Below are positions 1 through 64,000 of a DNA stretch of 64,000 nucleotides, piece by piece. Every line of letters begins with the position of its first letter. Positions within the stretch are counted from its first letter, which is position 1. A program made the position numbers and the translations under genes. Below the pieces are notes generated by a model. The model had not been told where the DNA came from and made no database searches. It saw nothing but the letters and a program-made list of their open reading frames with translations. The DNA is from an uncultured bacterium. GTDB taxonomy: Bacteria > Electryoneota > Electryoneia > Electryoneales > Electryoneaceae. The DNA lies in contig CAZKGR010000014.1 in NCBI GenBank assembly GCA_964552465.1, positions 14,970 to 78,969 on the forward strand, written 5' to 3'.

Positions 1-1
1 A

Positions 2-523
2 ATGAAGAAGTTGCTGGTGGAAATAAAGGCAAAGTGCATTGATCATGATCCGATTCGCGCAGAGTTGCAGGCGTTGAAAGCGCGGTTTGTCGGACTTGAT
101 CATCAGATTGATACCTATTTCAACGTGCCGGAGAACCGGCTGAAACTGCGTGAAGGCACGATTGAGAATAATCTCATCTACTATGATCGTCCGAACCAGG
201 CCGGGCCGAAACGCAGTGATGTTTTGCTGCACAAACCATCAGAGACTGAATCACTGAAAGCGATCCTGACCCGTGTGCACGGGATACTGATCGTGGTTGA
301 CAAGCAGCGCGAGATCTGGTTCGTTGATAACGTAAAAGTGCATCTCGATGAGGTTCGTGGTCTAGGACGTTTCGTCGAAATTGAAGCGATTGATACGGAT
401 GAAATCAGCACTGAGGATGCGCTTCGTCAACAATGCGAAAGTTTGATGCAGCGGTTTAACATTAAAGAGGATGATTTACTGACCTCGTCTTATAGCGACA
501 TGCTGCTCGCCAGCAGCAAATAA
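2..523 (+). CDS. CYTH-domain protein (class IV adenylyl cyclase CyaB / ThTPase-like); may be 5-prime partial at the window edge
   Basis: 173-aa ORF with an N-terminal VEIKAK (ExK) motif and a charged-residue pattern typical of the CYTH fold. Nothing upstream can be seen. Confidence 0.45.
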   Translation: MKKLLVEIKAKCIDHDPIRAELQALKARFVGLDHQIDTYFNVPENRLKLREGTIENNLIYYDRPNQAGPKRSDVLLHKPSETESLKAILTRVHGILIVVDKQREIWFVDNVKVHLDEVRGLGRFVEIEAIDTDEISTEDALRQQCESLMQRFNIKEDDLLTSSYSDMLLASSK

Positions 524-680
524 TCAAGCCGATTATCGACCATTTCAGTGCCCATGAGGGCGCCTCTACCCTTATGGATAGTGCTTGCGGGCAAGTCCTG
601 ACAGAAGTACATTTTATGTATGCCAAAATGACAGTCCATCCTCGGCAATCTCCCGGAATACACACGAAAATGAGGGTTTG

Positions 681-2693
681 ATGGGAAAGTCGTTTGAATT
701 AACCAGCACATATCAGCCGCGTGGTGATCAGGGAGACGCCATTGATGCACTGGTAAGAGCCTACCAAGCTGGCTCGGATTCGCAGTGCCTGCTGGGAATC
801 ACCGGGTCGGGAAAGACGTTCACCGTGGCCAATGTCATCCAGCAGCTCGGCAAACCCGCGTTGATCATGAGCCACAACAAAACCCTCGCAGCCCAGTTAT
901 ACGGCGAATTCCGTCAGTTCTTCCCGAACAATGCCGTCGAGTTCTTCGTCAGCTACTATGACTACTACATGCCTGAATCCTACATCCCGACCACCGACAC
1001 GTATGTCGAGAAAGAGACGGACGTGAATGCTGAGATCGACCGGCTCCGTCTTCGTGCGACATCGTCCCTGTTTGAACGGGAAGATGTGATCGTGGTCGCC
1101 AGCGTCAGCTCGATTTATGGCCTGGGCAATCCTGAAGACTACAAACGTATGTGCCTGTACCTCGAACCGGGGATGACGATCTCACGCGATGAGATTCTCA
1201 GCCGCCTGGTTGAGATACAGTACAACCGCACAAACGCTGACCTCGACTATGGTAATTTCCGAGCGCGTGGCGATACGGTCGAGATCATGCCGAAGTATGA
1301 GGATGAAGTCATCCGCATCGAGATGTGGGGCGATGAGATCGAGCGGATCAGCAAATTGCATCAGGTCACATTCGAGCTGCGCAGCGAGCTGAAGGGTGTT
1401 GCGATTTATCCAAACAGCCAGTATGTGGCGACGGTTCCGCGCATCGAGCAGGCGATGAAGACGATCCGTGTTGAGTTGGATGAAAACCTGGAACGTATGC
1501 GCAGCCAGGGGAAATTGCTCGAGGCGCAACGTCTGGAACAACGCACTCGCTTTGACCTCGAAATGCTTGGCGAAGTCGGGTTTTGCCAAGGAATTGAGAA
1601 CTATAGTCGTCATTTCACAGGCAAGAATGTAGGTGATCCGCCATTTACACTGTATGACTACTTCCCGGACGATTTTCTCGTGGTCATCGACGAATCTCAT
1701 GCCAGTGTGCCACAGATCGGAGCGATGTATCTGGGGGATCGTTCGCGGAAAGAGACACTGGTCGATTACGGCTTCCGGCTGCCGTCTGCATTGGACAACC
1801 GTCCGCTCAAGTTCCCGGAATGGGAGCAGCGCGCAAAACAGTTGCTGTTCGTCAGCGCCACACCGTCAAAATATGAATTGACGCGAACCGGTGGTGAAGT
1901 CGTCGAACAGATCATCCGTCCAACCGGTTTGCTCGATCCGCACATTGAGATTCGGCCCACCGAAGGGCAGGTGGACGATCTGATGGAGGAAGTGCGTTCA
2001 GCGGCGGAGCAGGGGGAACGGGTGCTCGTAACCACGTTGACCAAGCGTATGTCGGAGAACCTGACTGACTATCTGAGACGGCTGGACGTGCGTGTGCGTT
2101 ACCTGCACAGCGAGATTAACACGCTGGAGCGGACGGAAATCTTGCGTGACCTGCGTCTCGGCCAGTTCGATGTGCTGGTCGGGATTAACCTCTTGCGTGA
2201 GGGATTAGATCTGCCGGAAGTGGGATTGGTAGCCATTCTCGATGCTGACAAGGAAGGTTTCCTGCGTTCGGAAACGTCGTTAATGCAAACATCTGGACGT
2301 GCAGCGCGTAACGCGGCTGGACGTGTCATCTTTTACGCCGACTCGATTACCAAGAGCATGCAGAAGGTGATTGACGAGACGAACCGTCGTCGTGAGTTGC
2401 AGCACAAGTACAACGAAGAACACGGCATCGAGCCGAAAACGATCCGCAAAACGGTGGACGAAATCCTCGCCCAGACTCGCGCTGCCCATGAGCGTAAGAC
2501 TGAAGAGGTTGAGATTCCGGGCAGTGATGGTGTAGAGCTTACCGAAGAAGAGAAGGATGCTTTGATTGCTCGCATGGAAGAGCAGATGTTTAAGGCGGCT
2601 GACGCAATGGAATTTGAAAAGGCTGCGGTTTTACGCGATCAGATTGACAGGTTGAAGGGCAATAATGTTCCGCAGGAGTTTCAGAAAAGATAG
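681..2693 (+). CDS. uvrB: excinuclease ABC subunit B
   Basis: The ORF 585..2693 contains MGKSFELTSTYQPRGDQ (canonical UvrB N-terminus), GITGSGKTFT Walker A, helicase motifs and the C-terminal UvrB/UvrC-interaction motif (EFEKAAVLRDQI). Start placed at the ATG at 681. Confidence 0.93.
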   Translation: MGKSFELTSTYQPRGDQGDAIDALVRAYQAGSDSQCLLGITGSGKTFTVANVIQQLGKPALIMSHNKTLAAQLYGEFRQFFPNNAVEFFVSYYDYYMPESYIPTTDTYVEKETDVNAEIDRLRLRATSSLFEREDVIVVASVSSIYGLGNPEDYKRMCLYLEPGMTISRDEILSRLVEIQYNRTNADLDYGNFRARGDTVEIMPKYEDEVIRIEMWGDEIERISKLHQVTFELRSELKGVAIYPNSQYVATVPRIEQAMKTIRVELDENLERMRSQGKLLEAQRLEQRTRFDLEMLGEVGFCQGIENYSRHFTGKNVGDPPFTLYDYFPDDFLVVIDESHASVPQIGAMYLGDRSRKETLVDYGFRLPSALDNRPLKFPEWEQRAKQLLFVSATPSKYELTRTGGEVVEQIIRPTGLLDPHIEIRPTEGQVDDLMEEVRSAAEQGERVLVTTLTKRMSENLTDYLRRLDVRVRYLHSEINTLERTEILRDLRLGQFDVLVGINLLREGLDLPEVGLVAILDADKEGFLRSETSLMQTSGRAARNAAGRVIFYADSITKSMQKVIDETNRRRELQHKYNEEHGIEPKTIRKTVDEILAQTRAAHERKTEEVEIPGSDGVELTEEEKDALIARMEEQMFKAADAMEFEKAAVLRDQIDRLKGNNVPQEFQKR

Positions 2694-2730
2694 TTGCGAG
2701 TGATGAGTTGTGAGTTATGAGTGAAGAAAA
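2694..2730. repeat. left arm of an inverted repeat flanking the four-helix-bundle gene (GAGTGATGAGTTGTGAGTTATGAGTGAAG)
   Basis: Shares a 13-nt core ATGAGTTGTGAGT with the reverse complement of 3139..3170, plus imperfect GAGT-rich flanks. Confidence 0.5.
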
Positions 2731-2756
2731 CACGTTCTTTAATCACTGAGGGTAGG

Positions 2757-3110
2757 ATGCGCGATCATAGAACTTACAAAGCATTTCAACTTGCTGATGA
2801 CCTTTGTGTTGCGATCTATGCTGCTACCCGAGATTTTCCAAGAGAAGAAATATACGGATTGACTTCTCAATTACGTCGAGCTGCTGTTTCAGTTGTGTCA
2901 AATTTCGTTGAGGGTTGTGGACGAAACACAGATTCGGATTTTTTGCGTTTCTGTGACATATCATTTGGCTCATTAAGAGAGGTAGAATATCAAATCTCAC
3001 TGGCCAAACGGCTTGGGTATTTGACTGATCCCCTTCTATCAACAATCGAAATGAAATCCGATGAAACAATAAAGGTTCTGCGCGGACTTATACTTTCCAT
3101 GCGAGCCTGA
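2757..3110 (+). CDS. four-helix-bundle protein (23S rRNA intervening-sequence protein family, TIGR02436-like)
   Basis: About 117 aa from MRDHRTYKAF. The conserved LRRAAVSVVSNFVEG and LREVEYQISLAKRLGYL blocks are typical of this family. Sits between uvrB and purD. Confidence 0.7.
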   Translation: MRDHRTYKAFQLADDLCVAIYAATRDFPREEIYGLTSQLRRAAVSVVSNFVEGCGRNTDSDFLRFCDISFGSLREVEYQISLAKRLGYLTDPLLSTIEMKSDETIKVLRGLILSMRA

Positions 3111-3138
3111 TGAACGATAGGGTTGTTTGTGTTGTGTT

Positions 3139-3170
3139 ACTCACTACTCATCACTCACAACTCATAACTG
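3139..3170. repeat. right arm of the inverted repeat flanking the four-helix-bundle gene (ACTCACTACTCATCACTCACAACTCATAACTG)
   Basis: Its reverse complement contains ATGAGTTGTGAGT, identical to the core of 2694..2730. It could pair with the left arm across the gene. Confidence 0.5.
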
Positions 3171-3178
3171 GAGTTTAC

Positions 3179-4468
3179 ATGAAAGTCCTTGTCATCGGTA
3201 GTGGTGGACGCGAGCACGCATTGGCGTGGCGAATCCGCAAAAGTTCTCATGTAACCTGGGTTGGATGCGCACCAGGTAATGGTGGCACGGTGTCGGTCGC
3301 CGAAAACGTGGATTTGGATGCTTCGAATCCTGAAGCTGTGATCAAATACGTGACTGAAAATGAGATCGGATTGACGGTCATCGGTCCGGAAGCGCCTTTG
3401 GCGGATGGAATCGTGGATGCTTTCCCGAAGGACGGTCAACATTTTGTTTTTGGCCCGTCGAAGGCCGCGGCTCGGCTGGAATCGTCCAAACGCTGGTCAA
3501 AGGAAGTGATGGCCTCCGCCGGTGTGCCAACAGCGGGCTGGCGTGGCTTTTCAAATGCTGAGGATGCGCTCACATATGTGAGTAACCGTCCCGGCGGATC
3601 GGTGGTGAAAGCGTCTGGTCTGGCGGCGGGGAAGGGTGTCTACGTCTGCGGAACTCCAGCGGAAGCGGAAGCTGCGGTCAAGTCGATCATGGTTGATGGC
3701 GCACACGGCGCATCGGGAAACGAGATCATCGTCGAGGAATTGTTAGAGGGAACCGAGGCGAGTCTTCTGGCGATCTGTGATGGCAAGGATTTTCTAGTCC
3801 TCGTACCAGCGCGCGATCACAAGCGTGTCGGCGAAGGTGACACCGGTCCGAATACGGGCGGTATGGGCGCTATTGCACCGAATCCGGCGATGACGGATGA
3901 ACTGGTTAAGCACTGCTGTGACACCATATTTCAGCCGATGCTAGACGCGTTGAACGCGGACGGAACTCCATACAAAGGCGTGCTTTACGCTGGTGTAATG
4001 CTGACCGATGATGGTCCGAAGGTTTTGGAGTTCAACGTACGCTTCGGCGATCCGGAAACGCAGGTCGTACTGCCATTGATGAACGTTGATCTGGTCGATA
4101 TGATGCTGCTCGCGGCTAACGAACGACTCGGCGAATTCATGCAGAAGATCGGGCTCGAAAGCCACCAGTGGCAGCGGCTTCACAAACCGGATCATTGTGC
4201 ATCCGTTGTCCTTGCATCTGACGGCTATCCCGGATCATACGAGAAAGGTAAGCCCATCAGCGGGCTGCCAGATGACACTGACGAACTGGTCGTCTTTCAC
4301 GCAGGTACAACCCGTGTTGATAGCGGTGTTGTGACTAGTGGCGGACGTGTACTGAACGTGACCGGTCTTGCGGGAACGCTGGATGAAGCGTTAACGCGTG
4401 CATATGCCGGCTGCGACCAGATCCAGTTCGTGGGCAAGATGCTTCGTCGTGATATAGGCAAGGTATAA
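3179..4468 (+). CDS. purD: phosphoribosylamine--glycine ligase
   Basis: MKVLVIGSGGREHALAWRI N-terminus, ATP-grasp body, GGRVLNVT C-terminal motif. GGAG about 8 nt upstream of the ATG at 3179. Confidence 0.92.
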   Translation: MKVLVIGSGGREHALAWRIRKSSHVTWVGCAPGNGGTVSVAENVDLDASNPEAVIKYVTENEIGLTVIGPEAPLADGIVDAFPKDGQHFVFGPSKAAARLESSKRWSKEVMASAGVPTAGWRGFSNAEDALTYVSNRPGGSVVKASGLAAGKGVYVCGTPAEAEAAVKSIMVDGAHGASGNEIIVEELLEGTEASLLAICDGKDFLVLVPARDHKRVGEGDTGPNTGGMGAIAPNPAMTDELVKHCCDTIFQPMLDALNADGTPYKGVLYAGVMLTDDGPKVLEFNVRFGDPETQVVLPLMNVDLVDMMLLAANERLGEFMQKIGLESHQWQRLHKPDHCASVVLASDGYPGSYEKGKPISGLPDDTDELVVFHAGTTRVDSGVVTSGGRVLNVTGLAGTLDEALTRAYAGCDQIQFVGKMLRRDIGKV

Positions 4469-4521
4469 GAGGTGACAGGCCCGTGTTTGCTTGCAAACGC
4501 AGATGAACAGGTCAGAAGTTT

Positions 4522-5256
4522 ATGACAAGAGTCCGTTTTCTAGGAACCAGTGCGGGCAATCCGCATCCTGAGCGGTTAACAAGTTCGATCCTGATTGAGG
4601 GGCCGAAGGGTGCGCTATTGCTGGACGCGGGAGAAGGTTGTTCGCATCGGATAGCCCAACCAGCGGAGTGGGCGCAGGAGGTGCGGTCGATCCTGATCAC
4701 GCACCGTCATACCGACCATCTGGCCGGTTTGCCGATGCTGCTCAGTGGCTACAAGGGAGCAAAACGCACGAACCCGTTGGAAATTCATGTCCACCGTGAC
4801 CTGATGAAACCACTTCGCGAGTGGATTGAAACGTTGAAACTCGGGGATGAGCACCAGAAATGTGATATCGGCTGGGTTGATCTCGAACAGGGCAGTTTTA
4901 CACCAGCTAGCGGACATGACGGTTTCATCTGGCAGAACGATCATCTGTCACCTTTGGATACGGGCGGATGTCACAGCCTGGCGTTGAATCTCGATGGAGA
5001 TCGTTGGGTGTTCAGCGGCGATCTGGAAAAGTTCAGCGTGGTAGAGCGATATTTGGACGAAACGCGTGTTCTGGTGCTTGAATCGTGTCACGTTGACGTG
5101 GAAAATGCAGTAAAAGCAGCGTTGAAAAAAGGCGTGGAACGAGTAATTCTGACCCACGTTGCGGCTGATTTGGAACCGTGGTCGATCAATGGCGCGGTCT
5201 GGGCGCATGACAACTGGGTTGTTGATACGAAGAGCTTCCCAAGAGAAGGTGAGTGA
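4522..5256 (+). CDS. MBL-fold metallo-hydrolase (RNase Z/ElaC-like superfamily)
   Basis: HRHTDH metal-binding motif (ILITHRHTDHLAGL) plus later His/Asp motifs. 244 aa. Confidence 0.7.
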   Translation: MTRVRFLGTSAGNPHPERLTSSILIEGPKGALLLDAGEGCSHRIAQPAEWAQEVRSILITHRHTDHLAGLPMLLSGYKGAKRTNPLEIHVHRDLMKPLREWIETLKLGDEHQKCDIGWVDLEQGSFTPASGHDGFIWQNDHLSPLDTGGCHSLALNLDGDRWVFSGDLEKFSVVERYLDETRVLVLESCHVDVENAVKAALKKGVERVILTHVAADLEPWSINGAVWAHDNWVVDTKSFPREGE

Positions 5257-5258
5257 GG

Positions 5259-6392
5259 ATGGCTCAACAGACAGATACATTGGCAGTACGTGACCGACTG
5301 ATCGGTGTTAGCGATGCGATCGGCGAGATCCGTCAGCTTGCTCGCCGTGTCGCGGGCACGAAGATCTCTGTGTTGATCACGGGTGAGAGTGGGACAGGGA
5401 AAGACGTCGTCGCACGTCTGATCCATGACCTCTCACCTCGTCGCGAAGAGCCGTTTGTTCCGGTGAACTGCGGAGCGATCCCGGAGACGTTGTTCGAAAG
5501 CGAAATGTTCGGGCATGAACGGGGATCATTCACAGGGGCCGAGAAACAACGCAAGGGTTACTTCGAGCAGGCGGATCACGGCACTTTGTTCCTTGATGAA
5601 ATCGGCGAGATGCCGCTCGAAATGCAGGCTAAGATTCTGCGTGCGCTTGAGACAGGGACATATTTCCGGGTTGGTGGGAGCAAGGCCGTAAAGACGGATG
5701 TCCGCATGCTTGCAGCAACCAACCGTGATCTGCGTCTGGCGGTGGAGAAGGGTGAGTTTCGCGAGGATCTTTATTATCGGATTCGCGCCGTGGAGATGCA
5801 TTTGCCGCCACTGCGGGATCGTGTTGAAGATATTCCGGCCCTGGTCGATCGTTTTGCGGATGAATTCTTCCGTGAGAACAAGATCGACCGCCAGCGTATT
5901 CTGCCACGTGCGATGCGTGTCATCGAAAATCACGATTGGCAGGGGAATGTGCGTGAGCTGAAGCATTTCATTGGAACGTTACTTACTTTGGAATACGACG
6001 GTCCTGTCGATGAGGAAGCCGTTCGGCGTCATTTACCACAGCCAGCCTTCTCGCCAAAAAACCTCCCGGTCCTCGCAACTCCGGAGCGCGGGTCGTTGGA
6101 TGCTGACCTGATTTTGCAGCAACTTCTGGATCTGCGCAGAGACGTTGGACAAATTCGCGACATGCTCGCTCAAATGGTGATGCTGGGCAGACTGCCGGGT
6201 CAGCTTCCGGAGAGTATCGCTTATCATTCTGTTGATGAGGAAGCTGCTACGCGCCCGACATTGGACGAAATTGAGCGTGAACAGATCTTGCTGGTGTTGG
6301 ATGAGAACAACGGCAACCGTCGCAAGGCAGCGAAAGCGCTTGGTATTGGTGAACGAACTTTGTATCGGAAGATTAAGGAGTACGGGCTGTGA
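5259..6392 (+). CDS. sigma-54-dependent transcriptional activator consisting of the AAA+ and HTH domains only (PspF-like; no receiver or sensor domain)
   Basis: Walker A GESGTGKD; GAFTGA-type loop ERGSFTGA; Walker B LFLDEIGEM; arginine finger region; C-terminal Fis-type HTH RKAAKALGIGERTLYRKIK. The AAA+ domain begins about 15 aa from the N-terminus. Confidence 0.8.
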   Translation: MAQQTDTLAVRDRLIGVSDAIGEIRQLARRVAGTKISVLITGESGTGKDVVARLIHDLSPRREEPFVPVNCGAIPETLFESEMFGHERGSFTGAEKQRKGYFEQADHGTLFLDEIGEMPLEMQAKILRALETGTYFRVGGSKAVKTDVRMLAATNRDLRLAVEKGEFREDLYYRIRAVEMHLPPLRDRVEDIPALVDRFADEFFRENKIDRQRILPRAMRVIENHDWQGNVRELKHFIGTLLTLEYDGPVDEEAVRRHLPQPAFSPKNLPVLATPERGSLDADLILQQLLDLRRDVGQIRDMLAQMVMLGRLPGQLPESIAYHSVDEEAATRPTLDEIEREQILLVLDENNGNRRKAAKALGIGERTLYRKIKEYGL

Positions 6393-6895
6393 GCCGATGG
6401 AAAGATATTAGCCGTGCAACGGTAATCCTGACGCTGCTGATAGTGATCGCAGGGTGTGGTGTCTACACTTTCAGTGGTGCGGTTCCTGGTCACCTCAAGT
6501 CCATTGCCATCCCGCCATTTGAAAATCAAACGGCTGAATTTGGTCTGGCGGAAGATCTGTCAGCCGCGTTGATCGATGAGTTCATTGATGACAATTCATT
6601 CAAGGTGCTCGAGCTTCGTCAGGCGGACTCGGCGATTCATGGGACGATTATCCGAGTGACAGACGCACCAAATACGTTCACATCGGGTGAAACCGTGCAG
6701 GAATACAAGGTCACAATTACCGCACGGGTACGTTATGAAGACCTGGTTAAGGGCAAAGTAATCTGGGATGAAACTCTGACAGCATTTGGCACATTTCCCG
6801 CTGGTGGTGGCTTGGCGGAACGAGCTGATGGTCTGGAAGAAGCCATGGATAAGTTAACTGAAGATATTCTGAACAAAACGGTGTCGGGATGGTAA
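6389..6895 (+). CDS. small lipoprotein, LptE-like (LPS assembly) candidate
   Basis: GTG start overlapping the upstream stop, AAGGAG 8 nt upstream. Signal peptide plus lipobox (IAGCG); about 170 aa, a size and composition compatible with LptE-family lipoproteins. The call rests on context and weak similarity. Confidence 0.35.
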   Translation: MSRWKDISRATVILTLLIVIAGCGVYTFSGAVPGHLKSIAIPPFENQTAEFGLAEDLSAALIDEFIDDNSFKVLELRQADSAIHGTIIRVTDAPNTFTSGETVQEYKVTITARVRYEDLVKGKVIWDETLTAFGTFPAGGGLAERADGLEEAMDKLTEDILNKTVSGW

Positions 6896-7998
6896 TCGCT
6901 CAGGTCAAGGAAGGCGAAGCCCCTCCAAAAGTTGTGATGGACATAGTCCGCCGTTTGGAAGCAGGCGAGGTTTTGCTGCTTCCAACAGATACGGTGTATG
7001 GGTTGCATGCTCTGGCTCGCAACGCGGCTGCCATTGAACGAATCCGACGTATCAAGCAATTGGACGACAAGCGGCCGTTCGTCAACCTCTATTCGAACGC
7101 AGTTGGGTTGGCTCGGTTTGTCCGTTTGCCCGAGGGTAGTGCGAAGCGCCGAATTCTCGACAGTTGGCCGGGTTCGATCACTTGGGTGTTGCCTGCGGCT
7201 GAGGGTATTTCGTCGCATATGATGGGTGAAGACAATACGGTGGGGATCCGTATCCCCGATAATCAGTTGATCAGGTCGATATGTTCGGCGATGGATGATC
7301 TGATCGTTTCCACCTCGGCGAATCGGCATGGCAAGCCGCCCGCCGCACTCCGCAACGAGCTCGATCCTGAGTTGGTCGCGGAGGTAGACGGAGTTGTTTA
7401 TCAGATCGAACCGCTACCCGGTAAACCTTCTGAAGTAAAGCGTTGGACTCCTGCAGGTCCGGAAATCATACGTTCTCGTGAAGGCAGTTCAGCCACCGCT
7501 CATCGCACCAAGATCTTGATGGTTTGCTCGGGTAATATCTGTCGCTCTCCGATGGCTGAAGCGATGCTTCGCGAGAAGTTGAGTCAAGCGGGTGGTGAGA
7601 ACTTCGTGATCCGCAGCGCCGGTACAATGGCTATTGTGGACCATCCACCACAGCTCCGTGCGCTTCAGGCGATGGAGAAGCGCGGCATTGACATTCGCAA
7701 CCACCGCAGTCGGCCACTGAGTCACGAACTGGTTGACTGGGCGGATATTGTGCTGGTAATGACGTCTGATCATCTGGCTGACATGCATGATAGATTCCCG
7801 GAATCAACGCAAAAGTTTTTCCTGCTGACGGCGTATCCGGAGATGGATCTTGAGGGTCAGTTTGGAGTTGAAGATCCATACGGATTCGGACTCGATGTTT
7901 ATGATCGTGTCGCTGGCGTTATTGAGCAGGAATTGGATCGGATAGTCAAATTTCTGATGATTCCTCCAACTTCCGGAAACGAGCCCGAGGGGGCTTAG
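6889..7998 (+). CDS. fusion protein: YrdC/Sua5-family L-threonylcarbamoyladenylate synthase domain + low-molecular-weight protein (Tyr/Arg) phosphatase domain
   Basis: N-terminal LLLPTDTVYGLHALA and PFVNLYS motifs of YrdC/YwlC. C-terminal KILMVCSGNICRSPMAEAM with the CX5R P-loop of the LMW-PTP family, and a DP motif near the end. Confidence 0.75.
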   Translation: MVIAQVKEGEAPPKVVMDIVRRLEAGEVLLLPTDTVYGLHALARNAAAIERIRRIKQLDDKRPFVNLYSNAVGLARFVRLPEGSAKRRILDSWPGSITWVLPAAEGISSHMMGEDNTVGIRIPDNQLIRSICSAMDDLIVSTSANRHGKPPAALRNELDPELVAEVDGVVYQIEPLPGKPSEVKRWTPAGPEIIRSREGSSATAHRTKILMVCSGNICRSPMAEAMLREKLSQAGGENFVIRSAGTMAIVDHPPQLRALQAMEKRGIDIRNHRSRPLSHELVDWADIVLVMTSDHLADMHDRFPESTQKFFLLTAYPEMDLEGQFGVEDPYGFGLDVYDRVAGVIEQELDRIVKFLMIPPTSGNEPEGA

Positions 7999-9051
7999 TT
8001 GAAGACATACGACAGGATTTTGATTTTACAGACCGCCTTCCTCGGAGATGTTGTTCTCACATTACCGCTGGTCGAGGCGGTTCACTCTCTGTGGCCGAAG
8101 GCTGAGATTGATTTCGTTGTCAAGTCGTCCTATGTCGATTTCCTCAGTGAACATAAGCGTCTCACCCGTGCAATTCCGTTTGACAAACGTGGGCAGCAGG
8201 GAGGGATGAAGGGCCTGATCACGTTGGCAACGTCGTTGCGCACACGAAAATACGAGCTCGCCTTGATCCCACACCGCTCGTTTCGGAGTGGTCTGCTATC
8301 AAAAGCTGCGGGAATTCCAGAACGGATCGGTTTCAAACGTGTGGCCGGATCGATGTGGTACACTACGACTGTAACGCGTGATCTTGAATTACACGAAAGT
8401 AGTCGGAATCTGGCTTTGCTCAAACCATTTATCGACGGGGAAGACGTGGATTGGGACGTTCGCCCCAATCTCGATCTCGACGGAACGAACGCAGTCGTTG
8501 AGGTAGAAGAATGGATGGACATGGTTGGTTTTCCGCGTGGGAAACGAATAGTCGCGTTGGCACCGGGAAGTGTTTGGGCAACGAAACGTTGGCCAAAATC
8601 ACATTGGTCCGACTTGTTAGCCAAGTTGGTGGCAGATTCAACGGTGGTTCCTGTTCTGATAGGTGGTCCTGAAGACCGTGAACTGTGCCTGAATGCTCGC
8701 GATGTGTTTAGCGGCAGCACCTACGTATCTGCCGGCGACCTTTCGGTGCAGGGAAGTGCAGCGTTGATTGATCGTGCAGAGTTGTTGGTAACGGGTGACA
8801 CTGCTCCATTACACCTGGCACAAGCGGTCCGTACTCCAACCCTGGCAATCTTTGGCCCGACAGTTCCCGAATTTGGTTTTGCCCCTACGGGTGAAATTGA
8901 CCGCATTGTCGGTATGGAGCTTGACTGCCGCCCTTGCGCAATTCACGGTAGTCACAAATGCCCGCTCGGACATCATGATTGTATGAGATTGTTAGGTGCG
9001 GATCGTGTATTTGCAGTGGTTCAAGAAATGCTGTCCGAATCTGAATCATAG
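7999..9051 (+). CDS. glycosyltransferase family 9 (LPS heptosyltransferase-like)
   Basis: ILILQTAFLGDVVLTLPL N-terminus and the C-terminal GDTAPLHLAQAV motif typical of RfaF/WaaC-type GT9 enzymes. TTG start directly after the upstream stop. Confidence 0.75.
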   Translation: MKTYDRILILQTAFLGDVVLTLPLVEAVHSLWPKAEIDFVVKSSYVDFLSEHKRLTRAIPFDKRGQQGGMKGLITLATSLRTRKYELALIPHRSFRSGLLSKAAGIPERIGFKRVAGSMWYTTTVTRDLELHESSRNLALLKPFIDGEDVDWDVRPNLDLDGTNAVVEVEEWMDMVGFPRGKRIVALAPGSVWATKRWPKSHWSDLLAKLVADSTVVPVLIGGPEDRELCLNARDVFSGSTYVSAGDLSVQGSAALIDRAELLVTGDTAPLHLAQAVRTPTLAIFGPTVPEFGFAPTGEIDRIVGMELDCRPCAIHGSHKCPLGHHDCMRLLGADRVFAVVQEMLSESES

Positions 9052-9080
9052 GCTCATACATCGCTTCCTGATTTGAATAG

Positions 9081-10937
9081 ATGCGCAGTCCTGCTCCTTC
9101 GGTTACTATCTTTGCAGTATTCCGTAACGTGCACTTTGGGGATAATCTGTTGCACGAGAAATCTGATATCACAGAACCCGCAGCCACTCTCGAGCTGAAG
9201 ACCGGTCAACTCGCGACAGATGCAGACGTGATCAGCGCTCTAGTAACGAGAATGGTCGCCAAGACGATCGACCGGCATCAGCGATTTGATCGCCGTGGAA
9301 TCGTCGATCCGGACTATAACCGGACAAGATTTATCAATCCGCGTTGGCAGGAAAGTTGTTTGCTTCTGGCACTTGCAGGCACCAATCGAGTCTGCCTTCC
9401 GGAAGGTGTCCGCGCGCCTGAGCTGCTTACGGTCGCAGTTCGCATTGTTGATATCTGGTTACGTTCGCAGCAGCGCAATGGATCGGTTTGCACATCTCCC
9501 AACGGCTCGTCTGATCCTCAGGCAACAGCGTATGGATTGTACGCTGTTTCGCGCACGTTACAATTGGTCAGCAACCAGATCCCTACCATCATGCGCACCC
9601 GTGCGATCAAGGGCTTGAAGCGCGCTGCACGGTATCTGCAACATTCACCGGTACCACCAGGCCCAGACACACGTCCCTTGCGTGCAGCCGCTATCAAGGC
9701 GGCAGCTGAATACCTGGGTTCCAGCACGATTGAATCTGTCGCGAACGCAGTAAAGAAAGATGCTGATCGAGTGTTGAGGGATCAGCTTAGCCGTACGCTC
9801 CTTCCAAACGACGCAGGAGCATTCGCGCTGGCTCTGTCATACTTAAACCTGTTCACATCCAACCCAACATCAAGTGATCTGGAACTCTGGGAGGAGATCG
9901 TCAATCGCTGCCGTATGTCGACCACGCCTTCCGGAATAATGGGTGGCGGCGCGGAAACATCGATTGCTTGCCTGCCAGTCATAGCGGGTTTTGGATTAGC
10001 GGCCAAGTCTGTACCAAGCGCCGATCAGCAGGCGGAACTGCTTGAGCGTGCGTGGGCAATGCACTGGTATGATGGTCTAGTTGATGCGAATTCGCCGTGG
10101 CTCACGCCGATGGGTTACTTGATGTTCGAGTATCGGCTGGCAAGACCATACCGGCCATTATCGGACAACCCGTTCCCTCTGGATCGGGATCGGCTACTCG
10201 CTGAAAATGGATCAGGAATCTGGAAGGTTGGCGATTGGTTGATTCGATTGGGTGCTGGGGGAACACTCGGTTGGTTGCATCACCTGCCAAGCGATTCCAC
10301 TCGTTTGTTTGGATCGCCTGTGGGTTCAGCGCTTCGGGAAGGTCCGTGGCAGATGGAAGGTACTCGGATGCGTCACCCGGCGATGACGGGTCGTTTTCAT
10401 GTCATCCAAGATGATTCGTTAACCGTACTCGGCGAACTGCTTTCCACGAACATTCCTGGTGTGTATCGTCTGCCAGCTCGCAGGGGATTGACACGTACCC
10501 AAGGGCGATACAAACGAGACATTATCCGTCTTGCACCACCCCAGCTCAGCACAACCATGAAGATGAGTAATCCGTTGGACTATCGGCGGAAGATTGAGCT
10601 GAAGGATGGGGCATTAACAATTGAAACGACGATTCCCGGTCGGATTACGCACCGCCTTCCGATGATCTGGATCGGTGGACCCTACGGCGAATTGTATATC
10701 GGGAAGGTCAAAGCACGTGTGGGTAACATGCTGCAGGAACGGCGGGTGCGAGAGTTGACGTTCAAGGGTGGATTGTGGCCGGATTGGATTGTGCGCTTTG
10801 ACCGTCCGGTGGATATCCTGTATGAACCTGTAAACGTCGGCTTGGCCAACAGTCCCATGCGCTACCTGAGCGCTGCCTGCGGTGCAGTAGACATCATCAC
10901 AGATGACCGTCTACACATGGCGTGGCGAGTGGAGTAA
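9081..10937 (+). CDS. hypothetical protein (618 aa); weak resemblance to heparinase II/III-like two-domain proteins
   Basis: Long ORF with no strong motif I can name. An alpha-rich N-terminal half and a beta-rich C-terminal half. Start uncertain. Confidence 0.35.
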   Translation: MRSPAPSVTIFAVFRNVHFGDNLLHEKSDITEPAATLELKTGQLATDADVISALVTRMVAKTIDRHQRFDRRGIVDPDYNRTRFINPRWQESCLLLALAGTNRVCLPEGVRAPELLTVAVRIVDIWLRSQQRNGSVCTSPNGSSDPQATAYGLYAVSRTLQLVSNQIPTIMRTRAIKGLKRAARYLQHSPVPPGPDTRPLRAAAIKAAAEYLGSSTIESVANAVKKDADRVLRDQLSRTLLPNDAGAFALALSYLNLFTSNPTSSDLELWEEIVNRCRMSTTPSGIMGGGAETSIACLPVIAGFGLAAKSVPSADQQAELLERAWAMHWYDGLVDANSPWLTPMGYLMFEYRLARPYRPLSDNPFPLDRDRLLAENGSGIWKVGDWLIRLGAGGTLGWLHHLPSDSTRLFGSPVGSALREGPWQMEGTRMRHPAMTGRFHVIQDDSLTVLGELLSTNIPGVYRLPARRGLTRTQGRYKRDIIRLAPPQLSTTMKMSNPLDYRRKIELKDGALTIETTIPGRITHRLPMIWIGGPYGELYIGKVKARVGNMLQERRVRELTFKGGLWPDWIVRFDRPVDILYEPVNVGLANSPMRYLSAACGAVDIITDDRLHMAWRVE

Positions 10938-10956
10938 TATGATCAGACGATGCGAA

Positions 10957-11089
10957 GCACGTCATTCTGAGTCCGCCAGACGCCGGACTCAGAAGGTCGA
11001 ACTACGAGCCGATGACTCAGCTCATGTAGCATACTGTTCTTACCTGGATCTTCTTCACTTCACTACGTTTCGTTCAGAATGACCTGCTG
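10957..11089. repeat. MITE-like intergenic repeat, copy A (about 133 bp) with terminal inverted repeats ACGTCATTCTGA...TCAGAATGACCT
   Basis: About 85 percent identical to 40269..40389. The internal hairpin CTGAGTCCG...CGGACTCAG is kept in copy B by compensatory changes (GTCCGGC...GCCGGAC). Confidence 0.6.
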
Positions 11090-11114
11090 TGCATCAGGAT
11101 TTGTATACCAAGTA

Positions 11115-11140
11115 CAAAACGCCCCATACAGGGCGTTTTG
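11115..11140. terminator. bidirectional intrinsic-terminator hairpin CAAAACGCCCCATACAGGGCGTTTTG
   Basis: Perfect 9-bp GC-rich stem flanked by A/T runs, lying between convergent genes. Confidence 0.6.
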
Positions 11141-11165
11141 TATCATACAATCTGTGCAGATGAAA

Positions 11166-11603
11166 TCACTCTTCTTCTTGTTCTTCCTCTGCTGGAGGGG
11201 CGTACTTACTGGCATTATCCGCCTGCTCGCGGGCTTCGTCGAGACGATCCCGTAGCAGGTCAATGTCCTGCCGCAGCCGTTCTTTCTCGGATTCGTTATG
11301 CTCGCTGTCCTCGCGCAGGCTCTCCACTTCTTCACGCAGAGTTGTGAGTTCCGCCTCAGCCTTTTTCTTCAGACGTTTCATGCGGTTTAGCTCACTCAGC
11401 GTCTGAAGTTGCTGAAATACTGCGATCAGCAGGAAACTGATCATACCGAGCGCGAATGCAACAAACAGAGCGACATACAACGGTATCGGTCCGGAGTGCC
11501 AGTTCAGCAGGGTGATGCCGCTGATTTGGTCCTGATTCTGTAGCGAGAAGCCGAGCACGGCAACGATGATGACAACCAGCACGATCCAGCGAATGATCCA
11601 CAT
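11166..11603 (-). CDS. membrane protein with N-terminal TM segments and a C-terminal coiled coil (LapA/DUF1049-like)
   Basis: Two predicted TM helices followed by a charged coiled-coil region (KRLKKKAEAELTTLREEVESL...). Confidence 0.4.
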   Translation of the reverse strand: MWIIRWIVLVVIIVAVLGFSLQNQDQISGITLLNWHSGPIPLYVALFVAFALGMISFLLIAVFQQLQTLSELNRMKRLKKKAEAELTTLREEVESLREDSEHNESEKERLRQDIDLLRDRLDEAREQADNASKYAPPAEEEQEEE

Positions 11604-11674
11604 AAGCTAATCTCCAACGGGATGAATTACTGATCCCAATCTAACGAGTCAATGACCCCGACTTCTACCGAGGC

Positions 11675-14290
11675 TCAATGTCCACCCATTCCCATGCCTG
11701 GTGGCATCCCACTCGGCATCTGAACATCACCCTCGGGGATTCCATAAACGGTGACAACACCTTCCGCGTTGCTGAACAGCTCGAGCGCTGCTTGCTTAAC
11801 CTCATCGAGCGTGGTATTACCCAGTTGTTCGTAGAGTAGCCATGTCTGGTTAGGATCATCATACATGACAACGTCTGTGCTCAATGCCATCGCGAGGTTA
11901 ATCCGGCTGGAATAGCGGCGGAGCATTGAACCGCGCATGTCATTTCTCGCGATCTCGAGTCGATCTTCGTCAAATCCACCTTGTGCTACGGCAGATAGAT
12001 GTTGGTAGACGATAGCTTGTCCCTCTTCAAGATGTTCTTCAGGAAGTGCAATCAATGCTGTCCAAGCTCCCCATCCATCACGCATCTTTAGACGCGATCC
12101 GGCACTGTATGCCCAGCCCTTTTTCTCGCCGAGGTCACGGTAAATGCGATCTGAAACCATAACATTTGCGAGTAACGCGGCAGCGTGTTTCTCGAGTGGT
12201 AAGTTATCAATCAGGAATCCGGTTGCGAGGAAGCCCTGACGTCCTGACGCGGTCACAGTGTCCACTCCAGGCGAGCTCATTGGTGTATCCTGGAGCGGGA
12301 AACGGGAAGCTGTCGCGGTCAAGCCGTTGAACGCCAGCTCTGCAACTTCGATAATCTGCGAAGCCGGAGCGGGTGCGATCACACTGATCACGATATTTTC
12401 AGCCGCGAACGCATCTTCTCGAAATTCAGCCAACGCAGTCAGGTCAACATCCGTCAAGCTGGTCTCATCGCCATAGATCGGTTGGCTGCTGAGGTGATCA
12501 CCGTAGAGCAGGCTGGTAAACGTCGATGTTGTTTGAGATCTTAGAGATCCGCGTTGACGTTGGGCAATTCTCAACTGTTCATCTGCAGCTTCCTTAACCT
12601 CGGATTCGTCGAGGTCACTGTGCTTGAACCTTTCAGCTACGAATTGCAGCGCTTCTGCCCAATTATCTGACACAGCTTGAACGCGAACGAAGCTATACTC
12701 AGGCACAGTGCGATAGTCATCCATCGGTACGCGAGCATCATCGACGGTGCTCATATCCATACCGATGTCGCCCATACGATCGTCAAGATCATCACCTTCT
12801 TGCAGCAGACGATGCAGCAGATCAACCCAGCCTCGTGTGTTCTCATTTTCCCACGCAGATCGGCCGCTGACAGCGACATGAATCCCAGCGACTGGAGCTC
12901 CCTGGAGCTCACGTGCGACCACTCGCACACCATTGCTCAATCTCTCGTCAACGATTGGGCCCATTGTCAGGCCGGAGTTGCTGCTCTCATCTTCGGTAAT
13001 GAGATACGCGCTGGCGATCCATGATGGATCTTCATACCAGAATCGGTATGCAGATTCCAGGTCTGCGAGCTGTACATTCTTCCGCTCAAGTTCAAAAGTT
13101 TTCCAGAATCCCCAAGGTGCAACGGCCAATTTTGGAACCAGCATGAATGCACCGTACTGAACTTGTTCGGCAAAGAACAATTCACTGCGAGTTCCGTCGC
13201 GGATGGCATTCCTGATAAGCTCAAGCGACGATTCGGCAGGTTTCACTGATTGAATCGCAGCTATCATTGAATCAACAACTGCCTGCGGATCGCTACCCGG
13301 CATCAGGCCTGCGTTTATATCTATCACACTGAAATCTGGATCCTGATCCATCATCGAATAGACGTAGGTTACCATCGGCATTTCGCCGCCGGTAAGCTTC
13401 TCATCGAGGGCATCGTCGAGCAACAAGCTCAGCGCGTTATACGCAGGCATGTCGCCCGCATCAAACCGCGGGCCGGGGATGGTTAATGTCAGCGATCCAC
13501 TACGGGTGGCTCCGTAGGCGACATGGAGCTGGTTGTAACGCCAGTCGTCAAAGCCAGATGGCCAAGCTTCAGTTCTATCCGGTAGATCTTGCGGTACCAG
13601 GTCACCGTAAGTCTGGATGGCCAGTTGTTCCATTTCCGCGAATGTCAGGTCACCCTTGAGTACAAGGGTCATATTATTGACAGCATACCATGTGTCATGG
13701 AAATGCGCGACGTTTTCCGCCGGGATTGCACGAATGCCCTGTACCGTTCCAAGTGTGGAAAAGCCGTAGCTGGTTGGGCTATACACGTTGTGTACGTGTA
13801 TGTTCTCCGCCCGAGTCGAAGATCGTTCCAACCCCTGGTTGATCTCGTTGATCACACGTCCCTTTTCAATCTCCAGCGTATCCGGATCAATGACCGAATT
13901 GAGGATCATGTCCGCCTGGATTTCCATTGACAGGCTGGCGTGTTCAACCGGTGTAACGAGAATGAAATTGGTGTATGTCTTCGATGTTTGAGCGTTGTAG
14001 TACGCGCCCATGCGGTCGAACGAATCGTAGATCTCGTCTTGCGAACGCGTATCGGTACCACGGAAGATCATGTGCTCCAGCAGATGTGTCGCTCCAGCAG
14101 TTGCGAGCGTCTCATTGCCTGATCCAGCGCGTACGATCAGCAGGCTGGAAAGCAGGGGTGTGCTGCCATCAGGCATCATCACCAGGTCGAGCCCGTTCGG
14201 CATGGTCATGCTCCGAACAGTCTGTTCAGCGAGCGCTGGGTTTGATACAAACATCATGATGATGAGAGAAAGCGCAGCCGTTTTTTTCAC
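11675..14290 (-). CDS. M16-family (pitrilysin/insulinase-like) zinc peptidase, tandem M16 units, secreted
   Basis: Signal peptide; HLLEHMIF inverted zinc motif (HxxEH); 871 aa, consistent with two M16 halves. Confidence 0.85.
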   Translation of the reverse strand: MKKTAALSLIIMMFVSNPALAEQTVRSMTMPNGLDLVMMPDGSTPLLSSLLIVRAGSGNETLATAGATHLLEHMIFRGTDTRSQDEIYDSFDRMGAYYNAQTSKTYTNFILVTPVEHASLSMEIQADMILNSVIDPDTLEIEKGRVINEINQGLERSSTRAENIHVHNVYSPTSYGFSTLGTVQGIRAIPAENVAHFHDTWYAVNNMTLVLKGDLTFAEMEQLAIQTYGDLVPQDLPDRTEAWPSGFDDWRYNQLHVAYGATRSGSLTLTIPGPRFDAGDMPAYNALSLLLDDALDEKLTGGEMPMVTYVYSMMDQDPDFSVIDINAGLMPGSDPQAVVDSMIAAIQSVKPAESSLELIRNAIRDGTRSELFFAEQVQYGAFMLVPKLAVAPWGFWKTFELERKNVQLADLESAYRFWYEDPSWIASAYLITEDESSNSGLTMGPIVDERLSNGVRVVARELQGAPVAGIHVAVSGRSAWENENTRGWVDLLHRLLQEGDDLDDRMGDIGMDMSTVDDARVPMDDYRTVPEYSFVRVQAVSDNWAEALQFVAERFKHSDLDESEVKEAADEQLRIAQRQRGSLRSQTTSTFTSLLYGDHLSSQPIYGDETSLTDVDLTALAEFREDAFAAENIVISVIAPAPASQIIEVAELAFNGLTATASRFPLQDTPMSSPGVDTVTASGRQGFLATGFLIDNLPLEKHAAALLANVMVSDRIYRDLGEKKGWAYSAGSRLKMRDGWGAWTALIALPEEHLEEGQAIVYQHLSAVAQGGFDEDRLEIARNDMRGSMLRRYSSRINLAMALSTDVVMYDDPNQTWLLYEQLGNTTLDEVKQAALELFSNAEGVVTVYGIPEGDVQMPSGMPPGMGMGGH

Positions 14291-15354
14291 AGTTTACCTC
14301 CCTGAAAATCTGCTTCACGTACAGTGAAACCCGAGCCTGGTGAGCTGGTTTCAATTACCTGATATTCTGTTTTAAACTTCTCGATCTGAGTTAGAGAACC
14401 GAATACCAGCAAGCGGTCGAAGTCGCGTATGTGTTCATCACCGTTCGGGTGAACGACCAATGTGCCATCCTTGTGGAAGATTGCCATAATCGCGAGACCA
14501 CCAGTATTGTTGAGAAAATCCATCTCGCGGAGTGATTCATCCCCAAAGTTGCTATTCTCTGGAACATCGAGTTGGGTAAGCATCAGGTCGTCACCAAACA
14601 TGCGGCTATAAATATCGATAAAATCTACGATGCCCGGACGTGTCATCAATGATGATATTCGCCGTCCGCTGATTTTGAACGGTAGTTCCACACGGTCAGC
14701 TCCTGCACGCCGCAACTTCGCTTTGCTGTGGTCATCGATGCCCCGCGCGACAATGTGCAGTTTTGGGTTCATTTCTCGGGCTGTGATGGTGACCATCACA
14801 TTTGCTGAGTCACCCGTCAATGCTGCGATCAGCCCATATGCGTTGTAGACACCGGCCTCTTCCAGTGTGTCATCTCTAGAAGCATCGCCTTCAATTACCA
14901 GGTATCCAGCTTCTCGTGCATCGTGCGCGTGACCTGCATCCATTTCCAGAATGCAGAAACTCGCCTTCATTCTCTGCAATTCTTCAGCGACTTCACGCCC
15001 CAGCTTACCATATCCGGCAACAATAATGTGGTCTTTCATCTGCCTGATCTTTCTGTACATCCTACGATGTTTGATCCCGGCCATTACCTGCCCGCTCACG
15101 ATGTAGCTGGTAATTGTGGTTATCGCATACCCACCAACCGAGATGGACATGATGATGAGTCCGATGGTGAGCAAGCGACCACCGTAGGTGAGTGTTTGTA
15201 CCTCACCGAATCCAACGGTACTCATGGTGATGAACGTCATGTACATGGAGTCAAGGATCGGCCATCCTTCAATGAAGGTGTAGCCGATGGTACCAGCTAT
15301 GATCACGAAAAAGATGGAAATAATGCTAAAGGTGAATTTGGTTTTCAAGCCCAT
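14287..15354 (-). CDS. ion channel with a pore helix and an RCK/TrkA-N domain (Kch-like)
   Basis: Two TM helices and the pore sequence TVGFGEV, then a Rossmann GxGxxG (IIVAGYGKLGREV) of an RCK domain. Confidence 0.7.
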   Translation of the reverse strand: MGLKTKFTFSIISIFFVIIAGTIGYTFIEGWPILDSMYMTFITMSTVGFGEVQTLTYGGRLLTIGLIIMSISVGGYAITTITSYIVSGQVMAGIKHRRMYRKIRQMKDHIIVAGYGKLGREVAEELQRMKASFCILEMDAGHAHDAREAGYLVIEGDASRDDTLEEAGVYNAYGLIAALTGDSANVMVTITAREMNPKLHIVARGIDDHSKAKLRRAGADRVELPFKISGRRISSLMTRPGIVDFIDIYSRMFGDDLMLTQLDVPENSNFGDESLREMDFLNNTGGLAIMAIFHKDGTLVVHPNGDEHIRDFDRLLVFGSLTQIEKFKTEYQVIETSSPGSGFTVREADFQGGKL

Positions 15355-15494
15355 GTGATCTGCTCTTCCTCAACCCGAAGTTCTGCCCGACTGAAGATAC
15401 ATCAGGCAGACGCCCGGTGGGAGCTGGTATAAAAGTAAAAGCCCCTGAAAGGGGCTTCAGAACTACGCGTATGATCAAGGAAATCAGGTATAGT

Positions 15495-17393
15495 TCAGCC
15501 TGCATATTGCTTCATTTTTTCGCACACGATTCGTGAATCGATCCGTCCACGCAGCACGTCCATCGCGTGTCCCATCGCCATGCGGAACAGGTTGTCTTCA
15601 CGGCGCGGATTCTCACTTTTTGCCAATTCAACAGCTTCTTCAATAACGCGCATCATCTCGGCTTCATCCACCGAGTCCCATTCGAGCCGCTCGAGCAGTC
15701 TGTCGAGTGACCGTTCGGGTTTTTCCGTCCACGCCTGCAGCAGGTCGAACAGGCCTTCACGGTACACCCGGCCTTCACCCATCGCAATCAGCAAGTCTTC
15801 CATCTGGGCAACGCTTAGCGAATCCACCGGATACTCACGCCGTTGCAGTGCCGTCATCATTCGTGCAAGCAATTCGCCGCTGCGCATTGGATCAACTGTT
15901 CCGTTTCCAGCCAGTTTGTCGTGCAATTGTGCAAACCGAGTTATCGGCAGCAATTCGACGATGTCTTCTGGAAGATTCTGTTCGCGATAAGTCTGTTCAC
16001 GTAACCACGGTGCGACAGGGACGTTCAATCGCGCAGCCTCGACACGTTCTTCGGTGATCTCATGCGGTGGCGAATCAGTATCCGGGTACATCCGGTCTGG
16101 GCCGGGCAGAACACGTTCGAAATCGTTGCGGTTGTTGTTTAAGGCTTGCCGTGTTTCGTTGGGAATCGCGACGATAGCCTGTGCGAACCGGTCACGGATT
16201 TCCTCAGCGGCCGTGTTGGTATCATCTTCTGGTCCCCACACCAGCACCGCAACATCATCATCATTCATATCGAGCTGCGATATGACAAGCTCACGGTCCT
16301 TCTCAATCAGCCCACCAGCTTCACCATCCGTGTGCAGCATGTTCGGAAGCTGATCGAGGCAGGCGACTACGCGTATTTGTCCGGAAATATCATCTGCAAA
16401 AGTTCGGCCTTCCAGTGGCCAGGTTAGGATGCCTTTCGCATTCGGGAACACGACTGCGCGGATTGGATCACGTACTTGCACCGCTGCGGCCAGATCTCGA
16501 TGTGCCGGGTGTGCGGAATCGAGTCGCAGACTAGAGATAGTTCCAGGACGATCACCCGGGTTGAATCCTCGCTTGTGCAGTTCGTCGCGCAACGCAAGCA
16601 GAGCCTGCTGCCGTTTTGCTTCGTAGCTGGTCAACGCAGCGATACGTGATATCGCTGGAACGCCCTTGATCTCGACACGTGTGGTACCGCTAATCGAAAC
16701 GTTAACATCCTGTCGTCCAGCGCCAGCTCCGCGACGAACCATCTGCGTAGCCCGCAGCATGCGTGCGATACGCATTGCAGCCTCTTGGGCTTCTTCTGGA
16801 GTCTCGAGGGTTTTATCAGTAACGACTTCGATCAATGGCATGGACAGACGATCAGCCATGAATACGATCCGGTGACCGGTATCAGAGATTTCACGGCACG
16901 AGTCTTCTTCGAGTCCGAGCTGAATGACACGGACTACTTTTCCGTTGGAGAGGGGAAGCTCGCCGTCAACGCCGACGATAGCCGTACGTTGGAAACCGGC
17001 CGGGATGGAGCCGTCAAGATATTGCTTGCGCAGGATGTGCAGCTCGCCGACGATCTTACAGCCAAACGCGAGCGCTATTGTCAGTGCGATGTCAATAGCT
17101 TCTTCGTTGATCAGGAAGGGGGGAGTGTCGTCCATCTCATAGGTGCAGACTGTCTCACGGTTGAGCCTGTAGATGATTTCCTTCTTCGTCTTGAATTCCA
17201 TCAGCGCGGTGCCGTCATATTCGCCGAGCTCACTGAGGGTGGGGCGCATGTGTCTCAGAACTTCCGCGTGCCAGGCATCGCTGTACTTCCCGGCAGGGCA
17301 GTTGCAGAACAGTTTTTTCTCTGTCATGATCTGGTGATGAATCTCCAGACCGCAAGAGAAACCCAACTGTTTCCACTGATTCCCGTTGCTCAT
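15495..17393 (-). CDS. GatE-like glutamyl-tRNA(Gln) amidotransferase subunit (archaeal-type GatB/GatE family with insertion domain)
   Basis: GLEIHHQI...KLFCNCP N-terminal GatB/E signature; a roughly 150-aa insertion after the cradle domain; a GatB/YqeY-type C-terminal domain (AMGHAMDVLRGRIDSRIVCEKMKQ). Start placed at the ATG at 17393, with AGGAG 9 nt upstream. Length about 632 aa, like GatE rather than the roughly 480-aa GatB. Confidence 0.6.
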   Translation of the reverse strand: MSNGNQWKQLGFSCGLEIHHQIMTEKKLFCNCPAGKYSDAWHAEVLRHMRPTLSELGEYDGTALMEFKTKKEIIYRLNRETVCTYEMDDTPPFLINEEAIDIALTIALAFGCKIVGELHILRKQYLDGSIPAGFQRTAIVGVDGELPLSNGKVVRVIQLGLEEDSCREISDTGHRIVFMADRLSMPLIEVVTDKTLETPEEAQEAAMRIARMLRATQMVRRGAGAGRQDVNVSISGTTRVEIKGVPAISRIAALTSYEAKRQQALLALRDELHKRGFNPGDRPGTISSLRLDSAHPAHRDLAAAVQVRDPIRAVVFPNAKGILTWPLEGRTFADDISGQIRVVACLDQLPNMLHTDGEAGGLIEKDRELVISQLDMNDDDVAVLVWGPEDDTNTAAEEIRDRFAQAIVAIPNETRQALNNNRNDFERVLPGPDRMYPDTDSPPHEITEERVEAARLNVPVAPWLREQTYREQNLPEDIVELLPITRFAQLHDKLAGNGTVDPMRSGELLARMMTALQRREYPVDSLSVAQMEDLLIAMGEGRVYREGLFDLLQAWTEKPERSLDRLLERLEWDSVDEAEMMRVIEEAVELAKSENPRREDNLFRMAMGHAMDVLRGRIDSRIVCEKMKQYAG

Positions 17394-17644
17394 ACCTACA
17401 ACTCCTGAATCCACGCTGGACAGTTCTACTGGAGGATACCACGATTCAACCAGAGTGATGAAGTATAGTGTGTGTGTGGAATTCCTGCAACGATATCCTC
17501 GCGAGACTACAGCGTGTTGGTGCGAGTTCTCATTCGATGAGTGGTGGACTTGCTCGTAACGGTCCTCTGCGCTACTTTGGCATGGCACTTGGCAACAAGA
17601 AGTTGCGTCCTGCCGCAGCCCAATCTCACAATGGAAGTTGTGTC

Positions 17645-18592
17645 ATGCGAATATTGCGTCTTCTCCCAGTTCTTACTCTGCTGCTCACGTTTTTACTACT
17701 CAGTAGTTCTTGCTCTTCCGGTGAAAATAACGAGCCCCGCGAATTCACAATTGTCATGTCTGGCTATTTAATGGGTCAGGTAGATCCGTGCAAATGTCCT
17801 GGGAATCCGATTGGTGGGCATGCTCGCCGGGCGACGGCCATGAACAACGAAGCGAAGCCGGGAAGCGGACTTCTCACTGTAGACGCAGGCAAATGGGTAT
17901 CGCTCGATCAGGATAATGGTGAGCTTGATTCACGGATCACGGCTGCTGTTCTTTCTGAGATTGGCGTGCAGGCAGTGAATGTGACAATGCGTGACGCTCG
18001 CCTTGGTAAGCAGACGCTGCTCGAATTGCGCAAGGAGTATGACCTCCCGTTCTTATCCGCGAATTTGGTCGATACGACGAATCAGAAGCCGCTTTTCCCA
18101 GCCTATGAGATAGTTAAAGTGAAATTCCGGGATGGTGGGTCGTTGGAAGTTGCAGTAATCGGCGTCTGTCGCTCGGGCAGTAGCAACTACATGCCGCCAG
18201 AGACAGGTCTGGAATTTGTCAACTCGGATGAAGTGCTACTTAAGGCTTATAAGAAGGTGATGGACAAGCCGTGCGTGATCATTATTTCAGACGCCGACCG
18301 TTCTGTTGCCGCAAATTGGCTCGGTATGCTTGAGGAAGAGACTGGCAGTCGTCCAGACATGATCCTTTCCAGTAACATGCACCCTGTCCGTACAAACCGT
18401 ATTCTCATTGGAAAAACTCCGATGACAACGGCTGGACGTCAGGGTAAATATCTCGATTTATTGCACGCTTTCCCATTGGATCAGGGTGGGTGGGATGTGC
18501 GCAAGACCGGCATTGAGTTGAATGATGGCATTGCTGATGATCCCCGGATCGTTGACATAATCGCTGAGTTGACATCTCAGGGTGGCGAGTAG
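17645..18592 (+). CDS. hypothetical lipoprotein
   Basis: Signal peptide MRILRLLPVLTLLLTFLLLSSSC ending in a lipobox. No confident domain call. Confidence 0.5.
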   Translation: MRILRLLPVLTLLLTFLLLSSSCSSGENNEPREFTIVMSGYLMGQVDPCKCPGNPIGGHARRATAMNNEAKPGSGLLTVDAGKWVSLDQDNGELDSRITAAVLSEIGVQAVNVTMRDARLGKQTLLELRKEYDLPFLSANLVDTTNQKPLFPAYEIVKVKFRDGGSLEVAVIGVCRSGSSNYMPPETGLEFVNSDEVLLKAYKKVMDKPCVIIISDADRSVAANWLGMLEEETGSRPDMILSSNMHPVRTNRILIGKTPMTTAGRQGKYLDLLHAFPLDQGGWDVRKTGIELNDGIADDPRIVDIIAELTSQGGE

Positions 18593-18607
18593 ACCACTGA
18601 GGAACTG

Positions 18608-19045
18608 ATGAGTGTGCGTATTCGCAGTGCTGAAGACATGCCTGAAGACGTGATGGAGATTGTCCGTCCAGCACGCCGGGCGCGTAGAAATGCAGTCACT
18701 CCGCTCACCCATCATTCAGTAGGTGCGGCCCTTGAGGATGAAGAAGGTAACATATGGATCGGCTGCAACATTGAATCTCATTATCCCGGGCACGGGATCA
18801 CTGCTGAGCGAGTAGCACTTTATTCAGCGTTGGCAAATGGAATACGTAGTTTTCGCCGCATCGCAGTTGTTGGTTCAGGTGGTGAATTGCTGCCTCGCCC
18901 GTGTGGTGCGTCATTAGAGGCGTTGGGCGAACATGCCCCGCGTTTGATTGTTATCCTGTTCAATCCGGACACCAGCGAATGGGCTCAGTATACCTTATCG
19001 GAGTTGTTACCCGTACCTGAGAGCATTCAGACAGGGAATACGTGA
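18608..19045 (+). CDS. cytidine/deoxycytidylate deaminase-fold protein (cdd-like) with non-canonical zinc ligands
   Basis: T-CDA-like layout, but HGITAER replaces the CAE(R) motif and PCGASLE replaces PCGxCRQ. First gene of a udk-tdk-nupC operon. Confidence 0.55.
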   Translation: MSVRIRSAEDMPEDVMEIVRPARRARRNAVTPLTHHSVGAALEDEEGNIWIGCNIESHYPGHGITAERVALYSALANGIRSFRRIAVVGSGGELLPRPCGASLEALGEHAPRLIVILFNPDTSEWAQYTLSELLPVPESIQTGNT

Positions 19046-19046
19046 G

Positions 19047-19688
19047 ATGAAGCCCGTCGCGCTCGTCGGCATTGCCGGCGGAACATGTAGCGGTAAAAGC
19101 CTGGTCGCCAAACGTCTAGCGGCGGAAGTGGGGGAGGAGTACGTCCTTCGCATCAATCAGGACAGTTATTACCGGGACTTGCGTGATCTGACTCTCGAGG
19201 AACGTGCGCGGATCAATTTCGACCATCCAGATGCATTCGCTATGGAAGAAATGGTCGAGGCGGTTGATAAACTGCGCAACGGCGAGACGATTCTCGAACC
19301 GGTGTATAATTACTCCGAGCATATCCGTGAGCCGGAGCCGGTTGAACGAGAACCACGGCCAGTGGTGATTTTCGAAGGTATTCTCGTTCTGGAGAACAGT
19401 CGGCTGCGTGACAAAATGGACTACAAAGTGTACGTTGACGAGGATTCGGACATCCGTCTCGCTCGTCGCATACGCCGGGATGAGATCGAGCGCGGACGCA
19501 GCGCACAAAGTATTCTGCTGCAATATGAGGAGAGTGTTCGTCCGATGCATTTGCAATTTGTCGCCCCAAGCAGACGTTACGCAGACATCATCATTCCGCG
19601 TGGCGGTGAGAATAACGCTGCGATTGAAATGCTATCCAACCACATCCGCGCCTTGGTTGAGCGCGGGTCCAAGAAGACGAGTTCCTGA
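19047..19688 (+). CDS. udk: uridine kinase
   Basis: VGIAGGTCSGKS P-loop and uridine kinase family blocks. ATG at 19047. Confidence 0.85.
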   Translation: MKPVALVGIAGGTCSGKSLVAKRLAAEVGEEYVLRINQDSYYRDLRDLTLEERARINFDHPDAFAMEEMVEAVDKLRNGETILEPVYNYSEHIREPEPVEREPRPVVIFEGILVLENSRLRDKMDYKVYVDEDSDIRLARRIRRDEIERGRSAQSILLQYEESVRPMHLQFVAPSRRYADIIIPRGGENNAAIEMLSNHIRALVERGSKKTSS

Positions 19689-19691
19689 CTT

Positions 19692-20297
19692 ATGATGAAT
19701 GTTGTCCCTAAAGGAACCGGCTGGATTGAAGTCATCTGCGGGTGCATGTTCTCCGGCAAGACGGAGGAGCTGATCCGTCGATTGCGACGGGCACGGATCG
19801 CTCGTCAGGAAGTCATAATCTTCAAGCCCAAGATCGACGAACGTTACGCATCGGACGAAGTCGTCAGCCACAGCGATCAGAAACTTCCCTCGATCCAAGT
19901 CAAAACCGCCCGTGAGATAGAAGAACTGGTTGGAACAGCACATGTAGTTGGAGTTGATGAAGCTCAGTTTATCAGCGGGGATGTAACCGCTGTTGTTCGA
20001 CGTTTGGCCAATCAGGGCAAGAGAGTAGTTGTCACCGGGCTGGACACCGACTATCGTGGTGTGCCATTTGAACCGGTGCCAGCGTTGATGTGCGAAGCAG
20101 AAATCGTAACCAAGCTGATGGCTGTCTGCCATCGTTGCGGCGCACCTGCCCATCGGACTCAACGCATCAGCGGCGGTACTGATCGTGTGCAGGTCGGTGG
20201 ACAGGGCGAGTATGAAGCCCGTTGCCGGACCTGTTTCGAGCGTCCTGACGAATCGGGGGAAATTACAGGCCAGGCGCGGTTGTTTAATGGTGAGTAA
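19692..20297 (+). CDS. tdk: thymidine kinase
   Basis: GCMFSGKTEELIRR P-loop; the C-terminal zinc ribbon cysteines CHRCG and CRTC. Confidence 0.9.
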   Translation: MMNVVPKGTGWIEVICGCMFSGKTEELIRRLRRARIARQEVIIFKPKIDERYASDEVVSHSDQKLPSIQVKTAREIEELVGTAHVVGVDEAQFISGDVTAVVRRLANQGKRVVVTGLDTDYRGVPFEPVPALMCEAEIVTKLMAVCHRCGAPAHRTQRISGGTDRVQVGGQGEYEARCRTCFERPDESGEITGQARLFNGE

Positions 20298-20308
20298 TAA
20301 CAGGGAGT

Positions 20309-21610
20309 GTGCACGTGGAACGATTCATCGGCGTGCTTGGGGTGTTTGTATTAATGGGGATTGCGTGGCTTCTGTCAACGAATCGGCGCGCGATCAATTG
20401 GCGTACGGTCAGTGTGGGAGTTGGATTACAGGTCGCCTTTGCATTGTTGATTTTGCGAACCGGTCCAGGCGAGCTGGTCTTTGAGGCGGCGCGTGCTTTC
20501 ATCTCCAACATTCTGAGTTATACGGATCAGGGTGCCTATTTCATCTTCGGCAACTTATACCTCTCAGGAACCAACATCGCTGAATCCATCCCCGGCGCAA
20601 TGCTTGGCAAGGGTTTCGAGGTATTTGATCCCGCGTCGGGTGGTATGGTCGGCCTCGGGACGATCTTCGCGTTTCACGTGCTTCCCACCATCATTTTCTT
20701 TGCCTCATTGATGGCACTGCTGTATCACCTCGGAATCATGCAGCAGATCGTGCGCGGATTCGCGTGGCTGATGAAGCGGACGATGAAAACCAGCGGTTCG
20801 GAGTCGTTGTCGGCAGCGTCGAACATCTTTGTCGGTCAGACGGAAGCGCCGTTCGTGGTCAAACCGTTCCTCGCGAAGATGACGAACAGCGAGATAATGG
20901 CGATCATGTCGGCCGGATTCGCGACGGTAGCCGGTGGTGTGCTGGCGGCGTATGTACGCTTTGGGGTTGACGCTGGTCACCTGATGGCGGCATCGCTGAT
21001 GAGTGCGCCTGCAGCGTTGGTCATGGCCAAGATCATGGTTCCGGAGACGGAGAAAAGTGAAACCGCCGACTCGATGAAGATGCACGTCGAAAAGACTTAC
21101 AGCAATCCGATTGACGCTGCGGCTGGTGGAGCAACTGACGGTCTCAAGCTGGCGGTTAATGTCGCCGCGATGTTGATCGCCTTCATCGCGCTGGTCGCGT
21201 TGATCAACGGTCTGCTCGGTTGGATCGGAGGCTTCTTCGGCGTGAGCGACCTTTCGTTACGGATGATCCTCGGTTACGCGTTCAGCCCGCTGGCATTCGT
21301 GATGGGTGTGGATTGGGCGGATGCCCTGGACGTTGGCTCGCTGCTCGGCGCGAAGATCACTATCAACGAGTTCCTTGCGTTCATTGACTTGGCAGCGCTG
21401 GAAGGCGTGATCAGCGAACGTAGCTTCATCATCTCAACGTATGCGCTGACCGGATTTGCGAACTTCTCATCCATCGCGATCCAAATCGGCGGGATTTCGG
21501 TGCTGGTTCCGGAACGTCGCGCGACGCTCGCCCGTTACGGCCTTCGTGCTATGATCGCCGGTGCATTGGCTTCCTGGCAGACAGCTGCGATTGCAGGGAT
21601 TTTGTTGTGA
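20309..21610 (+). CDS. nupC: NupC-family concentrative nucleoside transporter
   Basis: Polytopic membrane protein with NupC/CNT family blocks; GTG start; ends with a TGA stop. Confidence 0.85.
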   Translation: MHVERFIGVLGVFVLMGIAWLLSTNRRAINWRTVSVGVGLQVAFALLILRTGPGELVFEAARAFISNILSYTDQGAYFIFGNLYLSGTNIAESIPGAMLGKGFEVFDPASGGMVGLGTIFAFHVLPTIIFFASLMALLYHLGIMQQIVRGFAWLMKRTMKTSGSESLSAASNIFVGQTEAPFVVKPFLAKMTNSEIMAIMSAGFATVAGGVLAAYVRFGVDAGHLMAASLMSAPAALVMAKIMVPETEKSETADSMKMHVEKTYSNPIDAAAGGATDGLKLAVNVAAMLIAFIALVALINGLLGWIGGFFGVSDLSLRMILGYAFSPLAFVMGVDWADALDVGSLLGAKITINEFLAFIDLAALEGVISERSFIISTYALTGFANFSSIAIQIGGISVLVPERRATLARYGLRAMIAGALASWQTAAIAGILL

Positions 21611-21698
21611 TGGATTTGCCCCAGGTGTCATCCTGAACGTAGTGCCTGTCAGCCGTAGCCTCGGCGTAGGTTGAAAGGATCTCTCGTTTGATAGTGTG

Positions 21699-21730
21699 AC
21701 CCGGTCCGGCAGCTGCCGGACCGGGTTTTT
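21699..21730 (+). terminator. intrinsic terminator CCCGGTCCGGCAGCTGCCGGACCGGG followed by a T-run
   Basis: Perfect GC-rich hairpin followed by TTTTT, downstream of nupC. Confidence 0.65.
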
Positions 21731-21776
21731 ACTCATTCCTCAGCATATATTAATATAGATCTATATCCCAATATCT

Positions 21777-23911
21777 ATGGGGGACAATGCCATGCGTACC
21801 CTGATGATCTTGATTATCGTCCTTCTTCTACCCATTGTTGTAATCGCCCAAGACAGCTTGAACGTCAGCATGGTAGCCACGATGTTTGAATCATGGCATA
21901 TCGGCGAGGAAATAGATGTCGCAGGCAATTACGCCTATGTCCTCACCGAAGCAACTGGGCTTCGTATTGTAGATATTAGCGATTCATACTCGCCGGTTGA
22001 GATAGGATATCTTCCCTTAAATTGGTTGCCGTATTCAATAAGCGTAGAAGGTGACTATGCTTACAGAGGTGGATTGTTGACGTTAGTGAGGCGGCTAATC
22101 CTATAGAGATTTCATCCTATGAGGTTATTGGTCCGGCGGGTGGTTTAAAGGTAGTAGGCGATTATGCCTACGTAGCTGACGGTAATGCCGGTCTACGTGT
22201 GTTCGACGTGAGTGATCCATACAATCCCGATCATATAAGTATTTGCAACACCGGAGGTATCTCTCACGATGTAGATGTTGCAGGTAATTACGCGTACGTA
22301 GGTGATGGGGGATATCTTCGAGTAATTGACATCAGCAATCCACATGCGATTATCGAGGTTGGTTCATGCCAAACATCGGGATTTGCCGAGAAAGTGTCAG
22401 TAGCAGACGGATATGTTTACGTAACTGACGATGAATGGACTGGATACCTGAGTGTCGTTGACGTTAGCGATCCACTGGAACCAACAGAGGTAGGTGCAAC
22501 TGCTATTGGCCAATATGGATTAAAAGACGCTGTTGCATTGAATGGTTACGTTTATCTCGCATATGGTGGCGACTTACTTGTCTTTGATGTAAATGATCCG
22601 ACCAACCCTACTCAAGTGGCCTCCTGTCAGGTAGAAGAAAATGCTTGGGGTGTAGCGATCTCTGGAGATCAGGTAAGTGTAGTATGTCGGTTCAGTGCCA
22701 TGAGCGTGATTGATGTCAGCAACCCTCTGGTGCCAACAGTAACGGGTTCCTATTTCGCTCCGGGGCGACTCTATAACGTGGCCATTTCTGATGGATATGC
22801 ATACTTGGCTGACGTAGAAGAAGGCTTACTGGTGGCAGAAATCAACTCTCCAAATGGACCGGTAGAAATTGGTAGTTTTGAAACACTAGGTGAGCCATAT
22901 GATGTCGCTGTAGCAGATGGCTTTGTTTACTTGACAGATTCTTTGGAAGGATTACAAGTATTTGATGTCAACAATCCATATTATCCTTTCATAATAACTA
23001 CAATTGATACTTATAGTTCTTTCGTTGCAATTGCAGGTCAACATCTTTATGTGGCAAGTCCATCTCTCTACATATTTGACATTAGCAATCCGTATGTTCC
23101 AATACAAATTGGATATCTTGGGGTAGGTTTTCTTAGCGATATGATTGTTGAAGGAAATCATGCGTACTTAGTGGATTATAATGCTGGCCTACGTGTTGTT
23201 GATATAAGTGATCCCACCTCACCGATTGTTGTTGGATCCCTGCCCATGCAAGCACTATCTGTTGATGTGTCTGGGGATTATGCTTATCTAGCAGCCGAAT
23301 TCGATGGTTTAGTAATAGTTGATATAAGTGATCCCGCCGATCCAATCCAAATCGCCTCATATAATTTGCAATCCTATCGAACAGAAGAAGTAAAGGTCGT
23401 AGATGGATACGCTTACGTAGGATACGAACAGTCCCCTGGCTTTCCACGCACCAGATATATGCGTGTAATCAATGTGACTAATCCTGCTACTCCGATAGAG
23501 GTCGGCTACTATGAAACTCCAGGTGAACTGAAGGACATTGCGGCAGAGAACGGATTCGTGTATGTCGCTGACAAGTTCTACTTCCACATCCTCGACTGTA
23601 CTCAGGCGCTCCCTGTCGACGAGAAAATGATTGACCTGACGCCTGTATCCTTCAGTCTGGGCGCAGCCTATCCGAATCCCTTTAACCCGTTAACGACCTT
23701 GAGGATAGACCTTCCGCATCCGTCAAACCTGCAATCAGTGGTTTACAACATGCTCGGCCAACCGGTTGCGATGCTCGCAGATGGTCGGTTCCTCGCTGGT
23801 CAACACATGCTGACCTTCGACGGGACCGCCTTGGCGACAGGACAATATTTCATTCGTGTGCAAGTTGTCGGACACTTGGATGAGACCCGCAAAGTGGTGT
23901 TGCTGAAATAA
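21777..23911 (+). pseudogene. LVIVD-repeat beta-propeller protein with T9SS C-terminal sorting domain; reading frame broken by a 1-nt shift near 22070-22080
   Basis: The ORFs 21777..22106 (signal peptide plus first LVIVD repeat) and 22199..23911 (LVIVD repeats plus CTD ending KVVLLK) are one gene. The LVIVD periodicity (GDYAY..GGL.IVDVS.A.NP) continues in frame 2 from position 22073. Either a genuine frameshift or a sequencing error. Confidence 0.6.
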
Positions 23912-23958
23912 ATTGTTGACAGGTTTAGTTTCGTTGGTGGTAAACCATGGATTAGAAA

Positions 23959-24019
23959 ATGAGCAAGTTGGTATTACTAACTGAATGACACCCGGTTTGG
24001 AACCAAACCGGGCCACCCG
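23959..24019. repeat. about 60-bp repeat containing the palindrome CCGGTTTGGAACCAAACCGG, copy 1 (downstream of the LVIVD gene)
   Basis: About 90 percent identical to 28325..28385. Confidence 0.5.
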
Positions 24020-24155
24020 TCGAAGTCGAGTTTTGCCAAGTGGAAGATTCCGGGCAATGTCTCGTATCTTTGGTTATATTAATACAATCAATAACGTATG
24101 ATGGCTGGTTGGTACCAACTTCTATAAATGCTGACATCTGACTTTGGAGGATGAA

Positions 24156-26699
24156 ATGAATCCTACACGTTCAACCATTGCCCCTGTTTACCTTCGGTTG
24201 TCACTCCTGATTTTCCTGTTTCTTCCAGCTGTCCCGGCAACTGCTCAAGTAACATTCAGCAACGAAATCCAGATTACCGGTTTTGAGACTGGGATCAATT
24301 CCGTCTATAGCATAGATTTGGATGGTGATGGCGATTTCGATATTCTCTCGTCATCAGAGACTGATGACAAAATATCGTGGTATGAAAACCTGGATGGATT
24401 TGGCAGTTTCGGGTATAAACAGGAAATATCAAATGAAGCAGATTATGCCTCAGATGTGATCGGGGCCGACATAGACGGAGATGGAGACTATGACGTCATC
24501 TCTGCTTCACGGCTCGATTATAAAATTGCCTGGTACGAAAATCTAGATGGCCTTGGCAATTTCGGGCAACAGCACGTCATTTCATCCAACGCTGCCTGGG
24601 CGACATCTGTTTGTAGTGCAGACCTCGATGGCGATGGTGATGTCGATATCCTCTCCTCATCCTGGACGGACAACAAAATCGCCTGGTATGAAAACCTGGA
24701 TGGGTGGGGGAACTTCAGTCCTGAGATCATAATCACTACCTCCTGCTCCGGCGCAAATGATGTCATCTGCAAAGATCTGGATGGTGATGGAGATCTGGAT
24801 GTTCTTTCTGCTTCAGATCATGACCCCAATATTGCGTGGTATGAGAACACAGATGGATTGGGAACATTCGGTGCACAACAAACAATTTCGAACTACGCTG
24901 ATGGGGCGAAAACCGTATTCAGCACAGATTTAGACGGGGATGGGGACAACGACGTAGTCTCTGCATCAGAAACGATTGGCGAAATATCCTGGCAGGAGAA
25001 TCTTGACGGTCTCGGCAGCTTCAGCGTCGAGCAAGTCATCGGAACCAGCACGTGGGACGTCCGTTCGCTATACGGTGACGATATGGATGGAGATGGGGAT
25101 TGTGATTTGCTCTCTGCACACGGTAGTTCCAGAGTTTCTTGGTTTCAGAACACAGATGGATTAGGAAACTTCGGTTGGCAAAGGTATTTGTCGGAGAGGT
25201 CGCGAGGTGTGGCGGATGTCATCACAGCAGACCTGGATGGCGATGGGGATAAGGAGGTTATATCAGCTGCAGACGAGTATGATTATATCGAATGGTTTGA
25301 AAACCTGGATGATTCAGATTATTTCGGCCAAACGAATATTATTACTGTTACTACAGTAGGACCGAGATGTGTCTATTCAGCTGATCTTGATGGTGATGGG
25401 GATAATGATCTACTCTCAGGCTCTGAGTACGATGACAGAATAGCGTGGTATGAGAATCTGGATGGAGAAGGAACATTTGGTCTCCAACGGACAATTGCGA
25501 TAGGTGCTCATTCTGGTATGAAAATTACATGCGGAGACTTGGATGGCGATGGTGACCTGGATGTCCTTTCCACTTCAAATTCTTATTTGTATTCAGATCG
25601 GTTGGCTTGGTACGAGAACCTGGATGGGTTAGGGAACTTCGGACCACAATACGTAATTAGACAAGGTAATGGTTCACCCATAGCATCATGCGCAGATTTG
25701 GATGGCGATGGTGATCTTGACGTCATTTCTGGTTCACATAGTGGATGGTTGACTTGGTATGAAAATCTGGATGGATTAGGGGATTTCGGGCTGGGTAGCC
25801 CGATCCCTCCCGATCTTGACGGCGCACAAGCTGTTTGTTGCGCGGATATGGACGGTGATGGTGACATCGATGTAGTCGCCAGCGATGGTGAGTTTTGGGG
25901 GGAAATTGTCTGGTATGAGAACCTGGAAGGATCAGGTGTATTTGGTGACCGGCAATTAGTGTCAGGTGCAAATGATAGCAGAACAAGTATTTTCTGTACC
26001 GATATCGACAACGATGGCGATATCGATGTAATCTCAGGAACCTACTCTGGTGGTGAACTCTATTGGTTTGAAAACCAGGATGGACTCGGCTCTTTCGCTG
26101 CTGGAACTCACCATGTATCACTCTATGCGTCGGGAACAACTTCGGTGTTCAGCGTCGATCTTGATAATGACGGTGATAATGATTTCCTCGCAAGTTCTAT
26201 CTATATGCCGAATATAACCTGGTATGAGAATACGGACGGTGCCGGCACTTTCGGCCCTCTTCAAGTTGTGTTCAACAATGCGATAGGATCTGAATCCATA
26301 TTCAGTGCAGATTTCGATAACGATGGCGACTATGATGTGGTCTCGGCATCACTTAATGAACATAAGATCTCGTGGTTCCGCAACGAGTTGATAACTGGAG
26401 TAGGCGAAGAAGTCATAGCTTCAGCTAATCCGAAAGGTTACCGGATACGATCAGTGTTCCCCAATCCTTTCAATCCAGTTACTACTATAGAAATTGAACT
26501 CCCAACTGTTTCTGGTCTGCGGCTGAGTGTTTTCGATGTCCAGGGACGGCGAGTGGCGATTCTTAATTCTCGTCGTCTTCCTGCTGGTTCACATTGCTTT
26601 TCGTTCGACGGTACGGACAGTGCGAGCGGAGTCTATTTTATCAGGGCTTTTGTGCCAGGTAAAATGAATGAGATACGAAAAATTATCCTGATGAAGTAG
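24156..26699 (+). CDS. FG-GAP/VCBS-repeat protein (about 13 repeats) with T9SS C-terminal sorting domain
   Basis: Signal peptide; about 13 repeats of DLDGDGDxDVxS...WYENLDGxGxF; C-terminal NPFNP...VYFIRA...KIILMK CTD. GGAGGA just before the ATG at 24156. Confidence 0.8.
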   Translation: MNPTRSTIAPVYLRLSLLIFLFLPAVPATAQVTFSNEIQITGFETGINSVYSIDLDGDGDFDILSSSETDDKISWYENLDGFGSFGYKQEISNEADYASDVIGADIDGDGDYDVISASRLDYKIAWYENLDGLGNFGQQHVISSNAAWATSVCSADLDGDGDVDILSSSWTDNKIAWYENLDGWGNFSPEIIITTSCSGANDVICKDLDGDGDLDVLSASDHDPNIAWYENTDGLGTFGAQQTISNYADGAKTVFSTDLDGDGDNDVVSASETIGEISWQENLDGLGSFSVEQVIGTSTWDVRSLYGDDMDGDGDCDLLSAHGSSRVSWFQNTDGLGNFGWQRYLSERSRGVADVITADLDGDGDKEVISAADEYDYIEWFENLDDSDYFGQTNIITVTTVGPRCVYSADLDGDGDNDLLSGSEYDDRIAWYENLDGEGTFGLQRTIAIGAHSGMKITCGDLDGDGDLDVLSTSNSYLYSDRLAWYENLDGLGNFGPQYVIRQGNGSPIASCADLDGDGDLDVISGSHSGWLTWYENLDGLGDFGLGSPIPPDLDGAQAVCCADMDGDGDIDVVASDGEFWGEIVWYENLEGSGVFGDRQLVSGANDSRTSIFCTDIDNDGDIDVISGTYSGGELYWFENQDGLGSFAAGTHHVSLYASGTTSVFSVDLDNDGDNDFLASSIYMPNITWYENTDGAGTFGPLQVVFNNAIGSESIFSADFDNDGDYDVVSASLNEHKISWFRNELITGVGEEVIASANPKGYRIRSVFPNPFNPVTTIEIELPTVSGLRLSVFDVQGRRVAILNSRRLPAGSHCFSFDGTDSASGVYFIRAFVPGKMNEIRKIILMK

Positions 26700-26864
26700 G
26701 TGCATGTCAGAAAAACGAGACGCGTTATGATGAGCCGAATTGAGACGCTTCCTGTACTTCCTGATCACTCACTTCTCAGTGAGTGTTTTTTTCTCATTAT
26801 CGATTGAAGACTATGTATTCTGCCTCGTTACCGATTAGCTTCTTCATGTTGATGAGGATTCCAC

Positions 26865-28328
26865 ATGGAGACCGAAGTCATGAGATCTATTCTTCTCGTT
26901 GTCTGTTTGCTGGCAGTGTCATCTGCCCTCGCGAGCCCAGTTTCTCTGGAAGAAGCGACGATAGCTGCCCATCGATTTGTCGAGTTCAGAACCGCATTAG
27001 ATCAATGGGATGGTCAAACGCCTGCAGAGATTCGTTTGGAACGCGTGATTGAGCATGAAGCGCAAATGTTGGCGTACTACTTCGAAGTTGATCCCGCCGG
27101 TTGTGTGCTGATATCCGGATTCCGCGAACTGCCACCGGTCAAGATGTACTCAGAACATCACCGCCTGACCTTTGAACAACCTGAATCCGCAGGGGTGATG
27201 ATCACTCAAGTGTTGCAGCAAAAGGCAGCGACCATCCGCAAGTATCCAGACCTCCCGGCAATGGCAGCTGCAGGCGTAGATGTCACGGCTGTGCAAGAGT
27301 GTTACGACTTGTGGCAAGTATTCACCCAACCGTCACACGAGGCGTTTGTCGAAGAAGCGGTTGCTCGAGAACTTGATGAATACATCCCCGGCACCATCCT
27401 GATCGATTCCATCTGGCATCAGGAAGCACCGTACAACAATTTCTGTCCGATCGAGAACACGGAGAACTGCAAAGTCGGCTGTGTCGCGACCGCTACCGCA
27501 CAAATCATGTATTACTGGCAGTGGCCAGAAGCAGGGCAGGGATCACATGGTTATACGTGGAATGGGCAACTTGTCTCCGCGAATTTCAGCGATCCGTACG
27601 ATTGGAACGACATTCTGCCGGAATACGGGCAACCATGGGAACACACCGAAGACGAACTCAACGCGATCGCTGAATTGTGCTTTGAAGTCGGCGTAGCATA
27701 TGAAATGAACTATGGGGTGGATGGCTCCGGTGCGTTCACTTCAGACGTGATCACGATTCTACCACAGTATTTCCGTTACCTCGATGGCATAGCTGAAGAG
27801 TCCAGAGTCGCGTATCCGGATGATCAGGCATGGTTCGACATGCTTTGCACTGAGCTTGATCTGGAACGTCCGATGATGTACACCATCCGAAACGCTGATT
27901 GGGGTCACGCTATTGTAGTTGATGGATATCGCGTCGAGTTGGATGTCAACGAGCTACACATAAACTATGGCGGGTGGGAGGATATATTCCTCGGGTGGTA
28001 CGCGTTGGATGCCATTCCTTATGCCGACTGGCCCGATACCGAAACAGCGTATCGCTACATCCAGCCAGATACCCAGGCCGGCGATCCCGATGCTGTAGTG
28101 ATCACGCTTACCCCGGAACAATACCCATACATGATAGTCCCGCAAGGCGGATCCTTCACCTATGACCTGACACTCGAAACTAACTTGGATCAACCTGTTT
28201 ACGGATGTCCAAAAGATCCTCTTCGTCCAGTAGAGACGAAAAGCCTCATCCAGGTAGAAAGGGCGGCCCTGTTTGCTTGTCAAACAGGGTTTCATTTGTT
28301 AGGTAGTAGTCGATGGATAAGTGTATGA
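26865..28328 (+). CDS. C10-family (streptopain/PrtT-like) cysteine peptidase with N-terminal pro-domain; 3-prime truncated, no T9SS CTD
   Basis: Signal peptide; catalytic Cys block NCKVGCVATATAQIMYYWQWP and His block WGHAIVVDGYRVE. Homology to the paralog at 29817..31730 stops after TLETNLDQP. The last roughly 42 codons derive from repeat-like sequence and run through a terminator-like hairpin. Confidence 0.7.
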   Translation: METEVMRSILLVVCLLAVSSALASPVSLEEATIAAHRFVEFRTALDQWDGQTPAEIRLERVIEHEAQMLAYYFEVDPAGCVLISGFRELPPVKMYSEHHRLTFEQPESAGVMITQVLQQKAATIRKYPDLPAMAAAGVDVTAVQECYDLWQVFTQPSHEAFVEEAVARELDEYIPGTILIDSIWHQEAPYNNFCPIENTENCKVGCVATATAQIMYYWQWPEAGQGSHGYTWNGQLVSANFSDPYDWNDILPEYGQPWEHTEDELNAIAELCFEVGVAYEMNYGVDGSGAFTSDVITILPQYFRYLDGIAEESRVAYPDDQAWFDMLCTELDLERPMMYTIRNADWGHAIVVDGYRVELDVNELHINYGGWEDIFLGWYALDAIPYADWPDTETAYRYIQPDTQAGDPDAVVITLTPEQYPYMIVPQGGSFTYDLTLETNLDQPVYGCPKDPLRPVETKSLIQVERAALFACQTGFHLLGSSRWISV

Positions 28329-28385
28329 GCAGGTTGGTATCATTCACTGAATGACACCCGGTTTGGAACCAAACCGAGCCACCCG
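28325..28385. repeat. about 60-bp repeat containing the palindrome CCGGTTTGGAACCAAACCG, copy 2 (overlaps the stop codon of C10 copy 1)
   Basis: About 90 percent identical to 23959..24019. Confidence 0.5.
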
Positions 28386-28452
28386 CCCGGGGGACATAAC
28401 CATCTGTAGACTCTCTTGATGCGGGATGTAGAGCTTTAGAAGGGATTGAGGC

Positions 28453-29106
28453 ATGCTTAAGAACAGGACGAGAAAATACCAGACGGGTCTACTCTGGCAA
28501 ATTGTGTTGTTGTTATTGATATGTCCTGAGATTCTATCTGCGAAAACTCCTGAGTTCTCCTTCTCATTAAACTATAAACCAAATGTGCAGCCGAGTCTGA
28601 ATTCATTCCATACACAGCATTCTACCTTCGTGTCACCAAGGTCCAGCGATTCTTTTCCTGATTCTGGCATTCTGATGGGCAAATATCAAAATGATCTATT
28701 TAAAGATTACCCATCAGGTTTCTCTCCATTTATCATATCAACCGAATCAGGCAGCTCGTCTGAATCAGAATCTGGAAGCTCAACTTTGGAAGAAATTGGA
28801 TACATATTGGCGATGGAAACCGTGTTTACTGGAATGAGTTATCTCGCAAGCCGAGAGGAGGGTTCAGGTCCTGCTATCGCAGGAGGATTCGATGTCCTTA
28901 TAGGATTGGCCGGTATACCAAATGCGACCATACAAGACTCAAATGCGAAAAAGGCTGGCTACTTCCTGATCTCTGCCGGGTTTATCGCAAAGTCGCTCTA
29001 TAATTTTCATTATGGTGAAAACCATGATACGAAAACCCGATTTTTAACGAATTTCATTGGATTCAATGTACTTGTGTTTACTGGATATTATCTGGACACG
29101 TTGTAG
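28453..29106 (+). CDS. hypothetical secreted/membrane protein (217 aa)
   Basis: N-terminal hydrophobic signal; Ser-rich low-complexity linker; hydrophobic C-terminal half. AT-rich relative to its surroundings. Confidence 0.4.
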   Translation: MLKNRTRKYQTGLLWQIVLLLLICPEILSAKTPEFSFSLNYKPNVQPSLNSFHTQHSTFVSPRSSDSFPDSGILMGKYQNDLFKDYPSGFSPFIISTESGSSSESESGSSTLEEIGYILAMETVFTGMSYLASREEGSGPAIAGGFDVLIGLAGIPNATIQDSNAKKAGYFLISAGFIAKSLYNFHYGENHDTKTRFLTNFIGFNVLVFTGYYLDTL

Positions 29107-29135
29107 GAATTCTCTGACTGAAAGACGGTGACTGT

Positions 29136-29423
29136 ATGTCGAGAGGAACAAAGCTCAAACCACTGAAAATGGCGCAATTCCAGGCATTTCTATTCTCACT
29201 CTTGGGTTTGATCGCTGGCATCATCTATTCAATTGGTGGGGTGATAGTTGATCTGTTCACGATTGGTTTGAACTGGGGAACTGCCATGGCATTCATGGCG
29301 TTAGTGGGTATGCCAGTTAGTTTTGCAGCAATCGGATTTATGCTGGGACTTGTTGAGGCTGTGCTTTATAATTTGTTCGCGAAGTGGTTTGGTGGATTTA
29401 AAATGGATCTCTTTAAAGACTAG
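29136..29423 (+). CDS. small hydrophobic membrane protein (95 aa, 2-3 TM)
   Basis: Highly hydrophobic ORF directly downstream of 28453..29106. Confidence 0.35.
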   Translation: MSRGTKLKPLKMAQFQAFLFSLLGLIAGIIYSIGGVIVDLFTIGLNWGTAMAFMALVGMPVSFAAIGFMLGLVEAVLYNLFAKWFGGFKMDLFKD

Positions 29424-29458
29424 GGACTAACGTATTATAGACCTGCTCATCTCATAAA

Positions 29459-29539
29459 GACGAAACGCCTCATCCAGGGAGGGAGAATGAGGCGTTTTGC
29501 ACTGCATATGGTTAACAGGCGGTGAGTGGCAAGTCACCG
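29459..29539. repeat. about 80-bp repeat carrying an intrinsic terminator (AAACGCCTCATCC...GGATGAGGCGTTTT) and a second small hairpin, copy 1
   Basis: Near-identical to 31732..31811. A degenerate third copy lies inside the 3-prime end of C10 copy 1 (about 28235..28260). Confidence 0.55.
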
Positions 29540-29553
29540 TCAGGCAAAGCCTG

Positions 29554-29673
29554 GGGATTTCGGTGCTTGTCCCCAAACGGAGGAAGAATCTGGCCCGCTA
29601 TGGTCGGCGCGCGAAGATCGTCGGCACCCTGGCATCTTGTCAGACCGTCGCGATTACAGGGGTTTTGTCTTGA
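29554..29673 (+). pseudogene. fossil 3-prime fragment of a nupC-like gene (last 39 codons plus stop)
   Basis: Translates in frame as GISVLVPKRRKNLARYGRRAKIVGTLASCQTVAITGVLS*, against the true nupC C-terminus GISVLVPERRATLARYGLRAMIAGALASWQTAAIAGILL*. About 70 percent nucleotide identity; no upstream coding continuation. Confidence 0.6.
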
Positions 29674-29816
29674 TTGACTAATACTCCTTGACTTAGACGC
29701 TCACATTCATGTGAGTATTTCTCTTTTTTTGTTCATTAATACGCTATTTCTTGCGCCAATCTCTTGAATTAGTTAGCTTCTTGTTAGCCGTACAAACATA
29801 GCAGGGAGGGGAAATC

Positions 29817-31730
29817 ATGCGAACCATGATGCTTGTTTGCTGTATTGTGCTGGTAATTTCCACTGCACTGGCTGACACTGTTACTCTTGAGGATGCGACA
29901 ACCGCCGCACAACGATTTGTTGAGTACCGCACCGCGTTGGATTCATGGGATGAAAACACACCGACTGATATTCGTCTTGAAAGAATCATCGAACAGGATG
30001 GAATGCCAATCGCGTACTACTTCGAGGTTGAACCTGCGGGTTGTGCGCTAATCTCGGGTTACCGTGAACTACCCCCGGTCAAGATGTACTCCGAACAGTA
30101 TCGCCTTGAATTTGATCATGCTCAATCCGCCGGGATGATGATCACCCAGGAATTGCAACAGAAGGCGGCGACTCTCGCTCGACATAACGATCTGGCCTCC
30201 ATGTCAGCCGCTGGCATTGACGTATCCGCAGTGCAGGAGTGCTATCAACTCTGGCAGGTGTTCACGCAGCCATCACTAGACTCGTTTATGGAAGAAGCCG
30301 CCAGCCGTGAACTGGACGAATATGTGCCCGGAACCTATCTGGTCGACGCGATCTGGCACGAATTTACGCCTTACAATGCTTACTGTCCTGTTTATGATAA
30401 TGAACACGCCCAGGTCGGTTGTGTGGCGTTGTCGTCAGCTCAGATAATGTACTACTGGCAGTGGCCACCGGCTGGACAATCATCACATCAATACCTGTGG
30501 AATGGGGAATGGATTTCTGCGAATTTCAGCGATCCCTATGATTGGAACAACATCTTGCCAGAATACGGTCAACCGTGGGAACACACAGTGGCCGAGCTGA
30601 ACGCGATCGCGGAATTGTGTTTTGAAGTTGGCGTAGCATATGAAACGATGTACAGCGTATTTGGATCAGGAGCCGATCCAACAGACATTCCGCTCGTTCT
30701 CCCTCAGTATTTCTTCTACCAACTTGGTATTTCAGAAGAATGGAAGATCAATTACCCGGATGATCAAGCCTGGTTCGATGTATTGTGTGCAGAGTTGGAC
30801 TTGGAACGTCCGATGATGTACATCGTCGAAAACGACTTATGGGGGCACGCATTCGTCGTTGATGGTTATCGCGTCGAGTTGAATGTCAATGAGCTCCATA
30901 TCAACTATGGGGGGTGGGAGAATATCTTCCTCGGTTGGTATGCAATTGACTCTATACCCTACTCCGATTGGCCTGATGCTGAAAGAGCATATTTGAATTT
31001 CCAGCCGGATTTCGACGGCTATGATCCAATTCCATTATCTATCAATGTTATTCCAGAAGAACAGCAATACCTGCTTGTTCCCCAAGGTGGGTCCTTCGCT
31101 TACGATGTAACCCTGGAAACAAACATAGATCAACCTCAATTCGGTTGGGTCTGGATTGAACCCATCCTGCCTTCAGGGCAACCGTACGGTCCCATCCAAA
31201 GCTTGCGTATGCTTTTCCTGCCCGGGATGTCGCTTTCTATCTCAAACATAGTGCAGGATGTTCCGCTTGATGCACCGCTTGGCTATTACCAGTACTGGAT
31301 TCATGTGGGATCGACGATGGGTGTTCCTGTATCATCCGACTTTTTCCCGTTCTCTGTTTACGCACCGGAACCAGACAACGTGGCGGGTAATCATGAATGG
31401 GAATCGCACGGCCTCGAACGTCTTGTAGCAGGATCATCCAGCGAACCATCGGGATTGCAGCCACAAGTATGCACCGTCGCCCCGATCTATCCAAATCCAT
31501 TCAACGGTTCGACAACGATTACAATGTCGCTTGCAGAAACGGCTATGGTCCAAATTGATGTTGTGAATACGCTTGGGCAGACAGTGTTGCAAATCACGAA
31601 AGGAGTCCATTCTCATGGGCAACATCGGTTCCAGTTTAATGCCGAGGCGCTGACAAGCGGTGTGTATTTCGTGACTACAAGTGCAGCGGGGCAAAACGTT
31701 AATGTTCAAAAGATCCTTCTACTGCAATAA
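29817..31730 (+). CDS. C10-family (streptopain/PrtT-like) cysteine peptidase with T9SS C-terminal sorting domain
   Basis: Signal peptide; pro-domain; catalytic Cys HAQVGCVALSSAQIMYYWQWP and His WGHAFVVDGYRVE; C-terminal CTD (YPNPFNGSTTI...VYFVTT...KILLLQ). GGGAGGGG RBS. Confidence 0.8.
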   Translation: MRTMMLVCCIVLVISTALADTVTLEDATTAAQRFVEYRTALDSWDENTPTDIRLERIIEQDGMPIAYYFEVEPAGCALISGYRELPPVKMYSEQYRLEFDHAQSAGMMITQELQQKAATLARHNDLASMSAAGIDVSAVQECYQLWQVFTQPSLDSFMEEAASRELDEYVPGTYLVDAIWHEFTPYNAYCPVYDNEHAQVGCVALSSAQIMYYWQWPPAGQSSHQYLWNGEWISANFSDPYDWNNILPEYGQPWEHTVAELNAIAELCFEVGVAYETMYSVFGSGADPTDIPLVLPQYFFYQLGISEEWKINYPDDQAWFDVLCAELDLERPMMYIVENDLWGHAFVVDGYRVELNVNELHINYGGWENIFLGWYAIDSIPYSDWPDAERAYLNFQPDFDGYDPIPLSINVIPEEQQYLLVPQGGSFAYDVTLETNIDQPQFGWVWIEPILPSGQPYGPIQSLRMLFLPGMSLSISNIVQDVPLDAPLGYYQYWIHVGSTMGVPVSSDFFPFSVYAPEPDNVAGNHEWESHGLERLVAGSSSEPSGLQPQVCTVAPIYPNPFNGSTTITMSLAETAMVQIDVVNTLGQTVLQITKGVHSHGQHRFQFNAEALTSGVYFVTTSAAGQNVNVQKILLLQ

Positions 31731-31731
31731 C

Positions 31732-31811
31732 AACGAAACGCCTCATCCAGGGAGGGGAATGAGGCGTTTTGCACTGCATATGGTTAACAGGCGGTGAGTG
31801 GCAATTCACCG
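31732..31811. repeat. about 80-bp terminator-containing repeat, copy 2 (downstream of C10 copy 2)
   Basis: Near-identical to 29459..29539. Confidence 0.55.
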
Positions 31812-31939
31812 GCTGGTACAACCGATTGAAACCGAGATCCTTCTCGTGCCTGCGGCACGTCAGGACGACTTCGTGGGACACTTTGGGGACAAAGTGTCCC
31901 GTATTTGCATGCTTTCTATAGCCTGCAGCCTACAGCCCG

Positions 31940-32377
31940 TCAATTCTGCATGCCGTTGATCTCGATCTTGCGCGGCTTGGACTCTTCCGGTTTCGGCAAG
32001 CGGATGGTCAGGACGCCGTTATCGAAATTCGCATGGATCGAGTCACTCTTGATCGAGTCGCGAACGTTGAACCGACGCTTGAACTGGCCGGTCATACGTT
32101 CGCTGCGATATACAGTCTCGCCTTCCTTTGATTCCATCGCCGGACGCTCACCGCTCAGGACGAGAACGCCGTCCTCGAGGGTGATTTCGATACTGTCCTT
32201 GGTGACGCCGGGCAGATCCGCGTGAATGCGGAACTCGTGCTCATCCTCAACAATGTCGACTCGTGGACGCCAACGCTGTTCGGGTTGTTCTTCGTTGTTG
32301 CGAACTTCGTTGATCAGGTTCATCCAACGTGTCATCTCAGTTGTCGGGCCGCAATATCTGTGCTGATGCCTGTGCAT
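31940..32377 (-). CDS. Hsp20/alpha-crystallin-family small heat-shock protein
   Basis: Alpha-crystallin domain (RVDIVEDEHEFRIHADLPGVTKDSIEITLEDGVLVLSGER). Start chosen at the ATG at 32377 (AGGAAG 5 nt upstream); 32335 is an alternative start. Confidence 0.8.
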   Translation of the reverse strand: MHRHQHRYCGPTTEMTRWMNLINEVRNNEEQPEQRWRPRVDIVEDEHEFRIHADLPGVTKDSIEITLEDGVLVLSGERPAMESKEGETVYRSERMTGQFKRRFNVRDSIKSDSIHANFDNGVLTIRLPKPEESKPRKIEINGMQN

Positions 32378-32439
32378 GTGTACTTCCTTTCGTGTATTCG
32401 ATTGTTGATGAATGCGTTTTGCATCTCGCCGATCATTAA

Positions 32440-32455
32440 GCAACCGTTGTGCCAG
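32440..32455 (-). promoter_or_regulatory. sigma-54 (-24/-12) promoter candidate CTGGCACAACGGTTGC upstream of hsp20
   Basis: Reverse complement of the plus strand at 32440..32455 reads TGGCAC-N5-TTGC, matching the consensus GG/GC elements and spacing. About 60 nt upstream of the hsp20 start. Confidence 0.5.
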
Positions 32456-32706
32456 AATCTATGGTATCCATGTAACTCGTGATATATAGCCAAATATATG
32501 GATCGCTCGATGCGGAGAGCAATTGGCTTCATCTATAATCTGGCAGTGGCATGTCTGATTGACAGGTGCTGTTCTGCAATTACGGCAGGAGTACTCATTC
32601 AAGGTCTCAGACTTGGGAGAGGGTTGAGCAAAACTGTTGGGAACGCAGTCCATCAGAGCCGCGTGTGTGAGCCGATAGACAACCAACAGTCATTCAGGAG
32701 AACATT

Positions 32707-34170
32707 ATGAGTATGAGGTACTTGCGTTCCAGTGTCGTTGCAGTGTGGGTGCTGATCATTGTTGCTGGATTCATGGCATTCCCGACCACATCGTTCAGCC
32801 AGACAGTGGACTTGCAGGACTCACGATACATCACGTCAACGTTTGAGAGTCCGTTTGTCGCGGTGGCGGAGCAATTGAAGCCGAGCGTGGTATTTATCAG
32901 CGCCATGCGTGAACGTGAAGTTCAGATTCCGAGATTCTTCGAGAACCATCCATTTTTCCGCGATCAGTTCCCTGATCAGGATGGCGAGCCGCGTGTGCAG
33001 CGTATTCCGTCAAGCGGATCAGGATTCATCATTGATGAGGCGGGCTACATCATCACCAACAATCATGTTGTGCAGGGTGCGAGCGAGATCACGGTGACCT
33101 TGTCGGATGGATCTGAAGAGGAAGCAGAGATTGTCGGCACCGATCCTGAGACGGACCTGGCGTTGTTAAAAATAGACGGCGTTGATCCAGATCATGTTGC
33201 CAGGTTGGGAAATAGTGATGACATCCGGATAGGTGACTGGGCAATTGCGATGGGTAATCCGCTCGGGTTGGACTGGACGCTGACAGTTGGCGTGATCAGC
33301 GCCAAGGGCCGCAGCAATCTGAATATCTCCGGTGGTGGACCTATCTTCCAAGATTTCATCCAGACGGACGCTTCGATCAATTTCGGCAACTCTGGCGGTC
33401 CGTTGACAAACATCCAGGGTGAGGTCATAGGCATCAATGCAGCGGTGAACGCATCCGCTGATGGTATTGGATTCGCGATCCCGATCAACCTTGCCAAGGA
33501 TGTTGTCGATCAGTTGCGCGATGGTGGTCGTATTGCACGAGGTTATCTCGGCATGATGCCGGATGCATTAACCGATTTGTATCGCGAGGCGCTGGACATT
33601 GATGAGGATGTGGACGGAGTATTTGTTCAATCAGTGGAATCCAACACTCCAGCATCGGAAGGCGGTCTGCTTGAGTCGGACGTGGTCATCGAAGTCGACG
33701 GTGTGCCTGTGGATAACGTGAACGATTTCCGTTTCCGGATTGCGCGCCACGCACCGGGCGACAGAATGGAGTTGAAGGTCTTGCGTGATGGTCGCGAAAA
33801 GAACTTGGATTTTGTTTTGGGCGATCGCGCGGAATACATGGGCATCGTTGCAGAGCCAGAGCTGGAAGTAAAAGAGGACTGGATGGGTTTGGACGTTGAG
33901 AATTTGAATAGTCCACGGGTACGTCGCAACACGGAGTTGCAGGTGAGTTCCGGGGTTATAGTGGTTGGTGTTGAAGCTGACAGCCCAGCACAGGGTGTAT
34001 TGCGTCCTGGGGATGTGATTGTCCAAGTCGCCCAGCAGCGTGTTGAGACTGTGAATGACTGGCGAAGTGTGACCATGGAGCTGGGGGATACAACGAAGGC
34101 GGTGTTGGTCAAGTATCATCCACAAGGGCAAGCTGCTACGAGGTTCACTGCTCTGAAAGCCAATGGTTAG
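32707..34170 (+). CDS. htrA: HtrA/DegP-family periplasmic serine endoprotease with PDZ domains
   Basis: Signal peptide; trypsin-like catalytic blocks (TNNHVV, DLALLKI, GNSGGPL); two PDZ-like segments. Confidence 0.9.
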   Translation: MSMRYLRSSVVAVWVLIIVAGFMAFPTTSFSQTVDLQDSRYITSTFESPFVAVAEQLKPSVVFISAMREREVQIPRFFENHPFFRDQFPDQDGEPRVQRIPSSGSGFIIDEAGYIITNNHVVQGASEITVTLSDGSEEEAEIVGTDPETDLALLKIDGVDPDHVARLGNSDDIRIGDWAIAMGNPLGLDWTLTVGVISAKGRSNLNISGGGPIFQDFIQTDASINFGNSGGPLTNIQGEVIGINAAVNASADGIGFAIPINLAKDVVDQLRDGGRIARGYLGMMPDALTDLYREALDIDEDVDGVFVQSVESNTPASEGGLLESDVVIEVDGVPVDNVNDFRFRIARHAPGDRMELKVLRDGREKNLDFVLGDRAEYMGIVAEPELEVKEDWMGLDVENLNSPRVRRNTELQVSSGVIVVGVEADSPAQGVLRPGDVIVQVAQQRVETVNDWRSVTMELGDTTKAVLVKYHPQGQAATRFTALKANG

Positions 34171-34377
34171 TTGGTGAGTTGAACAAGCTGACAATTGCAT
34201 GATGATACAACGAAATCGCCGCGGTTATTGAACCCGCGGCGATTTCGCTCTTCCAGAGGGCTCACGAGCAAAATGGGCTTGTGAAGTTGCTAAAATTGAA
34301 CGTTTTCATTGCGCATTGGCTGGTCGGACGGTAAGTTTTGCAATCCCGAGGTTTTACTGGCATAACACGAGGAAAGA

Positions 34378-35382
34378 ATGCCTGATTCTTCCCTTCTTCA
34401 TACCAGCGTGATATCCTCCGAATCACATGATCCCTGGCATAATCTCGCTCTTGAAGAGGCGTTGCTGGAGGATGTGTCACCGAACGGAATCGTGTTGTAT
34501 TTATGGCAGAACGAGAACACGGTTGTCATCGGTCGCAACCAGAACGCCTGGCGTGAATGTCGTTGGAAGGAACTGGAGGAGAGTGGTGGAAAGCTGGCGC
34601 GTCGTTTAAGCGGCGGCGGTGCAGTTTACCATGACCTCGGAAACCTGAACTTCACGTTTGTGATGGACAAGACCCTGGTGGATTTGCACCGTCAGCTCCG
34701 TGTTCTTCTTAATGCGATAAAGGCATTGGGAGTGGAAGCGGAGTTTTCTGGTCGCAATGATATAGTGGCGGACGGTCGAAAGTTCTCGGGAAACGCGTTT
34801 CATGCTCGTGACGGCTCGTATTACCATCACGGGACATTGCTGGTTGATGTTGATTTTGAAAAACTCAGCAATATTCTGACCGTTGATGACGCAAAGATGA
34901 AGGCGAAGGGTGTCACCTCGGTCAAGTCTCGTGTCGTAAACCTCAAGACCTTAAGTGACAGGATTACCGTTGACGCGCTAAAGGTTGAGTTGCGAAAAGC
35001 GTTTCGCGAAGAATACGGTGGTGAGTGCACAGAGTTGAGCCCCGCTGATGTGACAGACGATCTGTCAGCGTTGTACGAAAAATACGCCGCATGGTCTTGG
35101 CGGTATGGACGCACACCCATCTTTGATGTTGAAGTCAGTCGCCGTTTTGATTGGGGGATCGTTGATCTCGGATTCAGTACCGACCAGGGACAGATCGAAT
35201 CATGCACGGTGTATTCGGACGCGATGGACGCTCGTTTGATCCAGGAACTGTCAGCTCGTCTCGAGCAGATACCGTATCGCTTTGAAAGCATTTCAACCAA
35301 GCTCGATGAACTTGCGAACACAGATGAGCGCAAGGCTATGGTAGACGACATGAAGGGCTGGTTGCAGACCGAACAGTTATAG
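34378..35382 (+). CDS. lplA: lipoate-protein ligase A
   Basis: LplA family blocks (RRLSGGGAVYHDLGNLNFTF, lipoyl-AMP binding region). Confidence 0.85.
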   Translation: MPDSSLLHTSVISSESHDPWHNLALEEALLEDVSPNGIVLYLWQNENTVVIGRNQNAWRECRWKELEESGGKLARRLSGGGAVYHDLGNLNFTFVMDKTLVDLHRQLRVLLNAIKALGVEAEFSGRNDIVADGRKFSGNAFHARDGSYYHHGTLLVDVDFEKLSNILTVDDAKMKAKGVTSVKSRVVNLKTLSDRITVDALKVELRKAFREEYGGECTELSPADVTDDLSALYEKYAAWSWRYGRTPIFDVEVSRRFDWGIVDLGFSTDQGQIESCTVYSDAMDARLIQELSARLEQIPYRFESISTKLDELANTDERKAMVDDMKGWLQTEQL

Positions 35383-35441
35383 AATATTTTTGTACATCAA
35401 TAGTCAGACTCACCTTAACGGCTACTCTGATCCAGGAGTAC

Positions 35442-38400
35442 TTGCCACTCGAAACCGTGTCATTTCTACGCTATCATAGGAGCGTCACCTCACAGGCACG
35501 GAAACCAATCATGCTCGAGACACCCAGCAAGCTTGCTGACCGATTGAACGAATGGACGCCATACGCTGAAAAGGATGAATCCAACAGCGAACTTGCAGTC
35601 ATCATTCTTGACGATATAACTGCATTGCTGGCGGAAAAGTCCGAGGCGGATCTTGCTGCACATCACGATTCTTTCCATCAATTCCTTGAACTAACCGGTC
35701 GTCCCACCTACCTGGAATCGTTACCGGATGATGATGCACGTCTGCGGTGGTCTGATGTTGCACTGGAAATTGTGCAGCGAGTGAACTACACACTCGAGGA
35801 CATGCTGAACGCTCGTATCAGCGAGATTCCCGACACAACATATTTCGAAGAGCTGATGGCGGGTGAATCCATCCGCTGGAGCTATGCACAGGTACAAAGA
35901 CGTATTCGAGCGATCGCAGCAGTCTTCTGGCGTGATGCTGGAGAAGACGAACCTCGAATCGCGTTACTCGTTGACAATTCATTGGATGGTGCTTGTTGTG
36001 ATCTGGCATGCCTGCTCCACGACATCCTGATCACACCGCTGAACGTGCATTTTGATTCTGAAGAGCTGGCTTGGATCATCGAACGGTTGCAAATCAATGC
36101 CGTCGTCGTCGATCGGGAGGATCGACTTCGCAGGATGCAGGAGGTTCGGAAACTCACGAAATGCGATTTCCGCATCTATGCGATTCATCTGGAACGCGAC
36201 AGGGTGGAGGGGAAGGCGATTCCACTTGTCGAAGCGTTTTCCCGTTTGTCAGCCGATGATGTGAATGATCAATTGGACGCTCGTCCGCGTTTTGATCTGC
36301 ATGAGATCTGCACGGTGATGTTCACATCCGGAAGTACCGGTCGTCCAAAAGGTGTTTGTTTTTCCCAATTCAATCTAGTCTCAAAACGATTTGCACGTGC
36401 TGCTGCGCTGCCTTCTGTTGGGCGAGATGAAGTGCTGCTGTGTTACTTACCGCTATTTCACACGTTTGGCCGTTATCTCGAAATGCTGGGCATGCTCTAC
36501 TGGCGGGGAAGATACGTGTTCGTCGGAAATCCGTCCACGGAAGCCCTGATTGCCAGCATGAAACGTATTCGTCCCACCGGGTTAATCAGCATTCCGCTCC
36601 GTTGGTTACAGATACGTGACAGGTCGCTCTCAGTGATGGAATCACTGCCGACCAGCGAGGAGAAGCAGGAAGCTTTCAGCGAGATCACAGGTGGGCGGTT
36701 ACGCTGGGGATTGAGTGCGGCTGGTTATCTCGAGCCCAAAGCATTTCGATTCTTCCAGATGCATGGTGTTGCACTGTGTTCCGGTTTTGGGATGACAGAG
36801 GCTACAGGCGGAATCACGATGAGCCCGCCGGGAGATTATGTCGATAACACAGTTGGTCGAGCGCTGCCAGGCATAGAGATCCGGCTATCTGAAAACGGTG
36901 AAATGTTGATCACGGGAGCGTATGTCGCTCGCTATTTGAAGGAGGATGGTGAGGGGCTGGAAGTCGAATCCGGAGATGAGCTGGATGGTGATGATTGGCT
37001 ACACACTGGTGACATTTTCCGTGAGATTAAGCCAGGTCATCTGACCATTGTTGACCGGATCAAAGACATATACAAGAACATTCGCGGGCAAACCGTTGCG
37101 CCGCTGCGTGTGGAACGTAAATTCGCCACAGTTCCGGGGATCAAGCGGACGTTTCTCGTTGGCGATCACCGAGCGTTTAACGTATTGATGATCGTTCCTG
37201 ACCTTGATGATCCAGTGTTGGCGGATGCACCCGACACGGAGAGTCGCCGCGATTATTTCCGTCAAATAGTTACAACAGCCAACCAGGACCTGGCACCTTA
37301 CGAACGTGTCGTCAATTACACTCTGCTCGATCGTGACTTTGACATTGACAAGGAGGAGTTGACGTCTAAGGGCACAATGCGCCGCAAGGTGATCGAGGAG
37401 AATTTTGCCGAGGTTATCTCTTCACTTTATGAAAGTAGCTATGTAGAGCTTGAAGCAGCTGGAATTCAGGTACGAATACCACGCTGGATTTTCCGTGATC
37501 TGGGCATTCTGGAGAGCGACTTCGTCGCAAAGGTCGATGAACCAACATCAGAGCACAATGGCAGTGTATACCTGACAGACAATGAGCATGACCGGACACT
37601 GCCGATTCGCCGTGATACTCGGAACGGATATGTCATTATCGGCGACTTGTCGTACCATATCCTGGGTGATGTCATTGATTTGGGTATGTTTGCTCGCCAA
37701 CCACGATTGTGGGCTGCGAATCCATCTTTGATGAACTTTGTCCCCTGTCGCGAGGGGTGGGATGTCCCGTTCAATAAGCACGTAATGCCTCACGCAGCAC
37801 TTCCCACCAACGACAATGAACGGACACTTGAACTCGTCCAGTCAGTTGAACCGTCGCATCTTTCAGATTCACAATTGCGGGAGTTGAACCGTGATTTGCA
37901 GATCGCCCTTTTTGATACAGTCGAGAATTCGATTCAAGTGTTGGAGAAGCTTAGCGAATCGTTGATCTCGTTCGATGATCGCCTGGGTGGAGTTGCACGC
38001 TTACGTTTGACAGCATTAGCCACGCATCCAGACGAACAGGTCCGCAGCACGGCTTATCGTATTCTGCTTCTTGACGAACCGATGCAGGATTATAGTGTTT
38101 CGTTTCCGGCGTTTGTGCAATCCGGTTTGTCATTCCTCAACGAAGAATCGATCAAGCTCATATCGCGTGAAGGCTTTGAAAAGCGTCGTCTGGCCGCACT
38201 TCGGCAACGCTTGTACTCCTACCGGATTCACCTTGACTGGCCTGCAAAACCTATGGTGCAACGGCAATTCAAGAATGTGTTCCGTTTGCTGATCAATTTT
38301 GTTCGTTTCAATCCGGCGTACTACAAGAGTGTCCGCGCAGAGTTGGCAAGTTGGTTGCTGCATCGAGTTGATCCGCAAATATCACGGTTTGCGGAGATGA

Positions 38401-40220
38401 TGCTGGATCATATGGTATCGTGGTTCGAAGGCCGGCTGGTCGAAAACGCTGTCTCTATTCCTGAATCACTGCTGGAAGAGATGATAGTTTTCGATGAAGA
38501 TCTGGATGAGGAACAGCGAATCACCCTCCAGGACATGTTGCTGTACACGACCTTCCTCAAGCAGTCTGTGATGCTAACGTTCAATGAGGAAGATTTCGAC
38601 ATTGACCAGGTACCGGCGGGCGGGATCTGGGTTTCTCGAACTAAGGCGAGTGGCGATTACAATTTCTATCGTGTCAGCGTGAACACAATCTCTGGCCGTC
38701 ATTTCGATCTGCTCCTGGTTCAACGTGAAGATATGAATGCCCGCGTGGTCATGGACACGAATCATTGGATGATCGCCATTGGTGGACATCCATACGAACA
38801 GCGTACCCTCCCTCGTTTTGGTTGTATCCGTCCTGAGTTGGCAACGATGTCCCTGGAGTATGTGAACGAGCTTACTGCGTGGGAGAAGATCCGTGAATAC
38901 GGTGGTAGTTCGTCTCAGGCTAGTCATGTCGTGCATGAGGCGGATTGGCACCGGTTGCTGGTAACTGGTATGGCAACCTTCTTCCGGGCTTGGAAATATT
39001 CAGGAAAGCGAATTATCCCTGGAGTGATGTCGCCTTCAAACGTGGTTGTTCCCGACTTGGATTTTCGCGAAGAAGCACTAATCCTGTCGTTAAGCGGATG
39101 GGAAGAATACAGCACTCCAATCACGCTGATGCGTCCGTTGTGGTCCAATTTCTTCCGCAAAACGATTTCACTGTACCCGCTAACTGATCGCGTGTTGGAT
39201 GAACGATGGTTGTTCGATGCTGTTATCGAGGGTCTGGGATCAGTGGAAGGGGAAGAATTCCTCAAGGACTTCTCATATGAAATTGAAACAATTGAGAATA
39301 ATCCTTTCTCAGCCAAATTCGTCGAGGACTTGCACGACTACATCGAAAAAATCAGCACGCAATGGTATGTGCCTCAGCCTGTCCGAAACGCAATCCACCG
39401 CTATCACGCGTGGCAAAAGATCAATCCGAACGTCACCAGCCAGGCATGCGCTGAACTGTTGGAAGGATTGACCTCGATGTACCACATGCACCGGTACGGT
39501 GAAATTGCTCGGTACTATCTGTATTCAAGGACGTATTTCGACCTGGCATCAAATGATGTCAAGCGAACGTTCTCGATTCTGTTGGATGAATTGTGGGCGG
39601 AACCGTCCTTACATGCAACTCAACGAGTTGAATTATCTGAGCTTCAGGCGGCTCTGGAATCGCAAGCTGATCGGGATGTGTTCAGCCGGTTGGTGTTCCC
39701 CCGCGCGCATAAACCGCAGACGGTGGAAGTGCTGACCTTTGGCGAACGTGGACGGAAAACTGTGGTCGTACGTACAAACATGGTCGACAACCACGGTGAG
39801 GGTTATGACATCCGCGAACCCATCGAACCGGAAGAGGTTGGGTCGTTGTACAGGCTCTTCTACCAGGAAAGATTTCCCAAGTCGGTCAGCGAACAGGATC
39901 GCCATCTCGTTGTTACGGACGCTACTGACCGCGTGATCGGCGGCTTGACATTCAAGGATCAGGACAAAGAGGTTGTTCACATGGATGGGCTGGTAACATC
40001 CGGCCCGTTGATGGGGAGGGGGATTGCAACTGCCTTACTGGAAGATTTTGTGACCCGTATGGCCAGCCGTGGGGTGAAGGTGCTGAAGACCGATTTCATC
40101 ATGCGTGATTTCTGCGAACGGCGGGGTTTCAACGTGAACAAGAACTGGGGTGGACTGGTGCGGTTCATCTCTCAGGACGAGCCCGAACTCGACCGCGGCG
40201 AACTTCCACCCAAGGAATAG
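35442..40220 (+). CDS. very large multidomain protein: N-terminal AMP-forming acyl-CoA ligase domain, about 850-aa region of unknown function, C-terminal GNAT acetyltransferase domain
   Basis: TSGSTGRPKG AMP-binding motif and adenylation core (about aa 280-700). C-terminal GNAT motif A (LMGRGIATALLEDFV). The true start may be the internal ATG at 35511. Confidence 0.7.
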   Translation: MPLETVSFLRYHRSVTSQARKPIMLETPSKLADRLNEWTPYAEKDESNSELAVIILDDITALLAEKSEADLAAHHDSFHQFLELTGRPTYLESLPDDDARLRWSDVALEIVQRVNYTLEDMLNARISEIPDTTYFEELMAGESIRWSYAQVQRRIRAIAAVFWRDAGEDEPRIALLVDNSLDGACCDLACLLHDILITPLNVHFDSEELAWIIERLQINAVVVDREDRLRRMQEVRKLTKCDFRIYAIHLERDRVEGKAIPLVEAFSRLSADDVNDQLDARPRFDLHEICTVMFTSGSTGRPKGVCFSQFNLVSKRFARAAALPSVGRDEVLLCYLPLFHTFGRYLEMLGMLYWRGRYVFVGNPSTEALIASMKRIRPTGLISIPLRWLQIRDRSLSVMESLPTSEEKQEAFSEITGGRLRWGLSAAGYLEPKAFRFFQMHGVALCSGFGMTEATGGITMSPPGDYVDNTVGRALPGIEIRLSENGEMLITGAYVARYLKEDGEGLEVESGDELDGDDWLHTGDIFREIKPGHLTIVDRIKDIYKNIRGQTVAPLRVERKFATVPGIKRTFLVGDHRAFNVLMIVPDLDDPVLADAPDTESRRDYFRQIVTTANQDLAPYERVVNYTLLDRDFDIDKEELTSKGTMRRKVIEENFAEVISSLYESSYVELEAAGIQVRIPRWIFRDLGILESDFVAKVDEPTSEHNGSVYLTDNEHDRTLPIRRDTRNGYVIIGDLSYHILGDVIDLGMFARQPRLWAANPSLMNFVPCREGWDVPFNKHVMPHAALPTNDNERTLELVQSVEPSHLSDSQLRELNRDLQIALFDTVENSIQVLEKLSESLISFDDRLGGVARLRLTALATHPDEQVRSTAYRILLLDEPMQDYSVSFPAFVQSGLSFLNEESIKLISREGFEKRRLAALRQRLYSYRIHLDWPAKPMVQRQFKNVFRLLINFVRFNPAYYKSVRAELASWLLHRVDPQISRFAEMMLDHMVSWFEGRLVENAVSIPESLLEEMIVFDEDLDEEQRITLQDMLLYTTFLKQSVMLTFNEEDFDIDQVPAGGIWVSRTKASGDYNFYRVSVNTISGRHFDLLLVQREDMNARVVMDTNHWMIAIGGHPYEQRTLPRFGCIRPELATMSLEYVNELTAWEKIREYGGSSSQASHVVHEADWHRLLVTGMATFFRAWKYSGKRIIPGVMSPSNVVVPDLDFREEALILSLSGWEEYSTPITLMRPLWSNFFRKTISLYPLTDRVLDERWLFDAVIEGLGSVEGEEFLKDFSYEIETIENNPFSAKFVEDLHDYIEKISTQWYVPQPVRNAIHRYHAWQKINPNVTSQACAELLEGLTSMYHMHRYGEIARYYLYSRTYFDLASNDVKRTFSILLDELWAEPSLHATQRVELSELQAALESQADRDVFSRLVFPRAHKPQTVEVLTFGERGRKTVVVRTNMVDNHGEGYDIREPIEPEEVGSLYRLFYQERFPKSVSEQDRHLVVTDATDRVIGGLTFKDQDKEVVHMDGLVTSGPLMGRGIATALLEDFVTRMASRGVKVLKTDFIMRDFCERRGFNVNKNWGGLVRFISQDEPELDRGELPPKE

Positions 40221-40268
40221 ACGACAGGCTCTCGAGTGACACTCGAAATCAAGATCTGAAGATGCCAG

Positions 40269-40389
40269 GCACGTCATTCAGAGTCCGGCAGCCGCCGGAC
40301 GAAGAAGGTCGAACTTCAGCACAAGTAGCAACCAGTTTCTTAGCTGGATCTTCTTCACTTCACTGTGTTCAGTTCAGAATGACCTGCCG
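40269..40389. repeat. MITE-like intergenic repeat, copy B (about 121 bp)
   Basis: About 85 percent identical to 10957..11089; carries an 11-bp internal deletion. Same terminal inverted repeats, with a compensatory internal hairpin. Confidence 0.6.
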
Positions 40390-40414
40390 CTCATTTCTGT
40401 TTGTCATTAACCAG

Positions 40415-40446
40415 AAACTGCCACGGACATTCGCCCGTGGCAGTTT
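40415..40446. terminator. bidirectional terminator hairpin AAACTGCCACGG...CCGTGGCAGTTT
   Basis: 12-bp perfect stem lying between convergent genes. Confidence 0.55.
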
Positions 40447-40490
40447 GTTGTCTTGCAGTTACTCCAGAATTTAGCCTCCAGCCTCGATAC

Positions 40491-41942
40491 TTATCTGACC
40501 AGCATCACCTTTTGTACCTGGTCAAGGTATCCTGGAACGGTTGCCCGGACGAAATACAATCCGCTGGACAATCCTGAAGCGTCAAAGACCAAGCTGTGCG
40601 AACCAGCGTTCGCAATTCCCTGGTGCAGAGTAGCTACCTGCTGTCCGTTGACGTTGTACACGGCAACAGTCAGGTCAGCCGCATCGGGAAGCGCAATATC
40701 GACCGTCGTTGATGGGTTGAACGGGTTCGGATACGCAGCGTTCATCGCATACGCATTCGGTAGCTGATTATTTGAACCAGCGCCAGTGATAGTAAAGTCG
40801 CTGTTCGTCCAGTCCGACGGGTCAAACACATAATCGCCGTCTGTCGCGACACCGGTCTTGATAAATGGGAAGCTGTCCTGAACCATCAGACCAGGGTTGT
40901 TCGGAACGCCGACGGTACCGATGAACTCATACTCACCCATTGGTGCACCCGCGGGAACTACCTGAGTCTGGCCGGTAACGCTGACATCCATGAATGCCAT
41001 CATGTTGAATGCAATGTTGGCCAGTGGTCCAACGGTAGATCCATCTGGAAGGGTGACAAAGGTCCGGTAACGGACGCCGTTCGCCTGGAGGAAGGTGTTG
41101 TTGATGAATTGAGCATCGTAGACAACATCGCCACCACCGGCGGGTATGGTCGTATTTGTCGGCGTCAGGATCAGTTGCACGGATTCTGGTTCTGCGCCTA
41201 CAACCGCCATGTTCGATTGGATGACTTCGTGCGTGTTGTCATTCTGCACATACACGACAACCGAGATGTTGTCATCCATGATCAGGTCGCCATTCAGTGT
41301 GATCGGCCAGTCGAACGAGACGTCGAAATTGACAGTTTCGTTAGTGCCGATGGAGAACGGCAGTCCGTCATCATCTGGAGCCATGTCGAGCATGTCATAA
41401 TGCCACTCACTCTGACCGTTCCAACCCGTGAAACCGTTGTAATAATTGTTCATGAGCCCGAAACGGATCTTGTAGTTGCCAGACACAGCAACATCGGCCG
41501 ATGTAACCTGGACCGACATATCGACAGAATTGTCTGAAGCAGATGCGCTACAATCAAGTGCAATCGGACTTTCGATAGCGAGACGGTTATCAACAGCAGT
41601 CTGCAGCAGTTGCGGCGTGATTGGCCAGCGGTCGAGCAGACCGTCCACCATCAATGTGGGGAGTAAGTTAATCGGATAGTAGTCGAACCGACCGGTATGT
41701 TCAGCCCCGTTTATTTCCTGCCAAGGGTCGCCAGCATACCAGTTGGCGTGGAATACAATTATGCTGACATCCTCACCTCCGTTGCCTTCGAAGAAAGTCT
41801 GGATCGTCTGCGCCGCAGACGGACAGGTGCCTCAACCATGACCTGTGAATTCTTCGAACATCACTTTTCGAGGGAATGCGTGGGCTGATGCGGCCAGCAG
41901 GCCAATCACCATTATGCCCAGGGTAAGACGACGTGCAAACAT
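40491..41942 (-). CDS. secreted thioredoxin-fold (Omp28/redoxin-like) protein with T9SS C-terminal sorting domain; in-frame TGA at 41832..41834 read as selenocysteine (UxxC)
   Basis: ATG at 41942 with GGGAGG 6 nt upstream. Signal peptide MFARRLTLGIMVIGLLAASAHA, then FEEFTGHG-[TGA]-GTCP, a U-G-T-C motif at the thioredoxin CxxC position. The hairpin GUCUGCGGCGCAGAC starts exactly 11 nt after the UGA. The frame stays open to a T9SS CTD (AYPNPFNPSTTVDIALP...LYFVRA...KVMLVR). The ORF track split it at the TGA. Confidence 0.55.
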
Positions 41943-42064
41943 CACTGCCTCCCGTGTTTTCGGTGTCTGATCTACATGCAACTTTAGGGTATCTTATAGT
42001 CTAGGGTTGAAATCAGAGACATACAAGCTTCAGGTGTTAGTTTTCAGAGAATATCCAATAAAAA

Positions 42065-42089
42065 CGCCCGGTGGATTTAACCACCGGGC
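42065..42089 (-). terminator. intrinsic terminator GCCCGGTGGATTTAACCACCGGGC followed by a T-run on the minus strand
   Basis: Perfect 9-bp GC stem immediately downstream of the 42120 gene stop. Confidence 0.6.
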
Positions 42090-42119
42090 TTGTAATTCCG
42101 AATACATAAACTCCAATAT

Positions 42120-43562
42120 CTAGCGAACCAGCATCACCTTTTGCATCTGATCCATGTGACCCGGAACTGTTGCACGGACAAAGTACAGGCCGCTGGCTAA
42201 GCCTGAAGCATCAAACGTCAAGTTGTGTAATCCAGCGTTTGCAATTCCCTGGTGCAACGTTGCGACCTGCTGTCCGCTGACGTTGAAGACTGCAACTGTC
42301 AAGTCAGCCGCTTCCGGCAACGCGACCTCAAGCGTTGTGGTCGGGTTGAACGGGTTCGGATACGCAGCATCCATGGCGAATTCGGACGGCAGCGTAATTA
42401 CGGCATCGCTACCTTCACTCGAGGTTTCGAACCAGTTGCTGTTTGGGAACTCAAAATTGCCGCCATCAGGAGCATTACCCAGTTTCAAGAATTGGAAACT
42501 GTCTTCCGCGACCAGGGTCCACGGTGTCGGTCCGGCTTGCGCGACAAATGTGTAAGTTCCAACTGGTGCCATGCCAGGAACTGCTTGAACTACATCAGTA
42601 CGAACAATGTCAACACCTGGAATGTAGGTGATGTTGTAGGTGTTGATCGGGTAGTTATTACCGTTCGGAAGAATCGCGAGCGTGCGCACCTGGCCCGGTG
42701 TTGCCACATCATAGTTGTTGGTGATCAAGGCATCAAAGACCAGGTTTCCGCCGTTGCCGGGAATGTAGATCGGATCATACATCGGCATCAGATCGAGCGT
42801 GATGTCTGGAGGTGTCCAACCAACCGCAGCCATTTCCGACTGGAGGACTTCACGACCACTGTCATTCTGCACATAGGCAATGACTGTGACGTTATCCTCG
42901 GTGATCGGATCACCGTTCAGCGTAATCGGCCAAGGGAACGAGACATCGAAGTTGATCGTTTCGTTGGCATTGATGGAGAATGGTAGACCGTTATGATCCG
43001 GCGCCATATAGAGCATGTCGTAATGCCAAACGCTCTGACCATTCAACCCGGTGAAACCAGAGTATTCGTTCTGCATCAGTCCGAAACGAATCTTGTAGTT
43101 CCCAGACACAGGTACATTTGCTGAGGTGACTTCAACAGACATGTCAACCGCATTGCCGACAATATTTGCCGTGCATTGAATCGCAATCGGGCTGTCTACC
43201 GCGAGGCGCGTGTTCATCGCCGTTGTCAATGTTGCATCACTGATCGGCCACTGGTCAATAACACCATCCACCATCAGCGTAGGTAGAGCCATTATGTTGT
43301 AGTAGCCACAACGACCGTTATGATCAGCGGCGTTCAAGAGTTGCCATGGGTCACCGGCATACCAGTCTTCGTGGAACACGATCATGGTGGTATTGTCAGC
43401 GTTGTTTACATGAAAGTTGTAGATCGTCTGCGCCGCAGACGCGCAGCCACCTCAACCATGACCCGTGAATTCTTCGAAGATCACCTTGCGTGGGAATGCG
43501 TGGGCTGATGCGGCCAGCAGACCGATCATCATGATGCCCAAGGTTAGACGACGTGCAAACAT
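42120..43562 (-). CDS. paralogous secreted thioredoxin-fold T9SS cargo protein; in-frame TGA at 43452..43454 (UxxC = U-G-G-C)
   Basis: ATG at 43562. Near-identical signal peptide; FEEFTGHG-[TGA]-GGCASAAQ. The identical 15-nt hairpin lies 11 nt downstream of the UGA. C-terminal T9SS CTD. About 60 percent aa identity to the 40491 gene elsewhere. Confidence 0.55.
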
Positions 43563-43759
43563 CTCTGCCCCCTTGTCTTTGTTGTCTGATCTACATACAA
43601 CTTTTTGTGTATCGTGTAGTCTAGGAAGGAAAACTTAGGGATTCAAGCCTCGGACACAAAGAAATCAAAAAACTCTTTCGCTCCACTTCCTGATTCCGTT
43701 GCTGAGGTTAAAGCGTGAACGGGGACACTTTGTCCTCAAAGTGTCCCCGGATCATCCAA

Positions 43760-46279
43760 TTATTTCAGTAGTACGGCCTTCTGAATGATCGAGTCTGCTC
43801 CATTTTGAACTCGCACTATGTACACACCGCTCGCGAGCCCAAGCCTACCAGCATCGAACTGCCAGACAGTGCGTCCTGCCTGAGCATGCACGGTTTCAGC
43901 GGCGACCTGCCGTCCGAGGATGTCGTAGACTGCGATCTTGACTGTCGCCGCCTGAGGCAGGTGCAGCGGCATCGTGAATGACGGATTGAACGGGTTCGGT
44001 GTCAAAGCCCCAACGTGAAACTCGCTGGGCAGGATTTCTGCATCAGCGCTGACACTGATTGACGTGATCGGCGTCTCAGCGAATGTCGGTATTTGACCGT
44101 CAACCTGGTTCGCCAACTGCCTGCCGGAACTATCCAGCACGCGCACACGCATTGCATTTCCAGCTGTGAAACCGGGGATATTGTGGTCAGCGTCACCTTC
44201 CCACGCGATCACCACGGCGTCACCCTGCTCAGGACGAACCCGCGCGCTACCGACAACCGTTGCACCATCGAGAATCTCGATGATGTCTGCACCGTTTTCG
44301 AGTAACGCGTCATCCAGCAACACCCGCACCGGCCAGCCAATTCCTGACACCGGTGGGGCGGAGGGCAGGTCGGGAAGTGAGGTGTTCGCTGAATTGTTGC
44401 GACCACGTCCGAGCTGGTTGAATTGGAAACTGACAGGTTCACTAACTCGTACACGGTATGCTTTACCCGGTTCGAGAAGTGGAAGTGTCTGCATGATTCC
44501 CGGCAGCCAGAATCGGCCTTCATCGTCGATGACTGCGATGATCTGATCTTGAATGTCTGCCAGCGCAACAGTCGGATCGAGTGGTTCCTGCAATGTGTAC
44601 GGCATGTAGTTCCACATGCCACTACCCAGACGCAGTGTCAAGTCGGCAGGAAGCTGAGTCCCATACATGTGAATTCTACTTGCGGCAGAACTGTAAACAC
44701 GGTAGCCTTCACGTGGATCGACGATTTGAAGAGTCGGGTTACCTACTGGTCTCCAGAACCGGTCGCGGTCATTCCATGCAATCTGAAATGGTGCTGTCGC
44801 TCCAAACACGTTTTCAGGGTGTGGCCATGCCGGGCGTAGGTTGAACGAGATCAATTGCCAACGATCACCATCGAGATAGACCGTCTGTTCATCTGCATCC
44901 CATCCGGAAAGCGAGGTGAGATTCGCCCCGGGTCCTGTGCCGAAGTAACCATTTCCCATATCATAGGTTGCATCCGCCGGATTCTCTTCTTCGGTAGCTA
45001 TTTGCCACACTCGGAACTGGATTGGATTGTCAGGTATGAAACCTGGCAAGTCGTATTCGGGATCGCCTTCCCAGGCAGTCATAATCAGTGGCCATTCGCC
45101 GGTTACCCGAGCAGCGCCAACACACAGGTTCCGATCAAAGATCCCAATCTCGTCATATGAACTGAGAAGGCCACCTTCGAAGTCTGCTTGTTGGATAACG
45201 ATTGGGTAGGGCTGCCCGGTGGGCTCAACGGGAATGAAATTAAATGTATCAGGCTGAAGTAATGCCTGCATCGCATCTAATATTGTCACTGAATCCGAAT
45301 ACCAAGATGTACAATAAACATAGTTGCTATTTAACGCCGCTACAGTCGATTGAGATGAGTAAAAATTGTTTATCTGATAGTATCCAGAAATCAGATGATT
45401 CTCATGAGAACTTAAATCCATGGTAAACAGAGAATTTGATGTTCTAAAGAATAATGTATTGTTTAGAGTACCGATGGTCCGAATATCGCTTGTGAATTGA
45501 TGTCTACTCATAAGTATCAGATTATCAATATCAGAATAATCTAATAAATTCAGCCTGTAAATATCTGTATTGTCAAAAAAGTCCGTAACAAATACATAAT
45601 TATCATCAACATACACATCCATCATGTAATAGTAATTATTACTATCTTCAGCTTCATAAATCACATTAACGACAGGATTATATGGATTAGTAACGTTAAT
45701 AATTGATAATTCGTAGTTTGTGCATACAAACAAGAATGGATAACTATAGTCTATATCTCTTATCACGCCATTACACTCATTTGTTGCAATCAAGGTTGGT
45801 TCAAGAGGATCATCCCACAAGTATATATAGTAATAAGACCAAGTACTATTAATATCACGTTCATATGCATATAAGTAGGGTGAATCATAAATCATTTTAT
45901 GTCCGCCACCTCCTAAAAAAGATCCAATATGCACAGGACTGCTTGGAACACCAATATCATACACTACAATATCGTTCCATGAATTCTCGTAAACGTACAA
46001 GTAATTATCAACAACAGAAAGGTAATAGCAGGCTATGGGACAGTCTGAAATGGATCCAATCAGAACTGGATCATCAGGATTAGCAGTAGAGAAAAGCTGT
46101 ATTTGATTGCTGTTCCAGGCAATAAGGAGGTCATTCTGAACCTGCACATGGTTCTGTTGCCCTCCCAATTCAAGTGTCCCAATCATATCAATATTCCATG
46201 CTTCTTGTGCTTGAGATGGTTGACTCAAACTCACGAGAATGAGCAAAGCGAAAACACTAATCAGAATGCGGGCTTTCAT
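43760..46279 (-). CDS. large T9SS cargo protein: AT-rich N-terminal LVIVD-like beta-propeller region plus a GC-normal C-terminal half with a duplicated domain and CTD
   Basis: Signal peptide MKARILISVFALLILVSLSQPSQAQ (ATG at 46279, GGGAGAAG RBS). C-terminal CTD (NPFNPSFTMPLHLP...VYIVRV...KAVLLK). Strong compositional break near 45240. Confidence 0.7.
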   Translation of the reverse strand: MKARILISVFALLILVSLSQPSQAQEAWNIDMIGTLELGGQQNHVQVQNDLLIAWNSNQIQLFSTANPDDPVLIGSISDCPIACYYLSVVDNYLYVYENSWNDIVVYDIGVPSSPVHIGSFLGGGGHKMIYDSPYLYAYERDINSTWSYYYIYLWDDPLEPTLIATNECNGVIRDIDYSYPFLFVCTNYELSIINVTNPYNPVVNVIYEAEDSNNYYYMMDVYVDDNYVFVTDFFDNTDIYRLNLLDYSDIDNLILMSRHQFTSDIRTIGTLNNTLFFRTSNSLFTMDLSSHENHLISGYYQINNFYSSQSTVAALNSNYVYCTSWYSDSVTILDAMQALLQPDTFNFIPVEPTGQPYPIVIQQADFEGGLLSSYDEIGIFDRNLCVGAARVTGEWPLIMTAWEGDPEYDLPGFIPDNPIQFRVWQIATEEENPADATYDMGNGYFGTGPGANLTSLSGWDADEQTVYLDGDRWQLISFNLRPAWPHPENVFGATAPFQIAWNDRDRFWRPVGNPTLQIVDPREGYRVYSSAASRIHMYGTQLPADLTLRLGSGMWNYMPYTLQEPLDPTVALADIQDQIIAVIDDEGRFWLPGIMQTLPLLEPGKAYRVRVSEPVSFQFNQLGRGRNNSANTSLPDLPSAPPVSGIGWPVRVLLDDALLENGADIIEILDGATVVGSARVRPEQGDAVVIAWEGDADHNIPGFTAGNAMRVRVLDSSGRQLANQVDGQIPTFAETPITSISVSADAEILPSEFHVGALTPNPFNPSFTMPLHLPQAATVKIAVYDILGRQVAAETVHAQAGRTVWQFDAGRLGLASGVYIVRVQNGADSIIQKAVLLK

Positions 46280-46564
46280 TTTCTTCTCCCTGGATGGTGA
46301 TAATCGAGTGCGCGTGGCCGATCCACAGCTGGTTTTCATGACGATACACTTTAATATCAACTTCGCGTGGTGAAACGTCAAGCGAAATGGGCGGGTTTGT
46401 CAGAAATATTTGGCGATTATGGAGATTGGAAAGGAGAAGCAGTGAGTCGCTAGATATGGTTTGAGCACGAAAACGGGAAGCCCAAAGGCTCCCCGTTTTG
46501 TTCTATCATCCATGCGATGTGCGCGCCGCCGAGCACGCGTCATCGCAAATCAGATTATTGCATC

Positions 46565-46912
46565 TTAGTTCTTGACCTGCTCGACGATCTGGGCGAACGC
46601 TTCCGGATCGTGGAAGGCGACATGCGCCAACGCTTTGCGGTCGAGCTCGATGTTGTGTTCCTTGAGCTGATGCATGAACACGGAGTAGGTCATACCGTTT
46701 TCGCGGACGGCAGCATTGATACGTTGAATCCACAGTTTGCGGAATTCGCGGCGACGTACGCGACGGTGCGCGTAGCTGTATTGTCCGGCTTTTTCGGTCA
46801 AGCGTGTTGCGGCGCGGATGGTCGATTTTCCGCGACCGAAGAAGCCCTTGGCTTTCTTCAGAACCTTTTTACGACGTTGCTTCGACGCCGGGTTGTTGGT
46901 TGCGCGTGGCAT
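46565..46912 (-). CDS. rplT: 50S ribosomal protein L20
   Basis: Canonical L20 sequence. Confidence 0.95.
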   Translation of the reverse strand: MPRATNNPASKQRRKKVLKKAKGFFGRGKSTIRAATRLTEKAGQYSYAHRRVRRREFRKLWIQRINAAVRENGMTYSVFMHQLKEHNIELDRKALAHVAFHDPEAFAQIVEQVKN

Positions 46913-46939
46913 ATCTGAACTCCTTCTCTACGGTAAGTC

Positions 46940-47140
46940 TTAGTGGCACGGTCCGATCATACGGGATACGCGCTTGACATCAACGGCAGCGACGAGACCA
47001 GCCTTAGCCAGTTTGCGCTTACGGTCACGTGACTTCTTGGTCAGCATGTGACTTGCGAAGCTCTTATGACGGCGAATCTTGCCTGTACCTGTGCGCCGGA
47101 AGCGCTTTGCTGCGGCACGATTGGTTCTCATCTTCGGCAT
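46940..47140 (-). CDS. rpmI: 50S ribosomal protein L35
   Basis: [24 protein letters not shown]...; start at the ATG at 47140. Confidence 0.9.
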
Positions 47141-47226
47141 CGTACTATCCTTGTGTCTTGCAAATAAAAAACCGGTTTCGGATTCTTCTGCCCGCGACCG
47201 GTTTAGATTATCCGTCAAGTTCGGGC

Positions 47227-47775
47227 TTACTTTTTCTGGAAGGTCATCACCATGTTTCGGTGGCCTTCCATTCCTATCGGTCCTTCGAGCTTCGCGATGT
47301 CCTCAACTGATGTAACGAAGCGGTTCATGACTTCGACACCCAGCTCTTTATGGGTGATCATGCGTCCCTTGAACATCAACGTCACCTTGACCTTATCTCC
47401 AGCTTCAATGAAGGAGCGGATCGACCGAACTTTGGTCTGGAAGTCGTGATCGTCAATTTTCGGTGAAACGCGAATCTTTTTAATTTGAACGCTATGTCCC
47501 CGCCTTCGACTGTCTTTTTCCTTCTTCTGCAGTTCGTAGCGGAACTTGCCATAGTCCATAACGCGACAGACAGGTGGTTTTGCCTGTGGGGCAACTTCGA
47601 CCAGGTCCAGTTCGCTGGCCTCAGCCATCTCCAGGGCCTTTTCGACTGGAACTATACCGACCTGTTCGCCGTCCGGGCCGATCAATCGAACTTCCGGCAC
47701 TCGGACTTGTTCATTTACCCGGTGTGTTGGAGCTGTTGGCTCAGGTTTCCGGGAATTACCACGTCCGTAAGCGAT
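47227..47775 (-). CDS. infC: translation initiation factor IF-3 (non-AUG start; exact start uncertain)
   Basis: IF3 N- and C-domains ([11 protein letters not shown]...). The frame is open upstream of the GTG at 47700. An in-frame ATC at 47773..47775 has AGAGGA 9 nt upstream. Confidence 0.75.
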
Positions 47776-47820
47776 AGTTGATAATCCTCTTAGTGAACCC
47801 GTTGCTGCTTGTAAGGGTTG

Positions 47821-47894
47821 TGGGCGTTACTGGAGTCGAACCAGTGACCTCTGCCATGTCAAGACAGCGCTCTAACCAACTGAGCTAAACGCCC
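47821..47894 (-). tRNA. tRNA-Val (anticodon GAC)
   Basis: GGGCGTTTAGCTCAGTTGGTTAGAGCGCTGTCTTGACATGGCAGAGGTCACTGGTTCGACTCCAGTAACGCCCA; cloverleaf with a 7-nt anticodon loop TTGACAT. Confidence 0.85.
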
Positions 47895-47996
47895 GACCTC
47901 AAAATCACTGCCAATGATTTCTCATTGTTCAGCGGACATGTTGAACATGTGCAGGTTCAGTGTCTTCGTTCACTCCAGTCACTATTCCCGCGTTAG

Positions 47997-48079
47997 TACC
48001 GGGAGCCGGACTCGAACCGGCACAGGGAATTCCCCGGGAGATTTTAAGTCTCCTGCGTCTACCATTCCGCCACCCCGGC
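47997..48079 (-). tRNA. tRNA-Leu (anticodon TAA), long variable arm
   Basis: GCCGGGGTGGCGGAATGGTAGACGC...CTTAAAATC...GTGCCGGTTCGAGTCCGGCTCCCGGTA. Confidence 0.85.
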
Positions 48080-48179
48080 ATATTCGAATGGGTCCGGAAT
48101 CGGTGGAGCCGAATCGTCTGGCCCATCCCTGGTAGTCAAAGAACCTTCCGGCGTACGCCTCGCCATCCTCACCATCTTG

Positions 48180-48252
48180 AGGCGGCGGCCGGATTCGAAC
48201 CGGCGAATAAAGGTTTTGCAGACCTTCGCCTTAGCCACTTGGCCACGCCGCC
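48180..48252 (-). tRNA. tRNA-Cys (anticodon GCA)
   Basis: GGCGGCGTGGCCAAGTGGCTAAGGCGAAGGTCTGCAAAACCTTTATTCGCCGGTTCGAATCCGGCCGCCGCCT. Confidence 0.85.
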
Positions 48253-48343
48253 GTGTTACTGCTGAAACATTTGTTTCGCACGACCCGTTTCGGCGAGGCG
48301 TAAAACCCCGAACCAGGCGTCCTGAGGACCCTCACCCGGGGGC

Positions 48344-48419
48344 TGGAGCGAGAGACGGGACTCGAACCCGCGACAACCACGTTGGCAACGTGGAGCTCTA
48401 CCAACTGAGCTACTCTCGC
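48344..48419 (-). tRNA. tRNA-Gly (anticodon GCC), CCA encoded
   Basis: GCGAGAGTAGCTCAGTTGGTAGAGCTCCACGTTGCCAACGTGGTTGTCGCGGGTTCGAGTCCCGTCTCTCGCTCCA; layout parallels E. coli tRNA-Gly(GCC). Confidence 0.85.
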
Positions 48420-48519
48420 CTGTCCAACATTGGCGAAACCACTACTGATTTCGCCCTCATTCAAGCGACCGGAAAATGTACGTTCCGGCCTCATAGAATG
48501 CAAGATTCCCAAGGGGACG

Positions 48520-48592
48520 TGGAGCCTAGCGGGATCGAACCGCTGACCTCCTGAATGCCATTCAGGCGCTCTCCCAGCTGAGCTAAGGCCCC
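48520..48592 (-). tRNA. tRNA-Ala (anticodon GGC), G3:U70 present, CCA encoded
   Basis: GGGGCCTTAGCTCAGCTGGGAGAGCGCCTGAATGGCATTCAGGAGGTCAGCGGTTCGATCCCGCTAGGCTCCA. Confidence 0.85.
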
Positions 48593-48692
48593 AAGCTGCT
48601 CACGACGCACTAATCCCATCTCACTTCGTGAGCGGCTGAGAATATACGGGGGGTGATTCGACCTGTCAAGCGGAGCTTCGGAGGCGATTGCC

Positions 48693-49133
48693 CTATACAT
48701 GCACTACCAGAACAGGTACCGGCGAATGACGGACGACACGTTCAGCTACTGAACCCAGCAACTTGGCGCCGACGTTACCCATTCCACGTGTGGCCATAAT
48801 AACCAGATCACCTTCCAGCTCACCACACACTTCGCACAGTTTATGGCGGGGATTGCCTTCCCGCAAAATAATCTCAACTGGTACATCAATGGAGAATTGT
48901 TCGAGCGCGTCCGAAATCGCTTGACGCGACCGAGCAGCACGTTCTTTGATCATCTCTTGAAAGTGATCCTGGGAAACGCGCAGAAATTGTCTTTCTTCAT
49001 GGCTGATAAACTCCGGGTGCATATTGATGATTGTGATCTTGCCGTCATAGGTCTGAGCGAGGTTCAGTGCGACCGGGAATGCAGCGAACGATGAATCTGA
49101 ACCATCCGTCGGAAAAAGTATGTGCTTAAACAT
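48693..49133 (-). CDS. universal stress protein (UspA family)
   Basis: MFKHILFPTDGSD...VPVLVVHV; Usp ATP-binding motif region GSVAERVVRHSPVPVLVV. Start at the ATG at 49133, which avoids overlap with the upstream gene. Confidence 0.8.
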   Translation of the reverse strand: MFKHILFPTDGSDSSFAAFPVALNLAQTYDGKITIINMHPEFISHEERQFLRVSQDHFQEMIKERAARSRQAISDALEQFSIDVPVEIILREGNPRHKLCEVCGELEGDLVIMATRGMGNVGAKLLGSVAERVVRHSPVPVLVVHV

Positions 49134-49162
49134 ATGAAACCCCCTTCTATATCCAGTAGTTG

Positions 49163-50791
49163 CTAGCGGAAGAAGACGAATGTGACGATTAGGAACAGTG
49201 GAACCAGGATCGCAATTGACCACGCCATGAAACCAAAGAAGCTCGGCATCTTGATCTTGGATTCTTCCGCAATCGACCGAACCATGAAGTTCGGCGCATT
49301 GCCGATGTAAGTCATCGCTCCGAAGAACACCGCACCCGCTGAGATCGCTTTCAGTATCGGAACAAACTCTGCCAATGCTGGGTGGGGAGTACCAGTCAGC
49401 ATGGCGTTCACCGTCGCATCGTCAATTCCCAGCCTTCCTTCAGCCAGATTAAAGAAGGTTAAGTAGGTTGGCGCGTTATCGAGGAACGAAGACAATGTAC
49501 CTGTGATCCAGAAGAACTGGACCGGTTCCTTCGTCGCTTCGATAATGAATCCCAGCGCACCTGCGGTACCCGCCTTCAGCATCGCGAGCATCGGGATGAT
49601 GCACATGAAGATGCCGGCAAACAAGTACGCCACCTCCTTGATCGGGAACCAGTTGAACTCGTTACCTTGGCGGATCTCGGTCTTGGTTGTCTTCAACGAG
49701 AGGAAGATCATCAGCAGGATGAACACGTCGCGGGTGATCGCAGCCCATGCGATGTGCAGCCCAGCAAATTCGACTTCACCGATTTTGGCTGTGCCGCTGA
49801 ACAGCACTGCGCCCATGATGCCGAGCAAAAAGATGATGTTATGCAAGCCAGCCAGGCTGAGCGGGACTTTTTCGTCATGCTCGTGCTTCGTTTCCTCTAG
49901 AGCAAACTGTTTCTTTTCGCGTCCATAGAGGATGGTGTCGAGGACGAAGTAGACGACCAGCAGCATCGCCGCGATCAGCGCGAAGTGCGGGAAGATGTTG
50001 AACGTCCAGAAGAACGGGACACCGTGCAGGAATCCGAGGAACAGCGGGGGGTCGCCGAGCGGCGTAAGACTGCCACCGATATTTGCAACCAGGAAGATGA
50101 AGAAGACTACGGAATGGACTTTATAGTGACGGTGTTTGTTCGCTCTGATCAATGGTCGGATCAGTACCATCGCGGCACCGGTTGTTCCCATCCACGAGGC
50201 GAGGATAGTTCCGATTAGCAGGAGCACGAAGTTCGTTGACGGTTTTCCAACCAGCGATCCCTTGAGCAGAATCCCGCCGGACACCGTAAACAATCCCCAG
50301 AGAAGAATGATAAAGGGTATGTAGTCCGTTATGTAAATGTGCAGGATCTCATGCCATGCCTCTGTGCCGTATGCAAATAGAAATGGCACTGCGAAGACCA
50401 ACGCCCAGAACGCTGATATCTTTGGGAAATGATGATGCCACCACATCGGTGCGAAGAGTGGGAACAGGGCAATCGAAAGCAAAATACCGAGGAACGGTAT
50501 TGCACTCCACAGGGGGAGCGATGCACCCAGCGATCCGTGACCGCCGTGTTCGTCACCATGCCCTTCAGCATGATCCTCCTCATGATGCGCCTCTCCGGCA
50601 GCTACTTCTGCCTGAGTATCATGGGCAGGAGTACCACCTTCTGCAACAACTTCCGCGTGGCTATCGCCTTCCGCGTGAACGTCGCTGCCCACATGACCAT
50701 TTTCCAGATGGTTGTCATGATCTTGCGCGACGGCTAGAGGGGCCAGAGTACAAAGGAACAGCACAACGCCAAGTGACAACAGCCTGCTCAT
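49163..50791 (-). CDS. polytopic permease (ArsB/NhaD-like ion transporter superfamily candidate) with a His-rich secreted N-terminal segment
   Basis: Signal peptide, then about 70 aa rich in H/E/D (HDNHLENGH...HHEEDHAEGHGDEHGGHG), then at least 10 TM helices. Family assignment is tentative. Confidence 0.5.
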   Translation of the reverse strand: MSRLLSLGVVLFLCTLAPLAVAQDHDNHLENGHVGSDVHAEGDSHAEVVAEGGTPAHDTQAEVAAGEAHHEEDHAEGHGDEHGGHGSLGASLPLWSAIPFLGILLSIALFPLFAPMWWHHHFPKISAFWALVFAVPFLFAYGTEAWHEILHIYITDYIPFIILLWGLFTVSGGILLKGSLVGKPSTNFVLLLIGTILASWMGTTGAAMVLIRPLIRANKHRHYKVHSVVFFIFLVANIGGSLTPLGDPPLFLGFLHGVPFFWTFNIFPHFALIAAMLLVVYFVLDTILYGREKKQFALEETKHEHDEKVPLSLAGLHNIIFLLGIMGAVLFSGTAKIGEVEFAGLHIAWAAITRDVFILLMIFLSLKTTKTEIRQGNEFNWFPIKEVAYLFAGIFMCIIPMLAMLKAGTAGALGFIIEATKEPVQFFWITGTLSSFLDNAPTYLTFFNLAEGRLGIDDATVNAMLTGTPHPALAEFVPILKAISAGAVFFGAMTYIGNAPNFMVRSIAEESKIKMPSFFGFMAWSIAILVPLFLIVTFVFFR

Positions 50792-51012
50792 GGCATTCTC
50801 CCTGATGCTGCTGAAATCGTTGGTAGGCTGACCAGTATGGTCAGATGAATGGTATGTTCGCGAAGATAGGCGTTCCGTTTGAGCGCGGCAAGCATGATAT
50901 TCCCGGACTCCTGCAGTTTGATACCGAGTTCATCGAATCGTGCGCAGGATGTCTGATATTGGCAGTGTCATCAATCGGTAGATAGAACCATGAATGTTTA
51001 CTGAGGAATTGC

Positions 51013-52962
51013 ATGGACGAGTTGATGTGGACACCGGATCCAGAACGAGTGATCAAAAGTAACCTGACTGCATTCATGAAATACGTGAATGAACGGCTGG
51101 AGCTGAGTTTGTCGCGATACGACGAGCTCTATGACTGGTCGGTGAGTGATCCGGAATCATTCTGGGAATGCGTAGCGCGATTTACGGGTATTGTATTCCG
51201 TAAGCCTGCAGATGAATTGTATACGGCAGGTGAAACGATGGTGGATTCACGTTTCTTTAGCGGTGCAACGCTCAACTTCGCTGAAAATCTGCTCAAACGC
51301 CGGGATGATCACCTCGCTTTCATATATCACAATGAATCAGGTTTTCGCATCGAATGGAGTTATCAGCGCGTATATGCAGAGGTGTCGCGGTTATCACGTG
51401 GGTTGAAAGAACTCGGTGTACAGCCAGGCGATCGAGTTGTCGGTTTCATGCCCAACATGCCGCAGACCGTGATCGCGATGCTCGCCGCGGCTTCGATTGG
51501 TGCAGTCTGGTCGTCATGTTCGCCGGATTTCGGTGTGAAAGGTGTGCTGGATCGTTTTGGACAAATCGCGCCCAAGGTTCTGTTCACTGCCGATGGCTAC
51601 TTCTACAACGGTAAGATCGTTGACAGCCTGCAGCGGGTGCACGATTTCCTCGAAACGTTACCAAGTGTGACCAAGGTCGTCGTGGTGCCGCATGTCAACC
51701 GCGAACCTGATTTGAGTGAGGTGCACGGTGCGGTGACCTGGGCGGAGTTTGTCCAGCCATATCGCGCAACTGAGATCGAGTTTACCGAACTACCGTTCGA
51801 CCACCCGCTATACATCATGTACAGCTCGGGGACAACCGGCTTACCAAAGAGCATTGTCCATGGTGCGGGGGGGACGTTGATCCAGCACCTGAAAGAACTG
51901 GTGCTGCACACGGACCTGAAGCCGAGCGACCGCATCTTTTATTTCACCACATGCGGGTGGATGATGTGGAACTGGCTGGTCAGCTCGCTGGCGGTAGGTG
52001 CGACGGTCGTGTTGTACGACGGATCGCCGACATATCCCAGTGCTGACGCTTTGTGGACACTGGCGGAACAGGAACAGGTTAATATCTTCGGAACCAGCGC
52101 AAAGTACTTGTCAGCAGTCGAAAAGGCGGGCGTGAATCCGGGTACCCATCATGATCTGTCATCGCTTCGTACCATCCTCTCGACGGGTAGCCCCCTGATG
52201 CCCGAGCAGTACGACTGGGTGTACAAGTCGATCAAGGCGGATCTGCAACTGTCCTCGATCTCCGGCGGGACAGACATCGTCTCGTGTTTCGCGCTCGGCA
52301 ATCCGATGGGTGCGGTGTATCGCGGCGAGCTGCAGACTCGCGGACTTGGGATGGCGGTTGAGGTGTTTGACGAAGACGGCAATCCGGTGGGTGAGGAAAG
52401 AGGTGAGCTGGTTTGCACGAAACCGTTCCCCTCAATGCCGATCTACTTCTGGAATGATGAGGACGGGCAACGCTACCATGATGCTTACTTTGGTCGTTTC
52501 CCGAACATTTGGACGCACGGCGACTTCGCGCTCATCACTGAACACGACGGTATGGTGATACTTGGTCGCAGCGATGCAGTGTTGAATCCGGGCGGTGTGC
52601 GTATCGGAACAGCGGAGATATATCGCATCGTCGAGAATATGGACGAAGTGATCGAGTCGATATGCGTTGGACAGGAGTGGGATGGGGATGTACGGGTTGT
52701 GTTGTTCGTTGTGCTGCGGCAGGGCTATGAGCTGGATGACGAGCTGCGGAATCAGATCCGCAAAAATGTCCGGGCTGGCGCAACTCCGCGTCATGTACCT
52801 GCGATGATCGTTCAGGTCGCCGACATCCCGCGCACGATCAGCGGCAAGATCACGGAACTGGCGGTTCGCGACATCATTCATGGCCGCGAGGTCAAGAATC
52901 AGGACGCGTTGAAGAACCCGGAAGCACTGAAGCTGTTCGCGGATTTGCAGGAGTTGACGTAG
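51013..52962 (+). CDS. acetoacetyl-CoA synthetase (AMP-forming)
   Basis: N-terminal MWTPDPERVIKSNLTAFMKYV typical of acetoacetate-CoA ligases; AMP-binding motif YSSGTTGLPK; 649 aa. Confidence 0.85.
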   Translation: MDELMWTPDPERVIKSNLTAFMKYVNERLELSLSRYDELYDWSVSDPESFWECVARFTGIVFRKPADELYTAGETMVDSRFFSGATLNFAENLLKRRDDHLAFIYHNESGFRIEWSYQRVYAEVSRLSRGLKELGVQPGDRVVGFMPNMPQTVIAMLAAASIGAVWSSCSPDFGVKGVLDRFGQIAPKVLFTADGYFYNGKIVDSLQRVHDFLETLPSVTKVVVVPHVNREPDLSEVHGAVTWAEFVQPYRATEIEFTELPFDHPLYIMYSSGTTGLPKSIVHGAGGTLIQHLKELVLHTDLKPSDRIFYFTTCGWMMWNWLVSSLAVGATVVLYDGSPTYPSADALWTLAEQEQVNIFGTSAKYLSAVEKAGVNPGTHHDLSSLRTILSTGSPLMPEQYDWVYKSIKADLQLSSISGGTDIVSCFALGNPMGAVYRGELQTRGLGMAVEVFDEDGNPVGEERGELVCTKPFPSMPIYFWNDEDGQRYHDAYFGRFPNIWTHGDFALITEHDGMVILGRSDAVLNPGGVRIGTAEIYRIVENMDEVIESICVGQEWDGDVRVVLFVVLRQGYELDDELRNQIRKNVRAGATPRHVPAMIVQVADIPRTISGKITELAVRDIIHGREVKNQDALKNPEALKLFADLQELT

Positions 52963-53082
52963 CCCGGTCAGTTCTTGCCCGTGTTGGCTTCGCCAACGCG
53001 GGCTATCTACTCGTCGTTAACAAGTGGGTCAGCCGCGTTGGCGAAGCCAACACGGGCAATACAGCAACTTACGTTCCGGAAC

Positions 53083-53352
53083 TTATTTGGATCGTGAGCG
53101 GTAGTCATCGTGAAGAGTGAGCAGCCGTTCGCGTAGGCGTTCGACATAGGCGGGCAGATCGTCCGCCGAAGTGACTCGCAGCCCATCCAATAGGATTGGG
53201 CTGTTTTCGTATGCCACTCGCTCCGGCAGGTTGGTCTTCAGGTCAACAACGAGAGTGTGCAATTCGGCCAGATTATTGCTCTGCGCAATCTGATCGATTT
53301 GTGAAATTGCCACTTTTAGTTGTTTTGCTGTTCGTTGGTAGTGGGCGCGCAT
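53083..53352 (-). CDS. hypothetical protein
   Basis: ORF only; start guessed at the internal ATG. Confidence 0.3.
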   Translation of the reverse strand: MRAHYQRTAKQLKVAISQIDQIAQSNNLAELHTLVVDLKTNLPERVAYENSPILLDGLRVTSADDLPAYVERLRERLLTLHDDYRSRSK

Positions 53353-53734
53353 GCCGCAAGATCGGTGTAGAAACAGTCTGAATGCATCAGGTTTCCTCCG
53401 ATTGAGGAGGCACGTGCAGCGGTTTCTCACGTAAAGAACAGAATACGAAACGAGGTGTTGTGCGCGAAATCACAAGAGTTGCGCGGCATCTTCCGTAACC
53501 TGTCCAATGGCGGCATCTAAGGATGCGCAGCCCAAACCCGTCGATCACGTTACCCTCCTCCACGTACGACGGGTTTTTATTGTCTTGTCAGTTCAAACCA
53601 CCGTTTAGTCGTCATCTAAACATCCAATTATTATCCAGTATCAATTTGTGAATTGGATCTCATGCGGCACCTGTTCTCTTGCAGCGATTGTGCAGCCGGG
53701 CTATATTGGCGCATTGTTTTCAAGGAGGTTTTCG

Positions 53735-54895
53735 ATGGCGGAGCTGCGAGCCTGGATTCGTGCTCAACGGGAACAAGGGTACGGCACTCTCCACTTGTAC
53801 CGAGCTTTGGCACTGGCTGAGGCTGGAGTGAAAGAGGGGATTGACAAGCTCACGGTTGTAACGGACAGCGATGGCGCGGATTTTCTACGTGACCAGTTGC
53901 CGGAAGGTGTTGAGCTCACTGTAATCTCTGGTGGGTTGACTCAGGAACAGGAATCGGCTCGTCTCATTGAGATGATGCAGGAGTTTATTCCCGCACGAGT
54001 TGATTCTCGAACTCCTCGACCTCTTGTCTATTTGTGTGGACATCGTTATGAAGCTGAGTATCAGCGGCGGCTGTGGAAGGCAGGAATTGAAGTCGTCGTG
54101 ATCGCTGACGAGTCGCAGGATACATTTGCAGACTGGTACGTCATTCCTAAGCCGTATGGCGGAGAGATGGGTGTCAAGTCGATTAGTGGATACACTCGTT
54201 TCCTGCGCGGCGCCCATTATGCCCCGCTGCCCATTCGTTCGATGAAAGCGATCTTCCAGAATCGTGATCATGGTACTTTCGCTCAGAATTTCGCCATCGC
54301 TACAGAAAACCTTGATATTGACAAATGGCTACCTGTGATTGGGGAAGCCGTCAGTCATTTGGGTGTTCCTGAGGGTATTGAGCGAGAATTCGCACCAACT
54401 TTGACGATTCTTCCCGGTGTTGATTGCCCGTCAGATGAAGAGTTGCAGCAGAAGTTGGGAAGTGTAGGTTCTGTGAAGGTATCTGTTTCGGCTGGACGCC
54501 GTGATGTCGCAAAGGAACTCGTGAATACTGATGTGTTGTTTGCAGCGGACGGAATCGTGCTGCAGCAGGCGTTAGCAATTGGTACGGTTCGTATAGCGTT
54601 GCCTCGTCGCGGTGAAGAGACCGACTTGATGCAGGATCATATGATCCGTCGCGAAGCGTCCCCCGCCATGCCAGACCCGATCAGCAATGACTTCAAGGAT
54701 CGGATGACTGAGTTGATGAACCGTGTGTGTTTTGATGCATCCTGGCGTCGTGGCCAGTTCCGTATCGGGCAATACTTGTGTGACGGCATCGGTAGCATTC
54801 GGATCATTCGTCAAACTGCATTCAAGATCTATGCTGCTCCACAGAACCTGGCACGTTATTTTGATGTTGGCGACCCAGTGATTCCTAATCTTTAG
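53735..54895 (+). CDS. hypothetical protein (Rossmann-like; possibly GT28/PseG-like)
   Basis: ATG at 53735 with AAGGAGG RBS. Weak resemblance to MurG/PseG C-terminal halves. Confidence 0.4.
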   Translation: MAELRAWIRAQREQGYGTLHLYRALALAEAGVKEGIDKLTVVTDSDGADFLRDQLPEGVELTVISGGLTQEQESARLIEMMQEFIPARVDSRTPRPLVYLCGHRYEAEYQRRLWKAGIEVVVIADESQDTFADWYVIPKPYGGEMGVKSISGYTRFLRGAHYAPLPIRSMKAIFQNRDHGTFAQNFAIATENLDIDKWLPVIGEAVSHLGVPEGIEREFAPTLTILPGVDCPSDEELQQKLGSVGSVKVSVSAGRRDVAKELVNTDVLFAADGIVLQQALAIGTVRIALPRRGEETDLMQDHMIRREASPAMPDPISNDFKDRMTELMNRVCFDASWRRGQFRIGQYLCDGIGSIRIIRQTAFKIYAAPQNLARYFDVGDPVIPNL

Positions 54896-54999
54896 TCTCA
54901 TCAGACTCTGATTTTTCCGCCCGTGTCCTACTGACGCGGGCGTTTCTCGTTTCGTATGTTGCGCGGACACGATGTTTGGCAAACTGTAGGAGTTGGTTG

Positions 55000-55320
55000 A
55001 TGAAGAACATGTGGTTGATTATCATCGTAATCACGATGCTTGGTATTCCGGCTGGTGATTCCTGGTCTCAGGATGAGAGTCATGAGTACAAGATCAAGTC
55101 GATGGACGAAAACGGCAAGTGGGTGATGATCGAAAAGCGGGAACGTGTTGGCGCTGGAACAACGGTCTATTACCTGAACAAGGCCAAAGTCATTTCCATC
55201 GTGCTCGATTATCCAAACAATGTGACGATCAAGCTGAACGAACACACTGAGTACAAACTGAACTTCATCAGCAACCAGACAGCAACACAGTTTGTTCGTG
55301 ATTTGATAGCGAATTTGTAG
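55000..55320 (+). CDS. small secreted hypothetical protein
   Basis: AGGAG RBS 7 nt upstream of the ATG at 55000; signal-peptide-like N-terminus. Confidence 0.35.
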   Translation: MKNMWLIIIVITMLGIPAGDSWSQDESHEYKIKSMDENGKWVMIEKRERVGAGTTVYYLNKAKVISIVLDYPNNVTIKLNEHTEYKLNFISNQTATQFVRDLIANL

Positions 55321-55330
55321 TGGGTTTTCG

Positions 55331-56098
55331 ATGAGCGATCTGCATTCCGGGAACAAGGTGATCCGAGACGAGGAGCCGGTCGTCGATGCGGGGACGTTGT
55401 ATGTCGTTTCAACTCCGATTGGAAACTTGGCGGATATTACCGAGCGTGGGCTTCAGGTTTTGCGTGTGGTTGATCGTATCGCGGCAGAAGACACCCGGCA
55501 CACAGGTCGTCTGCTTGCCCGTTTCGGCATAGACACACCGATGACCTCGTACCACGAGCACAACGAGCATAAGGCTGCGCCCGGTTTGGTCAAGGCGCTC
55601 AAGGATGGTATGTCGTTGGCGATGGTCACAGATGCTGGGACACCTGGCGTGTCTGATCCGGGTTATCGTCTGCTCAGTCTGGCGGCAGAAGAGGGTGTTC
55701 CGATTATTCCAGTACCGGGCGCGAGTGCAGTATTAGCAGCATTGGTCGCATCCGGATTACCGATTGAACGCTTTGTCTTTGAAGGATTCTTACCAAAGAA
55801 AAAGGGTCGCCAGACGCGTCTGAAGGAGTTGGCGGAAGAATCGCGTACCTTCGTGCTTTATGAGTCACCGCAACGGTTGGCGCGCACGCTGAAGGACCTT
55901 TCGGAACATATGGGCGGAGCGCGTCGTGTGGTCATATGTCGTGAATTGACCAAACTGCATGAGGAGTTTGTGCGGGGTACGCTGGCTGAGTTGGCTGAAT
56001 CTTACACAGATCAGACTGTCAAAGGTGAAATAACCATTGTCGTTGAGGGCAAGTCACGACGTGTGCGGAAAGGGACTGTTGAACGTGAAGAGTGGTAA
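55331..56098 (+). CDS. rsmI: 16S rRNA (cytidine1402-2'-O)-methyltransferase
   Basis: LYVVSTPIGNLADIT...AAEDTRHT tetrapyrrole-methylase-fold RsmI blocks. Confidence 0.9.
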   Translation: MSDLHSGNKVIRDEEPVVDAGTLYVVSTPIGNLADITERGLQVLRVVDRIAAEDTRHTGRLLARFGIDTPMTSYHEHNEHKAAPGLVKALKDGMSLAMVTDAGTPGVSDPGYRLLSLAAEEGVPIIPVPGASAVLAALVASGLPIERFVFEGFLPKKKGRQTRLKELAEESRTFVLYESPQRLARTLKDLSEHMGGARRVVICRELTKLHEEFVRGTLAELAESYTDQTVKGEITIVVEGKSRRVRKGTVEREEW

Positions 56099-56099
56099 C

Positions 56100-57641
56100 A
56101 TGATTAAAGATCATCGGATGGCTTCTCTAAAAGGTCTGGCGCGGATAACTGCCAGTGTCTTGATGCTGCTAATGGCCCTGCAAATCATGGGTTGCGGGCA
56201 GCAAACCCGTGAAGGATTGAGTCCGCAGGTGGAATTTCTCTGGCGGCAGCATCCTAATCCTCACGTAGAAGCTGGAGCACGTCGTGCGGCGACAGAAGCT
56301 AAGTCACTGCTGGTAGATCACGACGATGACATCGAGTTACACATTTACTATATCGACCGACTCGGTGGAATAGAGAGCGATTCGTTGGAGCGGGAATATC
56401 AACGACGGCTTGATCGTGATCCGAACAACGCAGTCAACATAGTACTGGAAGCGTATGTAAGACGCAGCGGTCCGTATCTGGCTCAGGTGATGCCCGCAGC
56501 GCTGGAACGTGATTCTACGACGGCTGAAGTATTGGCGTTCGGCAGTATCGCGATGCTCGGCTCGTCACCGCCGGATTCGATGGAAGGCCTGCGATTGGCT
56601 GTGCATGCGCTCGAGCTGCATCCGGGAAGCTATCAGGCGCATGTTTCGATGGCTACGTGGGAGAATAAGTACGGGCGTTTTGAAAATGCGCTCAAATACG
56701 CCCGTTCGGCGCAGGAGCTCAATCCATGGCGCTGGGAACCCGTATCTCTTGAATATAGCGTACTCGCGGCGAATGGTCGGGAAGAAGAAGCTGTCGCGAT
56801 GATGGAGGAATTCTACGCCAGCCAACCGACTAACAGCTTCGCATACAAACTCCTAAGTCGATACTATAAGCACAATAAGTTGTGGAAAAAGCTGTATGAT
56901 CTGGAAATGATCATTGATTCAGCGTATCCCGAGGACGGGTACGCCTTCCAGCATGCCGCTAATGCTGCGTATCAGCTACAGGATATTGAGCTGGTTTTCG
57001 CTGCGTGGGAGAAGGCCGCAGAGTACGGTTTCTTCGATATGGATTACGTACTGCAAATGTTTGACGATGAGGAGCGTCAGGCGTTCGTGGCTCTCCCGCG
57101 GTACCAGACGTTGACGGACGCTTTCGCAGCCGCACACGAGGAAGCTCAACCTCAACGCAAGGCTGATGCTCTTGACCGTCCGTTGAACGTAAAAGTCCGC
57201 GAATTCACCGCGCGGAGTTTGGACCAGCAGCCGGTTCGTTTGAGTCGTTATCAAGGCCAGATCGTGGTGTTGGATTTCTGGTCCAGCTCGGAGCGAAACC
57301 ACCCGTTGACTGTCGAGCGGCTTAAAGTGTTCCGTGAGAAATATCCTGAAGTACAGGTAGTTAGTGTGAATGTGATGGAGCGCTTGCCAGAAGATCAGCT
57401 CTTTGAACACGTCCAAAAAAGGGCCGAGCAGCACGGGATTGAGTGGCCGGTGTGGATTGGAAACCATTCACTGGCTGAACGAATGCGGATCAAGATAGTT
57501 CCGGTTTTCGCCGTAATCGATGAGCAAGGCTACGCTCGTTACCGTACTCAGGGGTATCAACCTTATATCGATGAGATTCTCGGCTGGATGGTGGACGCTG
57601 TTCGTGAAGGTGAAGCAGAAACTGTCGCTGAAGTGGATTAG
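56100..57641 (+). CDS. lipoprotein with TPR-like region and a C-terminal thioredoxin-like (TlpA/redoxin) domain lacking the CxxC cysteines
   Basis: Signal peptide plus lipobox (LQIMGC). The C-terminal block VVLDFWSSSERNHP aligns to the redoxin FWATWCxPC region with Cys replaced. Confidence 0.55.
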   Translation: MIKDHRMASLKGLARITASVLMLLMALQIMGCGQQTREGLSPQVEFLWRQHPNPHVEAGARRAATEAKSLLVDHDDDIELHIYYIDRLGGIESDSLEREYQRRLDRDPNNAVNIVLEAYVRRSGPYLAQVMPAALERDSTTAEVLAFGSIAMLGSSPPDSMEGLRLAVHALELHPGSYQAHVSMATWENKYGRFENALKYARSAQELNPWRWEPVSLEYSVLAANGREEEAVAMMEEFYASQPTNSFAYKLLSRYYKHNKLWKKLYDLEMIIDSAYPEDGYAFQHAANAAYQLQDIELVFAAWEKAAEYGFFDMDYVLQMFDDEERQAFVALPRYQTLTDAFAAAHEEAQPQRKADALDRPLNVKVREFTARSLDQQPVRLSRYQGQIVVLDFWSSSERNHPLTVERLKVFREKYPEVQVVSVNVMERLPEDQLFEHVQKRAEQHGIEWPVWIGNHSLAERMRIKIVPVFAVIDEQGYARYRTQGYQPYIDEILGWMVDAVREGEAETVAEVD

Positions 57642-57716
57642 AGAAGCTAATTCTTGACTTGGTTAACCGCGCTTGCGAAGCAAGCACGGGCCTGATGTCA
57701 ATGGGTCCGGAATTCC

Positions 57717-59981
57717 TTAGTCTGACTTAGCGGCCTCATCGCGTTTGATCTGATCACGGTGGACAAATAGTAAAGCACTTAGCGGAGGAACAGTTTCGAC
57801 TCCGACATGAGCTCGTCCCTGAGTGATGTTCTCCCGCACGTTATTCCCTGTAGCCAGCACGACCCACGGTCCGTCTGGCAGCAGGGCTTTCTTTTCCTTC
57901 TTTTCGTTCAGGTTTACCAGCGCAACGAGCTTGTCGCCCGGCACGAGTATAGCAAATGCCAGCAATCCATCGCCGTGATCGTCCAGCGTGTGAAAATTCG
58001 CATATCTTGCCAAACGCAGGGCGGGATGATCCTTACGCAGGTGCGCGAACCGCCGAACATAAGTCACCATATCCTGCATCGAGCCGGTTGTTGGTTCATC
58101 CCAGTCGAGCCAGTTGGTGGCATCATCACGATTGTAGCTGTCACGGTCGAGCTGACCATTTCGTTTACGTGAAGTGACATTTTTCTGCTTCGTGGTGTTT
58201 GGTTCACCGGTGACGATTTTTGCATTTAACCACTCGTCACCCTGATGCAGCATGATCATCCCACGGCTGATGAACAGCAGGAAGAAACCCAGTTTGGCGC
58301 GATTGATTAATTCTGGTGTTAGCTCGGGCTCCTTATCCTTCAAAACCTGGTCAGGTTTTATCTGCGCGAGTGCGATACGCAGGAAATCGCCATAGTTGTA
58401 ATAGTCGTGACTTGCCAGATAGTTAACTGACTGCCATTCTTCGTCAAATGAACCGCCAAGTTGAGTTGTGTGTCCGCGTAATTGAGCCAGGATATCGTGG
58501 GTTTCGGCAGTGAGCAAGGTTCCGTGTTGGTTTACGGCATCGTGCCCACGTACTCCATCCCTGAACTTGTCATTCCATGACGACCAACCTCGCACGGCGA
58601 AACGCCGCTTGTCATACAACCCACCCCACGGTTCAGCAATCAAGTGGACATGTGGATTGTCTTCGCGCAGTTTATTGGTGATGGTGTCCAGAGTGACGTT
58701 GTCGATCAACCCGGCAAGGTCGAAACGAAATCCGTCTATGCCATAAATCTGTGACCAGTGCAAGAGTGAATCGACAATCATCCGCCGAGCCATCGGACGT
58801 TCGGTCATGAAGTCGTTGCCGCACCCGGAGTCGGATTTAAGTTGACCATTACCGTGGTGACGCAGCCAGTACATCGGGTCCAGCCTCCGCAACGGGCTCA
58901 TTCCATAGTTTCCGACATGGTTGTAAACGACATCGAGGATGACCGCCAATCCCTTAGAATGCACGTGTTCCACCATCTTGCGCACGTTGAGCATTATCCG
59001 TGGATCAGACCCGAACCAGTTCTGATCAGTTGGCGATTTGCAATAGCGCGGTTCCGGAGCGAAATACTGCACGCTCATGTAGCCCCAGTGGTTGCGCGCA
59101 GTTTCATTCCATTGGTTGACGGGTGTACCAAAGGGCGGTTCACGGTCGTCGTAAACGTGTAACGGAAGCCATTCGATAGAGTTGAAGCCAAGGTTTTTAA
59201 CATAATCCGGGAAAGACCCAGCCGTAATTCCGCGGTAGGTCCCGCGCTGGTCGTCCTGCACATCCGTTGCAAGCTTGGTTGCATCCTTGATGTGCGTTTC
59301 ATAGATCATCAAGTCACGTGGGGGGATGTTCACATGACTCATGTGTCTCAGATGTCCCCAGAGGGGTTCAGGGACGATTGACAGCATTCGTACCGGCCAG
59401 CCGGGAGATTTTGTTACCAGCCAGCTATAAGGATCACAGAACACAACGTCGCTGCTGTCATCCAGATCGTCCGGCCCCTCGACCCTGAATCCATAGAATT
59501 GACCCGGTTGAACGCGATTTATCTCCTTTGACCAGCATCCAGTTCGATCATCCAAGTCCAGTTCGATATCCTCTACCGGTTCGTGATCCGGTCGGTCGAA
59601 TAGCAAGAAACGAACAGATCGTGCACGTGGGTGGAATACTCGTGCGATGGCAATGTCGTCAGCCCAGATCAGGCCGAGCGGTTCATCTGTGTAGTATCTG
59701 TTGAGAATCTCATCCGGCAACACTGGAACAGAGTGCTTCCCATCGACAATCAGGTCTGTAACACTGCGCATATCGAACGGGCCGCCGTGCAATACAAACC
59801 GCCGTCTCCCTTCACGAACAACTCGTTCGATCCGGTACTCAGGATCGAAGGAAAACCTGTCTATGGAAGGAGTAAAAGCAGGTGGTTCACTGAACATCAG
59901 GATGACTTTTTGCTCATCGAGCAGACTCGCGCGGTAGGGCACAGGGAGCGATTGCGTTCTCAATTTCTTTGATTTCTTCAT
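57717..59981 (-). CDS. GH13-family alpha-glucan debranching enzyme (pullulanase/GlgX-like)
   Basis: GH13 conserved regions: DVVYNHVG, GFRFDLAGLI, AEPWGG, YLASHD. Confidence 0.85.
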   Translation of the reverse strand: MKKSKKLRTQSLPVPYRASLLDEQKVILMFSEPPAFTPSIDRFSFDPEYRIERVVREGRRRFVLHGGPFDMRSVTDLIVDGKHSVPVLPDEILNRYYTDEPLGLIWADDIAIARVFHPRARSVRFLLFDRPDHEPVEDIELDLDDRTGCWSKEINRVQPGQFYGFRVEGPDDLDDSSDVVFCDPYSWLVTKSPGWPVRMLSIVPEPLWGHLRHMSHVNIPPRDLMIYETHIKDATKLATDVQDDQRGTYRGITAGSFPDYVKNLGFNSIEWLPLHVYDDREPPFGTPVNQWNETARNHWGYMSVQYFAPEPRYCKSPTDQNWFGSDPRIMLNVRKMVEHVHSKGLAVILDVVYNHVGNYGMSPLRRLDPMYWLRHHGNGQLKSDSGCGNDFMTERPMARRMIVDSLLHWSQIYGIDGFRFDLAGLIDNVTLDTITNKLREDNPHVHLIAEPWGGLYDKRRFAVRGWSSWNDKFRDGVRGHDAVNQHGTLLTAETHDILAQLRGHTTQLGGSFDEEWQSVNYLASHDYYNYGDFLRIALAQIKPDQVLKDKEPELTPELINRAKLGFFLLFISRGMIMLHQGDEWLNAKIVTGEPNTTKQKNVTSRKRNGQLDRDSYNRDDATNWLDWDEPTTGSMQDMVTYVRRFAHLRKDHPALRLARYANFHTLDDHGDGLLAFAILVPGDKLVALVNLNEKKEKKALLPDGPWVVLATGNNVRENITQGRAHVGVETVPPLSALLFVHRDQIKRDEAAKSD

Positions 59982-60253
59982 GGGTCACATGACCACGGAT
60001 GATGATGGACAGGCTCTTTGCTGAGGGCAAGCGAGGTGTCAAAATCCCTTGCTTCTCAAGACAGTTAGCGGATATTACCCTTGAACGAGGGACAACACTC
60101 CGCTACATTGCAAACCGCGCAGAGAAGATGTGCGGAAACCGCTTCCGATAACAAGAATCGTTTGGTGATTTCCTCTCATTGGCAGACACATCAACTCAGC
60201 TGATCTAGTCAATCGATAACGCATGATTTAGCACATTGAAACGGTTCATATAC

Positions 60254-61393
60254 ATGAAGATCTGGGTCATACTGCTGGTATTGCTGTTTACCACACTCGC
60301 TGTCCAGTCACAGTCGCTTCCCGGAGAACGTCGGAGCTACGCTGAAAAGGCAGAGGTGGCACTGGTTTCAGGCGATTACGAGAATGCCGTTGAATTATAT
60401 CGTCTGTGGCTTGAAGCCGACCCTGACGATTTCCGCAGTTGGTACAATTACTCGTGTGCACTCAGCCTTGCGAACGATACAACCACTGCCCTGGTTGCGC
60501 TGGAGACTGCGGTGAACCTGGGTTGGCGTGATTCTACCTGGACAATGCGTGATCCGGACCTCGAACGACTACACGACAACCCAACTTTTGATCTGATCTT
60601 GACACGTATGAGCCAGCTCTGGCGTGACAATCAGGCTCATTCGGCAACATCATCTACACGATACGCCCGTCAGGTTCGATATGCTCCGTATCTGTTGGAT
60701 CTACCTAATTCGTACGTGCGCGAACCTGCACGATCATTTCCACTCATCGTATTGCTTCATGGGCGAGGGTCGTCCATGGAAGCTATGACTGATCTACGTC
60801 AACGTTTGGCCTTGCCAAATGTTATTATTGCCCAACCGCAGGCGCCATTTGCCGTGCAGGAAAGCAGTGGCGGTTATGAGTACTGGCCCTCCACGATGCA
60901 GAACGAGTTTGGTGATACTTTACTGCACGGAATCCGTCGGGATGCCGGGCAATGGGTGTTGAATGTAATTAACGATATCGCATCTGAAGTTCGAGTTGAC
61001 ACAGATCAGGTCTACCTGGTCGGATTTAGTCAAGGCGCGGCTGTTGCATGCATCACGGCGCTCGAGTACGCCAATTCCCTTGCCGGAATTGTCATGGTCG
61101 GCGGTTACTTGCCGGAGACGCAAAGAGACAGCACGGCATTTGGACGAATGAGTGATGCTGACGTTCAAGTGATGATCGCTCACGGCCGCCGGGACCAGAT
61201 AATCGAGCCGTCTACTGCCGAGCAGTTGCAGGCAGACATGCAACAAGCAGGTGTAAATGTAACTTTCAAACTGTTCCCTGCCGGGCATGAGTTCACGGAT
61301 GAAATGATCGTTGATGTCGCCGATTGGCTTGGCGATCAACAACGACGTGATCGAGCGGCGAGCGAACAATCTACCCAAGTAGAGCGTGATTAG
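60254..61393 (+). CDS. secreted alpha/beta hydrolase (phospholipase/carboxylesterase family) with N-terminal TPR-like region
   Basis: Signal peptide; nucleophile elbow GFSQGAA; HGRGSS oxyanion region; C-terminal His. Confidence 0.7.
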   Translation: MKIWVILLVLLFTTLAVQSQSLPGERRSYAEKAEVALVSGDYENAVELYRLWLEADPDDFRSWYNYSCALSLANDTTTALVALETAVNLGWRDSTWTMRDPDLERLHDNPTFDLILTRMSQLWRDNQAHSATSSTRYARQVRYAPYLLDLPNSYVREPARSFPLIVLLHGRGSSMEAMTDLRQRLALPNVIIAQPQAPFAVQESSGGYEYWPSTMQNEFGDTLLHGIRRDAGQWVLNVINDIASEVRVDTDQVYLVGFSQGAAVACITALEYANSLAGIVMVGGYLPETQRDSTAFGRMSDADVQVMIAHGRRDQIIEPSTAEQLQADMQQAGVNVTFKLFPAGHEFTDEMIVDVADWLGDQQRRDRAASEQSTQVERD

Positions 61394-61458
61394 AATGACA
61401 GTTGATTTCGTTAAGCACAAGTCTTGACTAATCTTGTCTAACCAAACCGAACGGGCCG

Positions 61459-62394
61459 ATGAATTTCTGGAAACGTTTCAAGAGCGATTGGTATATCCGT
61501 GTGTACATGATCCTGCTCGCTGTCCTGCTCTGGGTTGTAGTGGTGATGACTCAGGTTTATGAGACTACGGTTAATGTGCCGGTGCGAGCGTTGAATATCG
61601 GACCCGACAAGATCCTCGTTTCCAACCTGCCCGAAACAATTCCCGCTCGCTTCTCAGGGCAGGGGAAAGACCTCTTTGTTCTCAACTATTTCAGACCTGC
61701 TCACTTGGAACTGGATCTCCGTGTTGTTGACCAGGATTTCGATTATCCACTGCACACAGGCCTGATTGAAGTTCCCGCTGGTCTTGCGGTAGAACCACTG
61801 GTTCTGCCAGGACAGGATGTAATCCCTGTCAGCGTTGACGACCGCCTGATAGTTCGACTCCCGATAGCTCCAGATGTTGAGGTTCGAACACGTGCAGGGT
61901 ATATCGCTGGCGAAATTGTGTTGGTAAATCCTGATTCAGTTACTGTTTCCGGACCTAATACAATTGTCAGCCGTATGCGTGAAGTGTTGACGCAGGAGCG
62001 GATATACGTAGGTCTCGCAGATTCTCTTACAGAAGAGGTTGAGCTGCTCGCGCCGGAACGGGTGGACCTGTACCCAACCACAGTTCAACTCAATATCGTT
62101 GTTAACCGGCTGGGGGAACGCAATCTCGAACGAATTCCGCTGCTCATTGTCGGTGAGCCGCGCGGACGTCAGATCATTCTCGAACCGTCTGTAATTGATG
62201 TTCGAGTGAAGGGACCATCACACCGTCTCGCCCAACTAACATCGGATTCGGTGCGAGTGTGGATAGACCTGACTCGCTGGGATCGTGAGCGCCGTGATTA
62301 CACACCTGTGATCGATTTGCCTGATGATCTTGAGCTACTCGACACCAATCCGGCGACCATAAGAGTGCGGTTGGAGGTTGATTCATGGGAGTGA
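61459..62394 (+). CDS. YbbR-like domain protein (CdaR-type)
   Basis: N-terminal TM helix followed by repeated YbbR-like beta segments. Confidence 0.75.
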   Translation: MNFWKRFKSDWYIRVYMILLAVLLWVVVVMTQVYETTVNVPVRALNIGPDKILVSNLPETIPARFSGQGKDLFVLNYFRPAHLELDLRVVDQDFDYPLHTGLIEVPAGLAVEPLVLPGQDVIPVSVDDRLIVRLPIAPDVEVRTRAGYIAGEIVLVNPDSVTVSGPNTIVSRMREVLTQERIYVGLADSLTEEVELLAPERVDLYPTTVQLNIVVNRLGERNLERIPLLIVGEPRGRQIILEPSVIDVRVKGPSHRLAQLTSDSVRVWIDLTRWDRERRDYTPVIDLPDDLELLDTNPATIRVRLEVDSWE

Positions 62395-63398
62395 CCGTCC
62401 TTGCGGTTGAAACTTCCTGCGACGAAACCGCTACAGCCGTAATACGGGACAATGAACTGCTCGCCAGCCTCGTCGCTACCCAGGAAGTGCATTCCCTGTG
62501 GGGGGGAGTTGTCCCCGAACTCGCCAGTCGTCTGCATCAGCGCACACTCACCTCGTTGACTCATGAAGCCATCTCGCGTGCCGGGATTCAATTGTCCGAG
62601 CTCGACGCTGTTGCCTCAACCGTCGGACCGGGCCTGATTGGCGCGCTGCTGGTCGGCGCCAGCTACGCAAAAGGCTTGGCAGCGGGATTGGGCAAGCCAT
62701 TCGTTGGCGTAAATCATCTGGAAGGGCATTTGTGGTCAGCGGCGGTGACCGATGACGATCTGGAGCTACCGGCGTTGGCGTTGCTAGTCAGTGGAGGGCA
62801 TACTGAGCTGATCGAGATCCGTGGCTTCGGCGATTACAACCTGCTCGGTGCAACCCTTGACGATGCCGCAGGTGAAGCGTTCGACAAAGTCGGTGGCTTG
62901 CTCGGGATTTCGTATCCGGCAGGTGCGGAGCTATCCCGGTTGGCTTCCGAGGGAAACGATCGCGCGTACCCGTTCGCTGTTGCCCGTACCCAAAGCCCCT
63001 ACGATTTCAGCTATTCCGGGTTGAAAAGCGCGGCACTGCGTCAGGTAGAGAAGCTGAAACGTGAACACGATGACGATTCCTGGCATGCGGACCTGGCGGC
63101 TTCATTCCAACGGTCGGTCGTGCGGCAGCTGAAGCAACGTGTCGATGCGGCGTTAACGGCTGGCGAATACAAAACTCTGACCCTCGGTGGCGGTGTAGCG
63201 GCGAACCAGAAGCTGCGCGATGTGCTGACCGGGCTAGCGCAGAAACATCAGGTCGCGTTGCGCGTTCCACCGATGGCGTATTGCACCGACAACGCCGCGA
63301 TGATCGCGTGGGTGGCGGCGCGCAAGGTCGAACACGGCCAGCTCGATCCGTTGAACAGCCCAGCAAACCCGAACATGACACTCGTCCCGGAATCCTGA
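62385..63398 (+). CDS. tsaD: tRNA N6-adenosine threonylcarbamoyltransferase
   Basis: VLAVETSCDETA...; HLEGHL metal-binding motif; Kae1/TsaD family. Confidence 0.9.
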   Translation: MGVTVLAVETSCDETATAVIRDNELLASLVATQEVHSLWGGVVPELASRLHQRTLTSLTHEAISRAGIQLSELDAVASTVGPGLIGALLVGASYAKGLAAGLGKPFVGVNHLEGHLWSAAVTDDDLELPALALLVSGGHTELIEIRGFGDYNLLGATLDDAAGEAFDKVGGLLGISYPAGAELSRLASEGNDRAYPFAVARTQSPYDFSYSGLKSAALRQVEKLKREHDDDSWHADLAASFQRSVVRQLKQRVDAALTAGEYKTLTLGGGVAANQKLRDVLTGLAQKHQVALRVPPMAYCTDNAAMIAWVAARKVEHGQLDPLNSPANPNMTLVPES

Positions 63399-64000
63399 TG
63401 CATCCATATCCAGCCGCCATCACCCTGCACACCTCATTTGGACTCGGCTGGACCATCCTCGCCGCTGTATTACTGATCGCGCTCGCAGCCTGGAGTTATC
63501 GCTGGACACGTCCACCATTGCCTGTCTGGGCACGGGCTGGATTGGCCGTTTTCCGGGCGCTGGCACTTATTGCAGTACTTCTGCTCGCCGCTGAGTTTGA
63601 GGTACGATGGGTGAACGATGAAGAGGTCAAACCGCGTGTCGGATTGTTGCTGGATGCGTCCGAGTCGATGTCGTTCACTGATGCTTCCGGCGTTCGCGCC
63701 GACTCGATTAGCGCAGTCTTGGATTCCGAAGTGTGGCCGGAGTTGCGGCGCGACATCGATCTCGAGCCCGCCGCGTTTTCTGCGTCACTTGATTCATGGA
63801 AAGGTCGCAGCTTACCCGATCTCGACGGTGCGGTCACTGACATGGAAGCGGTGCTGAACGAGTACGCCGGACGTGCTGAAGGTCCGCCGGACGCGTTGGT
63901 CCTGATCAGCGACGGCGCGTTCAATCACGGTGGTGCGTACACCGCCGCTGCACGCCGACTCAATGTTCCGATCCACGCCATTGCCATAGGTGATTCGTTG
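63398..64000 (+). CDS. BatA-like membrane protein with vWA domain (3-prime partial at the window end)
   Basis: ATG overlaps the tsaD stop (TGATG). Two N-terminal TM helices, then LLLDASESM (a DxSxS MIDAS motif) of a vWA domain. The ORF runs off the window. Confidence 0.5.
   Translation, partial: MHPYPAAITLHTSFGLGWTILAAVLLIALAAWSYRWTRPPLPVWARAGLAVFRALALIAVLLLAAEFEVRWVNDEEVKPRVGLLLDASESMSFTDASGVRADSISAVLDSEVWPELRRDIDLEPAAFSASLDSWKGRSLPDLDGAVTDMEAVLNEYAGRAEGPPDALVLISDGAFNHGGAYTAAARRLNVPIHAIAIGDSL

Follow-up and report, generated by a model that had tools for sequence, protein, structure and literature searches.

Head-to-head hairpin repeats, probably of the CGTC-tagged REP class, between stop codons and terminators in an uncultured bacterium

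Introduction

Among described repeats, those closest to the elements reported here are the CGTC-tagged REPs (Di Nocera, De Gregorio and Rocco, 2013, PMC3733652). They are defined there by a CGTC tag, with TGTC and CCTC as variants, a stem of 8-9 bp that opens with A-T pairs, a loop of 4-5 nt, for which exceptions of other lengths are noted, and a short unpaired tail. They occur in many copies per genome, mainly as head-to-head dimers with the tags outside and 20-100 bp apart, beyond the 3' ends of ORFs where the spacer is convergent or unidirectional, and no associated transposase is reported. Neisseria dRS3 and Rickettsia RPE-4 and RPE-6 are counted as members of the same superfamily (PMC3733652).

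A biochemical activity has been described for one of these members. According to Chenal et al. (2025, PMC11893778), SsnA is a 94-aa GIY-YIG protein that binds the NTS as single-stranded DNA (ssDNA) and cuts upstream of it, being inactive on double-stranded DNA, RNA and the reverse strand. The NTS is the oriented form of dRS3, CGTCATTCCCGCGMAVGCGGGAATCYRG (CGTCATTCCCGCG..GCGGGAATC), and related hairpins, the Ssn-related motifs (SRMs), flank ssn genes across phyla (PMC11893778). A second group of systems with a similar architecture comprises the REPINs and BIMEs associated with RAYT, the REP-associated tyrosine transposase of IS200/IS605 type (Bertels and Rainey, 2011; Nunvar, 2010).

Architecture of the repeats and their genomic setting

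The sequence analysed is a 64-kb stretch of a contig (hereafter, the window), in which an initial annotation had noticed a MITE-like repeat of 120-135 bp present twice. Both copies are indeed there, on the + strand, and the shared segments extend slightly further than described, copy A occupying 10941..11094 and copy B 40253..40394, with 86% identity when aligned (about 85% had been claimed). Beyond these segments the flanks are unrelated (repeat families D14/D15, alignment A1), so the copies do not derive from a segmental duplication. The 19-mer GGATCTTCTTCACTTCACT occurs twice in the window, against 0.03 occurrences expected. The common end TCAGAATGACCT and the internal block CTTCTTCACTTCACT were correctly described; the common start was not, since copy B begins with ACGTCATTCAGA (...TCAGA, not ...TCTGA). 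In copy A, around 19 nt of shared flank precede the first tag and around 10 nt follow the last one, and these flanks are mutually inverted (ATGCGAAGCA / TGCTGTGCAT). Copy B recurs without any change in 4 more contigs of this organism that come from different samples.

Each copy follows a long + strand gene whose stop codon lies at 10937 (copy A) or 40220 (copy B); one of the encoded proteins has 618 aa and no Pfam match, and the other is a 1592-aa AMP-binding/GNAT protein. In agreement with the initial annotation, a terminator hairpin is found 25-30 nt beyond each copy, of GC type with flanking runs of A and T and with a convergent gene on its far side. After copy A this is the bidirectional terminator-like hairpin AAAACGCCC-CATACA-GGGCGTTTT (11116..11139), located between convergent genes, which was read directly from the sequence and was not called by a simple terminator scan; after copy B it is AAACTGCCACGGAC..GCCCGTGGCAGTTT (40415..40446), which the terminator scan did report. 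Both hairpins lie outside the repeat. A stem of the form CCACGGAC..GTCCGTGG recurs as a terminator-like structure at different loci, in the window at 40419-40445 and in two contigs of the closest relative (L126, 11842-11862; L130, 14764-14785).

Each copy consists of two inverted hairpin units of around 38 nt, arranged head-to-head with their tags outward. The frame of a unit is NGTC-AT-xyz-GA-(variable inner hairpin)-GA-z'y'x'-AT-C, which in the window copies takes the form NGTC-AT-TCT-GA-(inner hairpin)-GA-AGA-AT-C. In copy A, unit A1 (10960..10998, + strand) displays a CGTC tag, an ATTCT stem, the inner hairpin GAGTCCG..CGGACTC and AGAAG-GTC, and corresponds to the family-consensus frame NGTCAT-TCT-GA-(hairpin)-GA-AGA-ATC. 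It is followed by a 48-nt spacer (10999..11046), in which a hairpin of its own is possible and which carries the sole indel, of 13 nt, between the two copies. Unit A2 (11047..11084, - strand) is of a different, long-loop type; its minus-strand reading is GGTCATTCTGAACGAAACGTAGTGAAGTGAAGAAGATCC, and it fits the consensus gaGATTCTTCACTTCACTnCGTTnCGTTCAGAATGACA, derived from 100 of the 120 distinct matches of the metagenome search described below. Copy B repeats this arrangement with unit B1 (40272..40310, + strand; CGTC tag, ATTCA, GA, inner hairpin GTCCGGC-AGCC-GCCGGAC, GA, AGAAG-GTC), a spacer of 36 nt and the long-loop unit B2 (40347..40384, - strand; minus-strand reading GGTCATTCTGAACTGAACACAGTGAAGTGAAGAAGATCC). 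The inner-hairpin subtype of B1, GTCCGGCACAGCCGGAC, is also present in the metagenome loci L123, L046 and L081.

Two further units stand alone. Unit C (21626..21681, + strand), recovered with a generic unit scan and by inspection of the sequence, reads TGTCAT-CCT-GA-(36-nt loop with three CGTAG repeats)-GA-A-AGG-ATC and starts 16 nt past the stop of a nucleoside-transporter gene, 18 nt ahead of a terminator at 21699-21730. The stem of that terminator (21703-21726, GGTCCGGCAGCTGCCGGACC) is nearly equal to the inner hairpin of B1. Unit D (31836..31870, - strand), AGTCGT-CCT-GA-CGTGC-CGCAG-GCACG-AGA-AGG-ATC, is located downstream of the minus-strand hsp20 gene and ahead of a hairpin at 31736-31770. 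A covariance model of the short unit (R1), whose length is too small for it to be decisive and which gives scores of 10-13 bits to known window units, matched A2 (11044-11086, - strand, 12.8 bits, E 0.45), B2 (40344-40386, - strand, 10.3 bits, E 2) and D (12.7 bits, E 0.48); the match to D is weak by itself, and the full frame is visible in its sequence. A third candidate position, 46126, falls inside a gene and was discarded as a chance match.

In total, the window contains 6 units at 4 sites, all of them between a stop codon and a terminator, and at 4 of 4 sites the first, tag-first unit is in sense with the upstream gene. The tags are CGTC at 10960 and 40272, TGTC at 21626, GGTC in the inverted units (11084 and 40384) and AGTC at 31870. 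The outermost A-T pair has degenerated to A.G in all 4 paired units, and unit D has G.T in its place.

The units share several traits with CGTC-tagged REPs: an unpaired tag of CGTC/TGTC type, tags-outside dimers whose spacers of 48 and 36 nt fall within the published range of 20-100 bp, an intergenic location downstream of coding regions in convergent or unidirectional context at 4 of 4 sites, a short unpaired tail, no transposase gene alongside and a patchy presence among related genomes. The A-T start of the stem is found in the family consensus and in unit C and is replaced in the paired units and in unit D as indicated above; the stem of short units reaches 9 positions if two G.A mismatches are counted. 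In contrast, the loops deviate from the 4-5 nt of the description, being of 3-4 nt in short units and, in the window, replaced by nested hairpins or 17-36 nt; the stem is AT-rich (ATTCT/AGAAT) and broken by a tandem G.A/G.A step before a nested inner hairpin; and the partner unit has a conserved, purine-rich loop of 17 nt. The host, nearest to a Calditrichaeota MAG, also lies outside the five phyla listed in the study, and the comparison was made with the study's description of the repeats.

A large family in metagenomes

We searched metagenomes with a pattern taken from the 3' half of the element, TCTTCACTTCAC-N6-16-CAGAATGAC, which fixes the long-loop unit and therefore biases the retrieval of relatives. 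At least 120 loci were recovered, from samples that include gut, sludge, sediment and freshwater, those listed being on contigs other than those of the window's organism. Among the matches listed, the gap has exactly 11 nt in 102 of 120 distinct sequences, positions left unspecified by the pattern show 85-99% conservation and the GC content of the hosts spans 27-62%; the common gap, the conservation of unspecified positions and the wide range of host GC together imply that these are true relatives and not chance matches. The family is very widespread. The initial annotation had named as its refutation the finding of only two copies inside a larger segmental duplication, which is contradicted both by the size of the family and by the unrelated flanks of A and B.

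A typical element has the structure TGTCATTCTGA-GCGAAGC-GAAGAATCTC, spacer, GAGATTCTTC-ACTTCACTnCGTTnCGT-TCAGAATGACA, its second half being the reverse complement of the unit frame with a longer purine-rich insert. The frame is common to about 400 distinct units in the loci that were fetched, and in more than 90% of the family's units the base ahead of GTC is T. Unit length varies between 25 and 56 nt across the family, and units occur singly, paired and in tandem arrays, with 348 of 398 located within 200 nt of another unit. A search of plasmids with copy A as query gave no match, and with the family consensus it gave copies only in cyanobacterial plasmids, those of Planktothrix and Calothrix, where they are unannotated and in tandem. 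Exact occurrences of the 19-mer in a genome collection were limited to two, both inside unrelated genes and attributed to chance, as was the single match of a viral-contig scan, located in coding sequence. A literature search by sequence strings returned primer matches only.

With regard to genomic context, the elements of the metagenome loci listed lie in convergent (22), tandem (33) and divergent (8) positions and inside ORFs (4), that is, they avoid divergent spacers. The orientation found in the window is not preferred among pairs ((-,-) 21 vs (+,+) 12), and single units are 17 times sense and 10 times antisense to the adjacent gene end, a difference that is not significant (p 0.25). The absence of a sense preference, the clustering in tandem arrays and the avoidance of divergent spacers correspond to the behaviour of a REP-like DNA repeat and not to that of an oriented RNA element. 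Clustering of neighbouring ORFs within 1.5 kb of about 120 elements revealed no recurrent partner. ORFs beside half-only copies were considered as a possible cargo gene between the halves and proved to be ordinary flanking genes.

In ten loci (L011, L016, L018, L024, L025, L038, L085, L107, L111 and L121), a lone long-loop unit is followed 12-20 nt on by a very strong GC hairpin like GGGGTGGGTGGCGGCGAAGCCGCCACCCACCCC, and several of them carry an upstream block, ACTAnCCGATTAAATTGATGG; these may represent a composite repeat.

Units fold on themselves

Both copies have folding energies below those of shuffled controls, with z values of -3.0 (+ strand) and -4.0 (- strand) for copy A and -5.3 and -4.5, respectively, for copy B. 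The initial annotation had interpreted the differences between their internal hairpins as compensatory, which the alignment does not bear out. In copy A, CTGAGTCCG is paired with CGGACTCAG and leaves a C.C mismatch inside; one C>G change in copy B mends this mismatch, giving GTCCGGC/GCCGGAC and a longer inner helix, three substitutions remove outer CTGA/TCAG pairs present in A, and 0 pairs are altered on both sides.

True compensatory change appears at the level of the family only. Among 69 distinct full metagenome elements, 38 have a stem core other than TCT in the 5' unit, and in 31 of these 38 the exact complement is found within that same 5' unit, with seven stem types (ATTCC/GGAAT in 14, ATCCT/AGGAT in 8, ATGCT/AGCAT in 3, plus four others). 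All 31 self-complementing stems necessarily mismatch their 3' unit. Since the 3' unit is the one fixed by the search pattern, the 5' unit provides an unbiased test of self-folding. In an alignment of 58 short units, two inner pairs covary (GC 30 / AU 21 and CG 39 / UA 9); these inner pairs had not been used in the selection of the units, while the outer three pairs are paired by construction and carry no evidential weight. The AT...AT outer stem is invariant in 58 of 58 aligned units and is also present in unit C.

The same pattern is observed beyond the metagenome elements: the 3' units of the Planktothrix plasmid copies have ATCCT/AGGAT, with compensation inside the unit, and one contig of a relative (L127) combines ATCCT/AGGAT in one unit with ATGCT/AGCAT in its partner. 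The inner hairpin is free in sequence and length (GCGAAGC, GGCGTAGCC, GGGTGAAACCC, GTCCGGC..GCCGGAC). The units fold on themselves rather than end-to-end and, given that compensation occurs within units, the "terminal inverted repeats" of the copies are the outer arms of two separate hairpins. The initial annotation was right in proposing a selected hairpin structure.

Occupancy in related genomes

Syntenic contigs of three relatives were reached via the flanking proteins. In the closest one (81-83% amino-acid identity; L126, L130), where sites A, B and D were compared, all three are empty and the terminators are kept: the hairpin of 11116-11139 is found at the orthologous site in L126, which is without the copy A element, and a homologue of the hairpin of 40415-40446 in L130, at the orthologous position, which is empty. 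Across 46 kb of this relative's genome no unit was seen. Sites A and C were compared in a more distant relative. In GCA_020444425.1 (69-76% identity), site A (69% relative) carries a diverged pair plus extra half-copies, and at site C (L131, 76% relative) a short unit, TGTCATCCTGAGCGCAGCGAAGGATC, is located exactly at the orthologous position; relative to it, unit C of the window shows a 30-nt loop expansion, and the surrounding spacer has diverged. Occupancy shifts on the time scale of close species and some insertions persist, as follows from the sites empty in the closest relative and from the retention of site C in the 76% relative. No target-site duplication is visible at the sites compared, whose spacers are too diverged to place exact junctions.

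At site A of GCA_020444425.1 (L127, 6800-6870 and 7190-7260), the units are nested in a larger inverted repeat of simple sequence, similar to GGTAnTCGGTA, and two extra tandem copies of a 45-nt piece beginning with the 5' unit are present.

Relationship to the Ssn nucleases

The similarity to the substrates of Ssn proteins is apparent in the sequence itself. The NTS shares with our units the 5' frame (C/T)GTCAT-TC...GA-ATC, and comparison of the NTS, CGTCATTCCCGCGMAVGCGGGAATC, with the short units, TGTCATTCTGAGCGAAGCGAAGAATC, reveals the same tag, the same first stem bases and the same last stem bases at nearly equal length. An SRM is a hairpin of 20-50 nt that is oriented by a conserved, non-palindromic sequence upstream of it, a role that the NGTCAT tag, upstream of the stem, fills in our units of 25-56 nt. 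Nevertheless, the published SRM motif HGTCWYN(0-2)YYVSBRHN(0-5)WNVSBRGN(0-2)RNCYNB matches 0 of the 6 window units, and its two matches in the window are unrelated to them and look like chance (0.38 expected).

A profile search that took in every ORF of the loci (886 kb) detected three proteins of about 100 aa composed only of a GIY-YIG domain (Pfam PF01541), the classification resting on the Pfam GIY-YIG family, while the family named for published Ssn proteins is cd10448. On either side of the L117 gene stand GTCATGCTGA..GAAGCATC units in direct orientation, with a long-loop unit adjoining; the L077 gene is preceded, at a distance of about 120 nt, by a long-loop unit and a GTCATCCCGA..GGGATC unit; and in L055 the gene is 2 kb from the units. 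The first two loci place units of this subfamily beside a GIY-YIG-only gene, like the motif-gene-motif layout that Chenal et al. describe for Ssn systems, and by a rough, uncomputed estimate around 0.1 such adjacencies would arise by chance. The same type of profile search, covering the window and about 190 kb of DNA of the organism and its relatives, gave no Ssn-like ORF, so a cognate nuclease in the host is assumed.

Taken together, we consider it probable that copies A and B are head-to-head pairs of the CGTC-tagged REP class, in the broad sense that comprises Neisseria dRS3/NTS and the SRMs, and that as ssDNA hairpins they are bound and cut by an Ssn-family nuclease encoded elsewhere in the genome. 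Handling by an Ssn-type GIY-YIG nuclease is the most likely mechanism, as judged from the family resemblance and the two metagenome cassettes. The units would be exposed as single-stranded hairpins and bound by an Ssn-family nuclease, small and with GIY-YIG as its single domain, with a putative cut a few bases upstream of the tag, and through this interaction they could spread and persist as non-autonomous repeats. Their accumulation between stop codons and terminators would reflect the tolerance of insertions at such positions. As a side effect, upstream transcripts would end in a stable stem-loop that may protect the 3' end of the mRNA, as for other REPs; a REP-style effect of this kind is plausible and compatible with the ssDNA mechanism. 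The SRM mismatch, the loop sizes, the degenerate A-T pair and the sense placement between stop and terminator, which would also fit an RNA role, are features of the window at odds with an Ssn/CGTC assignment.

The repeat class is already described and widespread, and the window copies are ordinary intergenic palindromic repeats in tolerated positions. What they add is that the published search motif covers just part of the world of CGTC-REPs and SRMs: widely differing habitats and hosts abound in an AT-rich subfamily that contains G.A and that, at least sometimes, flanks small GIY-YIG genes. Should this site, as ssDNA, be cut by those nucleases, a new specificity would be added to a family proposed as ssDNA tools. 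The presence and absence of units among close relatives, together with one conserved orthologous unit, offers material on how CGTC-type repeats spread.

The long-loop unit deserves separate consideration. Its minus-strand reading, TGTCATTCTGAACGnAACGnAGTGAAGTGAAGAATC, hardly changes across more than 100 metagenome contigs whose GC content spans 27-62%, while the 5' partner varies freely; this near-invariance comes in part from the search pattern, which fixes the unit, and the unspecified positions are conserved as well. We tentatively raise the rather unlikely idea that it is a module under selection of its own, at which a conserved single-strand-binding protein, Ssn-like or other, recognises the DNA with a specificity outside the SRM motif. 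If so, the long-loop site and its protein would constitute a new and very widespread enzyme/site pair, of which the L117 and L077 cassettes would be the autonomous form.

Alternative explanations

The window by itself could suggest that the elements work as RNA, either as a structured 3' UTR transcribed with the upstream gene or as a small RNA, stabilising or regulating the mRNA. All four sites lie between stop codon and terminator with the tag-first unit in sense, the folds are below shuffled controls (z -3 to -5), unit C is retained in the 76% relative despite the diverged spacer, and REPs have been reported to act as RNA hairpins (PMC3733652). Yet the two strands fold equally well, the family as a whole has no sense preference among single units or pairs, units also form tandem arrays and 3 of the 4 window sites are empty in the closest relative. 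Rfam contains no family that matches at gathering thresholds in the whole window and 13 loci, and at E values up to 10 around both copies it returned terminator-like noise only. A dedicated RNA function is therefore unlikely, and of the three classes proposed in the initial annotation (MITE, REP-like element and small RNA), the last is disfavoured by the lack of Rfam matches and orientation bias and by the variable presence.

The other alternatives retain a mobile DNA element and change the enzyme that moves it. Two inverted REP-like hairpins able to form one larger hairpin, non-autonomous, clustered, intergenic and long-lived at some sites, are what PMC3337134 and the studies of Bertels and Rainey (2011) and Nunvar (2010) describe for REPINs and BIMEs, which would make a RAYT rather than an Ssn nuclease the mobilising enzyme. 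These systems differ in having a GTAG tag and a tyrosine transposase, neither of which was seen here: the tag is CGTC/TGTC (NGTC), Di Nocera et al. (PMC3733652) report no tyrosine transposase gene flanked by CGTC repeats, and the ORF clustering within 1.5 kb of about 120 elements, a weak test, gave no recurrent transposase-like neighbour. We regard mobilisation by a RAYT as very improbable. Even less credit is due to a classical MITE, whose terminal inverted repeats (TIRs) would be recognised by the DDE transposase of a related insertion sequence and whose insertion would leave a target-site duplication, notwithstanding the size of 120-150 nt, the apparent 14-nt TIRs GCAnGTCATTCTGA / TCAGAATGACCTGC, the intergenic location and the two copies. 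The supposed TIRs are halves of independent hairpin units that are also found alone (21626 and 31836), compensation takes place within units and not end-to-end (31 of 38), the direct repeats suggested as a check in the initial annotation flank neither copy, and the neighbourhoods of about 120 elements contain no matching insertion sequence. It is the REP-like option of the initial annotation that agrees with these observations, and a pair of CGTC-tagged REP-class units handled by an Ssn-type nuclease is the reading that we prefer.

Additional features of the window

Several other features were noted in the window. A gene at 2757-3110 encodes a 117-aa four-helix-bundle "23S rRNA intervening-sequence protein" (PF05635); on its two sides stand imperfect inverted repeats rich in GAGT (2692-2722 and 3139-3169), which are 92% complementary. 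L126, the relative with 81% identity, lacks this entire cassette (2692-3169) between uvrB and purD, so that it looks like an insertion. A link of the REP-like units to this gene was rejected, as the inverted repeats there are different. An intergenic module of around 120 nt is repeated at 29429-29551 and 31702-31823 (also 28205-28257). It combines the hairpin AAACGCCTCAT..ATGAGGCGTTT with GGTGAnTTGCCACTCACCGCCTGTTAACCATATGCAGTGC, a conserved block, has no Rfam match and is kept downstream of hsp20 in L130; it may represent a small RNA or else act as a terminator module.

Within the gene of a large secreted protein, 24300-26350 comprises approximately fourteen tandem coding repeats of 153 nt with a DxDGDGD motif (FG-GAP/VCBS-like). 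Several genes near this region encode C-terminal domains of the type IX secretion kind, an indication that the organism belongs to the Fibrobacteres-Chlorobi-Bacteroidetes group; among named homologues, the nearest are those of a Calditrichaeota MAG. Finally, five tRNA genes are clustered on the - strand at 47821-48592.

Follow-up and report, generated by a model that had tools for sequence, protein, structure and literature searches.

A flexible islet between nupC and hsp20 with a likely tandem duplication and two disrupted genes for predicted T9SS cargo

The ∼10-kb gap between nupC and hsp20 (21611–31830) of an uncultured marine FCB-group bacterium, to which Calditrichaeota and Electryoneota MAGs are the closest named relatives, holds seven gene units in this genome. 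We consider it likely that this islet is a variable hotspot in which a unit made of the 3′ end of nupC, a C10 protease gene and a terminator (T) has been duplicated in tandem, and in which two cargo genes have each been broken by a single small deletion. That the locus is rearranged, as the original prediction held, is borne out by its variability in relatives and by a duplication junction at which one terminator copy (T1) is joined to a relic of the nupC 3′ end. Shuffling of the islet by its repeats is unproven. All positions refer to the window, the 64-kb stretch of DNA that was analysed, and features lie on the + strand unless stated otherwise.

Gene content of the gap in relatives

The left flank is formed by the nucleoside transporter gene nupC (20309..21610; Pfam Nucleos_tra2_N/Gate/Nucleos_tra2_C, TIGR00804), which is 82–91% identical in the relatives L007–L011 and L024, and the order TK-nupC is conserved in relatives. 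On the right, hsp20 (31940..32443, − strand; Pfam HSP20, 1.2e-25) keeps the synteny hsp20-htrA-lplA in all close relatives. Downstream of nupC, a REP-like motif (GTGTCATCCTGAACG...AAGGATCTC, at ∼21625) precedes a GC-rich hairpin with a T-run, read from the sequence (21700..21735); the motif and a CCCGG hairpin are also found 3′ of nupC in L007, L008 and L009. Between these flanks, L008/L010 and L009 have a single C10 gene (nupC-C10-hsp20), and L024 and L011 have no C10 gene. The closest relative, L007, has five genes in the gap, in the order nupC, an endonuclease with a CTD, C10, three further genes, T and hsp20. The gap is a variable hotspot of gain and loss, and nupC, a C10 protease, terminator T and hsp20 form one arrangement observed among the relatives.

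Overall GC of the islet is 0.473, as compared with 0.523 ± 0.041 in 300-nt windows outside it. GC3 is 0.39–0.48 for the 3′ part of the LVIVD gene, FG-GAP, ORF217 and ORF95, against 0.51–0.56 for both C10 copies and 0.55–0.69 for the flanking genes. The low GC3 of the LVIVD gene, the FG-GAP gene and the two-gene membrane module is consistent with their later addition. The two segments singled out earlier are AT-rich as claimed (22900–23160, GC 0.349; 28450–29430, GC 0.423). As recombination scars we reject them, because both are coding: the former consists of ordinary LVIVD units whose product aligns residue for residue with homologues without any insertion, and the latter is a conserved two-gene membrane module. 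This module comprises ORF217 (28453..29106), a conserved hypothetical membrane protein with 46 homologues, among them named Calditrichaeota and Marinimicrobia MAG proteins, and no Pfam family, and ORF95 (29136..29423), a small membrane protein with three TM segments predicted from its sequence, a weak match to DUF3566 and 355 representative clusters at E ≤ 1e-3. The pair also occurs in a Calditrichaeota MAG (L105/L106). The FG-GAP/VCBS repeat protein (24156..26699; Pfam FG-GAP_3, 8.1e-98; TIGR04183, 27.8 bits; GC3 0.43) is intact, with 15 repeats and a T9SS CTD.

Two genes with one deletion each

The LVIVD gene is split between two frames. Its 5′ part (21777..22072; Pfam LVIVD, 2.2e-09) encodes a signal peptide and ∼1.5 LVIVD repeats in frame 0, where the ORF (21777..22106) runs to a stop at 22106 and gives a product of 109 aa. 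The 3′ part (22073..23911; Pfam LVIVD, 4.8e-69; GC3 0.39) lies in frame 2 and holds at least eight LVIVD repeats and a T9SS type A sorting domain (TIGR04183, 26.9 bits, cut-off 23). Frame 2 is open from ∼22053 and homology picks up at 22073 with IVDVSEAANP; in the frame translations the lesion (22066..22079) reads ...GDYAYRGG/IVDVS..., with the junction at 22072/22073. In an alignment with 11 full-length homologues of about 700–870 aa, the second LVIVD unit has 35 aa as compared with 41–44 in the neighbouring units. Thus 6–8 residues are missing, from which we estimate a deletion of ∼19–22 nt, not a multiple of three. The predicted frame break near 22070 is therefore present, but rather than a 1-nt shift it is an estimated out-of-frame deletion in repeat 2. 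It is small and intragenic with no nucleotide repeat at its breakpoint, which does not agree with a lesion at repeats. No additional lesion was seen in the 3′ part, and no intact allele was found among the homologue matches, of which the next is 38% identical.

C10 copy 1 retains a signal peptide, a prodomain, a catalytic domain with a Cys-His dyad and the first strands of the middle domain (26865..28204; Pfam Peptidase_C10, 1.3e-51); in an alignment with interpain A, its motifs GCVATATAQ and GHAIVVDGY fall on the catalytic Cys and His motifs of that enzyme. It is 75% identical to the full-length L007 gene and matches C10 copy 2 up to residue 447 (...TLETNLDQPVYG), with 67% identity over 443 aa. 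The copy had been described as 3′-truncated. The match with copy 2 does stop there, and neither Por_Secre_tail nor a T9SS sorting domain was found in copy 1 with the Pfam and TIGR04183 profiles. However, 28205–28257 is 77% identical to 31702–31754, the last codons of copy 2 and the left arm of its terminator, and copy 1 has therefore lost ∼557 nt internally as measured against copy 2 (566 nt relative to the L007 gene), not its 3′ end. The deleted segment corresponds to copy-2 residues 444–629, which in the structure model are the predicted middle beta domain, modelled with low confidence, and nearly the whole CTD.

Beyond the junction at 28204/28205, copy 1 is read out of frame for 41 codons (28205..28328) to a TGA at 28326–28328. 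On its way this tail runs past the former stop, across the terminator relic and into copy B of a 98-nt repeat described below. Alignment to L007 and copy 2 reveals the relic of the original gene end in the +1 frame (28207..28233; the last 8 codons, VQKILFVQ, and the stop). By sequence comparison it is followed by T0, the left arm only of terminator T (28235..28257), and fold and sequence then indicate a new terminator-like hairpin (CCCTGTTTG...CAAACAGGG plus TTTCATTT; 28265..28291); a degenerate terminator copy and a hairpin had both been foreseen. Microhomology at the junction itself is limited to GG or TGG, and the terminator relic and the 98-nt repeat lie 30 nt and 83 nt downstream of it, respectively. 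With one lesion intragenic and the other at such microhomology, both away from the repeats, the claim that repeats mediated the damage is not supported. Slippage or illegitimate (microhomology) recombination would account for both lesions, rather than exchange between copies of the 98-nt repeat or T. No second lesion was found in the 447 codons of copy 1 either, and as neither gene carries one, the lesions are probably young.

The frameshift near 22070 recurs in independent assemblies, as does the C10 deletion. The exact 487-aa product of copy 1 is called on 16 contigs and the exact 109-aa product on 11, and assemblies from JGI (3300013112, 3300007512), ENA (SAMN10231912, SAMN10231893, SAMN10231914) and Logan (SRR8062348) are 99.9–100% identical over the junctions spanned. 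Contigs L001, L006, L058, L059 and L060, from different pipelines and different samples, span junctions at 100% identity. As both lesions are identical in the JGI, ENA and Logan assemblies, we do not regard them as assembly artefacts. It is true that Logan contigs break in a 31-mer common to both 98-nt repeats, and that the start of two ENA contigs falls precisely at 22073, with a k-mer overlap of 55 nt, but there is no homopolymer at either junction, and 6–8 missing residues or 557 nt are unlike the errors of short-read chemistry. An origin of the frameshift and the truncation in sequencing or assembly is thus extremely improbable. The breaks of the two ENA assemblies at 22073 hint at a minor allele, and fixation of the LVIVD lesion may not be universal; in the sampled population, both lesions appear to be fixed.

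The duplicated unit and its junction

C10 copy 2 (29817..31730; Pfam Peptidase_C10, 3.3e-41; Por_Secre_tail, 7e-12) is intact and faster-evolving; its structure model has CTD strands at 565–635 and a predicted N-terminal prodomain. Between it and the 3′ end of hsp20 lies T2, the native terminator T (31726..31823; fold z −5.65). T is kept beside hsp20 in L007 and L024; it is also conserved in L008, L009 and L011, where its stem has undergone compensatory changes. Rather than a dispersed recombination repeat, it is an ancestral terminator, conserved across the clade. The complete copy T1 (29453..29551; fold z −4.4), a bidirectional hairpin with a second hairpin, is 83% identical to 31700–31823, and the cores of T1 and T2 are 95% identical over 86 nt. 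T1 abuts a nupC relic (29551..29673) that comprises the last 41 codons and stop (in-frame translation LGISVLVPKRRKNLARYGRRAKIVGTLASCQTVAITGVLS and stop) and is about 69–70% identical to 21482–21614 in nucleotides and 68% in amino acids. T1 and the nupC relic form a duplication (or deletion) junction. Downstream of the relic is a hairpin of the type of the L024 nupC terminator (29699..29716), with a counterpart in the hairpin and T-run (26766..26785) that bound the homology of the C10 duplication on its left.

The unit of nupC 3′ end, C10 and T thus stands twice in tandem here, the join being kept as T1 fused to the 41-codon relic; the LVIVD and FG-GAP genes, and the two-gene membrane module, flank the left unit at its borders. 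The parts of the unit have diverged unequally, the T1/T2 core being 95% identical as compared with 69% for the C10 genes and for the nupC relic. To account for this, T must have been under constraint, gene conversion must have acted or the history must have been more complex.

Alternatives to an in situ duplication and to loss of function

An alternative that we regard as doubtful, yet the most serious of those considered, is that C10 copy 2 and the nupC fragment were imported from another lineage, or are what remains of a larger duplication that used to include a further, functional nupC gene. The differences between relic and resident nupC fall 8:8:22 by codon position, only a rough fit to a fragment that arose in situ. 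Together with an amino acid identity close to the nucleotide identity, this suggests divergence partly under purifying selection, although with only 41 codons the test is weak. Further, the relic is about equally distant (61–70%) from the nupC of every relative, and its downstream hairpin is unlike that of the resident nupC. The phylogenetic signal of C10 is mosaic, with segments of the catalytic domain leaning to a pairing of copy 1 with L007. Against import or a larger duplication, the prodomain strongly joins the two C10 copies, whole-gene quartets (C10_1,C10_2 / L007,L008) do so in 492–500 of 500 bootstraps, and T1 and T2 are nearly identical. We also consider it improbable that the 487-aa form of C10 copy 1 is a genuine functional variant, e.g., a periplasmic protease. 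Its signal peptide, prodomain and catalytic motifs are intact, its 447 codons are free of further damage, it shares homology with copy 2 upstream of the gene and its sequence is the same in all 16 contigs from several samples; as the sampled population is nearly clonal, however, this last point is uninformative on selection. On the other hand, its end results from out-of-frame reading through the former stop, the terminator relic and an intergenic repeat, and the deletion cuts the predicted beta domain mid-way, in the low-confidence part of the model. No homologue covers the tail (coverage at most 91%), and neither the tail nor a short form of ∼487 aa was found among 5.8 billion proteins, the closest homologues having 633–639 aa and a CTD. 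The relatives carry no conserved short form either, and the reading of the 487-aa form as a damaged gene stands.

The remaining alternative concerns the repeats. The palindromic repeat that had been noted is present and, at 98 nt, longer than the ∼60 bp described. Copy A (23922..24019), with a perfect palindrome at 23992–24011, is situated after the LVIVD stop and ahead of the FG-GAP start, and copy B (28288..28385) at the left edge of the ORF217/ORF95 module, holding the stop codon of C10 copy 1 as claimed. The copies are 82% identical overall and agree at 39 of 41 positions in the 3′ part that holds CCGGTTTGGAACCAAACCGG, but they lie at neither lesion breakpoint. It might be supposed that modules enter and are swapped at terminator T, and perhaps at this repeat, with these elements serving as sites of recombination or attachment; the repeats would then have caused the rearrangements, as originally predicted. 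We regard this as unlikely. Here and in L007, only the left arm of T follows C10; unrelated genes and then a complete T come next, and the inserted genes differ between the two genomes and lie on opposite strands. This half terminator and full terminator around an inserted block is not explained by simple duplication plus decay, and the arm duplication of 15–22 nt resembles attL/attR. The 98-nt copies moreover border the FG-GAP/C10_1 block and the ORF217 module, and T1 and T2 are alike in the manner described. However, no integrase, transposase or recombinase family was found in the gene annotations covering 1–38328 and ∼41000–63000, and no end sequences are common to the two inserted blocks. 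The repeat has two copies only in the 64 kb, both at module borders, and is absent from a further 1.36 Mb of loci; both gene lesions lie elsewhere. T is an ordinary conserved bidirectional terminator whose stem varies in a compensatory manner across the clade, and the common site is explained equally well by one ancestral insertion whose content was later replaced.

Discussion

The LVIVD, FG-GAP and C10 copy 2 proteins, each with a signal peptide and a CTD, resemble T9SS type A CTD cargo (TIGR04183/PF18962) such as RgpB of P. gingivalis. The organism differs in standing outside Bacteroidota, with Calditrichaeota- and Electryoneota-like MAGs as relatives. Without the CTD, which is needed for T9SS export, RgpB is not exported and builds up in the periplasm (review PMC5445135). 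The same fate is predicted for C10 copy 1, in agreement with the earlier view of it as non-exported, although the truncation of RgpB was engineered and the out-of-frame deletion in C10 copy 1 is natural. Going by its sequence, copy 1 is probably a non-exported pseudogene. If made, its product would reach the periplasm via the signal peptide and would not cross the outer membrane, and its half-deleted beta domain would probably misfold. With their full-length Pfam match, Cys/His motifs aligned with those of the interpain A structures 3BBA/3BB7 and predicted prodomain, the proteases resemble peptidase family C10 (streptopain SpeB; interpain A of Prevotella intermedia). Unlike the solved members, to which identity is ∼30% or less, they have an extra middle beta domain and a T9SS CTD, and there are two paralogues, one of them truncated.

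Flexible genomic islets are a close parallel in their conserved flanks (here TK-nupC and hsp20-htrA-lplA), in content ranging from zero C10 genes to seven gene units, and in a partly low GC3. The present islet differs in its 10-kb size, in having no tRNA or integrase landmark and in consisting mostly of predicted T9SS cargo. Integron-like cassettes and att islands share with it the hairpins at module borders and the partial and complete hairpin copies flanking a block. They differ in that no integrase is annotated in the intervals given above, there is no array of similar sites, and the hairpin is that of an ordinary intrinsic terminator, which is conserved beside hsp20. Same-strand paralogues, a retained junction fragment and one copy disabled by a microhomology deletion recall birth-and-death duplication. 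Unlike the usual case, it is the slow-evolving C10 copy that is broken and the faster-evolving one that keeps its export signal, and divergence varies greatly from one part of the unit to another.

Taken together, the rearrangement of this locus is real and amounts to ordinary genome flux, with no new mechanism. The exported enzyme would be the diverged copy 2, and C10 copy 1 is most likely a duplicate undergoing decay. The nupC–hsp20 gap would then be a flexible islet subject to gain, duplication and loss of genes for predicted T9SS cargo.

Gene Content of the nupC-hsp20 Gap

The cargo genes lie in the gap 21611-31830 between nupC (20309..21610, + strand) and hsp20 (31940..32443, − strand, then htrA and lplA), here called the islet. 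On the + strand it holds a split LVIVD beta-propeller gene (21777..22106 and 22199..23911), a gene for an FG-GAP repeat protein (24156..26699), C10 peptidase copy 1 (26865..28328), two small membrane-protein genes, ORF217 and ORF95 (28453..29106 and 29136..29423), and C10 peptidase copy 2 (29817..31730). The LVIVD repeats (PF08309) were found above the gathering score, with 227.9 bits over 8 stretches and 36.9 bits in the 5′ fragment, and the Peptidase_C10 domain scored 176 bits in copy 1 and 142 bits in copy 2 (Pfam cut-off 26). A T9SS type A sorting domain (TIGR04183; cut-off 23) was detected at the extreme C-terminus of the LVIVD 3′ part (26.9 bits), the FG-GAP protein (27.8 bits) and C10 copy 2 (40.4 bits). 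Por_Secre_tail (PF18962) matches for cargo proteins were also obtained with Pfam, and neither TIGR04183 nor Pfam gave any sorting-domain match in C10 copy 1. The FG-GAP protein and C10 copy 2 have N-termini that are hydrophobic by eye, as putative signal peptides. Genes for the T9SS machinery (PorK/L/M/N, SprA and PorV) were not noticed among the Pfam annotations read for the window.

The flanks, TK-nupC and hsp20-htrA-lplA, are kept in the nearest genomes, with nupC identities of 82-91%. MAGs assigned to Calditrichaeota and Candidatus Electryoneota (FCB group) are the named relatives, and a nupC-based search of metagenome_contigs returned distant relatives only (≤68% identity). The gap lacks a C10 gene in two relatives' loci (L024 and L011) and holds one full-length C10 gene in L008/L010 and L009. 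In the closest relative, L007, the gap is occupied by one full-length C10 gene (75% identity to copy 1), a gene for an endonuclease that bears a sorting domain, and three unrelated opposite-strand genes; in this genome it holds seven gene units. As its content varies among relatives, the nupC-hsp20 gap is a variable islet and a hotspot of gene gain and loss. Together with a duplication junction and two lesions, this bears out the original prediction of rearrangement at the cargo locus.

Two Cargo Genes Are Probable Pseudogenes

Frame translation of the LVIVD gene shows that frame 0 ends with ...SISVEGDYAYRGG and then meets a stop at 22106, and that frame 2 picks up at 22073 with IVDVSEAANPIE. 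When the two parts are conceptually fused, the product can be aligned over its whole length with full-length homologues of ~700-870 aa. The second LVIVD repeat, which contains the junction (22072/22073), is short by 6-8 residues, 35 aa vs. 41-44 aa in the adjacent units. The interruption had been described as a 1-nt shift near 22070; the missing residues instead lead us to estimate, from the sequence, an out-of-frame deletion of ~19-22 nt. We detected no additional lesion in the 613 LVIVD codons downstream of the junction. A programmed frameshift was rejected, as no slippery heptamer was seen when reading 22053-22106 and the 6-8 repeat residues are absent. T9SS cargo carries a signal peptide and a CTD on one polypeptide; here the signal peptide sits on the 109-aa fragment (21777..22106) and the sorting domain on a separate frame (frame 2), so that in LVIVD the two are no longer on one polypeptide.

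C10 copy 1 is 67% identical to copy 2 across 443 residues, until ...TLETNLDQPVYG. The next 53 nt (28205-28257) correspond, at 77% identity, to the last codons of copy 2 and the left arm of its terminator, so the lesion at 28204/28205 is an internal deletion and not a 3′ cut. Thus, copy 1 lacks its sorting domain as predicted, but it is not 3′-truncated, since the end of the gene survives. With copy 2 as the reference the deletion is 557 nt long, and with the closest orthologue it is 566 nt; either length is 2 mod 3, and the sole microhomology at its junction is GG (TGG in the L007 gene). The old C10 end, VQKILFVQ and stop (28207-28233), is kept in the +1 frame; of the original last strand, only 8 codons are left, out of frame. 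The present frame runs through 41 unrelated codons across the old stop, a terminator relic, a new hairpin and part of a 98-nt repeat, to a TGA at 28326. Copy 2 was modeled with AlphaFold (mean pLDDT 76; catalytic part >85), and in this model the deleted residues 444-629 extend across a predicted middle beta domain, modeled at a pLDDT of ~50, and the sorting domain minus its last half-strand. The catalytic part is retained: the Cys motif of copy 1, GCVATATAQ, aligns with that of interpain A, and its His motif, GHAIVVDGY, aligns with GHAFVIDGY. A second deposited interpain A sequence (3BB7, u41268) has Ala at the Cys position and is taken to be an active-site mutant. In an alignment of 25 sequences, Cys202 and His344 of copy 2 do not vary.

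In both genes the frame is broken relative to intact homologues and part of a domain is gone, which marks them as probable pseudogenes. Both lesions probably arose via slippage or microhomology-mediated deletion. RgpB without its CTD remains in the periplasm (PMC5445135). By analogy, the copy 1 product, if made, would be retained in the periplasm and would probably be unstable, and the exported enzyme would be copy 2.

The Lesions Are Carried by the Sampled Population

JGI contig Ga0171653_1000159 matches the window without a difference, and identity over the locus is 99.9-100% for contigs from JGI 3300007512, ENA SAMN10231912, SAMN10231893 and SAMN10231914, and Logan SRR8062348. Each junction is spanned by several of these contigs, and the exact 487-aa product of copy 1 and the exact 109-aa LVIVD product were called on 16 and 11 contigs, respectively. 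The frameshift therefore survives comparison with independent assemblies, which have the same junctions. Between samples, we observed an in-frame 9-nt insertion in the LVIVD 3′ part at 22713 in SAMN10231914 (L002 641-649) and 3 SNPs in SAMN10231912 (26928, 26930 and 28463); the locus is otherwise 100% identical.

The nearest relatives of copy 1 among 5.8 billion proteins are 633-639 aa long, have the sorting domain and are 75, 68, and 58% identical to it. Neither the short C10 form nor the copy 1 tail was found in any relative in this search, in agreement with the prediction that copy 1 is a damaged gene and not a shared short variant. For LVIVD, no intact close allele was present among the 5.8 billion proteins, the next match being 38% identical. 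Two ENA metaSPAdes assemblies have a contig that starts exactly at 22073, and in one of the two samples the left-hand contig ends at 22127, an overlap of 55 nt. A branch in the assembly graph leaves such a trace, and the second path into the node at 22073 may therefore represent a minor allele at the LVIVD lesion. A scan for an undeleted allele with the 30-mer flanking the LVIVD junction on its right gave 0 hits in metagenome_contigs, a collection that does not include the source contig either. As judged from the assembled sequences, LVIVD and C10 copy 1 are probable pseudogenes with a single lesion each, which the sampled population carries on every sampled contig spanning them, and both appear to be young.

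Probable Duplication of the C10 Gene and the Terminator T

A 41-codon in-frame relic of the nupC 3′ part (29551-29673; 69-70% nt identity to the resident nupC) lies directly upstream of C10 copy 2. It is directly preceded by T1 (29453-29551), a complete copy of the terminator element T and the same element as T2 (31726-31823), which follows copy 2. T consists of two hairpins, the first of which is a strong bidirectional terminator (fold z −4.4 to −5.7). The element adjoins the hsp20 3′ end in L007 (15639-15724) and L024 (843-938), and also, with compensatory stem changes, in L008 (11984-12080), L009 (8638-8735) and L011 (12726-12810). The changes in the first stem are GCCTCATCC/GAATGAGGC, GCCCCATCC/GGATGGGGC and GCCCCGTCC/GAACGGGGC, and the second hairpin is kept too. 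T thus belongs to the ancestral intergenic region and is not a dispersed repeat.

The fusion of the T1 end (29551) to the nupC relic is a novel junction, and the locus contains two paralogous units on the same strand. Tandem duplication of a unit consisting of nupC-3′, C10 and T would leave just such a T end fused to a nupC 3′ end. In whole-gene quartets the two copies group together vs. L007 and L008 in 492-500 of 500 bootstraps, with copy 2 on the longer branch; third codon positions of the two copies are near saturation (41-47% identity). The history is nevertheless not clean. The quartet signal is mosaic along the gene, the differences in the nupC relic fall 8:8:22 by codon position, and divergence is not alike across the unit, the T1/T2 core being 95% identical vs. 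69% for both the C10 genes and the relic. This pattern may reflect gene conversion that followed an older or larger duplication, or the copy-2 unit may have been imported from another lineage. Tandem duplication is the reading that the T-nupC junction itself points to.

Repeats, Added Genes and the Half-Terminator Pattern

The 98-nt repeat is present in two + strand copies in the 64 kb, both within the islet (23922-24019 and 28288-28385). They are 82% identical overall and match at 39/41 positions in the 3′ part, palindrome included; the repeat was unmatched in 1.36 Mb of other fetched loci. Both copies border modules, one following LVIVD and the other marking the left edge of the ORF217 module, and neither lies at a lesion. 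The predicted positions, after LVIVD and over the copy 1 stop, are thus correct, but the predicted role at breakpoints is not borne out. Repeat-mediated shuffling of the cargo genes, as originally proposed, is not supported: the repeat is absent from both lesions, the C10 junction has microhomology only, and T is ancestral. Recombination between the sorting-domain coding regions of the cargo genes was also ruled out, as their mutual nt identity is merely 58-61%.

Other readings of the 98-nt repeat were dropped. It is not the native upstream region of the ORF217 module, as no similarity was found upstream of the homologous pair in L105, and a 9-codon mini-ORF within it was discarded because the differences between the copies are non-synonymous upon reading the sequence. 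A search of 21400-32700 against Rfam gave a single chance-level match, which means that neither T nor the 98-nt repeat belongs to a known RNA family. A sigma-70 promoter scan gave no signal (16 sites vs. 16.7 expected), and a terminator scan gave 12 sites vs. 8.4 ± 2.6 expected.

The islet as a whole has a GC content of 0.473 vs. 0.52-0.53 in the flanks, and the AT-rich patches that had been noted at 22900-23160 (0.349) and 28450-29430 (0.423) are real. They do not signal recombination: the former aligns as normal LVIVD repeat units, which rules out a foreign insert, and the latter is the conserved gene pair ORF217/ORF95. ORF217, which is without a Pfam family, has 46 homologues, the named ones including Marinimicrobia MAG proteins, and the family of ORF95, which has a faint DUF3566 match, comprises 355 representative clusters. 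A Calditrichaeota MAG carries both genes side by side in a different context (L105/L106 5001-5862). GC3 is 0.39-0.48 for the LVIVD 3′ part, FG-GAP, ORF217 and ORF95; the C10 copies have values of 0.51-0.56, and the flanking genes of 0.55-0.69. This pattern fits long-resident C10 genes and a later arrival of LVIVD, FG-GAP, ORF217 and ORF95.

Copy 1 is followed by a half-T (left arm only), an inserted block and a complete T. The same order is seen in L007, where the inserted genes are entirely different. In these two lineages, differing gene blocks are thus bounded by a 15-22-nt half-copy of T on one side and a complete T on the other, and no recombinase is nearby. This shared site reflects either one ancestral insertion with later replacement of its content or recurrent entry at the T loop. 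We regard it as very improbable that the T hairpin loop is a recurrent site-specific entry point for gene modules. An integron or integrative island has an adjacent tyrosine recombinase or other integrase; here, no Phage_integrase, other integrase or transposase family was found among the genes annotated in window 1-38328 and ~41000-63000.

A REP-like motif, GTGTCATCCTGA[AG]CG.AG[CT]GAAGGATC, was observed after nupC in several relatives. It is located at 21625-21690 and 31835-31870 in the window, at 6810-6920 in L007, at 9820-9860 in L008 and at 6450-6490 in L009, and occurs several times in L011 (11285-12830). In the window it is split by 29 nt, and an inverted occurrence lies between T2 and hsp20. 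The motif looks like a family dispersed across the clade.

Other Features of the Window

A second T9SS cargo group is encoded on the − strand at 40491-46381. It contains two Omp28-like paralogues with Por_Secre_tail (40491..41654 and 42120..43385) and an 873-aa protein (43760..46381) with the sorting domain as its sole recognised domain. The most AT-rich patch of the window (45151-45851, GC 0.29-0.39) lies inside the latter gene. Between uvrB and purD, a 117-aa gene (~2757-3110) annotated with the 23S_rRNA_IVP and bAvd families adjoins an AT-rich spot at ~2701; no reverse transcriptase was seen in its annotated neighborhood. Five tRNA genes (Val-GAC, Leu-TAA, Cys-GCA, Gly-GCC and Ala-GGC) are located at 47820-48592 (− strand) upstream of infC-rpmI-rplT.

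Implications for the T9SS Cargo Repertoire

Taken together, we conclude that the locus is a well-documented case of ordinary birth-and-death evolution in a flexible islet, for which no new mechanism is called for. It records the turnover of the secreted-protein repertoire in an uncultured marine lineage, in which a gap between core genes gathers T9SS cargo genes and a duplicated protease has a conservative copy (copy 1) without the export tag and a diverged copy (copy 2) with it. For annotation, we recommend a pseudogene flag for 21777..22106 with 22199..23911 and for 26865..28328, in place of three listed proteins; left unflagged, they make cargo counts from CTD matches misleading. The sole thread of wider interest is the half-terminator/full-terminator pattern common to this genome and its closest relative. 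If the events at the T loop were independent, they would point to a cassette-type insertion in trans that targets terminator hairpins and feeds T9SS-cargo islets in FCB-group bacteria.

Follow-up and report, generated by a model that had tools for sequence, protein, structure and literature searches.

A conserved bacterial protein family joining an AMP-forming ligase and a GNAT domain through a predicted pseudokinase-containing module

Described pairings of GNATs with acyl-CoA synthetases

GNAT-mediated acylation of AMP-forming acyl-CoA synthetases ranks among the best-studied forms of bacterial metabolic control by protein modification, and to our knowledge this control has hitherto been known from separate proteins, or from GNATs fused to inactive NDP-forming-synthetase-like domains. 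AMP-forming synthetases are acetylated on their catalytic lysine by the GNATs Pat and AcuA (PMC4053389, PMC11255334, PMC13121692); AcuA and AcsA form a stable complex, with AcuB as a separate sensor protein (PMC11255334, PMC13121692). Across the published classes of bacterial lysine acetyltransferases, the extra domains are only NDP-forming-synthetase-like, small and effector-binding, or missing altogether (PMC11254643). Drosophila Ebony combines an adenylation domain with a phosphopantetheinyl carrier and a GNAT-fold condensation domain (PMC8072286, PMC10531068).

The protein described here is encoded in a 64-kb window (the whole stretch of DNA that was analysed). Like Pat, PatZ and YfiQ (class I, types I and II) it is large and multidomain, its GNAT and its acyl-CoA-synthetase-type domain lying at opposite ends, and it shares with them a putative tie to the control of acyl-CoA metabolism. 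The Pat partner domain, however, is NDP-forming-synthetase-like and inactive, whereas that of the fusion is an AMP-forming ANL ligase keeping every catalytic motif; the ~760-aa beta/HEAT/pseudokinase module between the two domains further sets it apart. Its Pfam matches are AMP-binding, AMP-binding_C_3 and GNAT, with no NDP-forming acyl-CoA synthetase homologue among them, and the published classes list no AMP-forming partner (PMC11254643), so that the contrast with Pat-type enzymes drawn in the first-pass annotation was right. AcuA-AcsA (with AcuB) and Pat-Acs consist of the same two families, GNAT and AMP-forming synthetase, and AcuA-AcsA adds a physical complex and a sensor component; those systems use separate polypeptides and an acetyl-CoA synthetase, whereas the fusion is one chain with a long-chain/carboxylic-acid-reductase-type ligase, and its putative sensor has a kinase fold rather than CBS/ACT domains. 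Ebony likewise unites adenylating and GNAT-fold amide-forming domains in one chain but works through a phosphopantetheinyl carrier, whereas the fusion has no detectable carrier domain and its GNAT retains the CoA-binding loop. A conserved single-chain ligase-GNAT whose ligase is apparently active would be either a natural 'Rosetta stone' for the regulatory pair or a new way of turning a free acid into an N-acyl product with one protein.

One gene in many uncultured lineages

An uninterrupted single frame runs through 35442..40220 (+), 1592 codons from a TTG. The true start is likely ATG 35511, giving 1,569 aa, since public gene calls and the homologue consensus both begin there and a weak sigma-70-like site lies at 35449-35477. 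The features of the locus are as follows.

34378..35382, + strand: upstream lplA (lipoate-protein ligase A; LplA-B_cat E 3.5e-63)
35449..35477, + strand: weak sigma-70-like promoter match just 5' of ATG 35511 (consensus match only)
35511..40220, + strand: whole gene, 1,569 aa plus stop (maximal ORF from TTG 35442)
35511..35831, + strand: N-terminal extension of ~105 aa ahead of the ligase core, no domain matched
35832..36926, + strand: large N-terminal subdomain of the ANL ligase (Pfam AMP-binding, aa 108-472)
aa 272-281, + strand: ligase P-loop TSGSTGRPKG
aa 313-321, + strand: ligase motif LPLFHTFGR
aa 425-434, + strand: ligase motif GFGMTEATGG
36996..37079, + strand: fatty-acyl-CoA-synthetase-type signature and hinge, WLHTGD (496-501) to DRIKDIYKN (515-523)
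37080..37436, + strand: C-terminal subdomain of the ANL ligase (AMP-binding_C_3), with the A10 lysine K620 within ELTSKGTMRRK
37428..37805, + strand: beta-rich domain, aa ~640-765, with strongly conserved motifs RIPRWxxRD and PC(K/R)EGWD
37869..38582, + strand: all-helical HEAT-like solenoid, aa ~787-1024, with an invariant SG (871-872)
38625..39710, + strand: protein-kinase-like fold, aa ~1039-1400, canonical catalytic residues missing
39720..40172, + strand: GNAT acyltransferase domain, aa ~1404-1554, with motif A MGRGIA (1501-1506), acidic beta4 residue D1492 and conserved R1435/P1440/E1442
40415..40446, + strand: hairpin with a 12-bp stem between the gene and the convergent downstream gene, a possible terminator with a poor T-tract

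The claim of a single-ORF fusion holds: the frame is one, and more than 120 homologues of 1,500-1,600 aa span 95-100% of the query with the full architecture unchanged. These full-length homologues, together with the same single ORF at most of 80 genome loci, exclude a frameshift or fusion artefact. Shorter database entries, which might have been split-gene or fission variants, are contig-edge fragments that retain the tail of the ligase domain.

The family, its full architecture unvaried, occurs in at least 460 species genomes of the FCB superphylum, Acidobacteriota and Gemmatimonadota; the carrier groups, mostly uncultured phyla, are Calditrichota, Zixibacteria, Marinimicrobia, Ignavibacteria, Gemmatimonadota, Acidobacteriota and some Bacteroidales. 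The same architecture recurs in a sister clade whose middle region has just 21-26% identity. The first-pass annotation had allowed that this might be a common annotated family with known function; it is common, but the database names of its members are generic only and attach no known function. Literature searches on ligase-GNAT fusions, and on citrate synthase together with lysine acetyltransferases, returned no description of the family.

Ligase, middle module and GNAT

The fusion is best explained as a soluble, stand-alone three-module enzyme. The highest 19-residue Kyte-Doolittle mean is 1.44, so a transmembrane segment is not expected and membrane association was rejected. The first module is a complete AMP-forming ANL ligase at aa ~105-642 of the 1,569-aa protein, matching Pfam AMP-binding (E 2e-51, 175.3 bits vs a cut-off of 29.9) and, at aa 524-642, AMP-binding_C_3 (E 3e-10, 41.1 bits vs 20.8), which upholds the earlier reading of a complete N-terminal adenylate-forming domain with TSGSTGRPKG. 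All core motifs of the superfamily are present, including the hinge and the A10 Lys, and each (P-loop, GFGMTEATGG, TGD, DRxKDIYKN, ExTxK) reaches 90% conservation or more in each of the two clades; no other part of the fusion protein is as well conserved as the ligase. Its A10 loop reads TPKG, and the basic character of this loop is conserved across both clades. The best PDB relatives are 6oz1 and carboxylic acid reductases, and the resemblance to FadD15/FadD11/ACSL and to carboxylic acid reductase A-domains extends over sequence, AMP-binding_C_3 and the FACS-type signature DxWLHTGD...DRxKD; the fusion differs from long-chain synthetases and carboxylic acid reductases in its ~930-aa C-terminal extension, which has no carrier or reductase domains. 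Because all NCBIfam scores fall far under the curated cut-offs (the top match, PRK06187, scores 152.5 bits vs 476), no equivalog such as FadD, FadD11, MenE or malonyl-CoA synthase can be assigned.

The region between ligase and GNAT (aa ~643-1403) had been described as ~850 aa without a recognisable motif; it has indeed no known sequence match, but its length is ~760 aa and three predicted folds are recognisable within it. Searches with Pfam (E<=10 on four sub-regions, and on 35 members), NCBIfam and PDB sequences (phmmer and profile) gave no match apart from stray weak HEAT, TetR_C, TFIIS and Fic matches with nothing consistent among them. Structure prediction, which the first-pass annotation had proposed for this region, yields a confident fold (pLDDT 87-90, pTM 0.83-0.89) with a beta-rich, a HEAT-like helical and a protein-kinase-like part. 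This beta-rich, HEAT-like and pseudokinase module is previously undescribed and absent from Pfam, and it includes a bacterial pseudokinase that follows a helical solenoid.

Foldseek supports a bilobal kinase fold for the model (pLDDT 90), with Vps34, mTOR, Eph/FGFR kinases and PRPK among the matches (TM to target as high as 0.62, E from 6e-6 to 3e-3). The catalytic-loop equivalent is IIPGVMSPSNVVVPDLDF (1168-1185), in which the catalytic-loop Asn, N1177, is the sole canonical catalytic residue retained in the domain: a variable V1172 takes the HRD-Asp position, a conserved S1193 the DFG-Asp position, and H1064/D1066 stand in beta3 in place of Lys. Since the canonical Lys, HRD-Asp and DFG-Asp are all missing, we term the domain a pseudokinase. 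An hhalign comparison with a genuine Pkinase alignment, used only as a check of alignment register, was not significant (probability 1%); across the catalytic loop its alignment agrees in register with our motif map. No Pfam PI3_PI4_kinase match was found in the query or in 35 members, and the DRHxxN/DFG motifs are absent, leaving the helical-then-kinase order as the one resemblance to the PI3K/PI4K family. Few polar residues of the kinase-like region are common to both clades, the universal set of the cleft being R1054, D/E1066, N1177, D1184 and S1193; the beta1-beta2 loop of the sister clade is glycine-rich, GxxHGK(S/T)V.

The C-terminal GNAT with its motif A, also proposed earlier, is confirmed by Pfam Acetyltransf_1 at aa 1451-1540 (E 4e-7, 30.7 bits in the whole protein and 35.2 bits for the isolated domain, cut-off 20.7), by the fold and by the string LMGRGIATALLEDF, located at aa 1500-1513. 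The best Foldseek matches include YhbS, Gcn5 and RimI (E ~2e-4, TM to target 0.56-0.67) and likewise Ard1. The CoA pyrophosphate loop, (Q/R)xxGx(G/A), is present with Met instead of Q/R at its first position in the query; its glycine G1504 is at least 90% conserved, the sister-clade counterpart being R(R/K)KG(V/I)(S/A). Both clades retain this glycine and the acidic beta4 residue, and the acceptor-side residues differ between them and are poorly conserved.

Genomic neighbourhood and possible functions

Neighbours were surveyed by BLAST clustering and, for 144 of them drawn from 48 lineages, by a bulk Pfam scan. Histidine kinases and response regulators, which are ubiquitous, recur among them, as does citrate synthase. 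The last is the only specific neighbour recurring across deep lineages: it lies within 8 kb of the fusion gene at 13 loci in at least 8 lineages and in both clades, as three non-orthologous types in variable orientation. This recurrent placement beside non-orthologous enzymes of one kind offers a concrete hypothesis from which experiments could start. No citrate synthase was found within the 64-kb window. UbiD, an SNF transporter, Fur, PrsW, Pkinase-RCC1 and an SDR epimerase are lineage-specific neighbours, and glutamate dehydrogenase, saccharopine dehydrogenase and arginase-family genes adjoin at single loci; among the surveyed neighbours there is neither a conserved biosynthetic or transport partner nor a deacylase (sirtuin or HDAC). 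The adjacency to lplA noted at first pass is real, but the argument made from it is weak: the adjacency is conserved in the clade to which the window belongs, and outside it is seen only at a single distant locus, where the LplA-B_cat gene is short. A defence role was also considered and rejected, as PADLOC models gave 0 families at E<=0.01.

Both functions suggested at first pass, acyl transfer in cis and a self-contained regulator of acylation, remain candidates. Our preferred reading, adopted tentatively and at less than even confidence, is that the protein may be an acyl-CoA synthetase serving the acetyl-CoA/TCA node and that its fused GNAT may acylate a lysine of a protein, in the simplest case the catalytic lysine of its own ligase. 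Motif conservation suggests an active N-terminal domain, an AMP-forming acid-CoA ligase of the long-chain-acyl-CoA-synthetase/carboxylic-acid-reductase A-domain type, which would adenylate a carboxylic acid, turn about the DR hinge and make acyl-CoA. According to structure prediction and residue mapping, a rigid body of beta-rich, HEAT-like and pseudokinase parts would tie the ligase to the GNAT, presumably as a scaffold and/or ligand sensor rather than a phosphotransferase. The GNAT, which has the expected motifs, could then bind acyl-CoA and acylate an amine; the acceptor may be a protein lysine, most simply the ligase A10 lysine K620. Feedback of the Pat/AcuA type would in this way be built into one polypeptide and throttle acyl-CoA supply at the acetyl-CoA/citrate synthase node.

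Acylation within the chain is favoured by the architecture itself, one ORF in more than 120 homologues and the sister clade; precedent comes from the acetylation of AMP-forming synthetases by Pat and AcuA, the AcuA-AcsA complex and the AcuB sensor; and the link to central metabolism comes from citrate synthase within 8 kb at 13 loci, with no conserved biosynthetic or transport partner. The divergent acceptor side of the GNAT and the conserved basic A10 loop would weakly fit an internal, co-evolving acceptor. Against acylation of the ligase lysine, Pat substrates typically present their lysine in a PX4GK context, from which the TPKG of the A10 loop departs; the lack of a deacylase among the surveyed neighbours and of citrate synthase in the window also count against it. 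Moreover, the ligase resembles long-chain and carboxylic-acid-reductase types rather than acetyl-CoA synthetase, which makes any link to acetyl-CoA an indirect one. Finally, an inhibitor fused 1:1 to its target is an unusual design, catalysis of consecutive steps being commoner in fused enzymes.

This last point favours the main rival, which we consider only slightly less probable than the preferred reading, namely that the two catalytic domains act in series: the ligase's acyl-CoA would be used at once by the GNAT for N-acylation of a small molecule (amino acid, amine or amino-lipid) that is separate from the enzyme and bound in the kinase-like cleft, with CoA recycled, so that acid + ATP + amine give amide + AMP + PPi. 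Fusion of the three modules is obligate even across deep divergence, the two catalytic domains appear intact, the cleft keeps its universal polar set, GNAT condensation is known in adenylation-domain enzymes (Ebony; PMC8072286), and the amino-acid genes at single loci would suit an amine acceptor; yet no conserved neighbour points to a product pathway or export, poorly conserved acceptor-side residues are unexpected for a single universal small acceptor, and the link to citrate synthase would be left unexplained. That link would instead be accommodated if the protein were a Pat-like protein acyltransferase with targets in trans, such as citrate synthase or other enzymes of central metabolism, with the ligase generating or sensing the acyl donor and the pseudokinase serving as an effector-binding regulatory domain, in effect a new type of large multidomain lysine acyltransferase. 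Lysine acetylation alters the activity of E. coli citrate synthase (PMC11254643), the order of a large N-terminal synthetase-type domain and a C-terminal GNAT parallels the class I type I lysine acetyltransferases, and the best fold matches of the GNAT (Gcn5, RimI, Ard1) are protein acetyltransferases. These matches may, however, just mirror the composition of the PDB, and a ligase that is the most conserved part of the protein, with every catalytic motif, is at odds with the inactive synthetase-like domain of Pat; we consider action in trans distinctly improbable.

Two further explanations concern the middle module. That the kinase-like domain is a real atypical kinase or nucleotidyl-transferase with non-canonical residues, giving the protein three catalytic activities, gains from the supported fold, from the conservation of N1177, D1184 and the beta2 Arg R1054, and from the glycine-rich loop of the sister clade; set against the substitutions at the HRD-Asp, DFG-Asp and beta3 Lys positions (the last by an acidic residue), the few polar residues common to both clades, the hhalign probability of just 1% and the lack of any Pfam kinase match, it appears very unlikely. 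Least probable of all, and rejected here, is an NRPS- or carboxylic-acid-reductase-like enzyme whose acyl group would be borne by a carrier, phosphopantetheinylated at the invariant Ser871 and concealed within the helical region. The closest solved ligase relatives are A-domains that load a carrier, Ser871 belongs to an invariant SG within FPAFxxSGLxFL, and the A-T-GNAT-like Ebony is a precedent, but PP-binding gave no match in sub-regions of the query (E<=10) or among 35 members (E<=1), the motif runs SG rather than GxDS, the model places Ser871 at the end of a short helix inside the solenoid, carrier-protein structures are absent among the fold matches, and the GNAT keeps its CoA-pyrophosphate loop.

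A more far-reaching reading, to which we give little credence at present, would make the family an unrecognised class of central-metabolism regulator-enzymes, in which an active acyl-CoA synthetase and an acyl-CoA-dependent protein acyltransferase are wired via a ligand-sensing pseudokinase, with a beta-domain/helical/kinase-fold order mirroring the C2-helical-kinase core of class III PI3K, to control TCA carbon entry at citrate synthase in FCB-superphylum bacteria. Its bolder corollary is that the middle module could be a bacterial relative of the PI3K/PIKK helical-kinase core. Vps34 (class III PI3K) shares with it a helical solenoid followed by a bilobal kinase fold (Foldseek E 6e-6 over ~600 columns), although the TM is merely 0.21-0.31 with an rmsd of ~17 A; within the same protein-kinase-like superfamily, PRPK/Bud32 resembles the kinase-like domain (PRPK TM 0.6). 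The fusion departs from both in its replaced Lys, HRD-Asp and DFG-Asp and in showing no significant sequence similarity. A bacterial GNAT joined to a kinase-fold domain, there an active one, also occurs in AAC(6')-Ie/APH(2'')-Ia, in the order opposite to that of the fusion and with no ligase domain.

The fusion gene and its family

The gene that the first-pass annotation had flagged as a ligase-GNAT fusion is one open frame, with the base composition of its surroundings:

35442..40220, + strand: giant gene, maximal ORF with a TTG start

The start taken is likely the ATG at 35511, giving 1,569 aa, since the identical protein begins there in independent public gene calls, the homologue consensus (n = 55) starts at the same residue ('MxxxxxxLxxxLxxW'), and a weak promoter-like match (35449-35477) lies inside the longer TTG ORF. 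Between this gene and a convergent Omp28-like gene, a perfect 12-bp-stem hairpin (40415-40446), with no clean T-tract, may terminate transcription in both directions.

Among 5.8 billion proteins searched for homologues, more than 120 full-length relatives (1,497-1,600 aa; identity 44-100%, coverage 95-100%) share the Pfam pattern, and sampling each GTDB species by one genome confirmed at least 462 loci. The phylogenetic profiling advised at the outset finds the architecture invariant. The best 80 of these loci fall in Calditrichota, Zixibacteria, Eisenbacteria, Krumholzibacteriota, Gemmatimonadota, Acidobacteriota, Ignavibacteria, Kapabacteria, Fibrobacteraceae and some Bacteroidales/Draconibacterium; almost all of them are MAGs or uncultured isolates by their labels, and most hold a single ORF of ~1,530-1,570 aa. 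Shorter database entries are fragments with the ligase tail retained, and we therefore reject the split-gene or fusion artefact that the first-pass annotation had raised. Another of its concerns, a common annotated family of known function, holds as to abundance and fails as to annotation, the relatives' names being generic only ('GNAT family N-acetyltransferase', 'AMP-binding protein', 'long-chain acyl-CoA synthetase').

When the middle region alone (aa 640-1405) was searched exhaustively by HMMER against 1.84 billion cluster representatives, only 278 proteins were recovered at E<=1e-3, none of them with the module in another protein context. Every full-length match aligns over ~aa 620-1,450 within a ~1,500-1,700-aa protein, and the weakest matches (21-26% identity; Marinimicrobia, Ignavibacteriales and others) still carry AMP-binding, AMP-binding_C_3 and GNAT, which argues that ligase, middle and GNAT have stayed fused throughout a deep split, here termed the main and sister clades, and that the middle is confined to the fusion.

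Domain structure

Pfam places AMP-binding at aa 108-472 (E 2e-51) and AMP-binding_C_3 at aa 524-642 of the 1,569-aa protein, while Acetyltransf_1 lies at aa 1451-1540 with 30.7 bits (cut-off 20.7), rising to 35.2 bits for the isolated C-terminus, which settles the first-pass assignment of a C-terminal GNAT. Membership of both the ANL and the GNAT superfamilies is genuine. NCBIfam matches to the ligase (long-chain-fatty-acid-CoA ligases, FadD11, carboxylic acid reductase) are all far under the curated cut-offs, and a specific enzyme name is therefore not assignable. The closest solved structures are 6oz1 (E 2e-27 across aa 47-640), a 643-aa chain deposited as 'oxidoreductase', and the carboxylic acid reductases, followed by luciferases and CoA ligases. 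The query's ligase motifs, TSGSTGRPKG (272-281), LPLFHTFGR, GFGMTEATGG, WLHTGD and DRIKDIYKN, are accompanied by the A10 catalytic lysine K620 within ELTSKGTMRRK. Because nothing else in the protein is as well conserved as these motifs across both clades (29 main-clade and 21 sister-clade proteins aligned), the ligase is probably active, and not a degenerate sensor like the inactive synthetase-like domain of Pat. No membrane helix is expected, since no segment of the protein reaches the necessary hydrophobicity.

The GNAT keeps its CoA-pyrophosphate loop (MGRGIA in the query, R(R/K)KG(V/I)(S/A) in the sister clade), the beta4 acidic residue (D1492/E) and the R-x-P...P-x-E segment ahead of helix 1, and on these features acyl-CoA binding and acyl transfer are expected of it.

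As first described, the middle region resembles nothing recognised: no sequence match was found in Pfam, NCBIfam or PDB sequences, singly, by profile or over 35 members. Structure prediction, which the first-pass annotation had proposed, gave confident AlphaFold2 models with distinct domains when built with a 55-sequence alignment (aa 640-1569, pLDDT 87.4, pTM 0.83; aa 780-1405, pLDDT 90.1, pTM 0.89), and the high pTM of the longer model suggests that the beta-rich domain through the GNAT forms a single rigid body.

Domains in the AlphaFold2 models
aa ~640-765: beta-rich domain
aa ~787-1024: all-helical domain, weakly HEAT-like by sequence in some members
aa ~1039-1400: bilobal kinase-like domain
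aa ~1404-1554: GNAT

Conserved residues of both clades were placed on the predicted secondary structure of the kinase-like domain. The catalytic-loop equivalent, (R)I(I/V)PGxxxPxN(V/I)xVPxxD(F/Y), retains its Asn (N1177); where kinases have the HRD-Asp the residue varies (V1172), a conserved Ser (S1193) replaces the DFG-Asp, H1064/D1066 stand on beta3 in place of the ATP-binding Lys, and helix C has no conserved Glu. Aligned by hhalign with genuine Ser/Thr kinases encoded by neighbouring genes, the domain showed no significant similarity (probability 1%), yet 'RIIPGVMSPSNVVV' was paired with 'RRIVHRDVKPENIYI', a register that agrees with the residue map. Since a small universal polar set is retained (R1054, D/E1066, N1177, D1184, S1193), the cleft may bind a ligand. 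The domain is termed a pseudokinase, with an inferred scaffold or sensor role.

Genomic neighbourhood

Upstream of the giant gene lie an HSP20 gene (-), HtrA and lplA, and genes for T9SS-tailed secreted proteins face it:

31940-35382: HSP20 (-)/HtrA-type protease/lplA block

This block, and with it the adjacency to lplA remarked on in the first-pass annotation, extends to relatives of ~44-50% identity (loci L004, L005, L007, L009, L010, L020) and not beyond; lplA is missing in other relatives, e.g. Zixibacteria, the exception being a short LplA-B_cat gene in the distant locus L092.

Neighbour clustering over ~80 loci found no universal partner gene. The one specific recurring neighbour is citrate synthase, within 8 kb in 12 loci plus L092:

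L019, L024, L032, L036, L048, L057, L066, L076, L085, L087, L088, L089, L092: citrate synthase <=8 kb from the giant gene

These represent at least 8 lineages (giant proteins compared at <60% identity) and both deep clades; of the 6 sister-clade loci whose flanks could be used, 4 are among them. By a rough estimate for a 4-Mb genome, chance alone would put any one single-copy gene within +/-8 kb in ~0.4% of cases, vs ~14% of loci observed, and in a Pfam scan of one locus per lineage (144 ORFs at +/-1 and +/-2) Citrate_synt was the top neighbour family after the ubiquitous histidine kinases. Orientation varies, the gene lying directly upstream and on the same strand in L088, divergently in L089 and convergently in both L087 and L092, and the enzymes are of three non-orthologous types (PRK09569/'eukaryotic-type', TIGR01800 type II, PRK14032). 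Citrate synthase was not found within the 64-kb window. Some 9 kb downstream (48693-50791, -) are genes for a universal stress protein and a CitMHS_2 'putative citrate transport' protein, and L004, the 83%-identical relative, has them in the same arrangement; in view of the citrate synthase link in other genomes, their proximity may or may not be chance.

Several local arrangements were also seen. The giant gene of L092 overlaps by 4 bp a 324-aa ORF (L092:5609-6583, +) that has no match in Pfam or NCBIfam, followed to position 9240 by citrate synthase, a CBS-pair protein and the short LplA-B_cat protein. A Fur-family regulator adjoins the giant gene divergently, alongside feoAB, in Zixibacteria loci (L006:7337-7780 and related), and another Fur-family gene lies close by in a Marinimicrobia locus (L087:16272-16658). 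The T9SS-tailed (Por_Secre_tail) proteins are dense at 24144-31730 and 40491-46381, include an FG-GAP repeat protein, two C10-family cysteine peptidases, two Omp28-like paralogues and an 873-aa protein, and point to an FCB-group organism. Five tRNA genes (47820-48592, -; Val-GAC, Leu-TAA, Cys-GCA, Gly-GCC, Ala-GGC) adjoin infC-rpmI-rplT, and G+C reaches 0.586 in the final 2 kb (62001-64000) vs ~0.50-0.53 elsewhere.

Known systems and possible function

The partner domains listed for bacterial lysine acetyltransferases are NDP-forming-synthetase-like (inactive), small effector-binding, or none; an AMP-forming ligase partner and a kinase fold are both missing from that classification (PMC11254643), in line with the contrast to Pat-type enzymes drawn initially. 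Literature searches on such a ligase-GNAT fusion, and on citrate synthase with lysine acetyltransferases, brought up no description of it. Membership of the Pat family, the PI3K/PI4K family and the NRPS-like enzymes was rejected because a defining feature of each was looked for and is absent. The catalytic folds are known; the architecture is new and ancient, and the middle module is new. Firmly supported are the AMP-forming ligase, apparently active, the rigid scaffold that is no working kinase, and the competent GNAT, all obligately fused and associated with the acetyl-CoA/citrate node.

We tentatively prefer a reading in which a protein lysine is what the GNAT acylates; the simplest candidate is the catalytic K620 of the ligase itself. 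Feedback of Pat/AcuA on synthetases is known from separate proteins, with AcuA-AcsA forming a stable complex and AcuB a separate sensor (PMC4053389, PMC11255334, PMC13121692); here it would be internalised in one chain, with the pseudokinase as scaffold or sensor. Three features agree with this: no product-pathway partner was seen, citrate synthase is linked, and the acceptor side of the GNAT diverges in a clade-specific way. Counting against the reading are an A10 loop of TPKG, unlike the usual Pat context, a ligase not of the acetyl-CoA synthetase type, and the lack of any deacylase among the giant gene's neighbours. It is also the case that fused enzymes more commonly perform consecutive steps, which favours the main rival, a coupled synthetase/N-acyltransferase with a separate acceptor, possible if somewhat doubtful.

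The remaining readings are less probable. A carrier-dependent mechanism is scarcely credible, as no PP-binding domain is detectable by Pfam in the query sub-regions or in 35 members, and an atypical active kinase is very improbable. A Pat-like enzyme acting in trans, e.g. on citrate synthase, is unlikely; acetylation does modulate the activity of the E. coli citrate synthase (PMC11254643).
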